From Acidobacteriota bacterium (GTDB lineage: Bacteria; Acidobacteriota; UBA6911; RPQK01; JAJDTT01), in NCBI GenBank assembly GCA_965217775.1, contig CBDCJH010000002.1, positions 3,360,001-3,424,000 of the forward strand: DNA of 64,000 bases, written 5' to 3'. The notes beneath the pieces were generated by a model. The model did no database searches. It had not been told where the DNA came from and saw nothing but the letters and a program-made list of their open reading frames with translations. The position numbers and the translations under genes were made by a program. Numbering within the stretch: position 1 is the stretch's first letter; each line of letters opens with the position of its first letter. Of the stretch, positions 1-64,000 are shown piece by piece.

Positions 1-3000
1 CGGAGAAGCACCTGGTGTCAAAGAACTTGGTGACCGATCGGTTACCTTCGGATATGTTCCCGTCACAGGTGCGATCCGGAAGTACGACTCGACGCCTTCC
101 GATGTTCAGGACATCGCTCCCCGCATCGATTTCCATCTGCGGCTGCCCGCTCTGGAGGGTCACCAGAGTGGTCAGCTCCCAGCCATAGAGGAGCTGCCGC
201 CCCAGTCCCTGAAGACCTCGTCCAAAAGGCAACTCATAGATTCCCGTCGTATAGAAGGCGCTGGCGGCATGCCAGGGAGCTATGGTCCGAGACGCCGAGC
301 GATCGTATTCGTTCTGGGCCGTGCGCTGGTGATTGGTCAGCAGATTCTTCGACCAGGTATAACCGGCTACCAGACTCAGGCCGTCGCTGAAGCGCCTTTC
401 GAAGCGGGTCTGAAACGAGTTGTAGGAGGTGTTCATGTCGGAAATGATGTAGCGGTTGGGGCGAATCGGAGGATAGGGCCGGCGGTCGAGCTGGGCGCCC
501 GTCGCCGTCAGCGTAGCGCCGTCGTTGGGAAGCTGAAACCGCACCCCCTCCGGCAGCGCCACGTTGAAGTTGCGGGCTCCGAACTGATGGCTCCCCTTGT
601 TCCCCACGTAGGCCACCTCCACGCGTGTCTCCGGCATCAGTTCGTGTTGGAGCGAAAGACTCCAATTCTGCACGTCGCCGGGTGTCCAGTGGGGATCCGC
701 CATATAGTTCGACGGCCACTCCGAAAGTGACGAACCGGCGACGATGGATGGGGCGACCCCGTACATGACGGTCGGCACCTGGCCCCGCGGATTTCTTCCG
801 TCCGACGCCCCGGTCAACTGGGGAAGATTCCCGGCGCTCCGGAAGTAAACGAAGGTGGAATCGTCGAACGATCTGCCGTAACCGACTCTCAGCGCCGTGC
901 GATTCCCTCCGAAGGGTCTCCAGGCGATCCCGATTCGGGGAGCGAAGTCCCGATAGTCCGGCTCGGTCACCCGCCGGGTATCGAGCAGGACGGCCGGAAT
1001 AGGCGAACGATTGGGGCCCTCCAGCGGTCCGCCCAGGATCGGCTGGACGGGGGCGTCCTTGAGGAGGCGGGCCACCGGATTGTAGCGGTCGGAGCCCAGT
1101 TCGAAGAAGGCCAGACCTCGTCCGTCGGACATGAGGACAGGCAGGCTGATTTCGTGCCGGATCCCCAGCGTCAAGGTCAGATTGGGGGTCACCCTCCAAC
1201 TGTCCCCAAGGAACCAGTTGTAGAAGCTCTTGGTCGGATAATTGTTGATGAAGTCATGCTGCAACGTGTAGCTGACGGAGGAGGGGTATCCCAGCAGAAA
1301 ATCGGCGATGACCTGCCCCTGGGAGCCGCCGATCTGGGCGGTGGCGTAGCCGTCGAAGCCCATGCCGCCGCCCCCGGTGCGCGCTCCTCCCGCGATGAGC
1401 TTGTAGCGTTGGGTGGAGATGCCGAACTTGATGATGTGGTCGCCCGTGTTCCAACTGATCACTTCCTTAGCTCCACCGTCGGTGCCGAAATCGTATTCAT
1501 TGTCCATGCTCCGAATATCGGGATAGGGCCGAATCCGTGTCCTGGGAACTCCCCACCCCGCCTCCGGGACGGTATCTGCGTGGTCGAACCCGAAGACCTC
1601 GGCCCAATTCTGGTGCAGCTCATCGGGAGGGGAGTTCTTGGAGTGCTTGCGGCCCAGGTAGAGGCTCAATTCATTGTTGACGTTCGGTCCGAAGTTCTTG
1701 ATGTAGCCGGCGGCGACCTGAAAGCCCCGCTGCCGATCCTGGATGAAGGTCACGTTCGGCGTGTAGTGGAAACCCGTCGTCTTGGGAGATCTCTGCCAGG
1801 TCCAGCGGCCCCAGAGCTGGTCTCCCCCCTCGAAGTTCTGGTCGATCCGGATGTTCCACTTGTCCACATCCGTGTTGTCGACGGCGTTCCAGAAATAATT
1901 GGGGTTGGAGCCGGGGGGTTGGTTGGGAGGCGGAGGCAGGAAGGTTCCGTCCTGAACGATGGCCCGCGCCACCGGATTCATCCGGTCCGACGGGACCCGG
2001 TTGCCGGGAAACGGCATCCGTTGGCCGTCGACCACGTTCATCGGATCGTAGATGATCCGACCGGGCCAGTGGCCATCGAGACCGAAGACTCCGTTACGTT
2101 CGTTTTCCGTTGGTGAGATCTGCGAGCGCACGAAATTGCTGCGCTGTCTCAGCCCCTCGTAGGAGAAGAAGAAGAAGGTGCTGTCCTTGAAGATGGGTCC
2201 GCCCAACGTCGCCCCAAACTGGTGCCGCTTGTAGGGGACCGTACCGGTCCCCACCCGGTTGGCCATGAAGTTGTTGGCGTCCAAGGCGTCGTTTCGCGCA
2301 TAGTCCCAAATGGAACCGTGAAACTCGTTGGTTCCCGACTTCGAGACCATGGTGATCACGGCGCCCGAGACTCGTCCGTATTCGGCCGAGTAGTTGTTCG
2401 TGACCACCTTGAATTCCTGGATGGCGTCCGGCGAGGGCCGTGTGGTCGGCATGTTCTGATACAGATCCTGGTTCGGGGTCCCGTCCAGCAGCAGTAGATT
2501 CTGGCTGTACTGCTGACCATTGAACCCGGGCAGCCGGGGCTGCGCCGCCGGTATGTCCCTCAGCGGCGCCACCACCGCTCCCGTCATGTAACGCGCCAAC
2601 TGAAAGATATCCCGTTCATTCAAGGGGAGATCCTTGATCTGGCGTTCGGTCGTGACCGCGCCCAGATCGGCCGTCTCCGTCTCCACCACCGGTGATCCTC
2701 CTATGACGGTGATCGTCTCGGCGATTTCGCCGACGGTCATGGAGAAGTCAAGGCGCGCCCGCTGCCGAACTTCGAGCCGCACTCCTTCTCTCACCTGCGT
2801 CTTGAATGCCGGGAGTGAAACGCGAACGGTGTAGATGCCCGGAGGCAGGTTCTCGACGACGTAGTCCCCACGCTCGTTTGTGATCCCACCTCGGGTCACG
2901 TTCGTGGCGACGTTGGTGATGTCGACGCTCACACCCGGAAGCGCCCCTTCGCTGATGTCGCTGACCGTCCCCACCAGGGCAGCGTCTTCGCCTTGAGCCA

Positions 3001-3070
3001 TTCCCGGAATACTCAAGAGCAGAACGGCCAGCCCAAACACACTCAAACGGATAGCGGTTGTAGTCCTCAT
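1..3070 (-). CDS. TonB-dependent receptor (carboxypeptidase-regulatory-like N-domain, Oar-type); runs off the window edge
   Basis: Own translation from ATG 3070 (RBS GGAGG): MRTTTAIRLSVFGLAVLLLSIPGMAQ..LVGTVSDISEGALPGVSVDITNV..GDYVVENLPPGIY, plus DAIQEFKVVTNNYSAEYGR. Absent from the ORF track, apparently because no stop lies in the window. Confidence 0.9.
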   Translation of the reverse strand, partial: MRTTTAIRLSVFGLAVLLLSIPGMAQGEDAALVGTVSDISEGALPGVSVDITNVATNVTRGGITNERGDYVVENLPPGIYTVRVSLPAFKTQVREGVRLEVRQRARLDFSMTVGEIAETITVIGGSPVVETETADLGAVTTERQIKDLPLNERDIFQLARYMTGAVVAPLRDIPAAQPRLPGFNGQQYSQNLLLLDGTPNQDLYQNMPTTRPSPDAIQEFKVVTNNYSAEYGRVSGAVITMVSKSGTNEFHGSIWDYARNDALDANNFMANRVGTGTVPYKRHQFGATLGGPIFKDSTFFFFSYEGLRQRSNFVRSQISPTENERNGVFGLDGHWPGRIIYDPMNVVDGQRMPFPGNRVPSDRMNPVARAIVQDGTFLPPPPNQPPGSNPNYFWNAVDNTDVDKWNIRIDQNFEGGDQLWGRWTWQRSPKTTGFHYTPNVTFIQDRQRGFQVAAGYIKNFGPNVNNELSLYLGRKHSKNSPPDELHQNWAEVFGFDHADTVPEAGWGVPRTRIRPYPDIRSMDNEYDFGTDGGAKEVISWNTGDHIIKFGISTQRYKLIAGGARTGGGGMGFDGYATAQIGGSQGQVIADFLLGYPSSVSYTLQHDFINNYPTKSFYNWFLGDSWRVTPNLTLTLGIRHEISLPVLMSDGRGLAFFELGSDRYNPVARLLKDAPVQPILGGPLEGPNRSPIPAVLLDTRRVTEPDYRDFAPRIGIAWRPFGGNRTALRVGYGRSFDDSTFVYFRSAGNLPQLTGASDGRNPRGQVPTVMYGVAPSIVAGSSLSEWPSNYMADPHWTPGDVQNWSLSLQHELMPETRVEVAYVGNKGSHQFGARNFNVALPEGVRFQLPNDGATLTATGAQLDRRPYPPIRPNRYIISDMNTSYNSFQTRFERRFSDGLSLVAGYTWSKNLLTNHQRTAQNEYDRSASRTIAPWHAASAFYTTGIYELPFGRGLQGLGRQLLYGWELTTLVTLQSGQPQMEIDAGSDVLNIGRRRVVLPDRTCDGNISEGNRSVTKFFDTRCFS

Positions 3071-3350
3071 GTCACCTCCATCGGCGAGAACCGTTGCGTT
3101 ATGCCAGGCCAGGATCAGGTTCGGCTCGCGCGCCGGAAGAAGCGCTCAGTGGATAGCCAGTGGGAACTCACCCGACAGGGCGGGCGATGTCCTGGACATC
3201 CGGAGCAGGTACGATGTGCCGGCGGTGGAGCCTTCCTGGGCTACCAGCATGACGAATAACCCAACGGACGGTCTAAATAGCAAAGTTGTATGATCTGGAG
3301 CTAGCTTGGCACTTAAGGCAAGATCATCCAGCCTCATTGCGTTCACAGGC

Positions 3351-3366
3351 AGCAATTCCAGTGCCA
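3351..3366 (-). promoter_or_regulatory. sigma-54 (-24/-12) promoter upstream of the TonB receptor, with an AT-rich IHF-like site at about 3388-3412
   Basis: Minus strand reads TGGCAC-TGGAA-TTGCT, matching the consensus TGGCAC-N5-TTGCW. Confidence 0.6.
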
Positions 3367-3641
3367 GGGCGCATCGCACCTCTCTAATAACTGCTTTAAA
3401 TTGAATACGTTAGCCCATTAACTGCCCATCAAGCCAATTGGCTGACGCTCTCGGACCGGGAGCGGATTCAAAAAATTGGACAATTCCCGGCGACATGGTT
3501 CAAGAATGTGGATCGCAAGGGTGGCAAAGGGCCCGTATGGCGATGGAATTGGACAGATGTTACCATCGGAGAATCGAGTTGGGACAGGCCGGAAAGGCAG
3601 GTCCATTCCATGTTATCCACAGTGACCGCGGAGAAGCTTTC

Positions 3642-5234
3642 ATGAAGACGCTTTTCGCGGTTATTCTGTTTCTGACCCACCTCCCATCTCTTCCCGGTCT
3701 TCCCCAGAACCAGAAGCCTCCGGAGGAAGAGATCGATTACTACAAGAAATGGCTGCAGGAAGACGTCCGCTACATCATTGTCGATGAAGAACGGGCTGTC
3801 TTCGAGAAACTCAACACGGACGACGAGCGAGACGCCTTCATAGAACAGTTCTGGCGCCGGCGAGATACCGACCCGGCGACGGCCATCAATGAGTTCCAGG
3901 AGGAACATTATCGTAGGATCGCCTACGCCAACGACCGATTCCGGTCCGGCGTCGAGGGCTGGGCCACCGACCGCGGCCGGATCTACATCACTTTCGGTCC
4001 TCCCGACAATATCGACGACCATCCCGGCGGATACTACGCCCGCCGGCCGGAAGAGGGGGGCGGCATGACCAGCACCTATGCGTTTCAGCGCTGGTTCTAC
4101 CGGTTCATCCCTGGAATAGGACCCGGTGTCGAGATCGAGTTCGTCGACCCCACCAATACGGGGGAATACCGGATCGCGCTGCGGCCGACCGAGAAGGATG
4201 CCCTCTTTGTGGCCGGGGGAGGAATGACGGACGGGGAATTCCGCGGTGAGGTGGATCGGGCCGGGCGCGTGCGCTCCGCCCTCTTGATGAGGAACCTGGG
4301 TCTGGAGGGCGATCCCTACTACATGACGGGGGCTCAGCCGCTGCAGCGCGTGCGCAACTATTTCTACGCCAAGCGCCCTCCCAAGCTCCAGTTTGGAGAA
4401 CTGCAGAATCTGGTGGACACCCAGCTCTACTACGATTCCATACCGGTTCAGATCGGAGTCAATCAATTCCGGGTGGGACCGGACCAGGTGCTGGCTCCCG
4501 TCACCCTCAGGATTGGACGGGAGCAGCTGACCTATGGGGAAACGGAAGGGGGCCGGCGGGCCGTCCTGAACATCTATGGCAGGGTGACCGACCTGGGAAA
4601 TCGGATCGCGTACGAGTTCGAGGATACCGTTCTGGCGGATCAGCCCGCCGACCTGCAGCCGGAGGAAATCGGGGGCGTGGCCACCTACCAGAGGAGCATT
4701 CCCCTGCGATCCGGCCGATACAAACTGACTCTGATCCTGAAGGACGGGAACAGTGGGAAGGTCTCGGTCACCGCGACTCCGATCCGCGTCGTCCCCTTCG
4801 AGTCCAAGACCCTGACGACGAGCAGCATCATCCTTGCCGACAAGGTCCTGTCTTCGGAACCCGGAACCCTTCTGAGCGAGCCCTTCGTGGTCCCCGGCGG
4901 TTTCAAGATCTTCCCCAACGTGACTCAGGAGTTCACGAACCGGGACCGCTGTTTCTTCTATGTGGAGGCCTATGAGGTGGCCATCGATCAGTCGACGCTT
5001 CAACCCCTGCTGGGAGCCGAGATCTATCTGGTCCACGATGGCCGTATCGTGCAGCAGGAACAGCCCAAGGCCGTGACCCTGGGCGATCGGGTCGCCCTTT
5101 TCCACGACGTGGATCTGAGCCGGCTCCTTTCAGGAAAGCATCGCATCGAGTTGCACGTGGACGACCGCATCAGCGGTCAGCGAGTCATCCGCCGCGCAGA
5201 GATCACGATTCTGGACGACTCCCGCGGTTCCTGA
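3642..5234 (+). CDS. GWxTD domain-containing protein
   Basis: Signal peptide MKTLFAVILF; YYKKWLQEDVRYII, FIEQFW..RD and GWATDRGRIYI motifs. Confidence 0.9.
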   Translation: MKTLFAVILFLTHLPSLPGLPQNQKPPEEEIDYYKKWLQEDVRYIIVDEERAVFEKLNTDDERDAFIEQFWRRRDTDPATAINEFQEEHYRRIAYANDRFRSGVEGWATDRGRIYITFGPPDNIDDHPGGYYARRPEEGGGMTSTYAFQRWFYRFIPGIGPGVEIEFVDPTNTGEYRIALRPTEKDALFVAGGGMTDGEFRGEVDRAGRVRSALLMRNLGLEGDPYYMTGAQPLQRVRNYFYAKRPPKLQFGELQNLVDTQLYYDSIPVQIGVNQFRVGPDQVLAPVTLRIGREQLTYGETEGGRRAVLNIYGRVTDLGNRIAYEFEDTVLADQPADLQPEEIGGVATYQRSIPLRSGRYKLTLILKDGNSGKVSVTATPIRVVPFESKTLTTSSIILADKVLSSEPGTLLSEPFVVPGGFKIFPNVTQEFTNRDRCFFYVEAYEVAIDQSTLQPLLGAEIYLVHDGRIVQQEQPKAVTLGDRVALFHDVDLSRLLSGKHRIELHVDDRISGQRVIRRAEITILDDSRGS

Positions 5235-5305
5235 CCGGATCGAGACGGGCGAGCAGGCGCTGAAGACGAAAATCCCCCGCGATCATCACGCCGCCCGGGT
5301 CAGGA

Positions 5306-6850
5306 TTATTTCTGGGCGGTGACCGGGTTTCCCGGTACGAACTGGAAAGCGAACAGCTTCGCGTTCTTGAAGTGGAATCGGAGCTTGACCGGCTTTCCGG
5401 CAAGTCCCGCCACGTCGGAACTTCCCCTCCAGGTGACCAGCCGTCCCATGCCGGTCTCACTGAGAGGATCACAGTCGTCGAAACCGTAACCGGAAATCGG
5501 TTTGTAGTCGGTTCCCAGAATCTCGACCCGGACCTCTGCGGGATGAGCTCCCCAACGCTGGAAGGCCGCCCGCAGATTGAGCCGCAGCTCGCTGCCGGAA
5601 AAGGTGAAGGTCCGGGTAACGGCCTTGCTGAAGGCCAGTTTTGAACCGTCCAGAGAAACGAAGCCATCCAAGGGCAGAATCGCCAATCCGATGGCTCCGT
5701 AGGCCCGCTCTTCCCCCAGCATCTCCAGTTGTTCCGGGGACCTCCAGTTCACCCCGCCGTAGTAGAAGAAGATCTTCTCCCCTTGGATGGCCGGTCTGAG
5801 GCCGTAGATCGCCACCGAGTCGAAGGCGTCCCCCGCTCCGGCCGGTATGAACGGACTGCGGTAGCGGCGGTCATAGTGGATGCCATCCCGGCTGAAGACG
5901 AATTGGGGCAGGATCGTGGTGTTCGTGGTCCTGAAGTTCCAGAGCATTCCGATGGTGAATCCTTCGTAGGCAGTGGCGTGAAGCGAGTAGAACTCGGTGT
6001 CGGGATAATCATGGCCGTCGGGAAGGATGACCGGGACGGCTTCGCTCCAACGGATCATGTCGGGGCTCTCCGCTCGCCCGATGAAACGTTTGCCCAGGGG
6101 GCATCTCTGATGACCGCAGATCTCCATGTGGGCGACGTAGACTTGGTGCACGGGATCCCAACCCATCACCGATGTCGGTCCCCAGCGGCCCTTGCGCTCT
6201 CCCCAGTCGATGACCGGATTGCCGGGATGGGCCGACCAGTTGAAGGCGTCTCCGGAATGGTAGAGATGGAACTGCATCCCGGTCCTTCCCGTCTCGTTGG
6301 AAAGCTTTCCCCCCACGGTCTGCACCATGGCTTTGTAGCGTTTCGACGGATCCGGCTCCCGGGCATCGAAGACGATGCCACCCTTGAATCCGAGCCAGTT
6401 GTCCTCACCGACGATGTTGTTGTCCCGGGAGCCGGCGAACTCCACCAGCCCCAGTGAAGGTTTATCCCAACGGTAGCCGTCGGAGGAAGTGGCGTAGCAG
6501 ATTCGACGGCCCGCGCTTTCGGGTTCTCCTCCGGCAACGGGAGTCCAATTGCTGGTCGAGTACCACATCCGGAATTTCCGTTGATCCGGGTCATAGAAAA
6601 CCGTTCCGTAGTGGATGTAGTTGCCTTCCCAGGGGCGGTCCCGAGGGATGACGGGATTGTCGACCGCCTTGCGGGGATGATTCAGGACCAGCGCCGTGTC
6701 CTCCAGGGACTCCAGCAGAAACTCGTCCAGGAAAAGTTGTTTGCTGCTCCCAATGGGGATGATGCTGCCGTTGCGAGGGGCAGCGGCCGTCTGGATCTGC
6801 ATCAGCACCAGACTCGATACCAGCAACGTCAGGACTCTTACCATCCGCAT
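5306..6850 (-). CDS. secreted GH32/GH43-like five-bladed beta-propeller protein
   Basis: KQLFLDE, NPVIPRDRPWE, YATSSDGYRW.KP.LG and SRDG motifs; C-terminal beta-sandwich ending LRF...AKLFAFQF. Confidence 0.7.
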   Translation of the reverse strand: MRMVRVLTLLVSSLVLMQIQTAAAPRNGSIIPIGSSKQLFLDEFLLESLEDTALVLNHPRKAVDNPVIPRDRPWEGNYIHYGTVFYDPDQRKFRMWYSTSNWTPVAGGEPESAGRRICYATSSDGYRWDKPSLGLVEFAGSRDNNIVGEDNWLGFKGGIVFDAREPDPSKRYKAMVQTVGGKLSNETGRTGMQFHLYHSGDAFNWSAHPGNPVIDWGERKGRWGPTSVMGWDPVHQVYVAHMEICGHQRCPLGKRFIGRAESPDMIRWSEAVPVILPDGHDYPDTEFYSLHATAYEGFTIGMLWNFRTTNTTILPQFVFSRDGIHYDRRYRSPFIPAGAGDAFDSVAIYGLRPAIQGEKIFFYYGGVNWRSPEQLEMLGEERAYGAIGLAILPLDGFVSLDGSKLAFSKAVTRTFTFSGSELRLNLRAAFQRWGAHPAEVRVEILGTDYKPISGYGFDDCDPLSETGMGRLVTWRGSSDVAGLAGKPVKLRFHFKNAKLFAFQFVPGNPVTAQK

Positions 6851-6874
6851 CTCAAACCTCCTTTGTGGCCCCGA

Positions 6875-8521
6875 TCAAGACTCGGGCCGGGCAAACCGAA
6901 TCGAGAAGAGGTCCGCATCCTTCATCACGATACGGAGCCGAACGACCCGGCCTTCCAGGCGGCTCAAGTCGGAGCCCTCCGCCCAGCGTACGACCTGCTC
7001 GATCTTGTCTCCGATGATCTCGGGACAATCGGCCAGCCGGAACCCCGGGATCGGTTCGCCTTCCGCGTCCTGGATTTCCACGCGGAGGCTGCCGGCCGCC
7101 GAGGTCGAGAAGTTCAGGACGAGTTTCGTCCCCTGGAATTTCAAGGGACGGGTCACCATCTCGCCGCCATCGTAATTCGCGTGCAGGGAGGCAAAGCCGT
7201 CGCTGCGCAGAATGTAGCGCCTCACGTGACCCGAAGGCAGCTCGTAGTGACGCGTCACGTAGAAGGACACCTCATCCCCGGCGGTGGGGACGATCCCGAT
7301 TCCGGGAAAGTTGGTCCGAGTGCCCCAGTTCTCGAGTCCGGGACCCGGCCGCAGAAAGGCCTCGGGGAAGGTCCGCTCATAACTGTCCCCTCCGCGGCTG
7401 GTCAGGAGGATGGCGTCCGAGCAGTTCTTCCAGGTCCACCAGGGCATCCCATCCGGCTGGAGGGACCGGCCCTCCTCTTCGCTCAAGGCCTGCTGGCCGG
7501 GCAGGAAGCGTGCGGCCAGACCGATGTAGAGATGGGGCGCTCGAAAGTAGGGTTGGGTCGCGCTGGTATAGAGCTGTTCGTTCACGGTGGGAGGGTACTG
7601 GCTGAATTTCATCGTCTGCCAGTCACTCCAGTGGACCAGATCCTGAGAGACGGCCCGCTGGATGGTCCGGATCACCCCGGTTCTCTTCCAGGTCCGGCCG
7701 CCGTCCGCAGAGTAGCGGAAAGCGTCGTCGCCGGCCCGGTCCCCGCCGAGAATGGAGAACTCCCCCTTTCTGGTGAGCAAGGATCGGAACGAGGCGGGAT
7801 CGTCACCCAAACGCCTGATTTTCAATCCCAGTTCGACGTTGGAACGGCCGAACGCCACATAACAATTTTCCGTTTCACTCCAGAAAAGACTCGCGCCTTC
7901 GATGGAAGGCCGGTCGTGGAGCTTCCTCCAATGGATGCCGTCAGCCGAGACCAGGATCCGGGAGCCAGTCTCGGGTGTCGATCTCGGCGGGGCCTTCACC
8001 GCCTTGAAGCGCTCTGAGGGAGGCACCCCGGGACGGGTATCCAGGAAGGGAGTGAATCCGCTGGAATCGAACAGAACGTTGTTGTTCCGCGTTCCCCTGA
8101 TCTCCACCAGACCGAGGTTCGGCTTGGACCACTGGATCCCGTCGGAACTCGACGCGTAGCAGGTGGACTCGGTCAGTGCCTCCGTCTGGGGGTTCCAGAC
8201 CATGCCCCGGTAGTACATGTGGTAGCTCTCCCCGTCCTTCACGACGTTGGGAAAGGCGGAGCCCAGACCTTCCCAGGGCCGGTCGAATTGGATGGCCACC
8301 TCCGCCGGCCGGGGATGATGCAACTGGAGACGGACCCCCTCCATCCGCTGGATCAGGTAATGGTCCACGAACAGCTCCAGTCGAGATCCGATGTCTGGAA
8401 TCGGCTCGCTTCCTGCCGCGGCGAAACCATTCCCCAAAAGGAGAGCTACACCCGTGGCCAATGCCAGCACTCGTCCAGGCCTCCAGTTGAAGCACCGTTT
8501 CGCGGGTGGATTCTTGCTCAT
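6875..8521 (-). CDS. secreted GH32-like beta-propeller protein (paralog)
   Basis: IGSRLELFVD, YASSSDGIQWSKPNLG, LRSDGFAS, DADLFSIRF. Confidence 0.7.
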   Translation of the reverse strand: MSKNPPAKRCFNWRPGRVLALATGVALLLGNGFAAAGSEPIPDIGSRLELFVDHYLIQRMEGVRLQLHHPRPAEVAIQFDRPWEGLGSAFPNVVKDGESYHMYYRGMVWNPQTEALTESTCYASSSDGIQWSKPNLGLVEIRGTRNNNVLFDSSGFTPFLDTRPGVPPSERFKAVKAPPRSTPETGSRILVSADGIHWRKLHDRPSIEGASLFWSETENCYVAFGRSNVELGLKIRRLGDDPASFRSLLTRKGEFSILGGDRAGDDAFRYSADGGRTWKRTGVIRTIQRAVSQDLVHWSDWQTMKFSQYPPTVNEQLYTSATQPYFRAPHLYIGLAARFLPGQQALSEEEGRSLQPDGMPWWTWKNCSDAILLTSRGGDSYERTFPEAFLRPGPGLENWGTRTNFPGIGIVPTAGDEVSFYVTRHYELPSGHVRRYILRSDGFASLHANYDGGEMVTRPLKFQGTKLVLNFSTSAAGSLRVEIQDAEGEPIPGFRLADCPEIIGDKIEQVVRWAEGSDLSRLEGRVVRLRIVMKDADLFSIRFARPES

Positions 8522-9082
8522 TTCGACCTCCTTGCAGTCCCTGACAAAAGCCTGATATCACGCCTTCAGGCTCGATTCGCAAGTTGACGTTCATCTCGCG
8601 TCATGCCGGATTGGGGGCGCGCCTACCAGCGGATCGGGCCAAAGAGCCTCCTGAGGCTTAGAACGGGCTCACGGGGAGAACGCCGAACATCGGACGAAAT
8701 TGCTCTCGATCGTGTTTCCATCCTGGACCAGTGGTGGCAGGTAAAAAAAGCGATCGGGTTCCGCTGCGTCAAACCGGATATGGTTTCATTGTCAACGGCT
8801 CTCCCCTTAATTCTCACAACAACCGATGCAGAGGCATTCAGTACGGTTGGTCCCTACCCCGGGCGATCGGGCCACCAAACGAGAGGAGTCTCTATGAATC
8901 GATCCCTGATTGTGACCTCTCTGTTGTCCGCCAGTCAATCATGGGCGGTCTCGGGCCGGGGAGGGAACGAGCATTATTTGTCGGGCCATCTGCTACGACG
9001 ATCGGCTCCAGGAGTTTCGATTGTGATGCTGCACCGCCGCCCCAAACGACGACACCGGCAGGGAGCCGGATGAAGTCTCGGT

Positions 9083-10102
9083 TCAGCCTTCGTACGAGGG
9101 CCGTCCCGCGTCCCGATGCCAGGTTCTCACCAAGTGCCGTTTGTTGAGCGCGTCGGGAGGATCCCGAAACGCACTGCGGTAGTGCGCGATGTCGTTATTG
9201 TTGACGTACTGCTGCTGTCCCCGTTCGATAGGCAGCTCGAACCAGAACTCCGGGTCTGCCGCCAGTTGTTGAAACGCTCCCAGCGCCGCGCCCAGCGTGT
9301 CGTCCATTTCCCGCTCCGCGACCTCGTATCCCTTGCGGACCAGGCTGGGATTGGCCCGTGCGGTCAGGCACCCATCCTCCCAGCGGAACATGGGAGCGAC
9401 GGCGACCTTGGGAGCGACGGCGGCGTGCTCGGCCTGCCGGTCCCAGAGCATGGGACGGTAGAGCCGTGAGAGGAGGCGCGGCCGCGTTTCCAGCAGTTGA
9501 TCGTGAACGGCTGCCAGGCTGCAAAACCGGCTGACGCCACCCTCCAGGGCCGGATGGATGCACAGCAGGCCGACATACGTTGGCGGAGCAATGCCGAAAG
9601 CGTTGTCGGTGTGAAAGACCAGCTCGACCCGGGTATAGGATGCACGCACGCCGTACCCGTACTCCAGGCCCTTGTCGGTGACATCGTAGAGCATGGTCCC
9701 GTCCCATTTCTGGGCGACGTTGCGGCCGATGAGAGTTCCCAGACTCCAGGACACGGAGAGGGCCGTCTCGTGATCGATGTCATCCAGGGGAAATCGGTCC
9801 AGCACCACGACGCCGATGCCGTCCTCCAGTGCACGCTTGACCTTCGCCATCAGGCGCCGCAACCGCGGAATGTCGAAGTGGTCTGCGTGCCTCAACAGGA
9901 CCGGCAGGGGCGTCATTCGAATCTGTTCGCACATGGCCGCCAGTTCGTTGCGCTCTCTTGCGTCGAACTCGAAGACGCAGCCTGCCGGGTCGATCTGGTG
10001 CGACCGCCAGCTCCGGACCCGCGCACCGAGCGGACTCGCCGGAGCTGCGGTGGGTTCCCCACCCACCGGAATGCATCCTGGTACGGCCATGTCATTCCCC
10101 AT
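9083..10102 (-). CDS. TauD/TfdA family Fe(II)/2-oxoglutarate dioxygenase
   Basis: HTD facial-triad motif; NN..AHYRS..RHLVRTW C-terminal motif. Confidence 0.85.
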   Translation of the reverse strand: MGNDMAVPGCIPVGGEPTAAPASPLGARVRSWRSHQIDPAGCVFEFDARERNELAAMCEQIRMTPLPVLLRHADHFDIPRLRRLMAKVKRALEDGIGVVVLDRFPLDDIDHETALSVSWSLGTLIGRNVAQKWDGTMLYDVTDKGLEYGYGVRASYTRVELVFHTDNAFGIAPPTYVGLLCIHPALEGGVSRFCSLAAVHDQLLETRPRLLSRLYRPMLWDRQAEHAAVAPKVAVAPMFRWEDGCLTARANPSLVRKGYEVAEREMDDTLGAALGAFQQLAADPEFWFELPIERGQQQYVNNNDIAHYRSAFRDPPDALNKRHLVRTWHRDAGRPSYEG

Positions 10103-10248
10103 AGGTCCTCACTCACTGCCGCAGCCGACCGGCGCCGTCATATCCAGGGTAGGTGTCAACGGTCGGAATGTGAACTCCGGACGGTTTCGCGAGAACCTGG
10201 CAAGACGGAAGAAGGCGGTTACCATAAGTCAAGGAGAAGGAGGTCCAA

Positions 10249-11118
10249 ATGAGAATCATCGCTATCGTATCCCTGGCCCTGGCCGTCCTGGCTCCTCTTC
10301 CCGGCCAGAACCGAACGGAGGTGGAGAGGCCCGGGAGAGTCAAGATATTGGAGTCCCCTTCCGGGGTCCGTTTCGCTCTGCTGGGGGAGGCGGGTGAGCG
10401 GCCGGCTCCGACAGTTCTTGTCTTCGGAGGGGGGATGCGTGCGGGCCTGGAGGGCAGGTCCGGCACCCTATGTTGGATCCTGGCTCGGCACGGCTTCCTT
10501 TCGGTCGCGCTGGACAGTCCCAGCCACGGAGATGATCAGAGGTCCGGCGAGCCGTTCGGCCTCGCAGGGTGGCGGGACCGTCTGGAGAAGGGCGAGGACT
10601 TCCTCGCTGACTTCCTGAAAAGAACCTCCTCCGTGCTGAATTACCTGATCCGGCAGCGAGTCACGGATCCGGAGTGGATCGTCGCTTACGGCTCGTCCCG
10701 GGGCGGTTTCCTGGCCCTGCATTTCGCCGCGGTCGAGCCTCGAATCGGCTCCGCGGTCGCGTTCGCTCCTGTCACGGATCTGCTGGCCTTGCAGGAATTC
10801 CAGGGAATAAGAGACAAAGCTGCGGCCCGTTCTTTGGACGTCATGGAGCTGGCGCCGAAGCTGGCCGGGCGTCGCCTCTTCATCCAGATGGGACACAACG
10901 ACGAGCGGGTGGGCGGCCGCCACGCCATCGACTTCGCTCTGAGGGTCATGGAGCTGTCGCCCTTCCACATGAAGCCCTTGCGGGGCATCTGGTCAGGGGA
11001 CGTGTTGAAGCTGGTGATCACCCCGTCGGAAAGTCAAAACGGCCACACGACCTACGACAGAGCCCACCACGATGCCGCGGAATGGATCCTTCGAGGAACC
11101 GGAGAGGGAGGGAGCTGA
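10249..11118 (+). CDS. secreted alpha/beta hydrolase (dienelactone hydrolase/peptidase S9-like)
   Basis: Signal peptide, GSSRGG nucleophile elbow, later Asp and His. Confidence 0.75.
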   Translation: MRIIAIVSLALAVLAPLPGQNRTEVERPGRVKILESPSGVRFALLGEAGERPAPTVLVFGGGMRAGLEGRSGTLCWILARHGFLSVALDSPSHGDDQRSGEPFGLAGWRDRLEKGEDFLADFLKRTSSVLNYLIRQRVTDPEWIVAYGSSRGGFLALHFAAVEPRIGSAVAFAPVTDLLALQEFQGIRDKAAARSLDVMELAPKLAGRRLFIQMGHNDERVGGRHAIDFALRVMELSPFHMKPLRGIWSGDVLKLVITPSESQNGHTTYDRAHHDAAEWILRGTGEGGS

Positions 11119-11314
11119 GCCACGTCACCGGAGGGACCAGGAGCCCGGGGGAAACAACCCGGAGAATCAGACTGTCCCTATCTCTGAGAAGGGGACAGTC
11201 ACTGATGGCAACTGTACTCCGGGCGTTTCGGCAGGACTTGGCTCGCATGTATCATCGAGGCGTACCCAGGAGACCCTGGTGGGACACCTGCACGGACCTG
11301 AAAGAGGAGGAGTC

Positions 11315-12085
11315 GTGCGAATCAGAGTGATCAATCCCTTCGGCGGAACCGAGTTCAGGGGACGGGAGAACCTGGAGCGCATCAGGCGAAGCGGCACCGA
11401 GTTCGACATGGTCAACATCGCCGACGCCTATCCGCTGAAGAACAACCAGTTCCTGTACTTCCGGCACAAGTGCACCGATGCGACGCTGGAACAGGTGACA
11501 CAGGCCGAGAAGGACGGATGCGACGCCGCCTTCATTTCCTGCAACCTGGACATTGGACTCTACGAAGCCCGTTCTCTGGTGGACATCCCGGTTACGGCCA
11601 CGCTGGAGTCGGCGGCACTGATAGCGTACGCCATGTGTGAACGTTTCTCCCTGATCTCCGTGGACGACCAGAATGGACGCATCCAACGCATGATCCTGAG
11701 GCAGTACGGCCTGGACGGCAAAGTGGCGTCACACCGATCCATCGGCATCGATGCCAATGACCTCTACCCGGAGAAGACGCCGGAAGACGAGGTCTACCGG
11801 CGCGCAGTCGAGGTGTCCCGGCAGTGTGTCCGGGAGGACGGTGCTGAAATGCTGATCTCGGGATGCACCCTCATGGGTTCCGTTCTCACCCACCGCGGCG
11901 CCCAGGCCATCGACGAAATCGGCGCCCCGGTGATCGACGGCATGGTCACCGGCTTCAAGATGGCGGAAATGATGTACGACATCTGCCGTCTGACGGGCCT
12001 GCCTCCCGTGAGCCGAACGGGCTTCTTCCAGTTCCCTCCCGCCGACGACGTGAAACGGCTGAGGGACTTCTACGGGCGGAGATGA
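11315..12085 (+). CDS. Asp/Glu/hydantoin racemase family protein
   Basis: RIRVINP start after RBS GAGGAGG; DAAFISCNLDIG and GCT cysteine motifs; PVIDG. Confidence 0.85.
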   Translation: MRIRVINPFGGTEFRGRENLERIRRSGTEFDMVNIADAYPLKNNQFLYFRHKCTDATLEQVTQAEKDGCDAAFISCNLDIGLYEARSLVDIPVTATLESAALIAYAMCERFSLISVDDQNGRIQRMILRQYGLDGKVASHRSIGIDANDLYPEKTPEDEVYRRAVEVSRQCVREDGAEMLISGCTLMGSVLTHRGAQAIDEIGAPVIDGMVTGFKMAEMMYDICRLTGLPPVSRTGFFQFPPADDVKRLRDFYGRR

Positions 12086-12239
12086 AGATCAGGTCATACC
12101 TGGGGGCTTGAGGGAGATCGTGCCGGTAACCGAGACCTGGCTGTCGCGGCGGCGCCAAGGCAAAAATCCCGGTCGACCTCCGCGTCCTTCGCGGAAGCAT
12201 TGCCGGCCGATTGCCCCGCGTTGGGGAGGATTACCACCT

Positions 12240-13685
12240 ATGAGCCGACCTGGACTACGGACCGTGCCATGGCTGATTCTTTCGATCGCCTTGGGGGGAC
12301 TCTCTTCCGCCTGCACCCGAATCCCTGAGGGGCCGAACATCGTCCTGATCCTGGCCGACGATCTGGCCTGGAACCAGTTGGGTTGCTACGGAAGCAGCTT
12401 CTACGAGACTCCTCATCTCGACGCTCTGGCCCGCCAGGGGATGCGTTTCACCGACGCCTACGCCGCCAGTCCGATCTGTTCCCCGACCCGTGCCAGCATC
12501 ATGACGGGAACGTACCCGGCACGACTCCGCGTCACCCAGTTCATCTCTCCTGGAGACTACGCCGGGGATGCCATCAGGCTGCTGGAGCCGGACTGTACCC
12601 GCCGGCTACCCCTGGAGGAGGAGACGATCGCCGAGGCCCTGAAGGATATGGGCTACGTCACGGCTGCATTCGGCAAGTGGCACCTCAGCCAAGCCAAGAC
12701 CCCTCCCGGGAGCCTGCCCTTCAATCCGGACAAGCAGGGTTTCGACCAGCACTTCGTGACCTACAAGCCGGTCCCCCGCATGGCCAGGGAGTGGCAGACG
12801 CCGGAGAACGATGCCCACAACGTCCGCATCATCACCGAGAAATCCCTGGAGTTCATGGAGAAGAACCGGGAAAGGCCCTTCTTCCTCTTCGTTTCTCACA
12901 ACAGCGTTCACACCCCCCTGGTGGAGAAGGAGGCGCTGATCTCCAAGTACCGGGCCAAGCCGGACGTCGACGCCCCCACCAACCACCCGGTCATCGGAGC
13001 CATGATCGAGACCCTGGACCTCAGCGTCGGCCGACTGCTGGCCAAGCTGGACGAGCTGGGCATGTCGGAGAGGACCCTGGTGCTCTTCTTCTCCGACAAT
13101 GGAGGCTTGGAATGGAGCGGAGATGACGGACCGGTCCCGGCCAATCATCCGCTTCGCGCCGGCAAGGGGGACCTCTACGAAGGAGGGATCCGAGTACCCT
13201 TGATCGCCCGCTGGCCGAACGTGATCGCCTCCGGCAGCATAGTTGAGGAGCTAGTCAGCAGCATCGATCTCTTCCCTACCCTGGTGCAAGTCGCGGGAGG
13301 AGTCGAGAAGCGGGGCGAAATCGACGGCGTGAGCCTGCTGCCGCTCCTGCGAGGGGCCGCCACACTGGACCGCGACGCCCTCTTCTGGCACTACCCCCAC
13401 TACCACGGCTCCGGCGCCCTGCCCTCGAGCGCCGTTCGCAAAGGGCGTTACAAGCTGCTGGAGTGGCACGAAGAAAGGATCTACGGGCTGGAGAATCGGT
13501 ACGAGCTCTACGACCTGACGCGCGACCTGGGAGAATCCAACGATTTGGCATCCAGCAGGCCCGAAAAGACCCGCGAGCTGGCCACGGATCTGGAGAACTG
13601 GAGAACTTCGGTGGGAGCCCAGATGCCGCAGCGTAATCCGGCTTACCGGTCCGCCGGAGGTCCCGGCGCGCCTCGAAAGGATTGA
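12240..13685 (+). CDS. sulfatase (arylsulfatase A-like)
   Basis: PNIVLILADD, CSPTRASIMTG, GKWHL, SDNG. Confidence 0.92.
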   Translation: MSRPGLRTVPWLILSIALGGLSSACTRIPEGPNIVLILADDLAWNQLGCYGSSFYETPHLDALARQGMRFTDAYAASPICSPTRASIMTGTYPARLRVTQFISPGDYAGDAIRLLEPDCTRRLPLEEETIAEALKDMGYVTAAFGKWHLSQAKTPPGSLPFNPDKQGFDQHFVTYKPVPRMAREWQTPENDAHNVRIITEKSLEFMEKNRERPFFLFVSHNSVHTPLVEKEALISKYRAKPDVDAPTNHPVIGAMIETLDLSVGRLLAKLDELGMSERTLVLFFSDNGGLEWSGDDGPVPANHPLRAGKGDLYEGGIRVPLIARWPNVIASGSIVEELVSSIDLFPTLVQVAGGVEKRGEIDGVSLLPLLRGAATLDRDALFWHYPHYHGSGALPSSAVRKGRYKLLEWHEERIYGLENRYELYDLTRDLGESNDLASSRPEKTRELATDLENWRTSVGAQMPQRNPAYRSAGGPGAPRKD

Positions 13686-13775
13686 TACCGTTCGACGGAG
13701 CAGACGGGACCGGGTTGGCGGAATGCGCCGGAACTCAGCCCGTTCGGCTCGACCGACTCGCTATGGCGTCGTCGC

Positions 13776-14498
13776 CTAAGGCGCCCCGCCGTCCAACTCG
13801 CGAACGTAGATGTTACGAAACCAGAGCCGGTTGCCATGGTTCTGCAGCTCGATCTGGCCCCCAGGATAGATCCGTTGGGACCGGTCCCAAATATTTTCCA
13901 TCACCACCTGGTCGGTCACCAACTTGCCGTTGAGCTTCACCGTGACCCGCTCGCCGACCATCTTGATGTAGAAGGTATTCCACTGACCCACAGGCAGGTC
14001 CGCCTTCACCAGGGGAAAACGGGGATGGACCTTGTTGTTCCACAGGGCCCCCGAGCCCTTGTCGTTACCGTGCCTGCGATACTTCTCGGACTCCGTGTCC
14101 CAGATCTGAACCTGGGGGCTGCCGCGCAGATAGATGCCGCTGTCTCCGTCTTCCAGGATCTTCCAGTCGACATACAGTTCGAAATCACCGTAGTCCCTGG
14201 CGGTGCACAGGCTGTCGCCCTTGCCGTCGAACTCCAGAACACCGTCGACCACTCTCCAGTGGGCCCGCATGCGCTCGTCGGCCTTCTTCTGAGCCTCCGC
14301 CAGTTCCGCCGGCGACATCGCGGCACGCTTGATCGGGTGTTCCACCAACCCCTTCCAACCAGCCAGGGTCTTGCCGTCGAAGAGTGCGGTAAAGCCTTCG
14401 GGTGGCTGCGGACCGGGTGCTGCCGAAAGCGGAGCCAGCATCGTGACCAGGCAGGCGACGAATCCGGGGATCCAGGTGTTGCGGCGGTGGTCTCGCAT
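13776..14498 (-). CDS. DUF1080 / 3-keto-disaccharide hydrolase family protein
   Basis: LFDGKTLAGW, YGDFELYVDWK, DSGIYLR, GQIELQNHG..FRNI. Confidence 0.88.
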   Translation of the reverse strand: MRDHRRNTWIPGFVACLVTMLAPLSAAPGPQPPEGFTALFDGKTLAGWKGLVEHPIKRAAMSPAELAEAQKKADERMRAHWRVVDGVLEFDGKGDSLCTARDYGDFELYVDWKILEDGDSGIYLRGSPQVQIWDTESEKYRRHGNDKGSGALWNNKVHPRFPLVKADLPVGQWNTFYIKMVGERVTVKLNGKLVTDQVVMENIWDRSQRIYPGGQIELQNHGNRLWFRNIYVRELDGGAP

Positions 14499-14682
14499 CG
14501 GTTTCAACTCCTGCAGGATGGGTGCCACACGAAGCGACACAATTGTCTGGTGGCCGAAGTATAGCACCCGTCCCCCCGGCGATCATGCTCCGGGAGCCTC
14601 ACTGGAGCCGGCAAATCGCGGTGGAGGGATTGGAACGATCCGGCCTGTAGATCGTGAAAAATGGACTGTCCCCTTTTTACAT

Positions 14683-15771
14683 CTATTCCAGCCCGAACAG
14701 TCGTGCTGCATTCCCGCCGAAGAAGAGTGACCTGTCTTCCCCGGACATGAACTCGGCGTGCAGCCGAACATAGTCCATTGCCTGCCGGTAGGTAACACTG
14801 CGTTCGGCCGCCGGCATGTCCGAACCCCAGATCAGCTTTTCCGGTCCCAGCTCGTCGTACAACCGTTTGAGGATGTCTTGCGCCCACGAAAATGGATACT
14901 CGGTGTCCGGCGCCATCAGATGCAGCATGACTTCCAGGCTCAGGTTCGGGTTCTTGAGGCAGGTCAGGACTTCAACCGGGATTTCGAATCGCTCTTCGGG
15001 GGGACGCATGACGATGGTCTCGATGCCGTGGGTGTAGACGCAGGGAATATCCGGGTGCGACTTGGCCCAGCGGTCCAGACGGACGACCTGCTCCAGGTAG
15101 CTGCCGAGCCGATCCCGGTGACTCGTGTAGAGGTACCAGAACACCGGAATCTCCAGCCGGCGGACCGTTTCCCACAGGGGTTCGAACTTGGCGTCGTCCA
15201 GGTGATCGACCCAGCCGGTGAAGGCCAACGATTCAACCGAAAAATAGAGTCCCCTCAACCCCAGGGTTTCGACGGCGTACTCCAATCGGGACCATTGGAG
15301 TTCCTGATCCGCCTCCCACTCCCGGATCTGAGCCAGCGGAAGGAACCGTCCCGGATACCGGCTCATGCAGTCGCTCAGGATCTCGTTGAGGCTGCCGTAG
15401 ATATGGTCGTGTTGCAGGACCGCCATATCCACACCCAGATAGTCCATGTAGGCGATCATGAGTTCGGGAGGAGCCGCCATGTCCTGAAACCAACAGGGAT
15501 ACCACTGCAGATAGTAGTCTTCGCCATCCACGGTGCATTCCAACTGGCCATGCCCCGCAACGCGGAAATTGACGTCCGGCATATCCGCTATGCCATCGCC
15601 GGCCGGCATCAGCAGTGAGATATCGGCAGGCAAACCGTCGCGGCGCCGGCGCCAGCCTTGGGAGTGGAACTGCACGTGATGCTGGATGATTTGCAACTGG
15701 GTCTCCGCCGCCTGATCGCCCGAGTCGGTGCCCAAGCGCGGAAACACATGAGCATGGGCATCGATAATCAT
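14683..15771 (-). CDS. amidohydrolase family protein (Amidohydro_2)
   Basis: IIDAHAH, IWGSDMP, GGNAARLF; TATAAT 9 nt upstream of the ATG suggests a near-leaderless transcript. Confidence 0.85.
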   Translation of the reverse strand: MIIDAHAHVFPRLGTDSGDQAAETQLQIIQHHVQFHSQGWRRRRDGLPADISLLMPAGDGIADMPDVNFRVAGHGQLECTVDGEDYYLQWYPCWFQDMAAPPELMIAYMDYLGVDMAVLQHDHIYGSLNEILSDCMSRYPGRFLPLAQIREWEADQELQWSRLEYAVETLGLRGLYFSVESLAFTGWVDHLDDAKFEPLWETVRRLEIPVFWYLYTSHRDRLGSYLEQVVRLDRWAKSHPDIPCVYTHGIETIVMRPPEERFEIPVEVLTCLKNPNLSLEVMLHLMAPDTEYPFSWAQDILKRLYDELGPEKLIWGSDMPAAERSVTYRQAMDYVRLHAEFMSGEDRSLFFGGNAARLFGLE

Positions 15772-15794
15772 CTGATGGAGATTATAAAGAGTGG

Positions 15795-16420
15795 TTGACA
15801 CGCTCTACAGTTCTGGTGACACGCTCGGCCTATCGGCCCACGTTCCGCCACCGGCGGCAGAAACCCCAGCCGCCAAGATGTTGATCGCAGCGTTATGGTC
15901 CCTGTCCATCCGGAGTCCGCAGGTGCGGCACCTGTAGGTCTCACTGCGTCCCGGATCGTGACGACTGCCGCACCTGTGACAGTCCTGCGACGTGTATTTC
16001 GGGTCCACTTCTACGAACTCCCGACCGGCCCACTCTGCCTTGTACTGGAGTTGATTGCGTAGAAGTCCCCAGGATTGGGTGAGGATCTCCCGATTCAGGC
16101 CCTTCTTGTGCAGGCCCTTGGTGGACATCCCCGTGATGTTCAGCTTCTCGACGGCGATGAGTCCGTGAGAACGCACGATCCGAGTCGTGGCCCGGTGGCA
16201 CGTATTCCGGTTCCTGACCTTCTCGCGGTAGCGTAGCCGTGCCAATTGCCGGACCCGCTTCTTGCGGCGGTTCGATCCCCGCTTGCAACGGGCAACTCTT
16301 CTCTGCTGACGCTTGATCTCCGCCCAATTGCGGCGGTGGCGTTCGATCCGTTCTCCGGTGGACAAGACGGCCCGTTTACGGACTCCAAGGTCGATCCCCA
16401 CCGCAGCGTCACAACGGGGG
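15795..16420 (-). mobile_element. tnpB: 5'-truncated IS200/IS605 tnpB (RuvC + Zn-ribbon part only) with degenerate right end
   Basis: VGIDLG (RuvC-I), IAVEKL (RuvC-II), TSQDCHRC..CRTC, DRDHNAAINIL (RuvC-III). N-terminal half absent; GTGTCAA follows the stop. Confidence 0.85.
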
Positions 16421-16429
16421 AAATCCGAG

Positions 16430-17860
16430 ATGTTCCGATCTTTCGCCGCAGTGAACTCAGTGCTGTTCTCCGGACTTCTTGCGATTCCGGGAATGGCGTC
16501 CGAGAGGGTGAACCTGATCTCCATCGTCACCGACGACCAGGCTCAATGGGCGGTCGGAGCCTACGGCAACCGGGACATTCTCACCCCGAACATGGATCGG
16601 TTGGCGGAGGAGGGGGCCCTCTTCCACAACGCCTTCGTGGCCACTCCGGTGTGCTCTCCCGGCCGGGCGTCGTTTCTGACCGGGCTCTACCCCACCCAGG
16701 TGGGGATCTCCGATTGGATAGCGCCGGTGGGTTCCGACGTGGGAGTGGGGATCGCCTCGAAGTGGACCACTTGGCCCGAGACATTGCAGGCCAACGGCTA
16801 CGAGACGGCTCTGGTGGGGAAATGGCATCTCGGCCTCGAACCCCAATTTCACCCGACGCGGCACGGCTTCGATACTTTCTACGGTTTTCGAGCCGGAGCG
16901 GCGCGGCCTCAGAATCCGGAGCTGGAGGTCGAGGGCAAGACCCAGGAGGTGGAGGGATACATTGCCGACCTCCTGGTCGATCGCGCGATCCGTTTCCTGG
17001 AAGACAACCGGAGTCGACCCTTCGCCCTGCTCCTCCATTTCCGGGCTCCCCACCGCCCCTATCTTCCGGTTCCTGAGGAGGACTGGACTCCCTTCCGACT
17101 GATGGATCCCGAAGTGCCGGATGTGCCCGGCCTGTCCGCCGGCCACATCAAGCAGCTGACCCGGGAATACTACGCCAGTGTCCACTCCGTGGACCGGAAT
17201 CTGGGGCGTCTGATGTGGAAAATGCGGCAGTTGGGCCTGGACTCGAACACCATCGTCCTGTTCACCAGTGACCACGGTTACATGATTGGGCATCATGGGC
17301 TTCACTCCAAAGGAAACGCATATTGGGTCGCCGCCGGCGTTCGGAATACCGGCAGGACCTACGGCTGGTATCCCATGATCCCCAACATGTACGAGGAATC
17401 CATCCGGGTCCCGCTGCTGATTCGGTGGCCGGGTCGGATCCGGCCCGGGACGAGGATCGATGAACCTGTCTCCAACGTCGACATCTTCCCCACCCTCCTT
17501 AAGCTGCTGGGAATACCCGCCCCGTCTCGAGTCAAACTGGAGGGACGGGATTTCTCGCCTCTGCTGCGGGGCGAGAAGATCCCGTGGCGAGAGGAGATCT
17601 TCGGTCAGTACGACGTGCACAACAACGGACTGGCGTTCATGCGGATGATCCGGACCGATCGTTGGAAGCTGGTCCGGTACCATCTGAGCAACTACCTCGA
17701 CCGTCTCTACGATCTGAAGCAGGACCCTGGAGAGATGAGGAACCTGTACCGGGATCCCGGGCACCAGGAGGTTCGCCAGGATCTGACCAGACGGCTGGAG
17801 TCCTGGCAGCGTTCCATCGACGATCCGGTCCTGCGTTGGGAGAAAGCCATGGGGCGCTGA
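16430..17860 (+). CDS. sulfatase
   Basis: NLISIVTDD, CSPGRASFLTG, GKWHLG, SDHG, LYDLKQDPGE. Confidence 0.92.
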   Translation: MFRSFAAVNSVLFSGLLAIPGMASERVNLISIVTDDQAQWAVGAYGNRDILTPNMDRLAEEGALFHNAFVATPVCSPGRASFLTGLYPTQVGISDWIAPVGSDVGVGIASKWTTWPETLQANGYETALVGKWHLGLEPQFHPTRHGFDTFYGFRAGAARPQNPELEVEGKTQEVEGYIADLLVDRAIRFLEDNRSRPFALLLHFRAPHRPYLPVPEEDWTPFRLMDPEVPDVPGLSAGHIKQLTREYYASVHSVDRNLGRLMWKMRQLGLDSNTIVLFTSDHGYMIGHHGLHSKGNAYWVAAGVRNTGRTYGWYPMIPNMYEESIRVPLLIRWPGRIRPGTRIDEPVSNVDIFPTLLKLLGIPAPSRVKLEGRDFSPLLRGEKIPWREEIFGQYDVHNNGLAFMRMIRTDRWKLVRYHLSNYLDRLYDLKQDPGEMRNLYRDPGHQEVRQDLTRRLESWQRSIDDPVLRWEKAMGR

Positions 17861-17921
17861 TCCGTCCGGGCCGGGCACTTCCCCGCCCCCGCGGCGCGGA
17901 GGAGGACGCGGGGAAGTCGAA

Positions 17922-18290
17922 GTGGAATCGCTGCTGGAGGGGACCCGTGTGGAGCCGGGACCGATCCGTCCCCTCCGGCCGGTCGGGTACTACCACCGTG
18001 AGCCGGAAGTGGGGGCTCCGGAACGGGAGTCGCGGCACGTGCTGCCGGCGCAGGAACACGGACGGTGGTCCTATCCTTCGGTTTTTGTCATGGCAGACCG
18101 CGTGTTCATCGCCCACACCTACAGCATTTACGAAGACCACCCCACCAAGGCCCGACTCGTGCTTTCCAGCCGCCGGGAAGACGGGTTCAACCAGAAGCTC
18201 AAGGTCTTTCCCCTGACTTGGTTCTACGGGGAAAAGGAGCCGGCCGACAACCCCTTCCTGCCGCGAGTCCGGAGGCCGGCGCGTCCCTGA
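17922..18290 (+). pseudogene. C-terminal fragment of a sialidase/BNR-like protein
   Basis: WSYPSVFV..FIAHTY..KLKVFPLTWFY resembles the last propeller blade; no N-terminus. Confidence 0.45.
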
Positions 18291-18292
18291 GG

Positions 18293-18553
18293 CGAAGCAA
18301 TGGAAAACTGAACTTGGAGACGGGCGCCGGGGGATCGGTCCAAGTGGAAATTCAGGACGAGAAAGGCGTTCCCATCCCCGGTTTCACGGCGGCGGAAGCG
18401 GACGAGATCAACGGCAACCACGTGCGGATCATAGCCTCCTGGCAGGGCTCCCGGGACCTGCGCTCCCTGGAGGGCCGGACCGTCCGGTTGCGTTTCGTGA
18501 TGCGGGACGCGAACCTCTACTCATTCCAGTCCGTCGCCCGGAAAGAGCCCTGA
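18293..18553 (+). pseudogene. C-terminal fragment of a GH32-like paralog
   Basis: KLNLETGAGGSVQVEIQD..PIPGF..LEGRTVRLRFVMRDANLYSFQ matches the C-termini of the five full paralogs. Confidence 0.75.
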
Positions 18554-18579
18554 ACCCAGGGCCCCGCGGCCGCCCCGGC

Positions 18580-21459
18580 TCAGGGGCGGTAGTCGACCCA
18601 GACCGGCGACCCCCAGGCCATCTCTCCGTCTTCCTGGATCACGCGAAGATAGTAGTAGCTCTCCCCCGGCTCGGAGGCTCCGTCCGCGTACTGGAATTCG
18701 ACTTCCCTCTTGTCCGGCGCCGCAGAGTAGACGATCCGGTTGTCCTTGATGACGTCCACGCGGCGGATGGGCTTTGTGCCCAGCAGATTGGCCTGGATTC
18801 GGATCGGCGTCGCGCTCTTGAATGCCTCCCCCATCAGGTGCTCTCCGTCCGATCCGAGGAATCGGACATCCAGGATGATGTTGTCGGTGGCGGCGTAGGC
18901 CCGCCGGGCTCGGATAGCCTCCAGGAGCCCCTCCGGCGTCAGCTCCTCGGCCAGGAGGCAGGCGTAGCTGATGTGGGTGGAGAGGTGATCCGAGGAGGCG
19001 ATGAAGCCCAGCTTGTAGCCCTTCTCCAGCGCGCTCCAGGCCGTGCCCAGCCGCCGAAAGGGTCGATTGTCCTGCTCCAGAGTGGAACTGGGCTGAACCG
19101 TCATGGGCTGGGGGGCACCCGGATACTCGTAGGTCTCCCGCATTCCCTGGAAGATCTCCAGCAGGTGCTCGACCTTGGGATCGTTGTCGCGCCAGTCGGT
19201 ACCGGACCCGGTCGCCATGGTGTGGGGGATGGAGGTCCCGTTCTTCCGGCGGAGGTGCCAAAAGAGCCGCTCAGCCCCCTCCAGCCCCAGGTGCTCGGCG
19301 GTCTCGATGGGGAGGATCGAGGTTCCGCGGCGAATGAAGAAGACGTTGCGGTGGCCGTTGGGGAATTCGAGGCTCCGCTCGTAACCGTAGAAAGCGGCGA
19401 AGTTCTCCAGTTGGAAGAGGTCGGCGACCTTCTGGTTCCGCCACCAGTTGTAAGGTTCAACGATCTCGTGGTTGTGGTCCGTGACCCCCAGGAAGTCCAT
19501 CCCCGCCGCATCCCGGGCGTATCGATAGGCGTCGACGAGGGAGCCGTCCCCCCCGCCGTCCAGGGAGATGTCCGTATGGCGGTGCAGGTCTCCCCTGTAG
19601 ATGGCGTAGGTCCGCCCTCGGGAATGGATGCGGTAGGACCGGATTCGCTCCAGATCCCCGGGCTCGTCCGGATGGGCCGGTTCGAAGGGTTCGACCGCTG
19701 GAAGCTGGAGGGGAGACAACTCGATCGGGGCGGATTCTCCCTGGCCCAACACCCCCACCATGACCTGACCATGGTTTGCCAGATAAGACTTGGTGGTCCG
19801 ATTGTCGGTGGGCCATGCGGCCCAGACGCGCCCGTCGGGGTCCAGGGCGGACACCGGCATCATGTCGTTCCGGCCAGCGCTTTTGAAGAGTGTGGCAGGA
19901 CGAGTCCACCGGGACCCGTCGTATCGCAGGCAGGCGATCACCCAGGCGGCGAAGTAGCGCCCCCGGCCCTCGGCCTGGCGCATCGTCAGGCGCCGGACCA
20001 GCAGCCAGGGATGACCCGACGCATCCAACTGGAGATGGGGCATCTCCCATTTCCCCTCCCCCAGGTGAACGGCGGGATCCTGAAGGGTGGTCATCCACTT
20101 GCCGTCGGCCAGACACGCGATCCGCAGCGTCCGGGTCTCATAGAGCTCCGTTCCCTTGGACTGGCCGCTTTGATCGACGAGCCGCCCCGTATCCTTGCCC
20201 CACTGAGGACCCGACTCGTGCCAGGCGATCCAGACCCGCCCCCGGCCGTCCATGGCCACCGTGGCGCCGGCCTCGAAGCGAGGCGTTGCGGCCACCCTCC
20301 GGACTTCCTGCCACCGGCCCGACCGCCGCAGCCTGAGATAGACGTCGTAGTTGCCGGAAGCGTAGCCATCCCAGGCCACGGCCAAATCACCACCGGGACC
20401 CGCGGCCACCGAAGGCCACCAGTTGTTTCCCCCAGCGGCCGGACCCTCACTGATGCGGACCTCCCGGCCCCAGCGTCGGCCGTCGAAGTCCTGGGCCACG
20501 ATCTGGGTCACGCCGTCAATGGTCCTCTGCCAGACCAGCCAGAGCCTGCCCTCCGAATCCGTGACGGCGCGGTGGTAAACGTCGGGACTCGGATGATCGG
20601 TGAGCCGCTGGCGGGCCGACCATCGCCGCCCATCGAAATTCTTCGCGTACAGGTCCCAATTCCCCTCCACCTGTACGGACCAGACGACCCAAACCCGGCC
20701 TCTCGAATCTTCGGCCAGCGCCGTTCGGAAGGCGTCAACGCCGGCATCCAAGAGATGGACCGGGCCCCAGCCCGACTCGCCCCGGGACCGGGCCAGCACC
20801 AGGTCCGCCTCCCCCTCGACGTATTCCTGCCACGCGGCCCAGAGCGTGCCTGATCGGGTCGCCGTCAATGACGGGTAGTCCTGGATGTCGAAGCGCTCTG
20901 AGGCCAGAGGGGACGAAGGCGGGACCGCTTCCACCAGGACGGCTCCCTCCAAAAACGTCTCGGATTGAAATAGCCGGATGCCCCCCGGCCGAAAACTGAA
21001 CGCTCCCTTCTCCGTCTCGATCCGGATGGGCGGGTCTCCCGGATTCTGCAGGACGTTGACGATGACGCTGGGATGGCGCAGCGTGCTTTCGCCTCTTCGC
21101 ATCCAGCTCATGCGGGTGGCCGCCACCCAGCCCAGCTTCCCCTTGATCTGATCGTTGGGGAGTTGCGGATCGGCGTCGACCGAGTGGATGCTGTCGAGGA
21201 AGCTGTGGCGGTAGATGTTGGCCCGGAACTCGTCCGATTTCAGCTCGAGCTTCTGTCCCGGGACCGGGACCAGCCTGCCGCTCCAGATTCCGGGTTCTTC
21301 GTCGAGGAGCCCCAGCCGGACCCGGAAGGAGGATTCGGGGAGCAGAACCTCAGTCGACTGGGGCGGCGGAGTGCCGGCGGGCCGGCATTGGGACAACCCG
21401 ATGGCCAATACCAGCACTCCGAGGCCCGATAACGAGAACGACACGCGTCCGACTGCCAT
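18580..21459 (-). CDS. large secreted protein: beta-propeller repeats plus C-terminal PHP-like (DUF3604/CehA-McbA-type) metallohydrolase domain
   Basis: GDLHRHT, VTDHN, GHRNV, IPH, SSDH, YYYLRVIQEDGEMAWGSPVW. Confidence 0.7.
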   Translation of the reverse strand: MAVGRVSFSLSGLGVLVLAIGLSQCRPAGTPPPQSTEVLLPESSFRVRLGLLDEEPGIWSGRLVPVPGQKLELKSDEFRANIYRHSFLDSIHSVDADPQLPNDQIKGKLGWVAATRMSWMRRGESTLRHPSVIVNVLQNPGDPPIRIETEKGAFSFRPGGIRLFQSETFLEGAVLVEAVPPSSPLASERFDIQDYPSLTATRSGTLWAAWQEYVEGEADLVLARSRGESGWGPVHLLDAGVDAFRTALAEDSRGRVWVVWSVQVEGNWDLYAKNFDGRRWSARQRLTDHPSPDVYHRAVTDSEGRLWLVWQRTIDGVTQIVAQDFDGRRWGREVRISEGPAAGGNNWWPSVAAGPGGDLAVAWDGYASGNYDVYLRLRRSGRWQEVRRVAATPRFEAGATVAMDGRGRVWIAWHESGPQWGKDTGRLVDQSGQSKGTELYETRTLRIACLADGKWMTTLQDPAVHLGEGKWEMPHLQLDASGHPWLLVRRLTMRQAEGRGRYFAAWVIACLRYDGSRWTRPATLFKSAGRNDMMPVSALDPDGRVWAAWPTDNRTTKSYLANHGQVMVGVLGQGESAPIELSPLQLPAVEPFEPAHPDEPGDLERIRSYRIHSRGRTYAIYRGDLHRHTDISLDGGGDGSLVDAYRYARDAAGMDFLGVTDHNHEIVEPYNWWRNQKVADLFQLENFAAFYGYERSLEFPNGHRNVFFIRRGTSILPIETAEHLGLEGAERLFWHLRRKNGTSIPHTMATGSGTDWRDNDPKVEHLLEIFQGMRETYEYPGAPQPMTVQPSSTLEQDNRPFRRLGTAWSALEKGYKLGFIASSDHLSTHISYACLLAEELTPEGLLEAIRARRAYAATDNIILDVRFLGSDGEHLMGEAFKSATPIRIQANLLGTKPIRRVDVIKDNRIVYSAAPDKREVEFQYADGASEPGESYYYLRVIQEDGEMAWGSPVWVDYRP

Positions 21460-21589
21460 GCAGGATCCTCCGAAAAAGGTGGTGATCTGGCCAGTCTCAA
21501 CAATAACAGCCGAGTGGGACTGTCCAGTGGATCGGAGATCGAGCGGATGTTCGGCAGGCTTTCTTGTGCCGGCACCCGGTACGCCGGAA

Positions 21590-23089
21590 TCAATGAAACC
21601 GGAATGCGTACAGATGAGCGTCGCGGAGGCGCACTCGCAAACGAACCGGACGGACGGCCCAAGGGGACAGGTCGGCCTGGGGGTCCCAGCGGACGTCCCC
21701 TCCGGTTCGATCCCCGACGATTCTGGGACAGTCGTTCATGCCCGCGCCTGGTAGCGGGGCTCGGGTTTCGTCCTGGAGCTCGACCCGCAGGCCGCCACCG
21801 CCACTCGTGCGGTAGTTCAACTCCAACCGGCTGCCCGTGAAGACGATGGGCCGGGTCGTGAACTCACCCCATCCTTCATAGGGGCCTTCCACCGAAACGA
21901 AGCCGTCGCTCCGCAGCGAGCACCGCCGGAGCCGGCATTCCGGCGAGCGGTACAGCTCCGTGTAGTACATGGAGATCTCGTTCCGCCCGGTGGGCACGAC
22001 CCCCTGCCCCATGATGGGATTCCGGTCCACCCAATTGCGTTCGTCGAGACCGGGGCTCAGGAAAGACTTCCGGAGCGGCCGCCGCCAATGCACTCCGTCC
22101 CGGCTGGTGGCCAATTGAACGTCGGAGAGTCCGGTCTGATAAGGCAGGCTCTTGTCGTCCCTGACGTAGAACACCATGGGGAACATGAGAAAACTGCGGG
22201 CCGCCCGGAAATAATTGACGGCGGCGTTGGTGTAGTGATGGAGGTTGGCGGGATCCTTCAGGTCCCGGGCCAACACCAACTCCGGCTCTGACCAGTGGAG
22301 GAAATCCCGGGACTCGCAGCGCCGAATCGCCCGGCGGCCACCTTTGAAACGGGACTTGTCCACTTCGGGCCGGTTGTGGACATAGCGCCGTCCTGCGGGA
22401 TCCCACATTACGGGACCTCCAGTCGAGGTGTCGACGCCGCGCATATGGATCACGTAGCGCCCGTGCTCATCGTCCCACAACAGGGTGTTGTGGCTGTCGA
22501 AGGGTCCCGAGGTGACCAGGGGAGTCTCCCGCACCGGCTTCCAGCGGATACCGTCCGAAGAGACATAACCGGGAAGCCCGCCGGAAGAGGCGATCATCTT
22601 GTAGCGTTCGGGACTTCCCGGCGGCTCGTTGGGGTCCAGGATCTGGCTGGCGTTGTGCAGCTCGGCGCCGCCCAGGATGTTGTTGTCTTGGGAACCTTGG
22701 AACGAGTGGATGCCCAGGTCCGGCTTGGTCCAGCGGATGCCGTCGCCGCTTTCCGCATAACAGGTTCGGCGCCCTGCCCGATAACACATCTGATAGCGGC
22801 CGTCGGAGTGGACGACCGAGCTGTAGTGGATGCCTTCCTCTTCCCAGGGCCGGTCGCTCTCCAGCGCCACTTCCCGGGGAATAGGACGATGCAGCGTGAG
22901 CCGGGTATTCCATGACCGGTCGAACCAGTAGTCGTCCAGAAACAGCTGCCGCCTCGATCCGACGTCGATGGGTCCGGCCCGGCCGGGTACGGCGCTCCGG
23001 CCCGGCAAGAAAGCTCCGGCTCCCAGCGTCAGGCCGCCGACGCCCGTAGACTTCAGCCAACTGCGGCGGGTCCTTCGACGTTGGCTCAT
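21590..23089 (-). CDS. Tat-exported GH32-like beta-propeller protein
   Basis: TRRSWLK twin-arginine signal; VGSRRQLFLDD, YAESGDGIRW.KP.LG, FDSHN, LRSDGFVS. Confidence 0.72.
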   Translation of the reverse strand: MSQRRRTRRSWLKSTGVGGLTLGAGAFLPGRSAVPGRAGPIDVGSRRQLFLDDYWFDRSWNTRLTLHRPIPREVALESDRPWEEEGIHYSSVVHSDGRYQMCYRAGRRTCYAESGDGIRWTKPDLGIHSFQGSQDNNILGGAELHNASQILDPNEPPGSPERYKMIASSGGLPGYVSSDGIRWKPVRETPLVTSGPFDSHNTLLWDDEHGRYVIHMRGVDTSTGGPVMWDPAGRRYVHNRPEVDKSRFKGGRRAIRRCESRDFLHWSEPELVLARDLKDPANLHHYTNAAVNYFRAARSFLMFPMVFYVRDDKSLPYQTGLSDVQLATSRDGVHWRRPLRKSFLSPGLDERNWVDRNPIMGQGVVPTGRNEISMYYTELYRSPECRLRRCSLRSDGFVSVEGPYEGWGEFTTRPIVFTGSRLELNYRTSGGGGLRVELQDETRAPLPGAGMNDCPRIVGDRTGGDVRWDPQADLSPWAVRPVRLRVRLRDAHLYAFRFH

Positions 23090-23407
23090 GAATGCCAGAT
23101 CTTTCTTCCCCCCGGAGTAATCCCCACGGGCGGACGATTCTTCTCGGGCCGGCTGCCGCTGGGAACGCACCCGCAATTCTTTCCTTGGGCCGGTGGGTGT
23201 CCTCGGTGGACGCCAGTGTATATGCCCCCGACTTGACACATCCAGCCAGGCTTCGCCGACCTGCACGCGTATGAGGAACAATTGCGGATTGGGATCGAGA
23301 ACGAACCGGGGAAGAAATAGACTGTCCCCTATTAAGTAGAGAGTGACAGTAGGGAGGCCCGGCAACCGCCCTGGCCGATCGGCACGGTCGAAAGAGAGGA
23401 GAACCCC

Positions 23408-24970
23408 ATGAATCATGCGAGGCTCGTGACCATCATCTGCAGTGTGGGTTGGCTGCTCCCGACTTCCTGTGGGAGCGCGACCGATCCGCCTTCCAGGGGG
23501 CCCAACGTCGTTGTCATCTTCGCCGACGATCTGGGCTACGGTGACATCGGCAGTTTCAACCCCGACTGCCCGTTCCGCACACCCAACCTGGACCGGATGG
23601 CTAGCCAGGGAGCCCAGCTGACCAACTTCTACGTCCCCCTGCCCTACTGCGCGCCTTCACGCGGGACCCTGCTGACGGGCCGCTACCCGTTTCGCCACGG
23701 CGTCGTCTTCAACCCCGCGCCCGATGACGGGCGCTCGGGCTTCGGCCTGCCGTCGTCGGAGGTCACCCTGGCGGAGGTCTTGAAGACCGCCGGCTACGCC
23801 ACGGCGGCCTATGGCAAGTGGCATCTGGGCCACGAAGAGCCGTGGCTCCCCCGCACTCAGGGCTTCGACGAGTATTTCGGCATTCTCTATTCCAACGACA
23901 TGTTTCCGGTACAACTGGTTCGAAACGAGGAGGTGGTGGAATACCCCGTGGTGCAGGCCACCCTCACCCGTCGCTACACCGATCTGGCGCTTCGCTTTAT
24001 CGAGAACCACCAGGACCGTCCCTTCTTCCTATATCTGGCCCATGCCATGCCCCACAAGCCTCTGGCGGCGTCCGATGACTTCTACACGCCCGAGAGCAGG
24101 GAGGATCTCTACGCCGATGTGATCGCCGAGCTGGACCACTCGGTGGGCCGGATCCTCCAGAGATTGGACGATCTGGATCTGTCAGAAGACACCCTGGTGA
24201 TCTTCACCTCGGACAACGGCCCCTGGTACGGCGGGTCCACCGGTGGCTTGCGGGGGATGAAGGGAAAGACCTGGGAAGGGGGGTTGCGGGTGCCCCTGAT
24301 CGCTCGCCTTCCCGGTGTCATTCCCCCCGGAGTCGTCAACCCCGAGCCTGCTGGGACCATCGACATACTCCCGACGGTTTGCGGGTTGACCGGAATTCCC
24401 CTGCCGGACGACCGCGTCCTGGACGGCAAGGACATCCTGCCCCAGCTTCGGGACGGGAAGGCCCCGAGCCCCCACGAGGGCATCTATGGAATGAAGGGGG
24501 CGGCTCTGTCCACGATTCGCTCGGGCCCGTGGAAGCTCCATGTTCGAAGCCCGGGTCCCCGGCGATACGCCGATTCGGCGGCGGAGGAGCTGGGGCAGTG
24601 GGTCGACCGCCGGGGTCCGGACGGAGTCACGATCCTGGCTCCCTATGAGCAGCCCAAGCCCGACCAATACCCCGGCTTGACCGGCGGCGACGGACCCGGC
24701 GACGGGATGCTCTTCAACCTCGAGACCGATCCCGGCGAGCAGCATGACGTGTCCGCTCAGCATCCCCAGGTGGTCCAGGATCTGATGACCCGGTTCGAAG
24801 CGATGGCGGCCCAGGTCCCAGGGTTTCAGGGACCACCGCCCCACTACTACCTGTTTGGATCGCCTGCCGAAGGGGAACCGAGACCCTTGATGCGGCTCAT
24901 TGGCGGCGAACTGCGATATGACAGGATCCCCAGGTCGCAGCAGCATCTGTTGGCCACGCAACCAGAATGA
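23408..24970 (+). CDS. sulfatase (arylsulfatase A-like), possible lipoprotein
   Basis: PNVVVIFADD, CAPSRGTLLTG, GKWHLG, SDNG. Confidence 0.92.
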   Translation: MNHARLVTIICSVGWLLPTSCGSATDPPSRGPNVVVIFADDLGYGDIGSFNPDCPFRTPNLDRMASQGAQLTNFYVPLPYCAPSRGTLLTGRYPFRHGVVFNPAPDDGRSGFGLPSSEVTLAEVLKTAGYATAAYGKWHLGHEEPWLPRTQGFDEYFGILYSNDMFPVQLVRNEEVVEYPVVQATLTRRYTDLALRFIENHQDRPFFLYLAHAMPHKPLAASDDFYTPESREDLYADVIAELDHSVGRILQRLDDLDLSEDTLVIFTSDNGPWYGGSTGGLRGMKGKTWEGGLRVPLIARLPGVIPPGVVNPEPAGTIDILPTVCGLTGIPLPDDRVLDGKDILPQLRDGKAPSPHEGIYGMKGAALSTIRSGPWKLHVRSPGPRRYADSAAEELGQWVDRRGPDGVTILAPYEQPKPDQYPGLTGGDGPGDGMLFNLETDPGEQHDVSAQHPQVVQDLMTRFEAMAAQVPGFQGPPPHYYLFGSPAEGEPRPLMRLIGGELRYDRIPRSQQHLLATQPE

Positions 24971-25344
24971 TGCGCCGTTCTCGGTTGCCGGCGCCACCAC
25001 TCGGCCCGGTCGTGGATCCCACCCGGCGGGGTTTTTCTTGATCGGAATATCGTCGAAGGATTGGCGGTGACCTTCACGCGTAGCGGTAGAAGGAGACGGT
25101 AGAAACAGACTGTCCCCTTTTCATCCCCTTTTCATTTTCCCACTTCAGGCATTTCCCCATTTCTTGTCGAAATCTCCCGGGCACAGGCTGTGCGATAATC
25201 ACGCCCGTCGTTGAGAAATGTGGGTCAGTTTCGAAGTCTTGCAAAAACCGGCAAAGAAATTCAATCGCAAGCCAAGAGAGACGACTTCTCAGGTCCCGAG
25301 CACGAAAGTCACCTCACACGAACGTGGTGAAGGGCAACACCATA

Positions 25345-26475
25345 ATGGACAGAATGCACGCCAGGATTGACTACTTTCGGATTGAGGGGTTCCGCTCACT
25401 GGCCAAGGTGGAGATCAAGGATTTTCCGCAGGTGGCCGTCATGATCGGCGCCAACGGATCCGGAAAATCCAACGTCATCCGTTTCTTCGAGATGTTGAGC
25501 TGGATGCTCCGGTCCTCCAGGTTGGCTGACTTCGTCCAGATGCAGGGAGGAGCGGACGACCAGCTCTTCGGAGGGCGGCGGCGCACGCGGCATATGGAGG
25601 CCGAAATTCATCTTGCCACCGAATCGGGGCGCAATGACTATCGCTTTGTGCTGGCGCACGCTCACCCGGACCGGCTCATGTTTCTCGACGAAGCATACCG
25701 ATACAGTAGCGCCGAATTGGAATCACGCGCGGATTGGCAACGGTTGGGTAGCGGCCACACCGAGGCGAAGATCGTAGCCACGGCTCAAGGGCGGTTCCCG
25801 AGAGATCGGAAAACCGCGTCGGTGGTGGTCAACCTGTTGCGCAATTGCTCTACCTATCAGTTCCATGACACCTCCGACGACTCCCGCTTCAAACAGTCGT
25901 GGGACGCGACCGACGATAGCTTTCTACGTGGACATGGGGGCAATTTGGCCGCGGTTCTCCACCGGTTGGAAACGGAAGACGTTGGGAGGTTTCTACTCAT
26001 TTGTCGGCATATCGGCCGCGTGCTGCCGGGTTTCGACCGCTTCGTTCTGGAAAAGCAGTACCAAAAGGTCTCACTTCGATGGAAAGCCAGGAATTCTGAA
26101 CAGACGTACGGCGCCCATCTCACCTCCGATGGTTCGTTACGGTTCTTTGCGTTGGCCACCTTGCTCAATCTTCCGCCGGAAATGCTTCCCGACGTGATTC
26201 TACTCGACGAACCCGAGCTTGGGCTGCATCCGACGGCTATCGAACTGGTGGCTGAAATGGTGAAGGTCGTGAGCCGCCGCCAGCAGGTGATAATTGCAAC
26301 ACAGTCCCCTTTGCTCGTCGACGCGTTTGGTCTGGATCGCGTGATCGTTGTTGAATCGCAAGAAGGCGCGACTGTGCTTCGAGGACTCGACCCCGCCCAG
26401 TATGCATCATGGCTCGATCAGGACTACTCGCCCGGAAGATTGTGGACGAAAAACCTGCTCGGAGGATGTCCGTGA
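25345..26475 (+). CDS. ABC-type ATPase (AAA_21/AAA_15 family)
   Basis: IEGFRS, Walker A GANGSGKS, signature SDGSLR, Walker B LLDEPELGLHP, ATQSP. Confidence 0.9.
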   Translation: MDRMHARIDYFRIEGFRSLAKVEIKDFPQVAVMIGANGSGKSNVIRFFEMLSWMLRSSRLADFVQMQGGADDQLFGGRRRTRHMEAEIHLATESGRNDYRFVLAHAHPDRLMFLDEAYRYSSAELESRADWQRLGSGHTEAKIVATAQGRFPRDRKTASVVVNLLRNCSTYQFHDTSDDSRFKQSWDATDDSFLRGHGGNLAAVLHRLETEDVGRFLLICRHIGRVLPGFDRFVLEKQYQKVSLRWKARNSEQTYGAHLTSDGSLRFFALATLLNLPPEMLPDVILLDEPELGLHPTAIELVAEMVKVVSRRQQVIIATQSPLLVDAFGLDRVIVVESQEGATVLRGLDPAQYASWLDQDYSPGRLWTKNLLGGCP

Positions 26476-27101
26476 GCCGCCTCGGAATTGTGGTCGAAGG
26501 ACCGACAGAGGTGGAGTTCGTCAAACGTGTTTTGGCGAGATGTCTCTTCCGCCAAACTATCGCCGCAGTTCCAGTTTCAATGGATGGTGACGTCAAGATA
26601 AGACGTTTGGCCCGTGAAATGGCGAACCTGTTCTGGAACTTTGACTATGTTTCTTCGTTTGTGGATTTTTACGGCTTCCGGGATAAGGAATCGATGTCCG
26701 TCGATGAGTTGGAGGGGGCGGTCGGTGAAGCCGTCAAAGAGCAGATTGGCAGATCCTTCGACGAGTCTAAAATCTTCGTTTACGTGCAGCGCCATGAGTT
26801 CGAAGGAATCTTGTTCTCGGATGTCGATGGGTTTAGAGGAGTGGGGCTGGACATTAATCAAATCCACATCAGGCAGCTCCGGCATATCCGTGAACAGTTC
26901 CCTACGCCCGAAGACATCAACGACGAGAACCACACGGCGCCGAGCAAGAGACTGGGCGCGTTACTTCCGAATTTCAGAAAACGCCTGCACGGCCCCTTGG
27001 TTGCAGAGACCATCGGGCTTCCGAAGATCAGCGCGGAATGTCCCCGTTTCGCAGGTTGGCTCCGTCGTCTTGAGCGGTTGCCGCAGACCCAACGACGTTG
27101 A
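26472..27101 (+). CDS. DUF4276 family protein (TOPRIM-like)
   Basis: VVEGPTE, FVDFYG, HEFEGILFSD, PEDIND, APSKRL, CPRFAGW; GTGA overlap with the ATPase stop. Confidence 0.85.
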   Translation: MSRLGIVVEGPTEVEFVKRVLARCLFRQTIAAVPVSMDGDVKIRRLAREMANLFWNFDYVSSFVDFYGFRDKESMSVDELEGAVGEAVKEQIGRSFDESKIFVYVQRHEFEGILFSDVDGFRGVGLDINQIHIRQLRHIREQFPTPEDINDENHTAPSKRLGALLPNFRKRLHGPLVAETIGLPKISAECPRFAGWLRRLERLPQTQRR

Positions 27102-27209
27102 GGACGGTTCAGGAGGTGATCACCCGAAGAGAAGGGGACAGTCACCAGTTTGTGGTCACCAGTTTGTGTCTCGTGCGTCTCGTGTCTCGAACCGGAGGTA
27201 GAGAACCGA

Positions 27210-28232
27210 ATGTCGAGATGTAATCCATTCTTGCTGTTGCTCCTGGCCGCATCCCTGGCCGCCGGCTGCGGGGCCCCGGATGCCCAACTGGTCTCGGTCC
27301 GGAAGATCTGGGACCGGGCTCCCCATAGCGCCTTCACCGACCTGGTCCGCTTCCAGGACCGCTGGTTCTGCACTTTTCGGGAAGGAGAAAGTCACGTTTC
27401 CTCCGACGGAACCATCCGGATCATCACCTCGGCGGACGGGGAAACGTGGTCCTCCATTGCCCACTTTCCTCGAGAACCGGGACAGGATCTGAGGGACCCC
27501 AAGCTGGAAGTGACCCCGGACGGGCGTCTCATGGCGCTGGCCCTGGACCGGCGGGATCTGGCCGAGGACCACCTGGAGTTTTACTCGCTGGTCTGGTTTT
27601 CCCGGGACGGGACGGAATGGAGCACCCCTCAGCGGGTGGCCGACCCCGACTTTCTGCTCTGGCGGGTCACTTGGCATCAAGGGACGGCCTACGGCGGAGC
27701 ATATGCCGACCACCGGGCCGCCGGCCACCGCCCCAACCAGAACGAGTTCGTCCGGCTTTACAAGAGCGAAGATGGCTTGCAGTTCGAGACTCTGGTGCCC
27801 GTCCTTTTCAATCGCGGGTCTCCCAACGAAACCGCCATCGTGTTCCGGGCCGATGGAACCGCTGTCTGCCTTTTGCGGCGCGACGGGGAGGACAACACCG
27901 CCCAGATCGGAACCTCGCAGCCGTCGTACACACAATGGAATTGGAAGGATCTGAACGTGGTCATCGGCGGACCCGACCTCCTGGTCCTTCCGGATGGCCG
28001 CCTGGTGGCGTCGGGCCGCCAGCACCGTTCCGACGGCGAGCGCCGGACCCTCCTCTGGTGGATAGACCCGGAGGCAGCGACGGCAACCAAGATTCTGGAG
28101 TTGCCGTCAGGGGGAGACACCAGCTACGCCGGAATGGTCCTGTACGAGGGGCTACTCTGGATCAGCTACTACTCAACCCACGAAGAGAAGACCAGCATCT
28201 ACCTGGCCAAGGTGGCCCTGCCCGGCGTTTGA
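27210..28232 (+). CDS. exo-alpha-sialidase/BNR-repeat lipoprotein
   Basis: Lipobox LAAGC; HSAFTDL, SADGETW and SRDGTEW Asp-boxes, GGDTSYAG. Confidence 0.75.
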   Translation: MSRCNPFLLLLLAASLAAGCGAPDAQLVSVRKIWDRAPHSAFTDLVRFQDRWFCTFREGESHVSSDGTIRIITSADGETWSSIAHFPREPGQDLRDPKLEVTPDGRLMALALDRRDLAEDHLEFYSLVWFSRDGTEWSTPQRVADPDFLLWRVTWHQGTAYGGAYADHRAAGHRPNQNEFVRLYKSEDGLQFETLVPVLFNRGSPNETAIVFRADGTAVCLLRRDGEDNTAQIGTSQPSYTQWNWKDLNVVIGGPDLLVLPDGRLVASGRQHRSDGERRTLLWWIDPEAATATKILELPSGGDTSYAGMVLYEGLLWISYYSTHEEKTSIYLAKVALPGV

Positions 28233-28247
28233 GTTCTTTCTCCCACC

Positions 28248-29711
28248 CTACCGGAACTGAAACGAATAGAGATCCGCGTCCTTCATGAGGAAACGCAGCC
28301 GCACTGGCTGTCCGGCGATCCGGCTGAGGTCGCTGCCCCCCTTCCAGGTGACGACTCGCTCGATCTGGTCTCCGATGATCCGGACGGCGTCGTCCGCCGA
28401 GAAACCGGCGATGGGATTTCCGGCGGAGTCCCGAATCTCGACCCGGAGGCTTCCGGCCGCCGAGGTGGCGTAGTTGATCACCAGCTCGCTGCCGCTGAAT
28501 CGGAGGATCCTGGTGACCAACTCGCCTCCTTCGTAGGGAGCGCGGACCGACGAGAAGCCATCCGTACGCAACACCATCCGCTCCAGGCGAGCGGTCTTCT
28601 GAGCGTAGTCCCGCTGGACGTAGAAGGACATCTCCGCCGGGCCGGTGGGGACCACTCCCAGCGCCGGGTAATTGGTGCGCGAGGTCCAGTTGGTGAGGCC
28701 GATGCCGGGCCGGATGAGGCTCTCCCGGAAGGTGAAATCATAGATGGTGGTGCCGGCGCGGCTGGTCAGGAGGACGCCGTCCGCGATGTCCCGGACCCTC
28801 CAGTCAGGATCGCGCGGAAAGCCGGGATCCGTTCCCAGTTCCGCCGTCTGGGCCTCGTTCAGGACCCGGCGGCCGGCTTGAAAACGGCCCGGCAGGGCCA
28901 CGTAGATGTGGGGCGCCCGAAAGTAAGGGTGGGTCTGGTTGGTGTAGAGGTGCTGGGACGGGATTGTGGCGCCCGTATCGCTGTAGGTCATGAGGACGGG
29001 ATCGGTCCAGTTGAGGAAGTCCTGGGAAGTGGAACGCGCCACGGCCCGCCGCCCCCCGACTGCGTGCCGGCAGTAGAGGACGTAGCGTCCCTCCGCTTCC
29101 GACCAGAACATCACGTTCTGGGAGTCGAAGTGGTTCCTTATTTTCCTGGGGACGATCGCTTTGTCGCGAACCAGCTTCCAACGAATGCCGTCGGCGGAGA
29201 CGTAGCCGAGCAGTCCTCCCTTGGCTTCCATGTTGGCCTTGTAACGCTCGGCGGCCGGCACGCCTGGGCGGCCGTCGATGAAGGGGCAGAATTGGCGACC
29301 CGAGTCCAGGATCACGTTGTTCTCACGGCTCCCCTGAATCTCGATCAGACCCAGCGAAGGACGAGTCCAACGAATCCCGTCCCGGCTCTCCGCATAACAG
29401 GTATAGGACTGACGCCCCAGCCCGCAGCGGTAATACATGCGGTAGGTTTCGTCGTCCTTGAGGATCGTGGTGTAGAAGGAGTTCCAGTCCTCCCAGGGCT
29501 TCTCGTAGGAGATGGCGACGCCTCCGGGCCGGGGAACGTGCAGTTTCAGGCGGGTCCCCCGGAGCTGTCCGATCAAGTGGTAGTCGACGAAGAGCTCCCG
29601 CCGGGAGCCGATGTCCAACGACGCGTCGAAATCGGATTTCCCCCAACCGGTTCCCGCCACAGGAGACGACAACAGGACCGCCGTTCCCAGAACCAACACT
29701 CTCCATCTCAT
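28248..29711 (-). CDS. secreted GH32-like beta-propeller protein
   Basis: IGSRRELFVD, YAESRDGIRW, FDSQN, LRTDGFSS, DADLYSFQF. Confidence 0.72.
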   Translation of the reverse strand: MRWRVLVLGTAVLLSSPVAGTGWGKSDFDASLDIGSRRELFVDYHLIGQLRGTRLKLHVPRPGGVAISYEKPWEDWNSFYTTILKDDETYRMYYRCGLGRQSYTCYAESRDGIRWTRPSLGLIEIQGSRENNVILDSGRQFCPFIDGRPGVPAAERYKANMEAKGGLLGYVSADGIRWKLVRDKAIVPRKIRNHFDSQNVMFWSEAEGRYVLYCRHAVGGRRAVARSTSQDFLNWTDPVLMTYSDTGATIPSQHLYTNQTHPYFRAPHIYVALPGRFQAGRRVLNEAQTAELGTDPGFPRDPDWRVRDIADGVLLTSRAGTTIYDFTFRESLIRPGIGLTNWTSRTNYPALGVVPTGPAEMSFYVQRDYAQKTARLERMVLRTDGFSSVRAPYEGGELVTRILRFSGSELVINYATSAAGSLRVEIRDSAGNPIAGFSADDAVRIIGDQIERVVTWKGGSDLSRIAGQPVRLRFLMKDADLYSFQFR

Positions 29712-29905
29712 GATCGAACCTCCATTTCCGCGTCCGTTGCAGCTTTTCCGCCCTGCCCCCCATCACCTCGGGCCGGCTGAATACCAGAGAGTACAGGTCC
29801 CCGTCCGGAATCACCAAACTCGGTTGCTGCCGCCGGGAAACGGCTTGTGCTAATCTCCGTGAAACCGAGTCCCATGATGCATTCGCTTCGGAAAAGGAAA
29901 CTGAA

Positions 29906-30808
29906 ATGAGAACTCTCTGGCTCCTGCTGGCGAGCTTGGCGGCGGTCACTTCGACCGTGGCGGGTGCTTCGACCCCGCCGGCGCCGACCCACGCCGACGT
30001 GGCGTACGGACCGCACGCGCGCAACCGGCTGGATTTCTGGAAAGCGGAGGGCCAGGGTCCCCGCCCCCTCCTGGTCTTCATTCACGGCGGAGGTTGGACC
30101 GCCGGTGACAAGACCCGGCACATAGCGGATTTCTGGACGTACCTCGAGCGGGGCATCTCCTACGCCGCCGTCAACTACCGCCTGACCCCCGGGTCCCCCC
30201 TTCCGGCTCCGGTTCACGATGCGGCCCGGGCTATCCAGTTTCTGCGCTGGAAGGCCTCGGAGTGGAACATCGACAAGCATCGCATCGCTTTGACCGGAAG
30301 CAGCGCGGGAGCCTGCACCTCCATGTGGATCCTGCTGCACGACGATCTGGCGGACCTCCAGGCCGCCGACCCCGTACTCCGCGAGTCGACCCGGGTGACG
30401 GCGGCGGCAGTTCACGGCGGACAGACGTCCATCGACCCCAAGGTGATCGAGCCCTGGTTGGGACCGAACGTCCTGAAGCATCGGATGATCAACATGGCGG
30501 TGGGCGAGACGACCATCGAAGCCGCTCTGGCGAACTACGAGAAACACCGTCCGCTGTACGTCGAGTTCTCGCCCTACAATCACCTGACCGCCGACGATCC
30601 TCCGCTGCTGATGACGTATGGAAACAACATGACGCTCCCCTCAGAGGACGCCGGACACGGGATCCACCACCCCGTGTACGGGATCAAGGTGAAGGAGAAG
30701 TCGCGCCGCCTGGGGCACGAGTGCCACTTGCTGATCGAAGGCGTATCGAAGTCGGCGCAGTACGCCAGTGAGATGGAGTTCTTGATGGCGAAGCTGCTGG
30801 GCAGATAA
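29906..30808 (+). CDS. secreted alpha/beta hydrolase (HSL-type esterase)
   Basis: HGGGW, VNYRL, GSSAG. Confidence 0.85.
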   Translation: MRTLWLLLASLAAVTSTVAGASTPPAPTHADVAYGPHARNRLDFWKAEGQGPRPLLVFIHGGGWTAGDKTRHIADFWTYLERGISYAAVNYRLTPGSPLPAPVHDAARAIQFLRWKASEWNIDKHRIALTGSSAGACTSMWILLHDDLADLQAADPVLRESTRVTAAAVHGGQTSIDPKVIEPWLGPNVLKHRMINMAVGETTIEAALANYEKHRPLYVEFSPYNHLTADDPPLLMTYGNNMTLPSEDAGHGIHHPVYGIKVKEKSRRLGHECHLLIEGVSKSAQYASEMEFLMAKLLGR

Positions 30809-30851
30809 ACGGCGGCTTCCGCGTTCGATTCAATATCGATGCGACACGACC

Positions 30852-32078
30852 ATGACGAACGCAGACGGTAACGGATTTTCCTTGTCGCGGTTGATCGGCT
30901 CCCGAAAGCCCGGCCTCACCCTGGAGCAGCCGTTCTACAACTCACCGCGGATCTTCGAACTGGACATGGAGAGGATCCACTTGCGCCACTGGCAGATCGT
31001 GGGCCACGTGAGCCGTCTGCCTCGCGCGGGGGACTATTTCCTCTACTCTCTGGGCGGCGAGTCGGTGGTGATCGTCCGGGACCGGGACGGTGAAATCCAC
31101 GCCCTGCTCAACGTGTGCCGGCATCGCGGATCCAGGATCTGCCTGGAGGAGAAGGGTTCGGTCAAGAGATTCGTCTGTCCCTATCACTCCTGGACCTACG
31201 GATTGGACGGAGCCTTGATCTCTGCCCGGCACATGCCCGATGGCTTCGATCGGGCGGAATATCCCCTGCATCGGTGCCAGGTTCGGGTAGTGGAGGGGCT
31301 GATCTTCATCTGCCTGGCGGAGAGTCCTCCACCCTTCGATTCCCTGGAACGAGACATCTCGACCCTCTTTGCCCCGCACGGCTGGCCGGCGGCCAGGACC
31401 TGTGCCCGGATCAGGCACGTCATCCGCGCCAACTGGAAGCTGGTGGCCGAGAATTTCTTCGAATGCTACCACTGCATCCACACCCATCCCGAGTTGACCA
31501 CCGTCATGGGCTACGTCCGCGCCGGCGAGTCGAAGCGCTTCGGCCGAGAGCTGGACCGCTACACCTCCCGGTGGAAGAGGGAGATCTGCCGCACGGGTCA
31601 TGATCCGGAGCCGTTCCAGCGTCCGGCCGGGATCCAGCAGCATGGGGGCCGCAGGCCCATCCGTCCGGGGTATCTGACCCAGAGCCGGACCGGCAGGCCG
31701 CTCGCGCCCCTCATGGGAGACTACGACGCCTATGACGGGGGCGTGTCCTCCATCATGTTCTTTCCCATCCACTGGCTGGTCGCCGGCAACGACTACGGAA
31801 TGGCCACCCGGTTCACGCCGCTCTCCCCTCAGGAAACCGAAGTCGAGCTCACCTGGCTCGTGCACCCGGACGCGGTCGAGGGCGTCGACTACGATCCCGA
31901 CAAGGTGACCTGGCTGTGGCTCAAGACGCTGGAAGAGGACCGGGAGATCTGTGAGAACAACCAGGCCGGCGTCAACAGCCGTTACTACCGTCCGGGTCCC
32001 TACAGTACTGCCGAGGAGACCGTGGACCGTTTCTGCCAGTGGTACCTGGAAGAGCTGGGCATGAATTCCCAGGAGTGA
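30852..32078 (+). CDS. Rieske ring-hydroxylating oxygenase alpha subunit (GbcA-like)
   Basis: CRHRG..CPYH Rieske site; NWK..ENFFECYHC..TH mononuclear iron site. Confidence 0.88.
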   Translation: MTNADGNGFSLSRLIGSRKPGLTLEQPFYNSPRIFELDMERIHLRHWQIVGHVSRLPRAGDYFLYSLGGESVVIVRDRDGEIHALLNVCRHRGSRICLEEKGSVKRFVCPYHSWTYGLDGALISARHMPDGFDRAEYPLHRCQVRVVEGLIFICLAESPPPFDSLERDISTLFAPHGWPAARTCARIRHVIRANWKLVAENFFECYHCIHTHPELTTVMGYVRAGESKRFGRELDRYTSRWKREICRTGHDPEPFQRPAGIQQHGGRRPIRPGYLTQSRTGRPLAPLMGDYDAYDGGVSSIMFFPIHWLVAGNDYGMATRFTPLSPQETEVELTWLVHPDAVEGVDYDPDKVTWLWLKTLEEDREICENNQAGVNSRYYRPGPYSTAEETVDRFCQWYLEELGMNSQE

Positions 32079-32129
32079 GGAACGAGGAATGAGAGCAGGC
32101 CCGTCCCGGGACAGGCGCTCATCGGAACC

Positions 32130-33302
32130 TCATTCTCCAGCGAAGTCCGACTCCATCAGCCGCAGCCGCACGCCGGCGATGATCTCCCTCTTGCCGCCGG
32201 CGCGAACCCCCGCATAGTGGGTGGTCAGCCAGATCTCGCCGGGCCGGCGTTCGAACAGATAGGGGTAGGAGAGCCAGCCACCGGGCTGCCGGGCCACGAC
32301 CTGGGGACGAGTCCAGGTCTTTCCGTCGTCTTCCGAGAAGGCGATGGACAGCTCTTCCCGCTGCCAACTTCCGGGAATGCGGGAATAGGGGAGTCCTCTG
32401 CGCGCCCCGGGCCGGCGGTCCCACTCCTGGAGCGTCGTCCCCTCCGGATGGAGACGGTTCCAGGCCAGGACGAGACGGCCGCTGGAGAGGCGGATCAGGT
32501 GCCCCGGAGCGCTGCTGGCGTCGATGCCGCTGGGCCGGATCACCCGCCAGGAACGGCCCTCGTCGTTGGAGAACGCCTCCCAGAAGCGGTCCCAGTTGGT
32601 GCGGATCAGGGTCCAGAGGCGGCCGTCCCGAAGTTCGACCAGGGTCGGCTCGATGGCGCCGTCGTGGTGCCCGTGCCCGCCTAGGTCGATGAGGTTGCTC
32701 TGGTCCCAGGTGAGGCCCGCGTCATCAGAGTAAAAGGTCACGAAGGCGTGGCGTGCGGGTCCGCTCAGGAGTCTCATCACCGGCACCACCACCCGGCCGG
32801 AGCGGGTCTCCATGATGTCCACCAGGGCGCCGCACCAGTCCCGGGAGAGGAGTTGGGCATCGACCCAGGTCTCCCCCTGGTCCAGGCTGCGCGCCGACCA
32901 GACCTCGTTGAAGATGCCGGGGTCCGGTTCGTTGGTCTGATTGTTCCAGCCCCATTTCCGCTTCTTGGTGTCCATGAACACCAGCACCAGGACACCCCCA
33001 CGGGTCTTTTCCAGGACTCTCCATTCCCGGTGCATGGCGGGATCCCGTTCCTGGAACACGGGACCCTTGCTGCTCCAGGTGCGTCCGTCGTCCCGGGAGA
33101 AGTGGGCTTCGTTGCCTTCGACCGTCAGGAGACGGCCGTCGTCCAGCAACACGAAGGGCCCGTCGCGGTCCGTGACCAGTTGTTGGGACTTGGGGTGGGT
33201 CCACTCGGCCCGCGTCGCCGCTGGCGCGGATCCTCCAATGAGGCCCGCCGTCCAAGAGCTCAGCCAGGCCAGGATGGCGAGTCCCATCGACACGGTGGTC
33301 AT
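32130..33302 (-). CDS. sialidase family (BNR-repeat) protein
   Basis: Five Asp-boxes (SRDDGRTW, SLDQGETW, SDDAGLTW, SNDEGRSW, SEDDGKTW); SYP. Confidence 0.8.
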   Translation of the reverse strand: MTTVSMGLAILAWLSSWTAGLIGGSAPAATRAEWTHPKSQQLVTDRDGPFVLLDDGRLLTVEGNEAHFSRDDGRTWSSKGPVFQERDPAMHREWRVLEKTRGGVLVLVFMDTKKRKWGWNNQTNEPDPGIFNEVWSARSLDQGETWVDAQLLSRDWCGALVDIMETRSGRVVVPVMRLLSGPARHAFVTFYSDDAGLTWDQSNLIDLGGHGHHDGAIEPTLVELRDGRLWTLIRTNWDRFWEAFSNDEGRSWRVIRPSGIDASSAPGHLIRLSSGRLVLAWNRLHPEGTTLQEWDRRPGARRGLPYSRIPGSWQREELSIAFSEDDGKTWTRPQVVARQPGGWLSYPYLFERRPGEIWLTTHYAGVRAGGKREIIAGVRLRLMESDFAGE

Positions 33303-33339
33303 CTTCCGAACTCGATTATGCTCCGACCTCAAGGAAAGT

Positions 33340-33413
33340 TGGCTGGGGGACAGGGATTCGAACCCCGATAACGTGGTCCAGAGCCACGCGTGTTGCCGTT
33401 ACACCATCCCCCA
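33340..33413 (-). tRNA. tRNA-Gln (anticodon CTG)
   Basis: Reverse complement TGGGGGATGGTGTAACGGCAACACGCGTGGCT-CTG-GACCACGTTATCGGGGTTCGAATCCCTGTCCCCCAGCCA: cloverleaf, TTCGAA T-loop, encoded CCA. Confidence 0.95.
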
Positions 33414-33501
33414 ACCGGAGGGCCGAACGGGGCGCATTATAGCAAAACGGCCCAGACCTGCAGGACCGGCGGCGGCATCTGCGAGAAACGTGGATCTGGA
33501 A

Positions 33502-33906
33502 TCAGTCCACCAGTTGCAGCCGTGCGGAGGCCTGCTCCAAAAGAGTCAAGGCAGCCTGGTAGTCGGTCCCCGGATCCCGGGACCGGAGCATCTGCTCGGC
33601 CTTCTTCTTGTCCACCCGGGCCTGCGAGCCATCGATCATCTCGGGCGACTCCACCTCCTCGGCCAGGACAATCACCCGGTCGGGAAGGACTTCGGCGAAA
33701 CCGGAGCTGCAGAAAAGTTGGACGCGGTCCTCACCCTCGGGGTAGGAGATGATGCCCGTCTTCAACTCGGAAAGGAGCGGCGCGTGGCCGGGCAGGATGC
33801 CCAGATAACCTTCCGCGCCGGGGATGGTCACCTCCTGCACCTCGCCACTGAAGACGAGCCGGTCCGGGGCGACGATCTCCAATTGAATGGCCTCGGGTAG
33901 CGCCAC
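33502..33906 (-). CDS. atpC: ATP synthase F1 epsilon
   Basis: LEIVAPDR..GYLGILPGHAPL; directly after atpD. Confidence 0.93.
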   Translation of the reverse strand: MALPEAIQLEIVAPDRLVFSGEVQEVTIPGAEGYLGILPGHAPLLSELKTGIISYPEGEDRVQLFCSSGFAEVLPDRVIVLAEEVESPEMIDGSQARVDKKKAEQMLRSRDPGTDYQAALTLLEQASARLQLVD

Positions 33907-33908
33907 GA

Positions 33909-35357
<1,449 letters not shown>

Positions 35358-36233
35358 TCACCCTTCCAGGGCGTCCGCTCCGCTGACGATCTCGATGATC
35401 TCCGTGGTGATGGAGGCTTGCCGGATGCGGTTCATGGTCAGGGTCAACTTGTCGATCATCTCCTTGGCGTTCCTGGTGGCGGCGTCCATGGCCGTCATCC
35501 GGGCTCCGTGCTCGGCCGCCTCCGACTCCAGCATGGCCCGGAAGATCTGAGTCTCCACGTGCCGCGGCAACAGAAAGTCCAGCATCTCCCGGGGCGGCTG
35601 CTCATAGATGTAGTCGACGCCCAATTCCGTTTCCGCTTCCGGCTGGAACTCAAGGCGCCGGATGGGCAGCAGAGGCTCCAGGATCACATTCTGCCGCACC
35701 ACGGACTTGAACTCGTTGTACACCAGGTAGACGGCGTCCAGCTCGCTGGAAGAGAAATAGTCGATGATCCCCTTGCCGATCTCCCGGGCGTAACGGTGAT
35801 CCACCCGGGTCATGATGTTCAAGAACTCGTGGCGCACCGGCCAGGGGCGGGTCTTGAACCATTCCACACCCCGCCGTCCCACCAGCGTCAGGCTCAACGT
35901 GCGGTTGGCCGCCTCGTTCTCGATGAAGTTCATGGCCGACCGGATGATGTTGGAGTTGAAGGATCCACAGAGCCCACGGTCCCCGGTGATGACCACCAAC
36001 ATCACCCGTTCCCCCTCCCTCTGGGCCAGAAGCGGGTGCTGAGAGGGATCGATCCGCCGGGCCATGGAGTTGAGCACGGACAGCATCCGGTTGGCGTAGG
36101 GTCTGGCCGCCACGATCCGGTCCTGGGCCCGCTTCAGCTTGGAGGCGGCCACCAGCTTCATGGCCCTGGTGATCTGTTGGATGTTCTTGACCGAACGAAC
36201 TCGCCGCCGGAAGTGAATCAGGTTGCCGGGCAT
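35358..36233 (-). CDS. atpG: ATP synthase F1 gamma
   Basis: QITRAMKLVA, RQASITTEIIEIVSGA. Confidence 0.97.
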   Translation of the reverse strand: MPGNLIHFRRRVRSVKNIQQITRAMKLVAASKLKRAQDRIVAARPYANRMLSVLNSMARRIDPSQHPLLAQREGERVMLVVITGDRGLCGSFNSNIIRSAMNFIENEAANRTLSLTLVGRRGVEWFKTRPWPVRHEFLNIMTRVDHRYAREIGKGIIDYFSSSELDAVYLVYNEFKSVVRQNVILEPLLPIRRLEFQPEAETELGVDYIYEQPPREMLDFLLPRHVETQIFRAMLESEAAEHGARMTAMDAATRNAKEMIDKLTLTMNRIRQASITTEIIEIVSGADALEG

Positions 36234-36289
36234 ATTGTTTCAGGCGTCCACCCGAGGCGTTGGACTCGGGGCCGGATCCGATCCGGAAG

Positions 36290-37810
<1,521 letters not shown>

Positions 37811-37884
37811 TTGTCTCGTCCTCTTGACTTGCAGCTCTGTCGAACCCGGATCCGGGAACGGCAGTCCGTTGCCGCGGCGGTATT

Positions 37885-38424
37885 CTAATCTCGGCTGATC
37901 CGCCGCCTGACCTCTTCCAACTGCGTCCGGATGGAGCCATCGTAGATGACCGATCCTACCTTGATCTTGAGCCCGCCGATGAGGGACTCATCCTGCTCAT
38001 AGGCGAGGCGAACCCGGGCCCGTGAAATCTCCGAAAGAACTTCTTCGAGGCGATTCCGAACCTCGGCGTCCAGTCCCCTCGCCGAGGTCACAACGCCCCG
38101 GACGACACCGGCTCGCTGGTCCATGGCCTCCGTGAAGGCTTCGGCGTATTCGTCGTATTCCCCGATTCGACCGTTCTCCAGCAGCACCAGGATGAAGTTG
38201 ACCGTGATCTCGGCCAGGGAGAGCCGGCCCCCCAACTCTTCCACGATCCGGCGCTTGGGAGCGAAGGGTATGGCCGGGCTCAGCAGCGTCTCCACCAACT
38301 CGGGGGACGCCTGCAGGGCGGTCCCGAACGAGTTCAGATCTTGCTGGACCCGCGTCTCCCGACCCTGTTGCACGGCTACCTGGGACAGGGCCCGAGCGTA
38401 TCTGCGTGCCCGCGACGAAGCCAT
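37885..38424 (-). CDS. atpH: ATP synthase F1 delta
   Basis: [23 protein letters not shown]. Confidence 0.93.
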
Positions 38425-38445
38425 TGACGGTTCCTTCCAACCCTC

Positions 38446-39024
38446 TCAGTTTCGGCTGTGGAGGTGCTCGACGGCCCGGCCTACGACCCGGGCGTCCTCT
38501 TCAGCCGTCAGCTCCCGACTCAACTTCTGCCGGGCCAGCCCCACGGCCAGATCGGCGGCATGGGACCGGAGCTCGATCCGGGCCACGCGTGTCAGCAACT
38601 GGATCTCCGTTTCCGCTCTCCGGGTCAGGCGGTCCACGTCCCGTTGGGACCGTTCCAGCACTCGCAGGCGCTCCGCCTCGGCTTCCTCGGCCGTGGTCTT
38701 CCTCATGCCCGCCAGCTCCTCGTCCAGCCCCTGCATCTGCCCCTGGACGACCGACAGCCTTGCTTCCGCCTCCTGCAAGGCCCGTCCCGCCGAGCTGATG
38801 TCTTCCTGTATTCCACGCTTGCGGTCGGCCAGAAACTGCCGCAGGGGAAGACGGAGAAAGTAGGCGATGATGCCCACCAGGACCGCCAGATTGAACCACC
38901 GGCCGGCGGTCTCCACCCATCCCCAGCCACTGCCCGAGGCGGCGACCAGGATCGGCGCCACCAGCAGCAACGCCAACCAGAGTCCCCCGTAGCTCCGCCG
39001 CGAACCTGTGCCTTGAGTTCCCAT
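38446..39024 (-). CDS. atpF: ATP synthase F0 subunit b (start uncertain)
   Basis: TM helix (RWFNLAVLVGIIAYF) plus coiled coil; operon position. Confidence 0.85.
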   Translation of the reverse strand: MGTQGTGSRRSYGGLWLALLLVAPILVAASGSGWGWVETAGRWFNLAVLVGIIAYFLRLPLRQFLADRKRGIQEDISSAGRALQEAEARLSVVQGQMQGLDEELAGMRKTTAEEAEAERLRVLERSQRDVDRLTRRAETEIQLLTRVARIELRSHAADLAVGLARQKLSRELTAEEDARVVGRAVEHLHSRN

Positions 39025-39220
39025 GGAGGCTTCCGCCTGATCGTTCACCTTCGTGCGGTCTTCATCGGCCCGTAGCGGCTGATGCCTGAGGCGTTCAGAC
39101 GACGGCTGGGAGAAGCCAACCGTTTCGTCGTGCCTGTTCGCCGGACCCGGGATGGACGCCGGGTTGCTGTTCACCCTCCGGAATAATCGGGATAAAATGA
39201 CCGGGGAGGATCGGTCCCCT

Positions 39221-39685
39221 TCACGCCCGGTCCAGAATCCTGTCGGCCAGGATTCGCGCTGTGTCCTCGGCTTCGCGAGTCAGTTGCCGCTTGGCCGAGA
39301 TCAGATCCGCTTCGATCTCACTCCTCGCATTGGCCAGCAGGACCTCGGCCTGCCGGCGCGCTTGCGCGACTCGGTTGTTTCCCTCTTTCAGCGCCTCGGT
39401 TCGAACCGATTCCGCCAGCTTGTAACCTGCCTGCCTCTCCTCCGCCAGCCTCTGCTGGTACTGTTCGTAGAGAGTCTGATGTTGATCCAGAATCTCCTGG
39501 ACTCGACCGCTCACCTGGGTGGTCCGCGCCCCCCGTTCGGCCAGGACTTGGAAAAGGGGACGAAAGAGAACCCGGTTGAGAATGAAGAGAGTGGTCAAAA
39601 ACACGGCCGCCGCAACCGGCAGCGTCCAATCTGGTGTCAGCAAGGTTCTCCCACTCCCGTCTCTAGACGGGGCATCTTCTAACAT
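39221..39685 (-). CDS. ATP synthase F0 subunit b' (start uncertain)
   Basis: PDWT..FILNRVLFRP..VLAER plus coiled coil; first gene of the operon. Confidence 0.82.
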   Translation of the reverse strand: MLEDAPSRDGSGRTLLTPDWTLPVAAAVFLTTLFILNRVLFRPLFQVLAERGARTTQVSGRVQEILDQHQTLYEQYQQRLAEERQAGYKLAESVRTEALKEGNNRVAQARRQAEVLLANARSEIEADLISAKRQLTREAEDTARILADRILDRA

Positions 39686-39801
39686 GATCCTCCGACGCAG
39701 GTCAAGAAATCGGGGGCGTCAGAGGAGTTCGTCGCCAATGTCACCATCGCCCCATACGCTTTACGAAATGGCTGGTGCCGAGGACTACGGTCATGGCCTG
39801 A

Positions 39802-42387
39802 ATGACGGAAATGCTAATCATGGATCCATGGGGAAAGTTCCAATCCCCCAACAACTTCCATCGTCTTGAGCATCATTGCGCGGATGTCGCGGCTTGTTTT
39901 GAAGCACTGGTTCGCGATCCCGTAATGCACTCTCGGTTCAAGCAGGCATCAGGTGTCGACGAGTTCTCGGTCACGACGGCAGCCCGTTTGGCCGTGCTGG
40001 TATTCCTGCACGATTTCGGCAAGTTGAACACTGGTTTTCAGTTCCAGGTATACGACCGTAGAGAGTTTCCCGGCGCGCCGCGGAAGTCCGGTCATATCGG
40101 CGAGGCCTTGCTGGCACCGAACGAGATCCTTGAGAGGCTTGGTCTTTTCGAGATCTTCGATTCCTGGGGAAACGCCGTGGATCCATTGCTTTGCGCGGCA
40201 CTTTCTCACCACGGGCGTCCCGCGCGCAGACCGACGCGTACCGGGACTGGTCCCCCGGAGATCTGGAAGCCTTTTTCCGGCTACGACCCAAGATCCGCCG
40301 CCACTCGGTTGCGTGAGCGGAGCCGCGCTTGGTTCCCACATGCGTTCCGGAATGGTCCCGAGTTACCCGATACCCCCGCGTTGGCGCATCTGTTTGCCGG
40401 GGTCGTCACCCTCGCGGATCAGATCGGATCGAACGAAGAATTTTTCAGATTTGTGCCCCATTCCGATCGACACTATATCGACCGGGCCCGCGATATCGCG
40501 GCCAGAGCGGTCGAAGAATTGGGTTTCCACCGAGCCGACCGGCCCCAGAATGCTCCGCCCACCGACATTCGAATACTCTTCGAATACGAAGAACCGCGCC
40601 CGTCGCAGAGCGCCGTGACCGATGCGCCGCTCGATACTCCGCTCCTGATCCTGGAGAGTGAAACCGGATCCGGGAAGACTGAGGCCGCGATCCTTCGTTT
40701 CGCCGCCCTCTGGCGCCGGGGACTCGTGGACGGGCTGTACTTTGCCGTGCCGACCCGCGCGGCAGCGAAACAACTGCACATTCGGATCTCCCGGGGTCTT
40801 GCGCGGCTCTTCACGGAAAACCGACAGGTGGAGACGGTCCTCGCGGTCCCAGGCTATCTCGTCGTCGGAACTGCCGAGGGGCGCCGGGTCGGCAGGTTCG
40901 ACGTGTTCTGGGAGGATAAACCTGACGAGGCGGCGCGCCTGGCGCGCTGGTCCGCGGAGAGCGCTCGAAAATTTCTGAGCGCCACCGCGGCGGTCGGGAC
41001 GGTCGATCAAGCGCTGCTTGGAGGGCTGAAGGTGAAGTGGGCTCATTTCCGTGCGGCTTCCCTGGCACGCAGCCTTCTCGTTGTGGACGAGGTGCATGCC
41101 AGCGACGCGTATATGACGGAAATTCTGCGCACCTTGCTCCAAGGACATCTGGATCTCGGCGGACACGCGCTCCTGATGTCGGCCACTCTCGGCGCCGTAG
41201 CTCGGACGAAGCTTGCAACAAGGGGACGAACCTGTCTTCCACCTCCCGCCGATGCGCAAGCTGTTCCGTATCCGGTGCTCACGCTCGCCGATGAAAGCGG
41301 TTCGCTCGAGACGCGACAGATCATTGGAGGCCAGTCGACTAGACGCGTGTCGATGAACCTGGAGCCGATCCTGGAGGATCCGACCGATATCGCAGTCCGC
41401 GCCATTGAGGCGGCTCGGCACGGGGCCAAGGTTCTCGTGGTTCGCAACACGGTCACCAGCGCTCAGGATGTTTTCCGGGCGCTCCTGGATCAGGGTGTTG
41501 GAGAAATCGCGTTGAGTGTAGCGGGAAATCCTGCTCTGCATCACAGTCGTTTCGCGGCTGAGGACCGAGCGTTGCTCGACGACGCCGTCGAGCGCGTTCT
41601 GGGAAAGAATCGCATCTCCAGGGGCGCGGTGGTCATCGGCACCCAGACCCTTGAACAGTCTCTCGACATTGACGCCGACCTCCTCATCTCGGACATTTGT
41701 CCGGTCGATGTCCTTCTCCAGCGGATCGGACGCCTGCATCGGCACCAGAGGGCCGATCGGCCACAAGACTTCAGGAAACCCATTTGCGTGGTGGTCACGC
41801 CGGAGGCGGGACTGGAGAGTGGGCTGGACGGAAGGCTCCTCCGCCATGGGCTGGGCGTCTCGGAACAGGGCGGCGTCTACCGCAACCTGCTCGTGCTTGA
41901 GGCAACGCGACGACTCATCTCCGAACACTCGATTTGGGCCATCCCTGGCATGAACAGGATGTTGGTGGAGGGTGCGACCCATCCCGAACTGTTGCGCGAA
42001 TTGGCGGAAACTCTCGGCGGCGATTGGCTGTCTCACGAGCAGAAGGCTTTCGGTCTAATCGCGGCGGAGGCAGGGGTTGGCCGGAACCATTCGTTCACCC
42101 GCAAGGAAAGGTTCAACGAGCGATTTTTGTTTTCCGATATAGACGAAAATGTACGGACTCGACTGGGCGACGACGGTCCGCGCATCGTGCTCGAGGGTCC
42201 CGTGACAGGTCCGTTCGGTAAACTCGTCCGGACCTTCGCTTTACCGGCGCACCTGTTCCGAGGATCCTTGCCGAATAAGGAGGAGATCGAAGCCGCCCGG
42301 GCCGTGCCGGGAAAGGACGAACTACTTCTGCTGGTCGGCGAACATCGGTTCGTATACGACCGGACCGGGATTCGAAGGAGGAGTTGA
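39802..42387 (+). CDS. cas3: CRISPR-associated helicase/nuclease Cas3 (type I-E)
   Basis: HD domain (LEHHCADV, LHDFGK); ETGSGKTE, DEVH, SAT, QRIGRLHRH. Confidence 0.95.
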   Translation: MTEMLIMDPWGKFQSPNNFHRLEHHCADVAACFEALVRDPVMHSRFKQASGVDEFSVTTAARLAVLVFLHDFGKLNTGFQFQVYDRREFPGAPRKSGHIGEALLAPNEILERLGLFEIFDSWGNAVDPLLCAALSHHGRPARRPTRTGTGPPEIWKPFSGYDPRSAATRLRERSRAWFPHAFRNGPELPDTPALAHLFAGVVTLADQIGSNEEFFRFVPHSDRHYIDRARDIAARAVEELGFHRADRPQNAPPTDIRILFEYEEPRPSQSAVTDAPLDTPLLILESETGSGKTEAAILRFAALWRRGLVDGLYFAVPTRAAAKQLHIRISRGLARLFTENRQVETVLAVPGYLVVGTAEGRRVGRFDVFWEDKPDEAARLARWSAESARKFLSATAAVGTVDQALLGGLKVKWAHFRAASLARSLLVVDEVHASDAYMTEILRTLLQGHLDLGGHALLMSATLGAVARTKLATRGRTCLPPPADAQAVPYPVLTLADESGSLETRQIIGGQSTRRVSMNLEPILEDPTDIAVRAIEAARHGAKVLVVRNTVTSAQDVFRALLDQGVGEIALSVAGNPALHHSRFAAEDRALLDDAVERVLGKNRISRGAVVIGTQTLEQSLDIDADLLISDICPVDVLLQRIGRLHRHQRADRPQDFRKPICVVVTPEAGLESGLDGRLLRHGLGVSEQGGVYRNLLVLEATRRLISEHSIWAIPGMNRMLVEGATHPELLRELAETLGGDWLSHEQKAFGLIAAEAGVGRNHSFTRKERFNERFLFSDIDENVRTRLGDDGPRIVLEGPVTGPFGKLVRTFALPAHLFRGSLPNKEEIEAARAVPGKDELLLLVGEHRFVYDRTGIRRRS

Positions 42388-42470
42388 CCGAACTTGCCAC
42401 ACAAAGAACTAGGGGCCGAACGTTACCGTTCCCCCTCCCCAGCGGGATGGGGACTACGAAACAATATCCC

Positions 42471-44054
42471 ATGCATAACCTCCTCTTTGACCCACTGATC
42501 CGAGTTCGCTTGACGGACGGCACAATCGAAGCGATGTCGTTACCCGACGTGTATGCAGCCTTGTCGGAAGACCGAGTCGCGGCCTTTCCTGCACTGCGGC
42601 CTCATCAACGCCACGCTTGGCATGCCTTCCTGGCCCAACTCGGTGTGATTGCGTTGCACGGAGCAGGCGAAGACACGCCGCCTCATACGGCGGCGGACTG
42701 GCGTGTGCTTTTTTGGGACCTGACGCCGGAGTTCGGCAATGAGGAACCCTGGCGGCTGATCGTCAATGACCCGGCTCGACCCGCCTTCATGCAGTCCCCC
42801 TCACCCGGGGGGTTCGACGACTATCGACGTCGCATAGTGACGCCCGACGACCTCGATATTCTGGTCACGGCGAAGAATCATGACGTTAAACAGACAATCG
42901 CCACTGGGGCATCGATCGACGACTGGATCTTCGCGTTGATCGATCTCCAGACCATGGCCGGCTTTCAGGGTGCCGGAAACTATGGCATCGCCCGTATGAA
43001 CGGTGGGTTTTCTGCGCGACCTTGCCTGGGCCTCGCCCCGGCTGACGGGGGTCCGGGTGCGCATTTCCTCCACGATTTGACCCGGATGCTCGCCGGTCGA
43101 GAAGCGTTGCTCCGAGACTACTCCGATTATTTCGATCCGGAGTTCGGGCTGCGGTTGATTTGGCTGGAGCCATGGGACGGCACCAGTTCCCTGGACTTGC
43201 GCAACCTGGACCCGTACTTCATTGAAATCTGCCGCCGGCTGCGGCTTCGACTGAACGGAAGTGAGGTGGTTGCCTGGATGGCGACGTCCAAGGTGAATCG
43301 CATCGCAGCCAAACAAGCACACGGTAGTCTTGGCGATTTCTGGACTCCGGTGGAAAGGAAAAACGGCAAGGCCCTATCTCTCTCGCAGGTTGGCTTTCGC
43401 TACGACCGACTTGCCAAGCTGCTTTTCGATGATGCTACGTTCAAACCTCCTCCGGCGATGGAGGTCTCCTCATCCCGGCCAGGACGGTGGCGGGTGATCG
43501 CGCGCGGTGTCGCCGGCGGGCAAGGCAAGACGGACGGGTACCACGAGCGCAACGACATCGCCTTCGACCCGACGACCGTGGGGGCCATGTTCAATCGTCG
43601 GCGACGAGACGTCCTGGCGCAGATTGCAGAGGCGCAGGTCGAAGAAATTCGGGAAGTGGAAAAGGCACTACGGTTCAGTGTCGCCGTGGCCGCCAGCGGT
43701 GGCAAGAACACCAGTGAACTCACCAAGACGGACAGAGCGCACGCCAATCCCTTCGCACGCCGCTTGGACGGCGCAGCGGACGCACAGTTCTTCTCCGCCC
43801 TCGAAAGCCGGTTCCACGCCGCAGACAGCAAGGCGGCCCGTGCCAGCCGCGTGGGGTTCGCGCGCCGTATGATCGCCGAAGCAAGGAAACTCCTGGACGA
43901 GGCGATCGAAACCGTTCCCTGTCCGGCGATCCGGCGCCATCGGGCACGAGCGCGGGGGATCAATGCGTTTTGGGGACGGCTCCGCCGACCGCAGAGCGTG
44001 TTCAGCGATCAACCCGAAATCTTCAACTCGAAGGAATCGAACGATGCCGCCTGA
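42471..44054 (+). CDS. casA: type I-E Cascade large subunit Cas8e/Cse1
   Basis: HNLLFDPLIRV start; LDPYFIEICRRLRL; operon position. Confidence 0.85.
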   Translation: MHNLLFDPLIRVRLTDGTIEAMSLPDVYAALSEDRVAAFPALRPHQRHAWHAFLAQLGVIALHGAGEDTPPHTAADWRVLFWDLTPEFGNEEPWRLIVNDPARPAFMQSPSPGGFDDYRRRIVTPDDLDILVTAKNHDVKQTIATGASIDDWIFALIDLQTMAGFQGAGNYGIARMNGGFSARPCLGLAPADGGPGAHFLHDLTRMLAGREALLRDYSDYFDPEFGLRLIWLEPWDGTSSLDLRNLDPYFIEICRRLRLRLNGSEVVAWMATSKVNRIAAKQAHGSLGDFWTPVERKNGKALSLSQVGFRYDRLAKLLFDDATFKPPPAMEVSSSRPGRWRVIARGVAGGQGKTDGYHERNDIAFDPTTVGAMFNRRRRDVLAQIAEAQVEEIREVEKALRFSVAVAASGGKNTSELTKTDRAHANPFARRLDGAADAQFFSALESRFHAADSKAARASRVGFARRMIAEARKLLDEAIETVPCPAIRRHRARARGINAFWGRLRRPQSVFSDQPEIFNSKESNDAA

Positions 44055-44616
44055 TGAAATGTTTCCGGCCACGGACAAAACGAGCGATACACCAGATCTC
44101 AGGCGCGTCATTCCCATGATCGCGGTCGAGATCGCTCGACTCGGGCCGGGACCGGCCGCAGCTCTACGTCGAGGTCCTCTCTCTGGCCCCGGAGCGGCCG
44201 CATTCTGGAAACTGACGGCGAGATACGTTCCCAGCGAGGCGGCGAAGAACGAATACGGATGGGCTGCGCTCATCCAGGCGATTACGATCTTGACACCGAA
44301 GGGGCGAGATCCAAACAAGAAATCGGCGCACGATCCCCGGGTGCCCTTGGGTAGAGCGCTGTACAAGTCAGTGTTCTCCGAGTTGCGCCTGGCCCGACTG
44401 CTCGGGGCGACCACGGAGCTGCGCCGACTGCTTGCGGTACGCGCCTGCCGACGCATGGCGGCCGCTGGACAGAACCGCTTTGATCTCGTGACTCTGGCCT
44501 TTTTCATCCTGTTCGGCGATGACCAGACAGACCGTAGAATCGCCCGTCACTACTACCGCACCGAAGCCACCGCCGGGCGCGAATCTCAAAAGGAGGAGGG
44601 CTCCACCGATGCCTGA
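44044..44616 (+). CDS. casB: type I-E small subunit Cas11/Cse2
   Basis: GPAAALRR, SELRLARLL, RIARHYY. Confidence 0.85.
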   Translation: MPPDEMFPATDKTSDTPDLRRVIPMIAVEIARLGPGPAAALRRGPLSGPGAAAFWKLTARYVPSEAAKNEYGWAALIQAITILTPKGRDPNKKSAHDPRVPLGRALYKSVFSELRLARLLGATTELRRLLAVRACRRMAAAGQNRFDLVTLAFFILFGDDQTDRRIARHYYRTEATAGRESQKEEGSTDA

Positions 44617-45745
44617 CGTTCGCTTTCTCCAAATTCACAGTCTGCATGGCTATTCGGCTGTGCTGCTGAACCGCGACGACTCCGGTCTCGCAAAACGCAT
44701 TACCTACGGCGGCACCATCCGCACCCGTGTGTCGTCGCAGTGCCTCAAGCGTCACTGGCGAACGGCCGATAGCGTCCACGCCCTGCAACGAATTGAGGGC
44801 GCCATCGCTGCAGTCCGTTCCCGGGAAACCGTCACCCGCCGAGTGATCGGGCCACTTGAGAATGCCGGTCACGATCCCGAATTGGTCACGGCGATAGAAA
44901 CCGCATTTCAGACCGCCGTTTACGGCGACAAGGGTGACAAGAGATCGAAGCGGCAACCTCTTCTGCTCGGTGAACCGGAAATCGCCTATCTTGCCGATGA
45001 AGCTCGCAAGATCGCGGACTCTCACATGCGAGATCCAAAAGCGGCTGGGGCCGCAGCAAAGGAGTGGGCCAAGAAGTCAAAGGCGAACATGAAAACTCTG
45101 CGCGATAATTGCTCGCTACCGGGCGGCATCATCGCCGCCTTGTTCGGCCGGATGGTGACGTCGGATGTCGAGGCCAATATCGATGCGGCGATCCATGTCG
45201 CTCACGCCTTCACCGTTCACGCGGAAGAGAGTGAGAGCGACTACTTCACCGTGGTCGACGATCTGCATCGCATCGAAGATGACGCCGGAGCCGACCACAT
45301 TGGCGAGACTGAACTGACCTCCGGTCTCTTTTACGGTTACGTCGTCGTCGACCGAGGAATGCTGCTCGAAAATCTCGGGGGCGACCTCGAAATGGCGGAA
45401 GAGGTCGTGGAACGGCTGATCCATTTGATCGCCACCGTCACGCCGGGAGCGAAGCTGGGAGCCACTGCCCCTTACGGGTATGCGTGTTGGATGATGGTCG
45501 AGACCGGCGACCGGCAGCCGCGCAGCTTGGCCGAGGCGTTTCGGCAACGCTGCCGGCCTGACATCAGCGAGGCCCAAAAAAAGGTGAGCCAACATCTGGA
45601 AAAGCTCGACGCAGCGTATGAAACCGGTGAATCGCGGCGGCTGATGAGCCTCGACACGGAGGCATTCATGCCCGGGGCAGAACGGCTCCCATTGGCGAAG
45701 CTTGCCAAATGGACTGGAACCGCAACGCGAGAGGGTGTCGCGTAA
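44609..45745 (+). CDS. cas7: type I-E Cas7
   Basis: LNRDDSG..K, RVSSQCLKRHWR, ALFGRM, DYFTVVDD. Confidence 0.95.
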   Translation: MPDVRFLQIHSLHGYSAVLLNRDDSGLAKRITYGGTIRTRVSSQCLKRHWRTADSVHALQRIEGAIAAVRSRETVTRRVIGPLENAGHDPELVTAIETAFQTAVYGDKGDKRSKRQPLLLGEPEIAYLADEARKIADSHMRDPKAAGAAAKEWAKKSKANMKTLRDNCSLPGGIIAALFGRMVTSDVEANIDAAIHVAHAFTVHAEESESDYFTVVDDLHRIEDDAGADHIGETELTSGLFYGYVVVDRGMLLENLGGDLEMAEEVVERLIHLIATVTPGAKLGATAPYGYACWMMVETGDRQPRSLAEAFRQRCRPDISEAQKKVSQHLEKLDAAYETGESRRLMSLDTEAFMPGAERLPLAKLAKWTGTATREGVA

Positions 45746-46461
45746 TGCGGTGGATGCATCTGCGGTTTCGTGCGCCGCTCGCGGCCTTCGGCGGTGAGGC
45801 GATCGACGCCCGCGGCGTGACTCGGAACTTTCCGGCTCAATCCATGCTGACCGGCCTGCTGGCCAACGCCCTCGGCTGGACGCGATCAATGCGCGGGGAG
45901 CATCAATCGCTGCAGGACCGCATCGTGTTCGCTACGTTGTGGGAGCGAGACCTCGGACTGAGCCGGATGACGGACTATCAGACGGCACAGCTCGGCAAGA
46001 AGGATCGAGCCTGGACCACCCGCGGCATGCCGCTTGGGAGAGCCGGCGGACCTGCGACTTATGCCGGGTCGCACCAGCGATGGCGCGATTACCACACTGA
46101 CCTGCGTTTGGCCGTAGTGCTGCGGCTTGAGCCCGCCGACGCATCGCCCACCCTGGAGGATCTGGCGAAGGCGCTCGACCGACCCTCACGGCCGTTGTTC
46201 ATCGGGCGCAAGTCTTGCTTGCCGTCCGCGCCGATCTTCACCGGTTGGGTGACACAAGCGGTTGATGCCCGGGCCGCCCTGCGGGCGGTCGCCCCGAAGG
46301 GAGATTCTGGTCTGCTCGCGTTCTGGCCCGAATCCGAGGGCACCCGCGGCGCTCACCGGACGATGAGTGTTACCGACGAGCGAAACTGGGCGAGCGGACT
46401 CCATGGCGGCGGGCGTCGTTTGTGCGAGGGCCGGCTCACCCCGGCGAGAAACGAGAAATGA
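45745..46461 (+). CDS. cas5: type I-E Cas5
   Basis: LRFRAPLAAFG, SMLTGLLANALG, DYQT, LFIGRKSC. Confidence 0.95.
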   Translation: MRWMHLRFRAPLAAFGGEAIDARGVTRNFPAQSMLTGLLANALGWTRSMRGEHQSLQDRIVFATLWERDLGLSRMTDYQTAQLGKKDRAWTTRGMPLGRAGGPATYAGSHQRWRDYHTDLRLAVVLRLEPADASPTLEDLAKALDRPSRPLFIGRKSCLPSAPIFTGWVTQAVDARAALRAVAPKGDSGLLAFWPESEGTRGAHRTMSVTDERNWASGLHGGGRRLCEGRLTPARNEK

Positions 46462-47243
46462 CGACTCATCTGATTTACGCGTTCCTCAGTATGCGAGCAT
46501 TCAACCGGTGGGCCGGCAACCGCGGGCTCATGCGCCACGGCTCATTCGACGAGGGCTATGCCCTTCACGTCCTTCTGTCCGCCATGTTCGGGAAGGCCGT
46601 CGTACAGCCGTTTCGACTATTTGCGTCTCCGCGGCGAATTGGTGCCGCGCTCTACGCCTATTCCGATGTGGACGCGGACGAGTTACGCAAGACGGCGGAA
46701 GCTGTGGCACCTCCGGACTGCCTTGCTGTGATCGATTGGCGGCAGATTCGATCGAAGCCTATGCCGTCCCCCTTTGAGACCTGTCGGCAGCTCGGTTTCG
46801 ATGTCCGGGTGCGGCCTGTGCGTCGGCTACGGCACGATCTCATGGATCCGCAGTCCAACCGGCTGATCTCGAAGGGCTCGGAGGTGGATGCGTTCAAGCT
46901 GCAAGCAATGCGACGGTTCCCGAACGGATGGGCTGATCCTCATAAGGCGGCTTCGAAGAACGGAATCAGGCGCGAGTCGGTCTACTCCGGCTGGCTCAGC
47001 GAACGGTTCGGCGATGCGGTCGCCATCGAGCACTGCAAGTTGGTGGCGTTCAAGCGAAGTCGTGTGGTTCGCGGCAAGGGCCGTGGTCCGGAGGGGCCGG
47101 ATGCGACCCTGCACGGAACACTTGCCGTTTCAAAACCAACGGATTTCAGCCGGATCTTGCGGAAAGGTGTCGGACGTCACCGCGCCTACGGATACGGCAT
47201 GTTGCTTCTGCGGCCACCAAAGACAGAAGGGCACACCCAGTGA
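46458..47243 (+). CDS. cas6e: type I-E Cas6e/Cse3
   Basis: GYALH; C-terminal GVGRHRAYGYGMLLL glycine-rich loop. Confidence 0.92.
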   Translation: MTTHLIYAFLSMRAFNRWAGNRGLMRHGSFDEGYALHVLLSAMFGKAVVQPFRLFASPRRIGAALYAYSDVDADELRKTAEAVAPPDCLAVIDWRQIRSKPMPSPFETCRQLGFDVRVRPVRRLRHDLMDPQSNRLISKGSEVDAFKLQAMRRFPNGWADPHKAASKNGIRRESVYSGWLSERFGDAVAIEHCKLVAFKRSRVVRGKGRGPEGPDATLHGTLAVSKPTDFSRILRKGVGRHRAYGYGMLLLRPPKTEGHTQ

Positions 47244-48130
47244 TGCTGAAAGGACGTCTCGGCCTTGAAACTGCCCGGATCCCGCATGCGGATAGAGCTG
47301 GGCTGCTCTGGCTCTCCCGTGGCGCGCTGACCGCGCGAGACGGGACCCTGTCCTTTGAACGCGGCCGACAGGTTACAGAAAACAACCCTTTGGAACCGGG
47401 GCATTACGCCATTCCGTTTCAGGCCGTCTCGATGATACTCCTCGGCCCGGGATCCACGGTCAGTCATGATGCGCTGCGTCTATTGGCCCGTCACGGCACT
47501 GCCCTCGCGGCCGTCGGAGTGGATGGTGTCCGATGCTATACGGCTCCTCCATTGATGGCCGACCGGTCGGAACTCGCGCGACGACAGGTGCGCGCCTGGG
47601 CCGACTTGGATACTCGGCTCCAAATCGCCCGTCGGATGTACGCCTGGCGCCTGGGTGAGGTCCTACCTCGCCGCGACATCGCGGCGCTACGCGGCATGGA
47701 GGGGGCCAGGATGAAGCGAACATATAGGCTGATGGCGTCGAAATATGGTATCGAGTGGCGGGGACGGCGCTACGATCGGAAGCGTCCAATGGAGAACGAC
47801 TCACCGAACCAAGCGCTGAATCATGCGTCGAGCGCGGTGCAAGCCGCTGCCGCCATTGCCGTTGCCGCAACTGCGACGATTCCGCAATTGGGCTTCATCC
47901 ATGAACACCCGGGAGAGTCTTTCGTTCTGGACATCTCCGACCTCTACCGCGACGTTGTAACCGTTCCCTGTGCCTTCCGCGCAGCCAAGAGGGTCACGGA
48001 ACGACCAGCAGAGAATATTGAGCGGGTCACTCGACGTCTCACAGGGCAAGCGCTGGCCCGTGAAGGAATCATTCCCGCGATGATCAACCGGATCAAGGCC
48101 CTATTTACGAAACAGCCGAAAGGGAGGTGA
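47240..48130 (+). CDS. cas1: type I-E Cas1
   Basis: LLGPGSTVSH, LRGMEGARM, LGFIH, SFVLDISDLY. Confidence 0.95.
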   Translation: MMLKGRLGLETARIPHADRAGLLWLSRGALTARDGTLSFERGRQVTENNPLEPGHYAIPFQAVSMILLGPGSTVSHDALRLLARHGTALAAVGVDGVRCYTAPPLMADRSELARRQVRAWADLDTRLQIARRMYAWRLGEVLPRRDIAALRGMEGARMKRTYRLMASKYGIEWRGRRYDRKRPMENDSPNQALNHASSAVQAAAAIAVAATATIPQLGFIHEHPGESFVLDISDLYRDVVTVPCAFRAAKRVTERPAENIERVTRRLTGQALAREGIIPAMINRIKALFTKQPKGR

Positions 48131-48137
48131 AGGCACG

Positions 48138-48431
48138 ATGCCGATGGCGATGGTCGTCACCCGAAACGTCGAGGCTCGCTATCGCGGTTTCCTCGCCTCC
48201 ACCATGCTGGAAATTGCCCCAGGCATGTACGTGGCTCCGAACCTGACCGCCAGCGTGCGAACACGTGTATGGACCGTATTGTCGAAGTGGTGGGCGGCGC
48301 TCGGCTCGGGGTCGATCGTCATGGTGTGGCGGGACAGTAAAGCTACCGGTAATCTCCGCATCGAGACCCTTGGCGAACCCCCGAAAGAGATAGTGGACGC
48401 CGACGGAATCCTTCTCGTAAGACGCGGATGA
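48138..48431 (+). CDS. cas2: type I-E Cas2
   Basis: RGFLASTMLEIAPGMYV..VDADGILL. Confidence 0.93.
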   Translation: MPMAMVVTRNVEARYRGFLASTMLEIAPGMYVAPNLTASVRTRVWTVLSKWWAALGSGSIVMVWRDSKATGNLRIETLGEPPKEIVDADGILLVRRG

Positions 48432-48479
48432 CTGCGGCTCCGTTCGATCGACGTTCTTTGAAAATTTAAAAATACAAGG
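48432..48479 (+). promoter_or_regulatory. CRISPR leader (short, AT-rich)
   Basis: GTTCTTTGAAAATTTAAAAATACAA between cas2 and the first repeat. Confidence 0.75.
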
Positions 48480-50888
48480 GGTTCCCCCGTACACGCGGGG
48501 ATAGACCTTTGATGGTGACTTCTCATGACCGCCATCACCGGGTTCCCCCGTACACGCGGGGATAGACCGGTGTCGGCATTCGAGGTGCTGGCGGGGCAAT
48601 CGGGTTCCCCCGTACACGCGGGGATAGACCATAGGAGTTTGTCGGCGGTATCGACCCTCACCCGGGTTCCCCCGTACACGCGGGGATAGACCCCGGGGTG
48701 GAGGGATGCTTGAGTATTCCAGACGGGTTCCCCCGTACACGCGGGGATAGACCGTTGTCGGGCCGCGGGGCCAACAAGGGATATCGGGTTCCCCCGTACA
48801 CGCGGGGATAGACCGCATCAAAGAGCGAGACTGAAATCGTCCACAGTGGTTCCCCCGTACACGCGGGGATAGACCTCCTCACGGCGTGAGAATTCGATGG
48901 TGTTCCCCGGTTCCCCCGTACACGCGGGGATAGACCCGCCTGGGGCAGAGGCTGACGCCTGGGGCATGGGGTTCCCCCGTACACGCGGGGATAGACCCTG
49001 GCTCGGCAACGCCTATCGGTGCTATCGCCGGGTTCCCCCGTACACGCGGGGATAGACCCTCAGGCAACCTTGGACCTTCCCACGCCTCAGCGGTTCCCCC
49101 GTACACGCGGGGATAGACCCTGGCAAATCAAATGCTTCAACAAGCGTATCAAGGTTCCCCCGTACACGCGGGGATAGACCCTCAGGCAACCTTGGACCTT
49201 CCCACGCCTCAGCGGTTCCCCCGTACACGCGGGGATAGACCCTGGCAAATCAAATGCTTCAACAAGCGTATCAAGGTTCCCCCGTACACGCGGGGATAGA
49301 CCCGGCACAGCCGGAGGAAGAGCCGGGTTCCGAGGGGTTCCCCCGTACACGCGGGGATAGACCGAAGTACGATTGCCCATTTGTGAGGCCGTCCACGGTT
49401 CCCCCGTACACGCGGGGATAGACCGAGGCAGACCCCGAACCGATCCGAACCGCTCCCGGTTCCCCCGTACACGCGGGGATAGACCCTCCTTGAGAGCGTC
49501 CCTGACCCGCTGCTCCTGGGTTCCCCCGTACACGCGGGGATAGACCGTATCCGTGAGACATGAGGGTTTCCTCCTTGAGGGTTCCCCCGTACACGCGGGG
49601 ATAGACCCGGAACCGGGCCCGTCACGGTTGACCAAGAAGGGGTTCCCCCGTACACGCGGGGATAGACCCTGGCCAAAGAGATGCTGGAGGTCCTCCGCAC
49701 GGGTTCCCCCGTACACGCGGGGATAGACCTTTGGAGGGGCCCGAAGAAAGTGGCGGAGAATCGGTTCCCCCGTACACGCGGGGATAGACCCATGATGTGG
49801 CTCCGGCCGGGCACGTCGAAAATGGTTCCCCCGTACACGCGGGGATAGACCCGAGTGCGGCCGCGTCGTCGAAGGCGAGGTATCGGTTCCCCCGTACACG
49901 CGGGGATAGACCCTGATTGCTCCATCCCGATTCGGAATTGATACGGGTTCCCCCGTACACGCGGGGATAGACCCTGGAGACGGGTGAGGACGGAGCGTGC
50001 GTGTGGGGTTCCCCCGTACACGCGGGGATAGACCTCGACCGGGCCAGATCCGGCACTCCCAGACCTTGGTTCCCCCGTACACGCGGGGATAGACCTGTTC
50101 ATTATGCGACCTTGCCCATGACCCGGTGGGTTCCCCCGTACACGCGGGGATAGACCCACCTGCAGGAAAGCATCAGGTATTACACGGACGGTTCCCCCGT
50201 ACACGCGGGGATAGACCCAGCTTCGGCCAAGACCTCAGCGACGACATTAAGGTTCCCCCGTACACGCGGGGATAGACCCTCGATATTTCGAGCCTCCGCA
50301 TACCTTCGGGCGGTTCCCCCGTACACGCGGGGATAGACCCTGCAAAGTCGGGCGGAATAAGTACACGAGCTAGGTTCCCCCGTACACGCGGGGATAGACC
50401 CTTCATGCCGATCCGGATCGAGTCTCTGTCCGAGGTTCCCCCGTACACGCGGGGATAGACCGACGCACGTATCGATCACGCCGCCGCTAAGCTGGGTTCC
50501 CCCGTACACGCGGGGATAGACCTCAGGCAATAGACAATCGCAACGATCAGTCCCGGGTTCCCCCGTACACGCGGGGATAGACCCTGGCTCAAGCTGATTT
50601 GGACTCCCGTCGGAAGGGTTCCCCCGTACACGCGGGGATAGACCATAGGAGTTTGTCGGCGGATCTACCCTCACCCGGGTTCCCCCGTACACGCGGGGAT
50701 AGACCCCAGGGCGGTCATAACGAGGGCGAGTGCATCGTGGTTCCCCCGTACACGCGGGGATAGACCCCAGGGCGGTCATAACGAGGGCGAGTGCATCGTG
50801 GTTCCCCCGTACACGCGGGGATAGACCCATGCCGGCCGGCGCGAACCCGGCGCTCGGGCGGGTTCCCCCGTACACGCGGGGATAGACC
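48480..50888 (+). CRISPR. type I-E CRISPR array, 40 identical 28-nt repeats and 39 spacers (33 nt; spacers 2 and 3 are 34 nt)
   Basis: Repeat GGTTCCCCCGTACACGCGGGGATAGACC at a 61-nt period; stem CCCCGT/GCGGGG. Confidence 0.98.
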
Positions 50889-51234
50889 ATGGGCGCGTGC
50901 CCTCGGGGCGAACACGCAGGTCGTCCGTCTGACTCAGCGCACAGCCTCGAAGCAGCGCAAGAAACACCGGGATCTGGATCTCGACGACTACCGAACGCGC
51001 TTGCCGGACACCCTGCGCTCTCCAGACCTCGTCATCGATGACACGGGGCACTGGAATCGTCCAGGGATCACTCTGGATTTCGTGACCTATGGCTCACAAG
51101 GGAGGATCTGGAATTCGGTCATCGCGGAGGACGACAAGGGCCATGCGCGCCTGGCGTCATTTTAATAGACGGGCCATGAAGACATCGATCGCACCCTCAA
51201 TCGCGGCAAAGTGTTGCTCGATCTCAGGAAATGA
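50889..51234 (+). pseudogene. fragment of a phage MuF-type C-terminal PBECR2-like RNase domain, fused directly to the last repeat; internal TAA-TAG at 51163-51168
   Basis: ALGANTQVVRLTQRTASKQRKKHRDLDLDDYR..LPDTL..ARLASF**TGHEDIDRTLNRG resembles Mu-like minor-head-protein C-terminal domains (from recall). Confidence 0.6.
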
Positions 51235-51367
51235 ATTCGAGAGGGAGGTGCCGGGATTTCGCCGTTAGGCATCCGCTCCCGGCGGGCGCCCGAGCCCAGT
51301 ATAGCAGCGGCGACCACCTCGATAGATCAGGGACTCCGGAGGCGGGTCGTACTATCCACGGACCGCT

Positions 51368-51602
51368 GTTCCCCTGGACTCCCTTTCGCCGTCATTTCAC
51401 TGTGTAGGCGTGGAAAAGATCCGAGATCAGAGACAAACGGAGGAGAGATGAGCGGGGATTCTTGGATATCTGCCGATCGTCCCGGCCAGCGATCGGACGC
51501 AAGATAGCACGAGTCCACGAGGAGGGTCAATTTTTCTAGCGGAACCGCGGAACCGGTTCCCCCTATACTCCCATTCGCCCTCCGTTCACTGTGGCAGGCA
51601 TG
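51368..51602 (+). repeat. imperfect direct repeat pair of about 45 bp (51368-51412, 51556-51602)
   Basis: Shared blocks CCCCT..ACTCCC.TTCGCC.TC..TTCACTGTG..AGGC.TG. Confidence 0.8.
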
Positions 51603-51612
51603 ACGCCGAAGA

Positions 51613-51762
51613 AGGGTTCCCCCGTACACACGGGGATATGGTGGTCATGGATGTCTACGAGGAGATTGTCCGGAGGGTTCCCCCGTACACACGGGGATAT
51701 GTTGAGGCTCGGATCGATTCCCATTCCGCACAGAAGGGTTCCCCCGTACACACGGGGATATG
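51613..51762 (+). CRISPR. atypical mini-array: 3 repeats AGGGTTCCCCCGTACACACGGGGATATG, 2 spacers of 33 nt
   Basis: Identical 28-nt units at 51613, 51674 and 51735 (61-nt period); variant of the main repeat. Confidence 0.92.
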
Positions 51763-51789
51763 CCTGCCCAATCTTGCTGGCATCAAAGC

Positions 51790-51990
51790 GTTGGCGGCCA
51801 ACAACTACCGTCATGTGGCACGTCAGGAGTCCCAGATTGAATCCACACAATTGCAGTAGCCGCTTGCGCAGCTTGGGACGGCCCCGGGCGTAGACCTCGA
51901 TCAACCCTCCCGCCATGAACTGATGCGCGTACGAGTCGTTCCGCCGGTTCAAACCGCTCATTCTGTAACGAGGTCCTCAGGATCGTTTCT
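51790..51990 (-). mobile_element. degenerate C-terminal remnant of an IS1182-like transposase
   Basis: SYAHQFMAGGL..RKRLLQLCGFNLGLL resembles the ERSFAH..GG..RG..KR....FNLGLL C-terminus; frameshifted. Confidence 0.55.
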
Positions 51991-52185
51991 TTTCCATAGC
52001 CTTGGTACGGTTTCAAGTTATCGGGGACGCTCGCGAATTTTCGCCACAGGCTGATAGCCTGAATCGCTCGCCGCGTCGGTGAGCCTATGATGAAAAAATC
52101 ATATCGCCGGACCTTTGTGGTCGTACTATCGAAGTCTCCCGGACACAGGCGGCGCTGGGCACAGCCGGCCGCATCAGGAGGATCC

Positions 52186-55100
52186 GTGCTTCCCGTGAGC
52201 GCGTGGTTCGCCCTGATTGCGGTTTTGCTTTTGTCCATGCCGGCGCTTGCCCAGAACCGGGCGACGACCGCCGAGATCACCGGCCGGGTCGAAGACGCCA
52301 CCGGCGGCGTGTTGCCCGGCGGCACGGTGACCGTCGTCAACCTCGACAACGGCCTGACCCGCTCCGCCGTGTCCGACGGTACGGGCGCCTACAGTGTCAT
52401 GCTGCTGCCCCCCGGCCGGTATGACGTCCGCGCCGAGCTGCCAGGCTTCAGCGCCGGAAAGCTCGACAAGGTGACCATGACCGTCGGCGCCAGCCGGACC
52501 ATCAACTTCGCCCTCCAGCCCGAGGGCGTGGCGGAGGAGGTCACGGTGACCGCGCAGACCTCGGCCGTCGAAACCACCACCGATACGTCCGACGTCACGC
52601 TCGACCGCCAGGCCATCTCGAACCTGCCGATCAACGGGCGGCGGTTCCACGATTTCGTCTCCTTGACGCCGACCGCGCAGGTCGAGCCTCAGCGCGGACA
52701 GATTTCCCTGGCCGGACAGCGCGGCATCAACGGCAACATCAGCATTGACGGCGTCGACTACAACCAACCGTTTTTCGGCGGCATCCGCGGGGGCGAGCGT
52801 TCGCAGTTCACGTTCACGATTCCCCAAGAGGCGATCCGGGAGTTCCGGGTCGTCAAGGCGGGCTACTCGCCCGAGTTCGGCCGGTCGACCGGTGGGATCG
52901 TCAACGCCATCACCGAGTCGGGAACCAACGCCACCCACGGGTCGGCGTTCTACCTCCTGCGGCCCGAGCAGTTCGCGGCGCGCAACGCGTTCGGCCAGGA
53001 GGCGGCGCCGACGCAACACCAGTTCGGCGGGTCCCTGGGCGGCCCGCTTGTCCGAGACCGGGTGTTCTACTTCGCCGCCTATGAGCAACAGGAGTTCAAG
53101 GCGCCGCGCGAGGTGCGCTTCGCGCGGCTCGACGGCTTCACTCCGACGCCGGGCAGCCGGGAAGGCTACGACCACTATCGGGGCCTCGAGACCCCGTTCG
53201 AGGTGACCAACGACGCCAGAGCATGGCTGGGGCGCGTCGACGTCAACCTGCCGCGGGGGAACCGCTTGAACGTCCGTTACAACGGCAGCGCCAACCGGGC
53301 CCTCAACTCCGACGGCGTCGGGGGCGTCATCACTCCGACCACCTCTCGCTCCCTCGAAACGAACGGCACGGAGGAGGACTCGACGCAGACGGCAGTCGGC
53401 CAGTTCATGAGCGCTCCGTCATCCAACCTCCTGTTCGAGCTGCGCGGGCAATATTCGCGGGAGGATCGGCCGCGTTCGGCTAATGCTCTCAAGCCGCTCG
53501 TCGATCTGTCGCTCGGAGAATTCGGGACCCGCAGCTTCCGTCCGACGACACAATTCGACTGGCGGGCGCAGGCAGGCGGCAACCTGACCTGGCTCGCCGG
53601 GGCGCACGGCGTGAAGGCGGGCTTCGACTACAACCACGTCTTCATCGACCAGACGTTCGGCTTCTTCCAGAACGGCGGCTATCTCGTCTTCGGATCCGAT
53701 GTCGAGACGACGCTGGACATCATCGGCGGCGGCGGCGCCATTCCGAACCGGTTCGACTCGCGGTCGCTGACTTACCTTCAGCAGATCGGCAATCTGAAGA
53801 CGTCGTTCGCGACCGACGAGATCGGACTGTTCGTGCAGGACGAGTGGCGCGCGGCGCCGACCCTGACGGTCAACTACGGCCTGCGCTGGGACGGGCAGTT
53901 CAATCCGGCCCCGGACGCCGACAACGACATGCTGCTCGGTCAACTGCGCGGCGTCACCTTCCCCATCGGCCGCACGGTCGACCCGACGAAAATTCCGAGC
54001 AGCAGTCTGCAGTTCGGTCCGCGGGCCGGCTTCGCGTGGGATCCGACCGGCGGCGCGAAGACGGTGGTGAGGGGGTTCGCCGGCATCTACTACGCGCGGA
54101 CCCCGCTTCTGCTCCTGGCCGGTCCGATGAACAACTTCCGCGTGCCGCCCGGTGACGTGACGGTGGCCCTGCCGTTCCGCGTCCCGCCGGAGAATCCGAA
54201 CGACACCCTGTACGAGCAGATGAAGCTGATCGGGATCGATCTCAACGAGCGCACGCTCGACAGGCTGCCGACGCTCACGCCGGACCAGATGACGGCCATC
54301 GCGACCGCGCTCGGAATCGACAACAACCCGTTCGCCGGCGCCCGCGTCACCATGATTCAGGAGGACTTCAGGAACCCGATGGCCAGACAGGTTGGGGCCG
54401 GCGTGCAGCACGAGATCAGCCCCGGCTGGTCGCTGGGCGCCGACGTGCTCGTCGTCGACACCATCCGCCTGGAACGCAACCGCGACCTCAACGTACCGCT
54501 ACCGACCGTGCGGCGCGACGATCCCGCGCAACGGCCGTTCTTCGGCCTGCGGAGCGGGACGGCGCGACCGGTTCCGGGACTCGACAGTGTGACGGTCCGC
54601 GAGTCGACCGCGTCGGCGCTCTACCGTGCGCTGACGGTCCGCTCGGAGATCCGCCGCCCCTGGGGACAGTTCAACGCCTACTACGTGCTGTCGAAGAACG
54701 AGTCCAACGACGACAACGAACGGTGGGCGGGGGGAGTGTCTTACGAGAACGGGTACGACCTGGCCTCAGAATACGGTCCGAGCACGCTCGATCGCCGGCA
54801 CCAGTTCCACGTGACCGGCGTGGTCATGCTGCCCGGCGCCGTCGACTTCTCGACCGGGATGTACATCCTCTCGGGCGCACCGTTCGACGCGCGCATGGGC
54901 ACGGATTCGAACCAGGATCGGGGCGGCGCCGACCGTCCCCTCAGCGCACCCGGCGTGCCGTTCACCCGAAACGCGTTCCGCGACGAACCGATTGCCGACA
55001 TCAACCTTCGGGTGCAAAAGCGATTCTCGCTCGGCGGGACCCGGCAGGCACTCGTATCGCTGGAGTTCTTCAACCTCTTCAACCGCGACAACGTCACGCT

Positions 55101-55284
55101 CAACCAGGGTTTCTCCACCGTTGCCAACTACTGCGCCAGTTCGCGCGACTTGGCCTGTGGCCTGGGCGGACGGCCGTCGAACCTCAACTTCGCCCAGACC
55201 CGCGGCGGAGACGGCGAGTATCTGACAGGGAACATCCCGGGACCGCCCTTACAGATGCAGATCGGCTTCCGGCTGCTGTTTTGA
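52186..55284 (+). CDS. TonB-dependent receptor (Oar-type)
   Basis: GTG after AGGAGG; signal peptide; NLPINGRRF, EAIREFRVV..YSPEFGRSTGG, FVQDEWR; terminal IGFRLLF. Confidence 0.92.
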   Translation: MLPVSAWFALIAVLLLSMPALAQNRATTAEITGRVEDATGGVLPGGTVTVVNLDNGLTRSAVSDGTGAYSVMLLPPGRYDVRAELPGFSAGKLDKVTMTVGASRTINFALQPEGVAEEVTVTAQTSAVETTTDTSDVTLDRQAISNLPINGRRFHDFVSLTPTAQVEPQRGQISLAGQRGINGNISIDGVDYNQPFFGGIRGGERSQFTFTIPQEAIREFRVVKAGYSPEFGRSTGGIVNAITESGTNATHGSAFYLLRPEQFAARNAFGQEAAPTQHQFGGSLGGPLVRDRVFYFAAYEQQEFKAPREVRFARLDGFTPTPGSREGYDHYRGLETPFEVTNDARAWLGRVDVNLPRGNRLNVRYNGSANRALNSDGVGGVITPTTSRSLETNGTEEDSTQTAVGQFMSAPSSNLLFELRGQYSREDRPRSANALKPLVDLSLGEFGTRSFRPTTQFDWRAQAGGNLTWLAGAHGVKAGFDYNHVFIDQTFGFFQNGGYLVFGSDVETTLDIIGGGGAIPNRFDSRSLTYLQQIGNLKTSFATDEIGLFVQDEWRAAPTLTVNYGLRWDGQFNPAPDADNDMLLGQLRGVTFPIGRTVDPTKIPSSSLQFGPRAGFAWDPTGGAKTVVRGFAGIYYARTPLLLLAGPMNNFRVPPGDVTVALPFRVPPENPNDTLYEQMKLIGIDLNERTLDRLPTLTPDQMTAIATALGIDNNPFAGARVTMIQEDFRNPMARQVGAGVQHEISPGWSLGADVLVVDTIRLERNRDLNVPLPTVRRDDPAQRPFFGLRSGTARPVPGLDSVTVRESTASALYRALTVRSEIRRPWGQFNAYYVLSKNESNDDNERWAGGVSYENGYDLASEYGPSTLDRRHQFHVTGVVMLPGAVDFSTGMYILSGAPFDARMGTDSNQDRGGADRPLSAPGVPFTRNAFRDEPIADINLRVQKRFSLGGTRQALVSLEFFNLFNRDNVTLNQGFSTVANYCASSRDLACGLGGRPSNLNFAQTRGGDGEYLTGNIPGPPLQMQIGFRLLF

Positions 55285-55300
55285 TGAGAGAAGCCCGGAC

Positions 55301-55636
55301 TTGGTCTCGGTGGCGCGACTACGGAACGAGGAGACTCGAAAGGTGCGATTCGGATCGTGCAAGCGGAATCCGAGGGAGCACGACGACGATTCTCTGGCGT
55401 CGTTTCGCCGACATGTGAAGCGCTTCCTCCGGACGGACGAAGGAAGGCGATTCTCGGACTGGGACCAGGAGTGGGCGCTCTACAGTCCCCGCTTCCCGCC
55501 CAATCAGCGGGACCGCCTGGAGACCGACGGATGGATCTGCCGCGACTTGTTGGACTTTCGGAATCGGTTGGGCAGGAGGGACGCCGGAGCGACCGGGGTG
55601 CTCGGCGTTTCGGAAAAGGTCGCCGGGAGAGACTGA
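55301..55636 (+). CDS. hypothetical protein or gene fragment
   Basis: Open frame with protein-like composition; stop overlaps the next ATG. Confidence 0.3.
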   Translation: MVSVARLRNEETRKVRFGSCKRNPREHDDDSLASFRRHVKRFLRTDEGRRFSDWDQEWALYSPRFPPNQRDRLETDGWICRDLLDFRNRLGRRDAGATGVLGVSEKVAGRD

Positions 55637-55797
55637 TGGACGCGACCAGCAACGACGGGAGGCTCACGGTCGTCAACGGGAACTGGGGCCGGGCGAGTCT
55701 GGCTTCGATACTGGCCGTCCTCGAATCGGCATACCGGATGCTGACGTCGGCCTTCGGCGTCAGACCGAACGCGCCAGCGCCAAGTACGTCGGGCTAA
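55636..55797 (+). pseudogene. truncated hypothetical gene (MDATSNDGRLTVVNGNWG...)
   Basis: ATG coupled to the upstream stop, RBS GGGAGA, early termination. Confidence 0.3.
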
Positions 55798-56016
55798 TTT
55801 CTTGCGCTCGACACCGGCCAAACGGCGGACCGACACACCGGTCTCCTGGTCTCGGCAACAGTCCTCTTCGGCGACCCACGAGGTTGGCTCCCGAGCCGAA
55901 AAGCCGGGAGCTTGCCCCAATGATGCTCGACGCGAGAGCGTTTCTCGTATTGAATCCCATGATGTGACTTCACTCGCGTTCAATGCAGGATAGCGCCGTA
56001 CGGAAGTCCCGAGGAC

Positions 56017-59000
56017 GTGCAAAACGCCAAGCTTCCTGACGATCTGAGACTGATCACGCTGAAGTATGGCGGTGATTGCCGGGCCTGCGGGACGGAACTG
56101 CCGCCCGGCGGTCGGGCGCACTGGTCGCCTTCGTCAAGCGCGGTCTGGTGCCATCGATGCTTTCTGGAATGGAACGGGTCAACGGAGCCTGACACCGCAA
56201 AGAACACTTCCCAGGAGCAATGGGCACGGCTCTGCAGGTATCTGAGCAAGTGCGTTCTTGCCGAGGCGGCCAATACGCTGGCGCGTTTTCGGGATCGGAG
56301 CAGAAACTGGTTTCCGCACGACGGTCGATCGGAGCTTCTGGTCACCGGCCTGCGAGACTCGATACCCGTTCCCGTAGCGCTGCGCAGGCATCTCGACCAA
56401 AGAAACGATTTCTCGTACATCTACGGATGGCCGACGCTGGTCGCGAAGAATCAGAGGAACCATCCGATGATCGCTCCCCTGTTCGTGGTGCCTGTCCGTC
56501 CCGAACGGCGCCACGGCGTGTGGGTCGTCGATGCCAAGTCTGAACCCGAGTTGAATCTTTCGATCGTGGCCGGGGACCTGTTCGATCTGGCCATGAAGGA
56601 TGAGATCGACGCCGTTGTGGACGACGAATTGCCGTTCGGCGACGCATCGGCTCTTGCGCGCGTGGCGCGGGAGATCGCCGGCGTTCTCAACCTCAGGATC
56701 GTCTCCGGTCTCGAGCCGGAAGCGCTGAGACCGTGCCACGGCGCCCTGGGCTTGCACAACGCCGCGGTCTGGATCCTGGCCGACGAGGGCCGTTATGCGC
56801 ACCGATCCCTTCTGAACGAACTCGAGAAGCTGGCTTTTCGACGCGATTGGACGAAGACGGCGGCGGCATGCCTTGTCCCCGCACGATCGAGCATCGGGAA
56901 ACCCGCACGCCAGCCGCCGAAGAAGGACACGGCCGCTCCGCTTCCCTGCAACGGCTCACAGGAACTCACCCTCGAACGTCTCCGGCGAGAACCGTTGACC
57001 GTCGTGACCGGTCCTCCAGGAACGGGCAAGACCCAACTGGTCGTGAACGCAGTCGCAAACGCCTGGCTCGACAAAGAGACGGTGCTCGTGGCGTCGACGA
57101 ACAACGGCGCGGTTGACGTGGCTGTCGATCGGGCCGGAAAGATCGGTGAGGGAATGCTGCTTCGGACGGGGAATCGCCGTCACGTGGAGAAGCTGATGGA
57201 TCAGATTCCGGCGTTGCTGGGCTCCGTCGGCGAGGCGCCAGGCGATCCCTGGGAAGACTTCGAAAGCGAGGCGCGGGCTCGCGCGGAACTCGCGCGGACG
57301 GCCGGTCGCCGAACGCGCCTGCTAGCGGATCTGACCGAAGTGGCTGACCTGAACCGGAAGCTCACCGCGATTGTGGAACGTCTGGAGGAACTCGCCCGCG
57401 AGATCTGGCGGAATCGGGTGCGCGTACCCAACTTGGCTCTCGCTTCCAGAATCGTCCGTCGTTGGAGCCGCCGCAGACCGTCCTTCAGCCGGTGGCTGCT
57501 TCTGCTCAAGTTGACGGGATGCGGAAAGTCAAGCCCACGTTCCGAGCTTCTCACTCGCTGGACAGAAATCGATCGCCAGCGGACCCGACTGACGACCCTG
57601 CTGTCGAATCTGGAGACCCGGATCGGAGATCCCGACACCAGCCTGCCCCGCGCCGACAAGGACTGGGCCGACGCCAGCATGGCGGCAGCGAAAACCGTGA
57701 TCCGCACCGGCGTCGTCAACGGAAAGCCAGCCCTCAACGCGTTGAACCGCGTCCCGCCGGCAGGGCCGAAAATCATGGGAGCGATCCGTGACAGCCTGAC
57801 ACATGCGCGCGGCTGGGCCTGTACGGCACTTTCGATGAAAAGGAATTTCCGTCTCGAAGGCGGGCTCTTCGACCTCGTGATCATCGACGAGGCGAGCCAG
57901 TGCAGCCTCGCCACGGCATTACCGCTCGCCTATCGCGCGAAACGCCTCGCCGTGATCGGGGACCCGAACCAACTGAATCCGATCGTCACGCTCTCTGATG
58001 GCTGGCTGCGACGGATCGCCGAGAGTGAAGACTTCGAAGACGGCGACCTCTTGCGCCGTGGCATTCAGCATAAGGAAGGCTCAGCCTACCGCGCCTTCGA
58101 GCATGCCGGCCGACGGGCCTCCCAACAACCGATCGTGCTGGACGAGCACTACCGCAGCCACCCCATGATCGCCAGATGGTTCAATAACGAGTTCTACCAC
58201 GGAGAACTCACCGTCCTGACCGACGTCGCCAAGATGCCGCACAATGAACGAAGCATCGGATGGGTCGACGTCTTGGGCAAAGCCCGCAGGGGCCGGGCTG
58301 GGAGCTGGACGAACGTCGCGGAAGCCGAGTACACCGTTCGTCAATTGGCGAATCTGGTAAGCAACGCCGATGGTAGCGCCGGCGTCGTGACGCCGTTCGC
58401 GGCACAGGCACAGTTGATCCGTCGCTTGGCGCGCCAACGCCTTGGCGAGGAGCGTCTGGCAGACGCCGATTTCGTGTGCGGAACGGCGCATCGGTTCCAG
58501 GGTGGCGAAAAAGACACGATCGTCTTCTCGGCCGTGCTGACGCCCGGTATCTCGACGCGTACCGCGGCCTGGGTGGAACGGGAACGGAATTTGATCAACG
58601 TGGCAGTCAGCCGCGCCTGCAGGTCGCTGCTGGTCCTGGGCCACCCGGAAATCGCCACCGCGGGGAGTCGCACGCTGGCCTCGTTGCGTGAATATATTTG
58701 CAAGTCTATGACCCATGACGACGTTCCGAGTCTTGAAGCGGGTAAGTTCCGGACCGACAGCCGGGCCGAGGCGCGATTGCTCGACGCAATGCGCAGTGCC
58801 GGATTCCAGCCCTGCGCCAAACAGTTCATCCAGGGGTATGAACTCGACTTCGCGCTGTTCGAGCGGGGATTGTGGCTGAACGTCGAGGTCGACGGTGACC
58901 ATCACATCGACGACCGAGGCAAACGCCGACGTCAGGACATCGTCCGCGACCGAGTGCTGGTCGGGATCGGTTGGGACGTCTTGCGAATTCCGGCGTGGCG

Positions 59001-59067
59001 CTGCGCCTGGGACATCGACTGGGCGATTCGCAAAATTCGGAAGCAGGTTGAAACCATGCGACAGTGA
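56017..59067 (+). CDS. SF1 (DNA2/NAM7/UPF1-like) helicase with N-terminal Zn-finger and C-terminal DUF559/Vsr-like nuclease
   Basis: CRAC..CHRC; GPPGTGKT, STNNGAVD, IIDEASQ, GDPNQL, HYRS, FQGGE, NVAVSRA; YELDFA..VEVDGDHH..RD..GWDVLRI. Confidence 0.88.
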   Translation: MQNAKLPDDLRLITLKYGGDCRACGTELPPGGRAHWSPSSSAVWCHRCFLEWNGSTEPDTAKNTSQEQWARLCRYLSKCVLAEAANTLARFRDRSRNWFPHDGRSELLVTGLRDSIPVPVALRRHLDQRNDFSYIYGWPTLVAKNQRNHPMIAPLFVVPVRPERRHGVWVVDAKSEPELNLSIVAGDLFDLAMKDEIDAVVDDELPFGDASALARVAREIAGVLNLRIVSGLEPEALRPCHGALGLHNAAVWILADEGRYAHRSLLNELEKLAFRRDWTKTAAACLVPARSSIGKPARQPPKKDTAAPLPCNGSQELTLERLRREPLTVVTGPPGTGKTQLVVNAVANAWLDKETVLVASTNNGAVDVAVDRAGKIGEGMLLRTGNRRHVEKLMDQIPALLGSVGEAPGDPWEDFESEARARAELARTAGRRTRLLADLTEVADLNRKLTAIVERLEELAREIWRNRVRVPNLALASRIVRRWSRRRPSFSRWLLLLKLTGCGKSSPRSELLTRWTEIDRQRTRLTTLLSNLETRIGDPDTSLPRADKDWADASMAAAKTVIRTGVVNGKPALNALNRVPPAGPKIMGAIRDSLTHARGWACTALSMKRNFRLEGGLFDLVIIDEASQCSLATALPLAYRAKRLAVIGDPNQLNPIVTLSDGWLRRIAESEDFEDGDLLRRGIQHKEGSAYRAFEHAGRRASQQPIVLDEHYRSHPMIARWFNNEFYHGELTVLTDVAKMPHNERSIGWVDVLGKARRGRAGSWTNVAEAEYTVRQLANLVSNADGSAGVVTPFAAQAQLIRRLARQRLGEERLADADFVCGTAHRFQGGEKDTIVFSAVLTPGISTRTAAWVERERNLINVAVSRACRSLLVLGHPEIATAGSRTLASLREYICKSMTHDDVPSLEAGKFRTDSRAEARLLDAMRSAGFQPCAKQFIQGYELDFALFERGLWLNVEVDGDHHIDDRGKRRRQDIVRDRVLVGIGWDVLRIPAWRCAWDIDWAIRKIRKQVETMRQ

Positions 59068-59317
59068 AGATCTCAAGGAACTACGGGACTGAGCATATGG
59101 ATTGCCTGGTCCAAGAGGCACAAGGCGCGATGAGGAAAAGAAAACCCCAGTTGAGTCAGGAGCGGACCCGTTGACTGCGGGGGCCTTCTACTTGGGGACA
59201 CTCAAGGGGGTGGACAAGGGCAATTTGCCGTTGCTCGCCCATCACGATCCGAGTTGGGCCGGAATAACTGCGCAACGCAGTCCGCAACCTCTTTGAAACT
59301 GCGTCCTTGACACCAAC

Positions 59318-60796
59318 TTAATCACCGCCAAACCAGCGGGAACTGACGACCTTCTGCTCGGTGTAGAAGTTCACTCCGTCCCGGCCATGGGCATGCAGGT
59401 CACCGAAAAAGGAACCTCTCCACCCGGAAAAGGAGAAAAAGGCCAGGGGCACCGGAACTCCCACGTTGATTCCCACCATCCCGACCTGAACCCGGTTCTG
59501 GTACTCCCGGGCCGCCCACCCGCTCTCGGTGAAAATCGCGGTGCCGTTGCCGAACCGGTTGGCGTTGACCACCTCGATCGCCTCATCCAGGTCCTCTGCC
59601 TGGATGACGCAGAGAACGGGTCCGAAGATCTCGTCCTGGTAGATCTGCATCTTCGGTGAGACCCTCTCGAAGATACTGGGGCCCAGAAAAAATCCCGACA
59701 GACCCTCGACTCCGCTGTGGCAGCGGCCGTCCAGAGCGAGTTGGGCCCCTTCATCCAGTCCGGTCTCAATGTATTCCAGCACCCGGTCCCGGTGAGGTCC
59801 GGAGATCAACGGTCCCAGTTGACTGCCACCGTCGGCGGCGGCCCCCAGCCGCATCGACTCCGCACGGGCCTTGACCTTCTCCAACAGAGGTTCGTGAACC
59901 TCGCCCACGGTCACCACCGCGCTGATGGCCATGCACCGTTCCCCGGCAGACCCGAAGGCGGAACCGATGATGGCGTCGGCCGTCTTGTCCAGGTTGCAGT
60001 CGGGCATGGCCACCAGGTGGTTCTTGGCGCCGGCCAATGCCTGAACCCGCTTTCCGGCCATGCTGGCCGCCTCATAGACATAGCGGGCCACGGGAGCCGA
60101 GCCGACGAAGGAAACGGCCCGGACGTCCGTGTTCTCCACCAACGCCTCCACCGCTTCCCGGTCCCCCTGGACGACGTTGAAGACACCGGGAGGCAATCCG
60201 GCCTCCGCGAACAACTCCGCGAGGCGCAGGGCGGCGCCCGGCACCTTCTCGGACGGCTTCAGAACGAAAGTGTTGCCGCAGGCGATGGCGACGGGATAGA
60301 GCCACATGGGCACCATGGCGGGAAAGTTGAAGGGGGTGATCCCGGCACACACGCCCAGCGGCTGCCGGAAACTGGCGCAATCCAGACCCCTGGAGACGTT
60401 CTCCACCGTCGAGCCCTGGATCAGGGTGGACATGCCGCAGGCGAACTCCACCACCTCGATGCCTCGCCGAACCGACCCTCGCGCTTCCTCCGGGATCTTG
60501 CCGTTCTCCCGGGAGATCCAATCGGCCACCTCCTCCAGATGTTCTTCCAGGAGCTGCTTGTAACGGAACAGGGTCCGGCAGCGCTCCACCACCGGCGTGT
60601 CGCGCCAGCCGGGGAAGGCTGCGGCGGACGAAGCGATCACCTCGTCGACTTCCGCCCTGGTCGCGAAGGGGACATGGGCCAGAAGTTCTCCGGATCCCGG
60701 GTTTCGCAACTCTCCGCACCGAGAGGAGTTCAAGGGGGCCCGAACCCCGTTCACGAACGAATCGACTCGAGGAACACTGTGCTGCATCTTTCCCAC
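59318..60796 (-). CDS. mmsA: CoA-acylating methylmalonate-semialdehyde dehydrogenase
   Basis: ITPFNFPAMVP, KPSEK, GAKNH, GSAGERCMA, EIFGPV. Confidence 0.92.
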   Translation of the reverse strand: MGKMQHSVPRVDSFVNGVRAPLNSSRCGELRNPGSGELLAHVPFATRAEVDEVIASSAAAFPGWRDTPVVERCRTLFRYKQLLEEHLEEVADWISRENGKIPEEARGSVRRGIEVVEFACGMSTLIQGSTVENVSRGLDCASFRQPLGVCAGITPFNFPAMVPMWLYPVAIACGNTFVLKPSEKVPGAALRLAELFAEAGLPPGVFNVVQGDREAVEALVENTDVRAVSFVGSAPVARYVYEAASMAGKRVQALAGAKNHLVAMPDCNLDKTADAIIGSAFGSAGERCMAISAVVTVGEVHEPLLEKVKARAESMRLGAAADGGSQLGPLISGPHRDRVLEYIETGLDEGAQLALDGRCHSGVEGLSGFFLGPSIFERVSPKMQIYQDEIFGPVLCVIQAEDLDEAIEVVNANRFGNGTAIFTESGWAAREYQNRVQVGMVGINVGVPVPLAFFSFSGWRGSFFGDLHAHGRDGVNFYTEQKVVSSRWFGGD

Positions 60797-60874
60797 CTGT
60801 ATCAGTGGACGCCTGGAGACGGTCCGATTGAAACTTGAAAACGGGTCCCGGATCTCCGAGAATGAATCCCACTC

Positions 60875-61825
60875 ATGGGCACCGTCAGAGAAATTTCGGA
60901 AGAGATGGAGATCTTCTCCAAATACTTGAAAGAACGGGGCCTACGCATGACCCACCAACGCCGGAAGGTGGTGCAGAGCTTCCTCCAGACCAGCGGCCAC
61001 GTGAGCATAGATGAGCTACATCAACTGGTCAAGCAGAGTGACCGGCGGATCGGGGCGGCGACGGTCTTTCGCACGCTCAAGGCTTTGACCGCCTGTGGCT
61101 TGGCCCGGGAGGTGGATCTGCACGACGGGCGGACCCGCTTCGAGCCGCAGTACAAGCGGCCCCATCACCACCACATGGTGTGCGTCGAATGCCACAGCAC
61201 CATCGAGTTCCTGAGTCCCGAACTGGAGCAGGTCCAGTCCCGCATCGTGTCCAACTATGGCTTCAATCCGGTCCAACAACAGTTGCAGATCTACGGAGTC
61301 TGTGAAGAGTGCCAGAACCGGATCGAGACCCACCCGGAACCGGTGAGTTCCGATCGGGTCTTTGCCCGGGATGCCTTGAAGATCGCCATAGCGACGGAAA
61401 AACGGGGTGTCAACTTCTACGGCACCGCCTCTGAATTGGTGACCCATGCCTTGACCAAATCCACCTTTCTCAGAATGCTGGAGGACGAGGAAGGCCATCT
61501 GAAGCAGCTTCAGGCGCAATGGGATCGTCTGGTTGCCGAGGATGAGGGGGTGCTGAACGCGCCGGTCTTCCTGGATTTCGACTTCGACTCCCTGAAACAG
61601 ATCTTCCCCGGCAGGGACCAGATCAAGGCCCGACTCAAGGAAAATCTGACTGCAGCCGAGGCCTTGAAGATCGCCATGAAGATGGAGAAGGACGCGTACG
61701 ACTTCTTCCACGACTATGCCGAAAAGTTCGGGGACACCCAGGGCAAGGAGATTTTTCTGAAGTTCGCCGACGAAGAGTGGGAGCACTTCACCGAGATCCG
61801 CAGGGAATACGAAGCCCTGACCTGA
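60875..61825 (+). CDS. Fur-family repressor fused to a rubrerythrin/ferritin-like di-iron domain
   Basis: GLRMTHQR, ATVFRTL, HHHHMVCVEC, C-x2-C; then AIATEK..FY..EDEEGH and AMKMEK..FF..DEEWEH. Confidence 0.85.
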   Translation: MGTVREISEEMEIFSKYLKERGLRMTHQRRKVVQSFLQTSGHVSIDELHQLVKQSDRRIGAATVFRTLKALTACGLAREVDLHDGRTRFEPQYKRPHHHHMVCVECHSTIEFLSPELEQVQSRIVSNYGFNPVQQQLQIYGVCEECQNRIETHPEPVSSDRVFARDALKIAIATEKRGVNFYGTASELVTHALTKSTFLRMLEDEEGHLKQLQAQWDRLVAEDEGVLNAPVFLDFDFDSLKQIFPGRDQIKARLKENLTAAEALKIAMKMEKDAYDFFHDYAEKFGDTQGKEIFLKFADEEWEHFTEIRREYEALT

Positions 61826-61884
61826 CGACCCCTGGCAGAAGCCGTCACGGCATTCGACGATCAATCTTAGACGGAGGCTAGTCG

Positions 61885-62466
61885 ATGCGATGCCGACTGG
61901 AGGGCGGGGTCCTGGAATTGGTCCAGGGGGACATCACCCTCCAGCAGGTGGACGCCATCGTCAACGCCGCCAACCGGCGGCTGGCGGGTGGAGGAGGGGT
62001 GGACGGCGCCATTCACCGGCGCGGCGGGTCTGCCATCATGGAGGAGACCCGGCGCCGGTATCCCGAGGGCTGCCCCACCGGTCAAGCGGTCATCACTGCG
62101 GCCGGAGAACTTCCGAGCCGTTTCGTCATACATGCGGTGGGACCGGTCTGGAGAGGCGGGAACAACGGCGAGCCCGCTCTGCTGGCCTCCGCCTACCGCC
62201 ACTGCCTGGCGCTGGCGGTGGCCAACGATTGCCGGAGCATCGGCTTCCCTTCCCTTTCCACGGGTGCCTACCGTTACCCGGTGTCCAGGGCCGCCCGGAC
62301 CGCCCTCTCCGCCGTCATTGAGTTTTTGGAGGAACGCGAGGCCCCGGAACTGGTCCGCTTCGTCCTCTTCGATGAGGCCACTTATCGAGCATACGCCGGC
62401 ACCCTGGGCGAGAAGACTGGCGTCAGCGGATCTGGAAGGAGTAGAGGTCCGCGTTCTTCAGGATGA
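61885..62466 (+). CDS. macrodomain O-acetyl-ADP-ribose deacetylase (YmdB-like)
   Basis: GDIT..VDAIVNAAN..GGGGVDGAIH, FPSLSTGAY. Confidence 0.92.
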   Translation: MRCRLEGGVLELVQGDITLQQVDAIVNAANRRLAGGGGVDGAIHRRGGSAIMEETRRRYPEGCPTGQAVITAAGELPSRFVIHAVGPVWRGGNNGEPALLASAYRHCLALAVANDCRSIGFPSLSTGAYRYPVSRAARTALSAVIEFLEEREAPELVRFVLFDEATYRAYAGTLGEKTGVSGSGRSRGPRSSG

Positions 62467-63925
62467 AACGGAGCCGCACCGGCTGGTCGAGCTCCTTCAG
62501 GCTGCGCCCGCTCTTCCACTGGACCTTCTGGCCCACTCCGTTCCCTTCGATGGGCCGGCACGCCTCCCGCTCAAAGCCCGCGATCGGCTTGCCGAACTGA
62601 GTGAGGGCTTCCACCCGGAGGGATCCCCTCGCGGCATCGGCGTTCACGAAGAGTTCACTCCCCTGGAAGCGGAGGGGCCAGGTGGTGAGGAGCCCTTCCT
62701 CCCGGCCGGCGCGGACCGAGACGAAACCGTCCGGCCGCAGCCGGGCCAGACCCAGGGCGTCCCCTTCCAGCGTGCGGCCCTTGTATTCGGTGCCGACCAG
62801 CTCGTTGAGGGTCCGATGGGGGACGCTGGAGCCCCGGTAGTAGATCCGGATCTCGTCGTCGCTCAAGACGGCGCATTCGGGATAGACCCGCTTGTCGTCC
62901 CAGGTCCCGGGGGTCCCCTTCAGGAAGATGTGCCGGTCGCCGACCCGGGTCCACTTCTTTCCGTCCCGGCTGAAGGCGAGCTGGGCGTCCAGCGTGAAAT
63001 TGAAACCGTCCAGGAATTCGGGGTCGCCCGTGTATTCGTGATAGACGATCAACATGCCCACGTACCCGCTCTCATAGGGAAAGACGGGCATGTAGTAGAA
63101 CTCGGTGCCGGCGCCGTCCCGCTTGTCAGGCACAACGACCTCTCTGAGGTCCGTCCAAAGGGTGAAATTGAAACTCTCCGCCAGACCGATTAGCCGTGTG
63201 GGGTAGGCTTCCGGAGTCCGGATCTTGGACCAACGCAGGACGTGACCGCCGTTGGGACGGTGATAGTAGACGTAGCGCTCGCGGCGCTGGTCCCAGAAGG
63301 GGGTCGAAAGCCCGTCGCCGGCGGGCACGATCACCGGATACGGGTGCGACTCCCAGTGAAGCCCGTCGGAAGACCAGCCCACACCGATGCCGTAGGTGTC
63401 GTATTTCATGAAGGCCATCTTGTACGGGCGCTCCGGGTCGTGATCGTCATAGAAGACCCTGATCTCGGTGATGTCCTCCGGTATGACGAGCAGGTTGTTC
63501 TTGCGGCTTCCCTGGAATTCCCGGAACCCGAGGTCGGGACGCCGGAATCGGATCCCGTCCCCCGAAGTTGCGAAGCAGAGATAGTTGGTGGACTCGGGGC
63601 GCACGTTGTACCAGAGCTTGTAAAGACGTTCTTTCGGGTCGTAGATCACGTTGGAATAGAGGATCCGGTTGCCCTCCCATGGCCTTTCCGCCTTGAAGAT
63701 GGGATTTTCCGGCGCCTTGCGGGCGACGTGGACCCAACGGGCCACGTTCTCGATCCGGTCGATGAGCCAGTCGTCCAGGAAGAGCTGGCGCTCGGGACCC
63801 AGCTCCCGGACCGGAGCCTGCCGCTTGATATGGTCGAAACCCTGCGCCAGGACCGTCGTGCCCAGCGTTAGACTCAGTACGCCGAGAACGATCGGCCGCC
63901 TCCGGTTTCCGGCCCGCGTCATCAT
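62423..63925 (-). CDS. secreted GH32-like beta-propeller protein
   Basis: RQLFLDD, ENPIF..RPWE, ATSGDG, EFY, SRDG, LRPDGFVS, NADLYSFQI. Confidence 0.72.
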   Translation of the reverse strand: MMTRAGNRRRPIVLGVLSLTLGTTVLAQGFDHIKRQAPVRELGPERQLFLDDWLIDRIENVARWVHVARKAPENPIFKAERPWEGNRILYSNVIYDPKERLYKLWYNVRPESTNYLCFATSGDGIRFRRPDLGFREFQGSRKNNLLVIPEDITEIRVFYDDHDPERPYKMAFMKYDTYGIGVGWSSDGLHWESHPYPVIVPAGDGLSTPFWDQRRERYVYYHRPNGGHVLRWSKIRTPEAYPTRLIGLAESFNFTLWTDLREVVVPDKRDGAGTEFYYMPVFPYESGYVGMLIVYHEYTGDPEFLDGFNFTLDAQLAFSRDGKKWTRVGDRHIFLKGTPGTWDDKRVYPECAVLSDDEIRIYYRGSSVPHRTLNELVGTEYKGRTLEGDALGLARLRPDGFVSVRAGREEGLLTTWPLRFQGSELFVNADAARGSLRVEALTQFGKPIAGFEREACRPIEGNGVGQKVQWKSGRSLKELDQPVRLRFILKNADLYSFQIR

Positions 63926-64000
63926 GTTGGTTCCTCCTGATGTTTCATCCCATCCCGTCGTGGTGCGATCGCCGAAGTATAGCAGCCCGTTGTGGGGATT

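Follow-up and report, generated by a model that had tools for sequence, protein, structure and literature searches.

The CRISPR-Cas island

The 64,000-nt window that we analysed, from an Acidobacteriota bacterium, contains a CRISPR-Cas island of 12.4 kb that encloses a complete cas operon, the arrays, a non-array segment and a trailer (Table 1). Each of the eight ORFs of the operon had a Pfam match (Cas3_HD/Cas3 C-terminal, CRISPR_Cse1, CRISPR_Cse2, Cas_CT1975, Cas_Cas5d, CRISPR_assoc, Cas_Cas1 and Cas_Cas2CT1978), and these eight cas families, with a leader and an array of ~61-nt period behind them, identify the system as type I-E. The transcribed strand of the array was taken to be the plus strand from the position of cas2 and the leader and from the similarity of the repeat to that of the E. 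coli type I-E system. The main array consists of 40 copies, with zero mismatches, of the 28-nt repeat GGTTCCCCCGTACACGCGGGGATAGACC, the first starting at 48480 and the last at 50861, with a regular spacing of 61 nt except for two spacings of 62. Some of its spacers are duplicated: spacers 10-11 recur as 12-13, 37 is identical to 38, and 3 is nearly identical to 36. The sequences flanking the island (37001-39721 and 52152-55284) lie 46-2335 bp apart in six of eight relatives of the same genus, and the array repeat was present in only one of nine genus genomes (G000).

Table 1 Features of the CRISPR-Cas island and of the segment that interrupts its array
Feature	Position	Strand	Evidence
CRISPR-Cas island, 12.4 kb (operon, arrays, segment, trailer)	39722..52151		flank comparison
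Complete type I-E cas operon: cas3, cse1, cse2, cas7, cas5, cas6e, cas1, cas2	39802..48431	+	Pfam, 8/8 ORFs
cas1, intact	47240-48130	+	
cas2, intact	48138-48431	+	
Leader, short, AT-rich, ending ...ACAAGG ahead of the first repeat	48432..48479	+	sequence
Main array: 28-nt repeat in 40 identical copies, with 39 spacers (33-34 nt)	48480..50888	+	
40th repeat, perfect copy	50861-50888	+	
Non-array segment filling a spacer slot, 726 bp	50889..51614	.	
Pseudogene, last ~115 codons of a MuF-toxin gene, no start codon	50890..51234	+	HMM, homologues, fold
Adjacent in-frame stops TAA TAG	51163-51168	+	relatives there: Y/H/C, then E/K/R/D etc.
Non-coding rest of the segment, with a ~95-nt element in two diverged copies	51235..51614	.	
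Cut-off array end: three variant 28-nt units AGGGTTCCCCCGTACACACGGGGATATG and two 33-nt spacers	51613..51762	+	
Ancestral terminal repeat, counterpart of that of L051, both with G16A	51737..51764	+	L051 alignment
Trailer with C-terminal remnant of an IS5-type transposase gene, common to L051	51765..51961	-	

A 726-bp segment inside the array

The 40th repeat runs directly into DNA that is not array. As an earlier note on this sequence had pointed out, this repeat is perfect and is not followed by another one after 33 nt; the first repeat-like unit beyond it starts at 51615, 754 nt after 50861. The same note had taken it for the terminal repeat, which proved to be wrong, as the array resumes after 726 bp with three variant units AGGGTTCCCCCGTACACACGGGGATATG (starting at 51613, 51674 and 51735) that enclose two 33-nt spacers (51641-51673 and 51702-51734). 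Nor is the perfection of the 40th repeat the oddity that it had seemed: in 19 of the 49 loci (17 distinct places) that share this repeat, the last detectable copy is identical to the consensus. The repeats on the two sides of the segment, GGTTCCCCCGTACACGCGGGGATAGACC on the left and GGTTCCCCCGTACACACGGGGATATGGT on the right, differ at G16A and at the last four positions.

The locus L051 of a close relative occupies the same site of the same island (cas1 93.8% identical; cas2 and leader 93.5%, 319/341) and shows an uninterrupted array, in which 17 canonical repeats at 61-nt spacing lead into one degenerate terminal repeat carrying G16A. The counterpart of this terminal repeat in the window and the trailer behind it (51737-51958) are 85.6% identical to those of L051 (190/222). 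Since the canonical repeats of L051 run on to the terminal repeat, the phage DNA of the window lies within the array, ahead of its ancestral terminal repeat. Part of the trailer (51808-51945) is ~75% identical to many copies in the genus, a long one of which (L151) carries DUF772.

The segment is foreign DNA that splits a type I-E array and starts flush with the 3' edge of its 40th repeat. It is single-copy, its own genome giving only the self-match, and 50889-51614 was matched in none of 40 relatives and is absent from L051. Its base composition does not set it apart (59-60% GC, against 62% in the genome and 60% in the spacers). In other arrays with the same repeat (L024, L041, L050 and L060), too, a stretch of 0.27-2.3 kb without repeats separates the main array from a distal repeat.

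CRISPR repeats break assemblies, so that the array end could have been joined artificially to a co-sequenced phage contig, as the earlier note had cautioned. However, contigs from four short-read runs hold the junction; all four runs belong to one study, which may include the source sample, and they are not independent of the assembly. In two of them (X1 and X2), a single 779-nt contig covers 50861-51639 with 0 differences and thereby spans repeat 40, the whole segment and the variant repeat, at depths of 18.3 and 13.6 that equal those of the chromosomal flank (19.9 and 14.3); the other two (X3 and X4) gave partial contigs only. Left of the junction, these contigs include just 28 nt of repeat, fewer than the 31 letters required for bridging, which leaves a chimera some room. 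On the other side, the genome is in 2 contigs, and it holds neither another MuF sequence nor a prophage partner. We regard a chimera as scarcely credible.

The remnant of a MuF-toxin gene

A frame without start codon leaves the repeat at 50890, runs for 91 sense codons into two adjacent stops, TAA TAG, and continues for 21 sense codons up to a TGA (51232-51234). Both this structure and the extension of the open frame back into the array agree with the earlier note, the frame being open over 50782-51165 with a GTG at 50791. A single change of two adjacent bases, for instance from TAC GAG to TAA TAG, would be enough to create the pair of stops. These stops may have inactivated an RNase translated from pre-crRNA read-through, as the earlier note had suggested. 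An HMM of 13 relatives, built with the window row left out, gave the read-through frame a score of 128.7 bits (E 1.5e-41). A first homology search had recovered five real relatives among nine matches in 1.84 billion representatives; a second one gave 12 relatives, three of which carry PF04233 upstream of the domain, and a full-length form (P0021) measures 412 aa. The first 345 bp of the segment thus correspond to the 3' end of the gene for a phage MuF head protein of about 410 aa. Within the class, the toxin-type domain was found in one of 137 genomes. In an alignment of 14 sequences, four columns (K, H, R and H) reach a conservation of 90% or more, and the window keeps all of them as the candidate catalytic residues K21, H26, R35 and H54.

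The AF2 model of one relative (P0002) reached a pLDDT of 90.8, and fold and language-model searches point to probable BECR RNase toxins similar to PBECR2 and MuF_C. The nearest Atlas clusters were PBECR2 (52% of members) and MuF_C (62%), with a score of 0.92 and 185-187 of 256 features, which is a lead from a comparison of features and not an alignment. The earlier note had pointed to a resemblance to the PBECR2 RNase domains found at the C-terminus of Mu-like MuF head proteins. Its MuF part was borne out by the relatives with PF04233, including P0021, which identify a C-terminal toxin-type domain of MuF proteins; for PBECR2 itself, the language-model features place that family nearest and the fold appears to match BECR RNases, but no Pfam PBECR or MuF_C match was obtained at E<=1, either for the window frame or for P0002, P0003, P0004, P0006 and P0010. 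The sole Pfam family to appear in these scans was LPD13 (E 0.12-0.18, below the cut-off), and a PHROGs scan gave no family for the frame.

Start-less pieces encoding only a toxin domain are also said to occur as orphan C-terminal fragments in CDI/Rhs loci, where Poole and colleagues reportedly placed them, in 2011, downstream of a full toxin gene with immunity genes; unlike those orphans, the fragment described here abuts a CRISPR repeat and its host genome has no MuF gene. It also resembles the MuF toxins, PBECR2 (PF18810) and MuF_C (PF18819), in which the homologous domain is C-terminal on PF04233 proteins and probably has a small BECR-type nuclease-toxin fold. In contrast with them, the window copy has the C-terminal domain only, with no MuF part, no start, two stops and no recognisable downstream immunity ORF. 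Its frame begins at the toxin domain, with the repeat upstream and no PF04233 in the same ORF; the window copy is a truncated derivative of a MuF polymorphic toxin and not a member of the group as it stands. According to Jamet et al. (2017; PMC5576092), MuF polymorphic toxins belong to temperate phages.

The fragment could in principle be a working gene or a CRISPR accessory, yielding a truncated toxin by read-through of the pre-crRNA or from the GTG at 50791, and the frame is indeed open from 50782, well preserved and in possession of the candidate catalytic residues. However, ~70% of the parent gene is missing, the two in-frame stops remove the last 22 residues, neither a promoter-like site on the plus strand nor an immunity-type ORF was seen, and the segment is absent from L051 and all relatives searched, all of which makes such a function very improbable. 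Because it has no start codon and contains the in-frame TAA-TAG pair, the remnant is dead as a gene and of little consequence to the cell.

In the remainder of the segment, a ~95-nt element occurs twice in diverged form (51321-51412 and 51503-51602), with a duplication score of 56 against a mean of 21 and a maximum of 34 in shuffled sequences; no convincing common structure was found for the two copies. The ORFs tried in this remainder had no Pfam match, and it matched no Rfam family. Promoter and terminator scans and Rfam revealed nothing relevant, the NrsZ rows being array repeats far under the gathering score, and none of the ORFs listed and scanned was integrase-like. Decayed repeats inside the segment were considered and rejected, as the best match (GGTTCCCCCTATAC at 51555, score 20) was not above shuffled sequences (mean 18.5, maximum 28). 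The genome contains only two occurrences of a 12-mer, GGTCGTACTATC, at 51345 and 52119, with a local alignment score not above shuffles.

Possible routes of the phage DNA into the array

From these observations, the segment is very probably a phage remnant lying inside the array, and neither a gene nor an artefact. Donor DNA was sought by a peptide-pattern search of genome contigs and by tblastn against GenBank phages, neither of which returned anything useful; the 137 genomes of the class provided no useful donor DNA or close relative, and an alignment search of metagenome contigs for relatives with their context gave nothing useful. Of 80 Mu-like viral loci, only 2 showed any protein match, a weak one in each case (28.7% over 108 aa and 47% over 38 aa), and the downstream 630 bp had no counterpart in any of the 80. 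None of these searches thus yielded donor phage DNA in which the breakpoints could be read to the nucleotide or a PAM sought beside the protospacer, and the last 380 bp of the segment, which would place its right end, have no relative. At the protein level, homology to the toxin-domain family begins at 50890, that is, at the start of the spacer slot, and the W encoded by 50890-50892 fits the family consensus. The end of the repeat encodes G-D-R-P ahead of this W, where the family consensus is (D/E)-R-(E/K)-W; a microhomology at the left joint, where two residues would match and AGA would be unlikely as a phage codon, is offered as an idea only.

We suggest that recombination linked DNA from a Mu-like phage to the distal portion of the array, and that most of the phage, together with whatever spacer stood there, would then have been lost and the result fixed. 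The reading that we favour for this joining, or for the deletion, is a homology-poor (illegitimate or microhomology-based) event with one breakpoint at the repeat edge, a preference held tentatively and at slightly less than an even chance. The position of the left breakpoint, within 1-2 nt of the repeat/spacer border, speaks against it: with random breakpoints and a 61-nt period, such a coincidence is estimated at ~3-8%, whereas a mechanism specific for the border predicts it.

One such mechanism, the first of the two options in the earlier note, is recombination between a spacer and its protospacer. If the spacer after the 40th repeat had matched the MuF gene, homologous recombination could have joined the phage to the array, and a later deletion or illegitimate second joint could have removed the rest. 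This predicts phage homology from the first base of the spacer slot, as seen on the left, and the duplicated spacers of the main array are other signs of recombination. The process is reportedly known in staphylococci, where it is said to move CRISPR loci (attributed to Varble and colleagues, Nat Microbiol, 2019). Like those recombinants, the locus has a repeat followed directly by phage DNA, starting where a spacer should; unlike them, it is a 726-bp stump in a chromosomal array instead of a transducing genome, and there is no second copy. The earlier note had proposed to look in related arrays for a normal 33-nt spacer, but neither L051 nor any other of the 49 loci with the same repeat has the 33-mer at the start of the segment (ATGGGCG...CAGGT) as a spacer (best match 13 nt), and metagenome and viral contig collections lack an exact 25-mer taken from it. 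The 33-mer begins with A, which few spacers of the array do (2/39, with C in 24/39), and it has no second copy at the other end, where the 33 nt that precede the next repeat (51582-51614) bear no relation to it, so that a further border-precise event would be needed on the right. We consider this route rather unlikely.

An aberrant Cas1-Cas2 integration, the second option of the earlier note, would have inserted a long phage fragment as an oversized 'spacer' at a distal repeat, after which recombination between repeats would have removed the duplicate repeat and a neighbouring spacer. In agreement with it, the insert fills a spacer slot and directly abuts the left-hand repeat, both cas1 and cas2 are intact, and at the cut-off end a genuine 33-nt spacer was later acquired along with the duplication of a 28-nt repeat, which indicates that integration away from the true leader did occur here. 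Nevertheless, the flanking repeats are not the duplicates that a full-site product would leave (G16A and the last four positions), and because they differ this route has to assume the extra recombination step. Type I-E Cas1-Cas2 measures prespacers of ~33 bp and acts at the leader and, to our knowledge, in vivo insertion of hundreds of bp by this enzyme is not established. We judge such an origin improbable.

Phage DNA is also found within a CRISPR array in S. pyogenes, where Varble et al. (2020; 10.1101/2020.10.09.333658) describe a whole prophage, PhiAP1.1, with site-specific and reversible integration in a type II-A repeat. As in that case, the phage DNA parts spacers from the rest of the array and is linked to spacer gain or loss. 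The present insert differs from PhiAP1.1 in being a mid-gene fragment of 726 bp with no integrase or att arm, that is, it is not a prophage in a repeat.

Whatever the route, the locus represents a naturally fixed and well-preserved joint of a repeat border and a phage gene, for which a close relative shows the uninterrupted state. With a donor phage or intermediate strains, if such exist, it could serve to separate three routes: illegitimate joining, spacer-guided homologous recombination, by which CRISPR loci could move, and off-size products of the integrase.

Probable spacer gain at the cut-off array end

After the homology-poor joining that we favour, the old terminal repeat, severed from its leader, would later have gained the two 33-nt spacers, with the ...GAAGAAG end of the insert probably acting as a makeshift leader for these gains. 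The explanation as a whole, that is, a split array, a MuF remnant, homology-poor joining and later spacer gain, is in our view evenly balanced between right and wrong. The cut-off end provides a natural example of how a terminal repeat severed from the leader can still take up spacers. It recalls the non-canonical Cas1-Cas2 integration and neo-CRISPR formation that Nivala, Shipman and Church reportedly described in 2018, with insertion of spacers of normal size: here too, spacers were inserted away from the true leader, with 33-nt spacers, a 28-nt duplication and a putative makeshift leader at the cut-off end. We know of no demonstration that an insert of 726 bp can arise by non-canonical Cas1-Cas2 integration.

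A more speculative scenario, which we find rather doubtful, would link both parts of the locus: the integrase of the array, or Cas-made breaks at repeat borders, may have captured a gene-sized phage fragment into a spacer slot, the end of which became a new leader, and the stranded terminal repeat would then have served as an additional, mis-registered site of acquisition, where a spacer that perfectly targets the host itself was incorporated and is tolerated because the altered repeat handle disables interference. If this were true, the capture of DNA much longer than a spacer at repeat borders would be a regular event in arrays.

The borders of the variant units lie 2 nt upstream of those of the main array. 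Both borders of the repeat have thus been displaced in step by 2 nt, an observation relevant to the way in which type I-E Cas1-Cas2 measures the repeat.

One contig of run X4, with a depth of 4.2, joins 51609 to 51732 and so lacks the two spacers of the cut-off end; its 31-nt ambiguity equals the length of an identical 31-mer present twice, and as a possible graph artefact the contig was left out of the evidence. One spacer of the cut-off end is identical (33/33) to the xdhC-like gene of the host itself.

Array architecture and its interruption

The array belongs to a 12.4-kb CRISPR-Cas island (39722-52151) that is missing from 8 genus relatives, in 6 of which its flanks lie only 46-2335 bp apart, and the array repeat is present in one of nine genus genomes. 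Since the same repeat core also occurs in MAGs labelled Caldilineaceae, Dehalococcoidia, Binatia, Entotheonella, Thermodesulfobacteriota, and Terriglobia, this distribution suggests that one I-E system has spread horizontally across phyla. Within the main array, spacers 10-11 recur as 12-13 (exact 122-nt duplication; 49031-49274), spacer 37 is identical to spacer 38 (50706-50799), and spacers 3 (34 nt) and 36 (33 nt) are near-copies differing in the middle (48631 and 50645).

No repeat is found at the normal distance past the 40th one, where the DNA continues as a start-less frame with a TAA TAG pair, as an earlier note accurately described. This frame is indeed open from within the array, from 50782, with the GTG at 50791. 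From 50890, 91 sense codons lead to TAA TAG (51163-51168), followed by 21 codons and a TGA (51232-51234). However, the 40th repeat is not the last of the array, as had been supposed: three variant repeats follow after a 726-bp segment.

Features of the type I-E locus and of the interrupted array
Feature	Position	Description
cas operon	39802-48431	type I-E, complete; expected Pfam family for 8/8 genes
Leader		48 nt, AT-rich, between cas operon and array
Main array		40 identical 28-nt repeats GGTTCCCCCGTACACGCGGGGATAGACC and 39 spacers of 33-34 nt
40th repeat	50861-50888	perfect copy
Segment	50889-51614	726 bp of non-array DNA
MuF-toxin frame	50890-51234	start-less remnant
Cut-off end	51613-51762	three variant copies sharing the 28-nt block AGGGTTCCCCCGTACACACGGGGATATG (AGGGTT...ATATG), with exact 33-nt spacers between

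Identity of the trapped gene

Neither Pfam nor PHROGs assigned the frame to a family. The PBECR assignment proposed earlier was not recovered in Pfam, where the sole recurring row was LPD13 (E 0.12-0.18, far under its cut-off). Among 1.84 billion representative proteins, nine matched the frame (E<=1e-3); five of these are real relatives of 76-226 aa, and the other four were repetitive proteins, set aside after inspection. A profile search of a 5.8-billion-cluster collection retrieved 12 relatives, three of which (314-376 aa) carry PF04233 (Phage_Mu_F) upstream of the homologous domain, while the start of most of the others falls inside the MuF-to-toxin linker. A full-length form of 412 aa shares a 90% cluster with the protein relative P0012. 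By homology, the PF04233-bearing relatives and this full-length form identify the frame as the C-terminal part of a C-terminally extended MuF protein of ~410 residues, so that its earlier identification as the C-terminal domain of a MuF head protein was essentially correct. The relatives are built like the MuF polymorphic toxins, for which this architecture is described in PMC5576092, whereas the window copy keeps only the last ~115 residues.

At the site of the TAA TAG pair, the relatives have Y, H, or C followed by E, K, R, D, and similar residues; one change of two adjacent bases (e.g., TAC GAG to TAA TAG) would make both stops. The biological reading of the earlier note has to be narrowed: what occupies the spacer slot is a dead remnant of a phage gene that became trapped there.

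A foreign segment between the array and its old end

This segment is real and of foreign origin, with one copy in the host genome and no match in 40 relatives; the toxin domain occurs in one of 137 genomes of the class, and the host genome has no other MuF gene. A 779-nt contig identical to 50861-51639 was present in two of four sequencing runs, with the same depth as the chromosomal flank; the other two runs contained partial contigs. All four come from one study and may include the source sample. These contigs across the joint exclude the chimera with a phage contig that the earlier note named as a possible refutation, although on the left they carry only the 28-nt repeat and by themselves do not connect spacer 39 with the segment.

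The 380 bp on the right of the segment, with neither coding signal nor relative, harbour two diverged copies (~72% alike; 51321-51412 and 51503-51602) of a ~95-nt non-coding element (score 56 versus a shuffle maximum of 34). This element matched no Rfam family, and its copies have no structure that they convincingly share. Repeat-like scraps there, considered as decayed repeats, were at chance level. The 12-mer GGTCGTACTATC occurs at 51345-51356 and at 52119-52130, in the host flank upstream of a TonB-type receptor gene, and nowhere else in the 6.4-Mb genome.

Through the repeat sequence we found L051, a Terriglobia MAG locus in which this island occupies the same place in the chromosome (93.8% identity in cas1, 93.5% in cas2 and leader, 85.5% in the flank). 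Its array has 17 canonical, regularly spaced repeats and then a single degenerate terminal repeat with G16A, after which the trailer aligns to window positions 51737-51958 (85.6%). On this alignment, the last variant repeat of the window corresponds to the ancestral terminal repeat, and the segment cuts the old array end off from the rest. The segment and two variant repeat-spacer units are either extra in the window's lineage or lost from that of L051; the form of the L051 terminal repeat would argue against a simple repeat-repeat deletion hybrid. About 125 bp at 51962-52086 (IS remnant to host flank) are also missing from L051.

A self-matching spacer in the cut-off end

The borders of the AGGGTTCCCCCGTACACACGGGGATATG block lie 2 nt upstream of those of the main-array repeat on both sides, a joint shift that would fit a second cut site measured from the first. 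The first spacer of the cut-off end (51641-51673) matches the host chromosome at 33/33 positions (C2:1750831-1750863), where an XdhC_CoxI/XdhC_C gene begins, with AAAAT upstream of the target; 32-33 nt of this target are 94-100% conserved in 8/8 genus relatives. The identity stops precisely at the borders of the blocks, and the spacer looks as if Cas1-Cas2 had genuinely acquired it at the stranded terminal repeat; the segment end ...GAAGAAG would then have stood in for the ...ACAAGG of the true leader. Since this perfect self-match adjoins an intact I-E system with cas3 and Cascade genes, crRNAs from the cut-off end are probably non-functional, perhaps owing to their altered handle (ATATG... 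instead of ATAGACC). In run X4, one 324-nt contig (depth 4.2) joins the segment (51609) to the last variant repeat (51732), skipping both spacers; it comes from a strain that lacks these spacers or is a graph artefact caused by a 31-nt exact repeat.

Left joint and route of arrival

Protein-level MuF homology starts at a W encoded at 50890-50892, which would place the left joint within 1-2 nt of the 3' edge of the 40th repeat. Donor DNA was not found in genome contigs, GenBank phages (tblastn), metagenome and viral contigs (including by exact 25-mer), or 80 Mu-like viral loci, and the phage DNA homologous from 50889 anticipated in the earlier note was thus not recovered. Three routes are compatible with this left joint, and we ranked them by weighing priors against the following likelihoods. 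Homologous recombination between a spacer and a protospacer predicts the flush left joint, but the first 33 nt after the 40th repeat, expected as an ordinary spacer in related arrays, are missing from L051 and all 49 loci with this repeat, the right end of the segment has no second copy of them, and a second, again border-precise event would be required; we regard this route as doubtful. Insertion of an oversized fragment by Cas1-Cas2 would account for flush borders at both sides, yet the flanking repeats are not mutual duplicates, so that an additional repeat-repeat recombination must be assumed; we know of no demonstration of inserts this long for I-E Cas1-Cas2, and this origin seems unlikely. 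The route that we favour, at just short of an even chance, is illegitimate joining or deletion once phage DNA had ended up within or next to the distal array. It needs no special assumptions, at the price of a breakpoint coincidence estimated at 3-8%.

Other arrays with this repeat

Such a layout is not unique to this genome, since in four same-repeat arrays from other phyla (L024, L041, L050, and L060) the main array is separated from a solitary distal repeat by 0.27-2.3 kb (268-2319 nt) of non-repeat DNA. At three Binatia loci, this gap has a similar small ORF (MEHxII...GVGIGxGQLxLIxWGL...), and the gap of L041 also holds, by eye, integrase-like and BrnT-like candidate ORFs. Three further loci (L023, L065, and L068) have a degenerate copy of the repeat 1288-1290 nt ahead of the array's first repeat. 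It immediately precedes a candidate ORF that by eye resembles the start of cas1; on that reading, two repeats would enclose cas1-cas2 and the leader.

Follow-up and report, generated by a model that had tools for sequence, protein, structure and literature searches.

The 64,000-nt stretch of DNA analysed here (the window) carries, at the trailer end of a type I-E CRISPR array, a mini-array of three repeats and two spacers whose repeat unit is displaced by 2 nt from the register of the main array and one of whose spacers is a perfect copy of host chromosomal DNA. Considering the evidence as a whole, this structure probably records two ectopic Cas1-Cas2 integrations into an old and degenerate terminal repeat, and not a purpose-built guide. 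The evidence comes from the borders of the shifted unit, from the closest related locus and from the predicted folding geometry of the repeat, and is laid out below together with the alternative readings.

Results

The type I-E locus

The cas operon of the locus is complete from cas3 to cas2 (39802-48431, plus strand) and its genes are intact, all eight open reading frames matching the expected Cas family in Pfam: cas3 (39802-42387), cse1 (42384-44054), cse2 (43963-44616), cas7 (44519-45745), cas5 (45709-46461), cas6e (46422-47243), cas1 (47240-48130) and cas2 (48138-48431). It is followed on the same strand by a 48-nt leader (48432-48479) which, on comparison with related leaders, contains CTTTGA and an AT-rich stretch and meets the first repeat with ...AAGG. 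In the main array (48480-50888, plus strand) the 28-nt repeat GGTTCCCCCGTACACGCGGGGATAGACC recurs 40 times without variation, its copies separated by 39 spacers 33-34 nt long.

The host genome is a 6.43-Mb metagenome assembly with a completeness of 97.9% and a contamination of 7.5%. When the 26-nt repeat core was searched for across the genome with up to 5 substitutions allowed, 43 matches came back, all of them on the plus strand of contig C2 and within the main array and the mini-array; no other locus showed a repeat of the same type. None of the 39 main-array spacers matched the host genome above background (best non-self ungapped matches, 22-25 of 33-34 positions). Among 2677 spacers of related loci none resembles any spacer of the window at 24/33 positions or better, and none shares 25 or more matching bases with positions 50889-52086.

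A mini-array in a shifted register

The mini-array is located 3.2 kb downstream of the cas operon and starts 724 nt past the main array. By exact search its 28-nt unit, AGGGTTCCCCCGTACACACGGGGATATG, occurs exactly three times at a period of 61 nt (0 expected, from 100 shuffles): copy 1 at 51613-51640, copy 2 at 51674-51701, and copy 3 at 51735-51762, which together with a terminal CC spans 51735-51764 and in canonical register 51737-51764. Spacer 1 (51641-51673) and spacer 2 (51702-51734) lie between them. Allowing up to three mismatches adds only two repeats of the main array (49578 and 50615), each of which has AG in front of it by chance.

Compared with the main repeat, the mini unit starts 2 nt earlier and carries one G>A change; AG stands before all three copies, CC after the last copy only, and the 3' end reads ATATG in place of ATAGACC. 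In the predicted fold the G>A change converts the closing pair of the hairpin from U-G to U-A while the 6-bp stem and the 4-nt loop are kept. The 90 nt upstream of the mini-array are not AT-rich, in contrast to the main leader. No promoter-like site was found upstream of the unit on either strand. The original prediction had described three identical 28-mers at a 61-nt period, the early start, the single terminal CC, the preserved hairpin, the altered handle, the missing AT-rich leader and both spacer sequences, and all of this was confirmed on the sequence or, for the hairpin, in the predicted fold.

The shifted register of the mini-array is real; identity between spacer 1 and its chromosomal source, described below, ends exactly at both borders of the shifted unit. 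Like a canonical I-E repeat, the unit has a hairpin, recurs at about 61 nt and lies adjacent to I-E cas genes. As expected of an ectopic integration product, the duplicated 28-nt unit encloses inserts of 33 nt, and does so at the terminal, and not the leader-proximal, repeat. In the predicted fold the flanks and hairpin measure 7+16+5 nt on the plus strand and 5+16+7 nt on the minus strand, where the dot-bracket structure is the same as that of the main repeat (5+16+7). The canonical I-E border rule, with 5 nt before the hairpin and 7-8 nt after it, is accordingly obeyed on the minus strand only. On the plus strand ...GAAGA directly precedes the shifted unit, and on the minus strand the trailer side of the mini-array reads CTTTGA-N20-...CAGG up to the junction.

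With regard to processing, a plus-strand transcript would yield a handle made of AUAUG and three spacer bases (ATATG+GT or ATATG+TT), and a minus-strand transcript the handle GAACCCU (DNA GAACCCT), both of them devoid of the terminal CC. The Cas6e geometry proposed earlier for the plus strand is correct: the first 3 spacer nt would become part of the 8-nt handle, making GTG or TTG the apparent PAM.

The closest relative and the trailer of the array

Using Cas1 as the query, 80 related I-E loci were gathered, the closest of which, L013, has a Cas1 94% identical to that of the window, a cas operon 87-91% identical, the same repeat, and synteny on both sides of the array. The array of L013 is continuous and ends in one degenerate terminal repeat, which carries the G>A change and retains a canonical 3' end. 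This terminal repeat and its trailer align with positions 51737-51949 of the window at 87% identity, and the next gene then aligns at 93%; neither the 724-nt segment, nor the phage fragment described below, nor the mini-array is found in L013.

The conserved trailer of the window (51765-51961, minus strand; 87% identical to that of L013) lies in a region with a 132-aa minus-strand open reading frame (51563-51961), which has no Pfam match and may resemble the C-terminus of a transposase. Part of this region (51808-51945) is multi-copy in the genus, with 70-77% identity in genome G000 and in all 8 same-genus genomes.

Because the terminal repeat of L013 shares both the G>A change and the trailer, copy 3 of the mini-array is, as judged from the alignment, the ancestral terminal repeat of the array. 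By the same comparison, the lineage of the window appears as the one that has gained two changes at the repeat 3' end, the 724-nt segment and two repeat-spacer units. Mutations are described as commonest in terminal repeats (PMC12839519). The alignment with L013, together with the borders of spacer 1, supports the off-register integration at an orphan repeat that the original prediction had put forward, the repeat here being the terminal one of the array.

A phage-derived segment between the arrays

The intervening segment (50889-51612, plus strand; 724 nt) resembles a giant spacer, since a repeat lies at either end. Over its first ~340 nt (50890-51231) it represents the decayed C-terminal part of a phage Mu F-like head-morphogenesis gene. 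Particularly, a 91-aa frame that opens at 50890, the second base past the last main repeat (end at 50888), shares 75% identity over residues 303-393 with P0002, a 416-aa Phage_Mu_F protein (PF04233), and the homology reaches residue 416 at about 51231, across 2 in-frame stops. Homologues of Mu F occur in 28 Mu-like IMG/VR contigs, and the contigs that were fetched show no similarity to the locus outside the Mu F gene. The remaining ~380 nt of the segment had no match in the sequences searched.

Spacer-mediated recombination with a phage is, by analogy, one possible route by which the segment could have entered. Varble et al. are said to have described, in 2019, recombination between phages and CRISPR spacers. 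The present case is alike in that phage DNA lies within the array and starts at a repeat-spacer border, but differs in that only a decayed 724-nt remnant is present.

Sources of the two spacers

Spacer 1 is identical at 33/33 positions to C2:1750831-1750863, outside the array on the same 6.29-Mb contig, and is in this sense self-targeting. Its target is the start of an intact gene for a 285-aa protein of the XdhC/CoxI family (PF02625, 9e-23; PF13478, 9.8e-41), the family whose N-terminus the original prediction had recognized in the spacer. With its first base 6 nt ahead of the ATG, the protospacer includes the start codon; at the same time it starts 1 nt after a promoter-like TTGACT-18-CAAAAT, directly following the -10 hexamer. 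By our rough estimate, only a few percent of 33-mers drawn at random from the genome would be placed likewise with respect to a -10 element and a start codon. The 33-mer is conserved at 94-100% identity in 8/8 same-genus genomes. Self spacers thus make up 1/2 of the mini-array, versus 0/39 of the main array.

The protospacer is flanked by AAT/G on the plus strand (GTG after processing) and by AG/C on the minus strand, the slash marking the border, and neither flank is of the AAN type. After canonical processing the match would still extend over 30 contiguous nt. As regards its position on the chromosome, the cumulative GC skew of C2 has its minimum (origin) at 5.01 Mb and its peak (terminus) at 1.70 Mb, ~50 kb from the protospacer at 1.7508 Mb, a terminus position that is approximate, given that the skew stays within 2% of its maximum over a plateau of 1.43-1.74 Mb.

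For spacer 2 no source was found. Its best match in the host genome (22/33) equals background, 41 relatives offered no source, and the best matches in 401 genomes of the phylum (27/33) fall in unrelated genes and frames. Searches against phages and plasmids gave E values of 3 or worse, and an exact 27-mer search of metagenome and viral contigs gave 0 matches. A DusB-family gene, the source suggested by the original prediction, was considered and rejected: the single PF01207 match in the genome scores 23.9 bits, its open reading frame does not begin with the spacer 2 peptide, and there is no clear Dus gene in the genome. The expectation that both spacers would match the 5' ends of host genes was consequently borne out at the xdhC-like gene for spacer 1 and failed for spacer 2, which has no dusB-like match.

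Occurrence and polymorphism of the mini-array

Neither the repeat nor the mini-array was found in any of the 40 relatives or 400 other phylum genomes searched, and the 28-mer has 0 exact matches in metagenome contigs or IMG/VR. A survey of other I-E loci for shifted mini-arrays, as had been suggested at the outset, came back empty for the 20 related loci inspected, where none of the terminal variant repeats looked at is shifted.

Four DNA runs of one study cover the stretch, and in 2/4 of them the mini-array contigs are identical to the window. In run X4, a 324-nt contig with a depth of 4.2 joins 51609 to 51732 and omits both spacers; the word shared at the join is 31 nt long. If this length equals the word size of the assembler, the join may be an assembly artefact, a later deletion or the ancestral allele. 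The mini-array may thus be polymorphic. Contigs matching the xdhC flanks are present in all four runs (loose ends at 51641 and 51673). Two more joins (50888 to 51672 and 50888 to 51732) were discarded, as their sides measure only 25 nt and they probably derive from other arrays.

Searches for protospacers and a PAM

Searches for protospacers from which a PAM could be read gave no usable match. Neither the spacers of the main array nor those of the L063 array matched phages or plasmids. Against 400 phylum genomes, with the best 2 candidates per genome considered, the main array returned array-to-array matches only, and the L018 array returned, against 5 genomes, only array matches and one repeat-like match. 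The 2677 related spacers gave one low-complexity 27-nt match in the host genome and one imperfect match in the related loci.

Discussion

How the 2-nt shift may have arisen

A 5-nt 5' flank precedes the 16-nt hairpin in 60/61 related loci and 7-8 nt follow it in 59/61, the handle of the consensus repeat starts with AT and ends with CC in 60/61, and the leader ends in AGA (48/61) or AGG (9/61), that is, in one or the other in 57/61. On the minus strand the mini unit has these flanks, and its junction ends in AGG (...CAGG). Related spacers open with C in 2053/2677 cases (77%). Spacer 1 does so on the minus strand only, and spacer 2 opens there with T, a class that comprises 10%. A position matrix prefers the minus strand, by +2.5 and +1.1 nats for the two spacers, though this is a weak test, which was right on only 23/37 main spacers.

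For the I-E system of E. coli, Goren et al. (2016; PMC5039180) found that the leader-repeat junction fixes the position of the first cut, that the second lies 8 nt past a motif in IR2 and 16 nt past one in IR1, and that the repeat mostly becomes longer when insertions are made upstream of IR1. Counted on the sequence, and with the caveat that these rules come from E. coli and not from this clade, both ruler distances hold for the main repeat and for the minus-strand mini unit, and the plus-strand unit gives 6 and 14. In the simplest reading, Cas1-Cas2 could have docked mirror-wise on the near-palindromic core of the terminal repeat, with the trailer serving as a pseudo-leader, a proposal that we consider evenly balanced between true and false. 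Its appeal is that mirror docking swaps the 7-nt and 5-nt flanks of an asymmetric repeat (5+16+7), which would account for the 2-nt offset. A contribution of the G>A change, through more symmetric hairpin arms that would favour flipped docking, was also considered; however, most related consensus repeats already have fully complementary arms, and therefore the G>A change does not explain the flip.

The offset could instead have been produced by integration on the plus strand, the orientation of the original prediction. The first cut would then fall after an AGA located 2 nt upstream (...GAAGA/AGGGTT) and the second cut 28 bp from the first. AGA does stand directly before the first repeat in 48/61 related leaders, and GAAGA precedes the shifted unit. 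Nevertheless, the second cut is anchored in E. coli to the inverted repeats and not to the first cut, by the account given in PMC5039180, and a 30-bp unit would be predicted under the E. coli rules where one of 28 bp is seen. On this strand, in addition, the mini spacers begin with G or T, as opposed to the C found in 77% of related spacers. Plus-strand integration thus seems unlikely to us.

A model for the origin and persistence of the mini-array

Whichever way the integrase was oriented, we consider it quite likely that the mini-array is a tolerated ectopic acquisition. In the model that we propose, the starting point is an ancestral continuous array whose terminal repeat, with the G>A change, was followed by the present trailer, as the comparison with L013 shows. 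The Mu F fragment now seen exactly at the repeat border would then have arrived and separated the terminal repeat from the rest of the array. Without a true leader upstream, the integrase may have docked mirror-wise with the trailer side as pseudo-leader, so that a 28-bp unit 2 nt upstream on the plus strand would have been duplicated, and both integrations would have proceeded alike. One of the prespacers, 33 bp long, matches the host chromosome ~50 kb from the terminus and would have been captured from there. In this regard, self DNA is acquired during naive adaptation in E. coli from hotspots at Ter, at oriC and near the array, as summarized in a review (PMC10011333) that also lists 'anomalous insertions' of spacers as one route to self-spacer tolerance.

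The last step of the model concerns how a perfect self-match could persist beside intact cas3 and Cascade genes. Because the target gene is intact and so are the cas genes, with contigs matching the xdhC flanks in all four runs, tolerance has to lie in the guide. The crRNA would be either defective or unlicensed. Its 5' handle would be without the terminal CC on either strand, and no promoter-like site precedes the unit. The PAM position would read GTG or AGC, as compared with family spacers that mostly begin with C, and that such a PAM is unlicensed is an assumption of ours. Crippled guides of this kind would thereby allow the self spacer to be tolerated. If so, neutral mis-registered units can retain self spacers that are lost from the working array.

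Alternative readings

The position of the protospacer invites a regulatory reading, in which the mini-array would be transcribed and processed by Cas6e, and the shifted handle and non-cognate PAM would let Cascade bind the xdhC start without Cas3 and repress the gene. The 33/33 match lies 1 nt after TTGACT-18-CAAAAT and covers the ATG, the predicted Cas6e hairpin and the cas genes are intact, and mini-arrays with regulatory roles have been described in I-E loci (Shmakov 2023; PMC10120712). As characterized in that source, however, such mini-arrays make partial, seed-weighted matches of at least 10 bp to a promoter, use a canonical PAM, are conserved in close relatives and, in I-E systems, are mostly located between cas3 and cas8. 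Here the match is full-length instead of partial and the location is the trailer end; the mini-array is missing from L013, was not found in the 40 relatives or the 400 other phylum genomes searched, and may be polymorphic. Moreover, the handle is without the invariant terminal CC, no promoter-like site was found upstream, and no target was found for spacer 2. With respect to CreA, tracr-L and the cas8-promoter guides, as these are presented by Shmakov (2023; PMC10120712), the mini-array is alike in having few degenerate repeats near type I cas genes and a promoter-proximal host spacer, and unlike in its 33/33 match, its place at the trailer end, its distant metabolic target gene, its absence from L013 and its handle without CC.

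We judge this regulatory reading to be improbable, and keep it at that level because the protospacer sits on the promoter and start codon. A specific version of it, a natural CRISPRi device in which the three target-derived bases in the handle and a non-licensing PAM would leave a 30-nt match without recruitment of Cas3, is highly doubtful; if true, it would link the maturation of molybdenum-cofactor enzymes to CRISPR-Cas expression. As to the functions listed in the original prediction, then, tolerated by-products fit best, Cascade-based regulation lacks the features known for it, namely conservation, a partial match and a position in the cas operon, and no observation speaks for homing-type guides.

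Two other origins appear very improbable. Since the mini-array adjoins phage-derived DNA, and phage mini-arrays and solitary repeats have been described (10.1101/2024.10.29.618823; PMC10651486; Shmakov 2023, PMC10120712), it could have been carried in on that fragment; a viral crRNA-like or anti-CRISPR repeat element would then have recombined with the host terminal repeat. Yet the G>A change is common to the host terminal repeat of L013, which is without a phage fragment, copy 3 is, like the trailer, orthologous host DNA, no exact counterpart of the 28-mer turned up in IMG/VR or metagenome contigs, and spacer 1 comes from a host housekeeping-type gene that is conserved at 94-100% in 8/8 congeners. 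We give equally little credence to a relic of an older array, in which the three units would be the oldest part, laid down in a different register, and L013 would have lost its units by deletion. It is common for variant repeats to survive at the trailer end, where several related loci have 2-4 identical variants, and terminal repeats are reported to mutate most (PMC12839519). Against this, the 5+16+7 register is found in 60/61 related loci, and inspection of 20 loci showed no shifted trailer variant. The terminal repeat of L013, with G>A and a canonical 3' end, is not the hybrid expected from a repeat-to-repeat deletion, and a perfect self-match of such age ought by now to have decayed or been eliminated.

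Relation to known cases and implications

Self-targeting spacers are reportedly accidents of autoimmunity, as Stern et al. are said to have proposed in 2010. The tolerated acquisition that we favour shares with such spacers the origin from a chromosomal gene, mutated repeats, a place at the array edge and no sign of conservation. It differs in the manner of escape, which here is apparently the 2-nt register shift and not a mutation of target, PAM or cas genes, both the target and the cas genes being intact. A review treats self-targeting spacers as tolerated autoimmunity (Wimmer and Beisel, 2020; PMC6990116).

Non-canonical Cas1-Cas2 integration leading to 'neo-CRISPR' arrays is attributed to Nivala et al. 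(2018), as cited in 10.1101/148544. Our case agrees with neo-CRISPR arrays and with the two-ruler model in that a 28-bp duplication surrounds a 33-bp insert away from the leader-proximal position and that the rulers fit on the minus strand. It is unlike them in being a natural case, in involving the array's own terminal repeat, and in its apparently mirrored orientation. Our literature searches returned no description of a natural array with a unit offset by flank asymmetry.

If mirror docking is true, the mini-array would constitute a natural record of a flip in I-E integration polarity at a repeat without a true leader, and the inverted-repeat rulers of E. coli would predict the 2-nt offset exactly. 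For surveys of self-targeting spacers, the locus carries the caution that a perfect self-match on a start codon need not mean regulation. Mis-registered units such as these may, in turn, act as neutral traps that show unselected acquisition, for example of self DNA near the terminus.

Array architecture and flanking sequences

A second block of identical repeats lies 0.5-5 kb past the first in many related type I-E loci (L017, L019, L026, L029, L030, L042, L044, L045, L049 and others), and several of these second blocks are preceded by truncated repeats rather than by leaders. Because second blocks are common and several of them carry truncated repeats where a leader would stand, the comparison indicates that arrays in this I-E clade are often split by insertions.

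In the window, the 724-nt segment that separates the main array from the mini-array (50889-51612) opens with the decayed remnant of a Mu F-like phage head-morphogenesis gene (50889-51231), whose start coincides exactly with the end of the last main repeat; this remnant is the sole instance of Mu F homology in the host genome. The same segment holds a 49-nt direct repeat, with copies at 51356-51404 and 51545-51593 that share 73% identity at a spacing of 189 nt. On the 3' side of the upstream copy, at approximately the right distance, lies a stretch weakly similar to the 3' half of the CRISPR repeat. Together, this copy and the repeat-like stretch may represent an older, decayed pseudo-leader plus repeat, or may have arisen by chance.

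Beyond the mini-array, the trailer sequence at 51808-51945 is multi-copy, occurring at 70-77% identity in the host genome and in all eight of the eight same-genus genomes. It is contained in a minus-strand ORF (51563-51961) that returned no match against Pfam; the sequence may resemble the C-terminus of an IS transposase.

The main array also bears internal duplications. Spacers 10-11 and 12-13 are exact tandem copies of a 122-nt two-spacer block (49031-49274), and spacer 38 has the same sequence as spacer 37 (50706-50799). Spacer 3 (48631-48664) and spacer 36 (50645-50677) are near-identical variants that share their leading 18 nt and differ in the remainder, a pattern consistent with re-acquisition from a variant form of one target.

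Spacer matches in the host and in the clade

Spacer 1 of the mini-array has a second host match, contiguous at 22 of 23 nt, within another gene (contig C2 of host genome G000, 1585400-1585422), where the reading frame encodes ...IMDLYEEIPDE. The full 33-nt score at this site is 24, which is within background, and the resemblance is probably convergence, with one peptide motif encoded at both sites.

Among the related arrays, a spacer of locus L029 (12269-12301) matches 27 of 29 nt at L063:16229-16257, a sequence that resembles an initiator tRNA gene. A spacer of locus L024 (12382-12414) matches the Mu F gene of the Mu-like IMG/VR contig L132 (6495-6527) at 30 of 33 nt; positions 1 and 4 of the spacer are mismatched, as is one other. 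The flank upstream of this imperfect match is TT, the sole PAM hint for the clade. Since the L024 spacer matches a Mu F gene to this extent, the alignment indicates that this I-E clade targets the Mu F genes of Mu-like phages.
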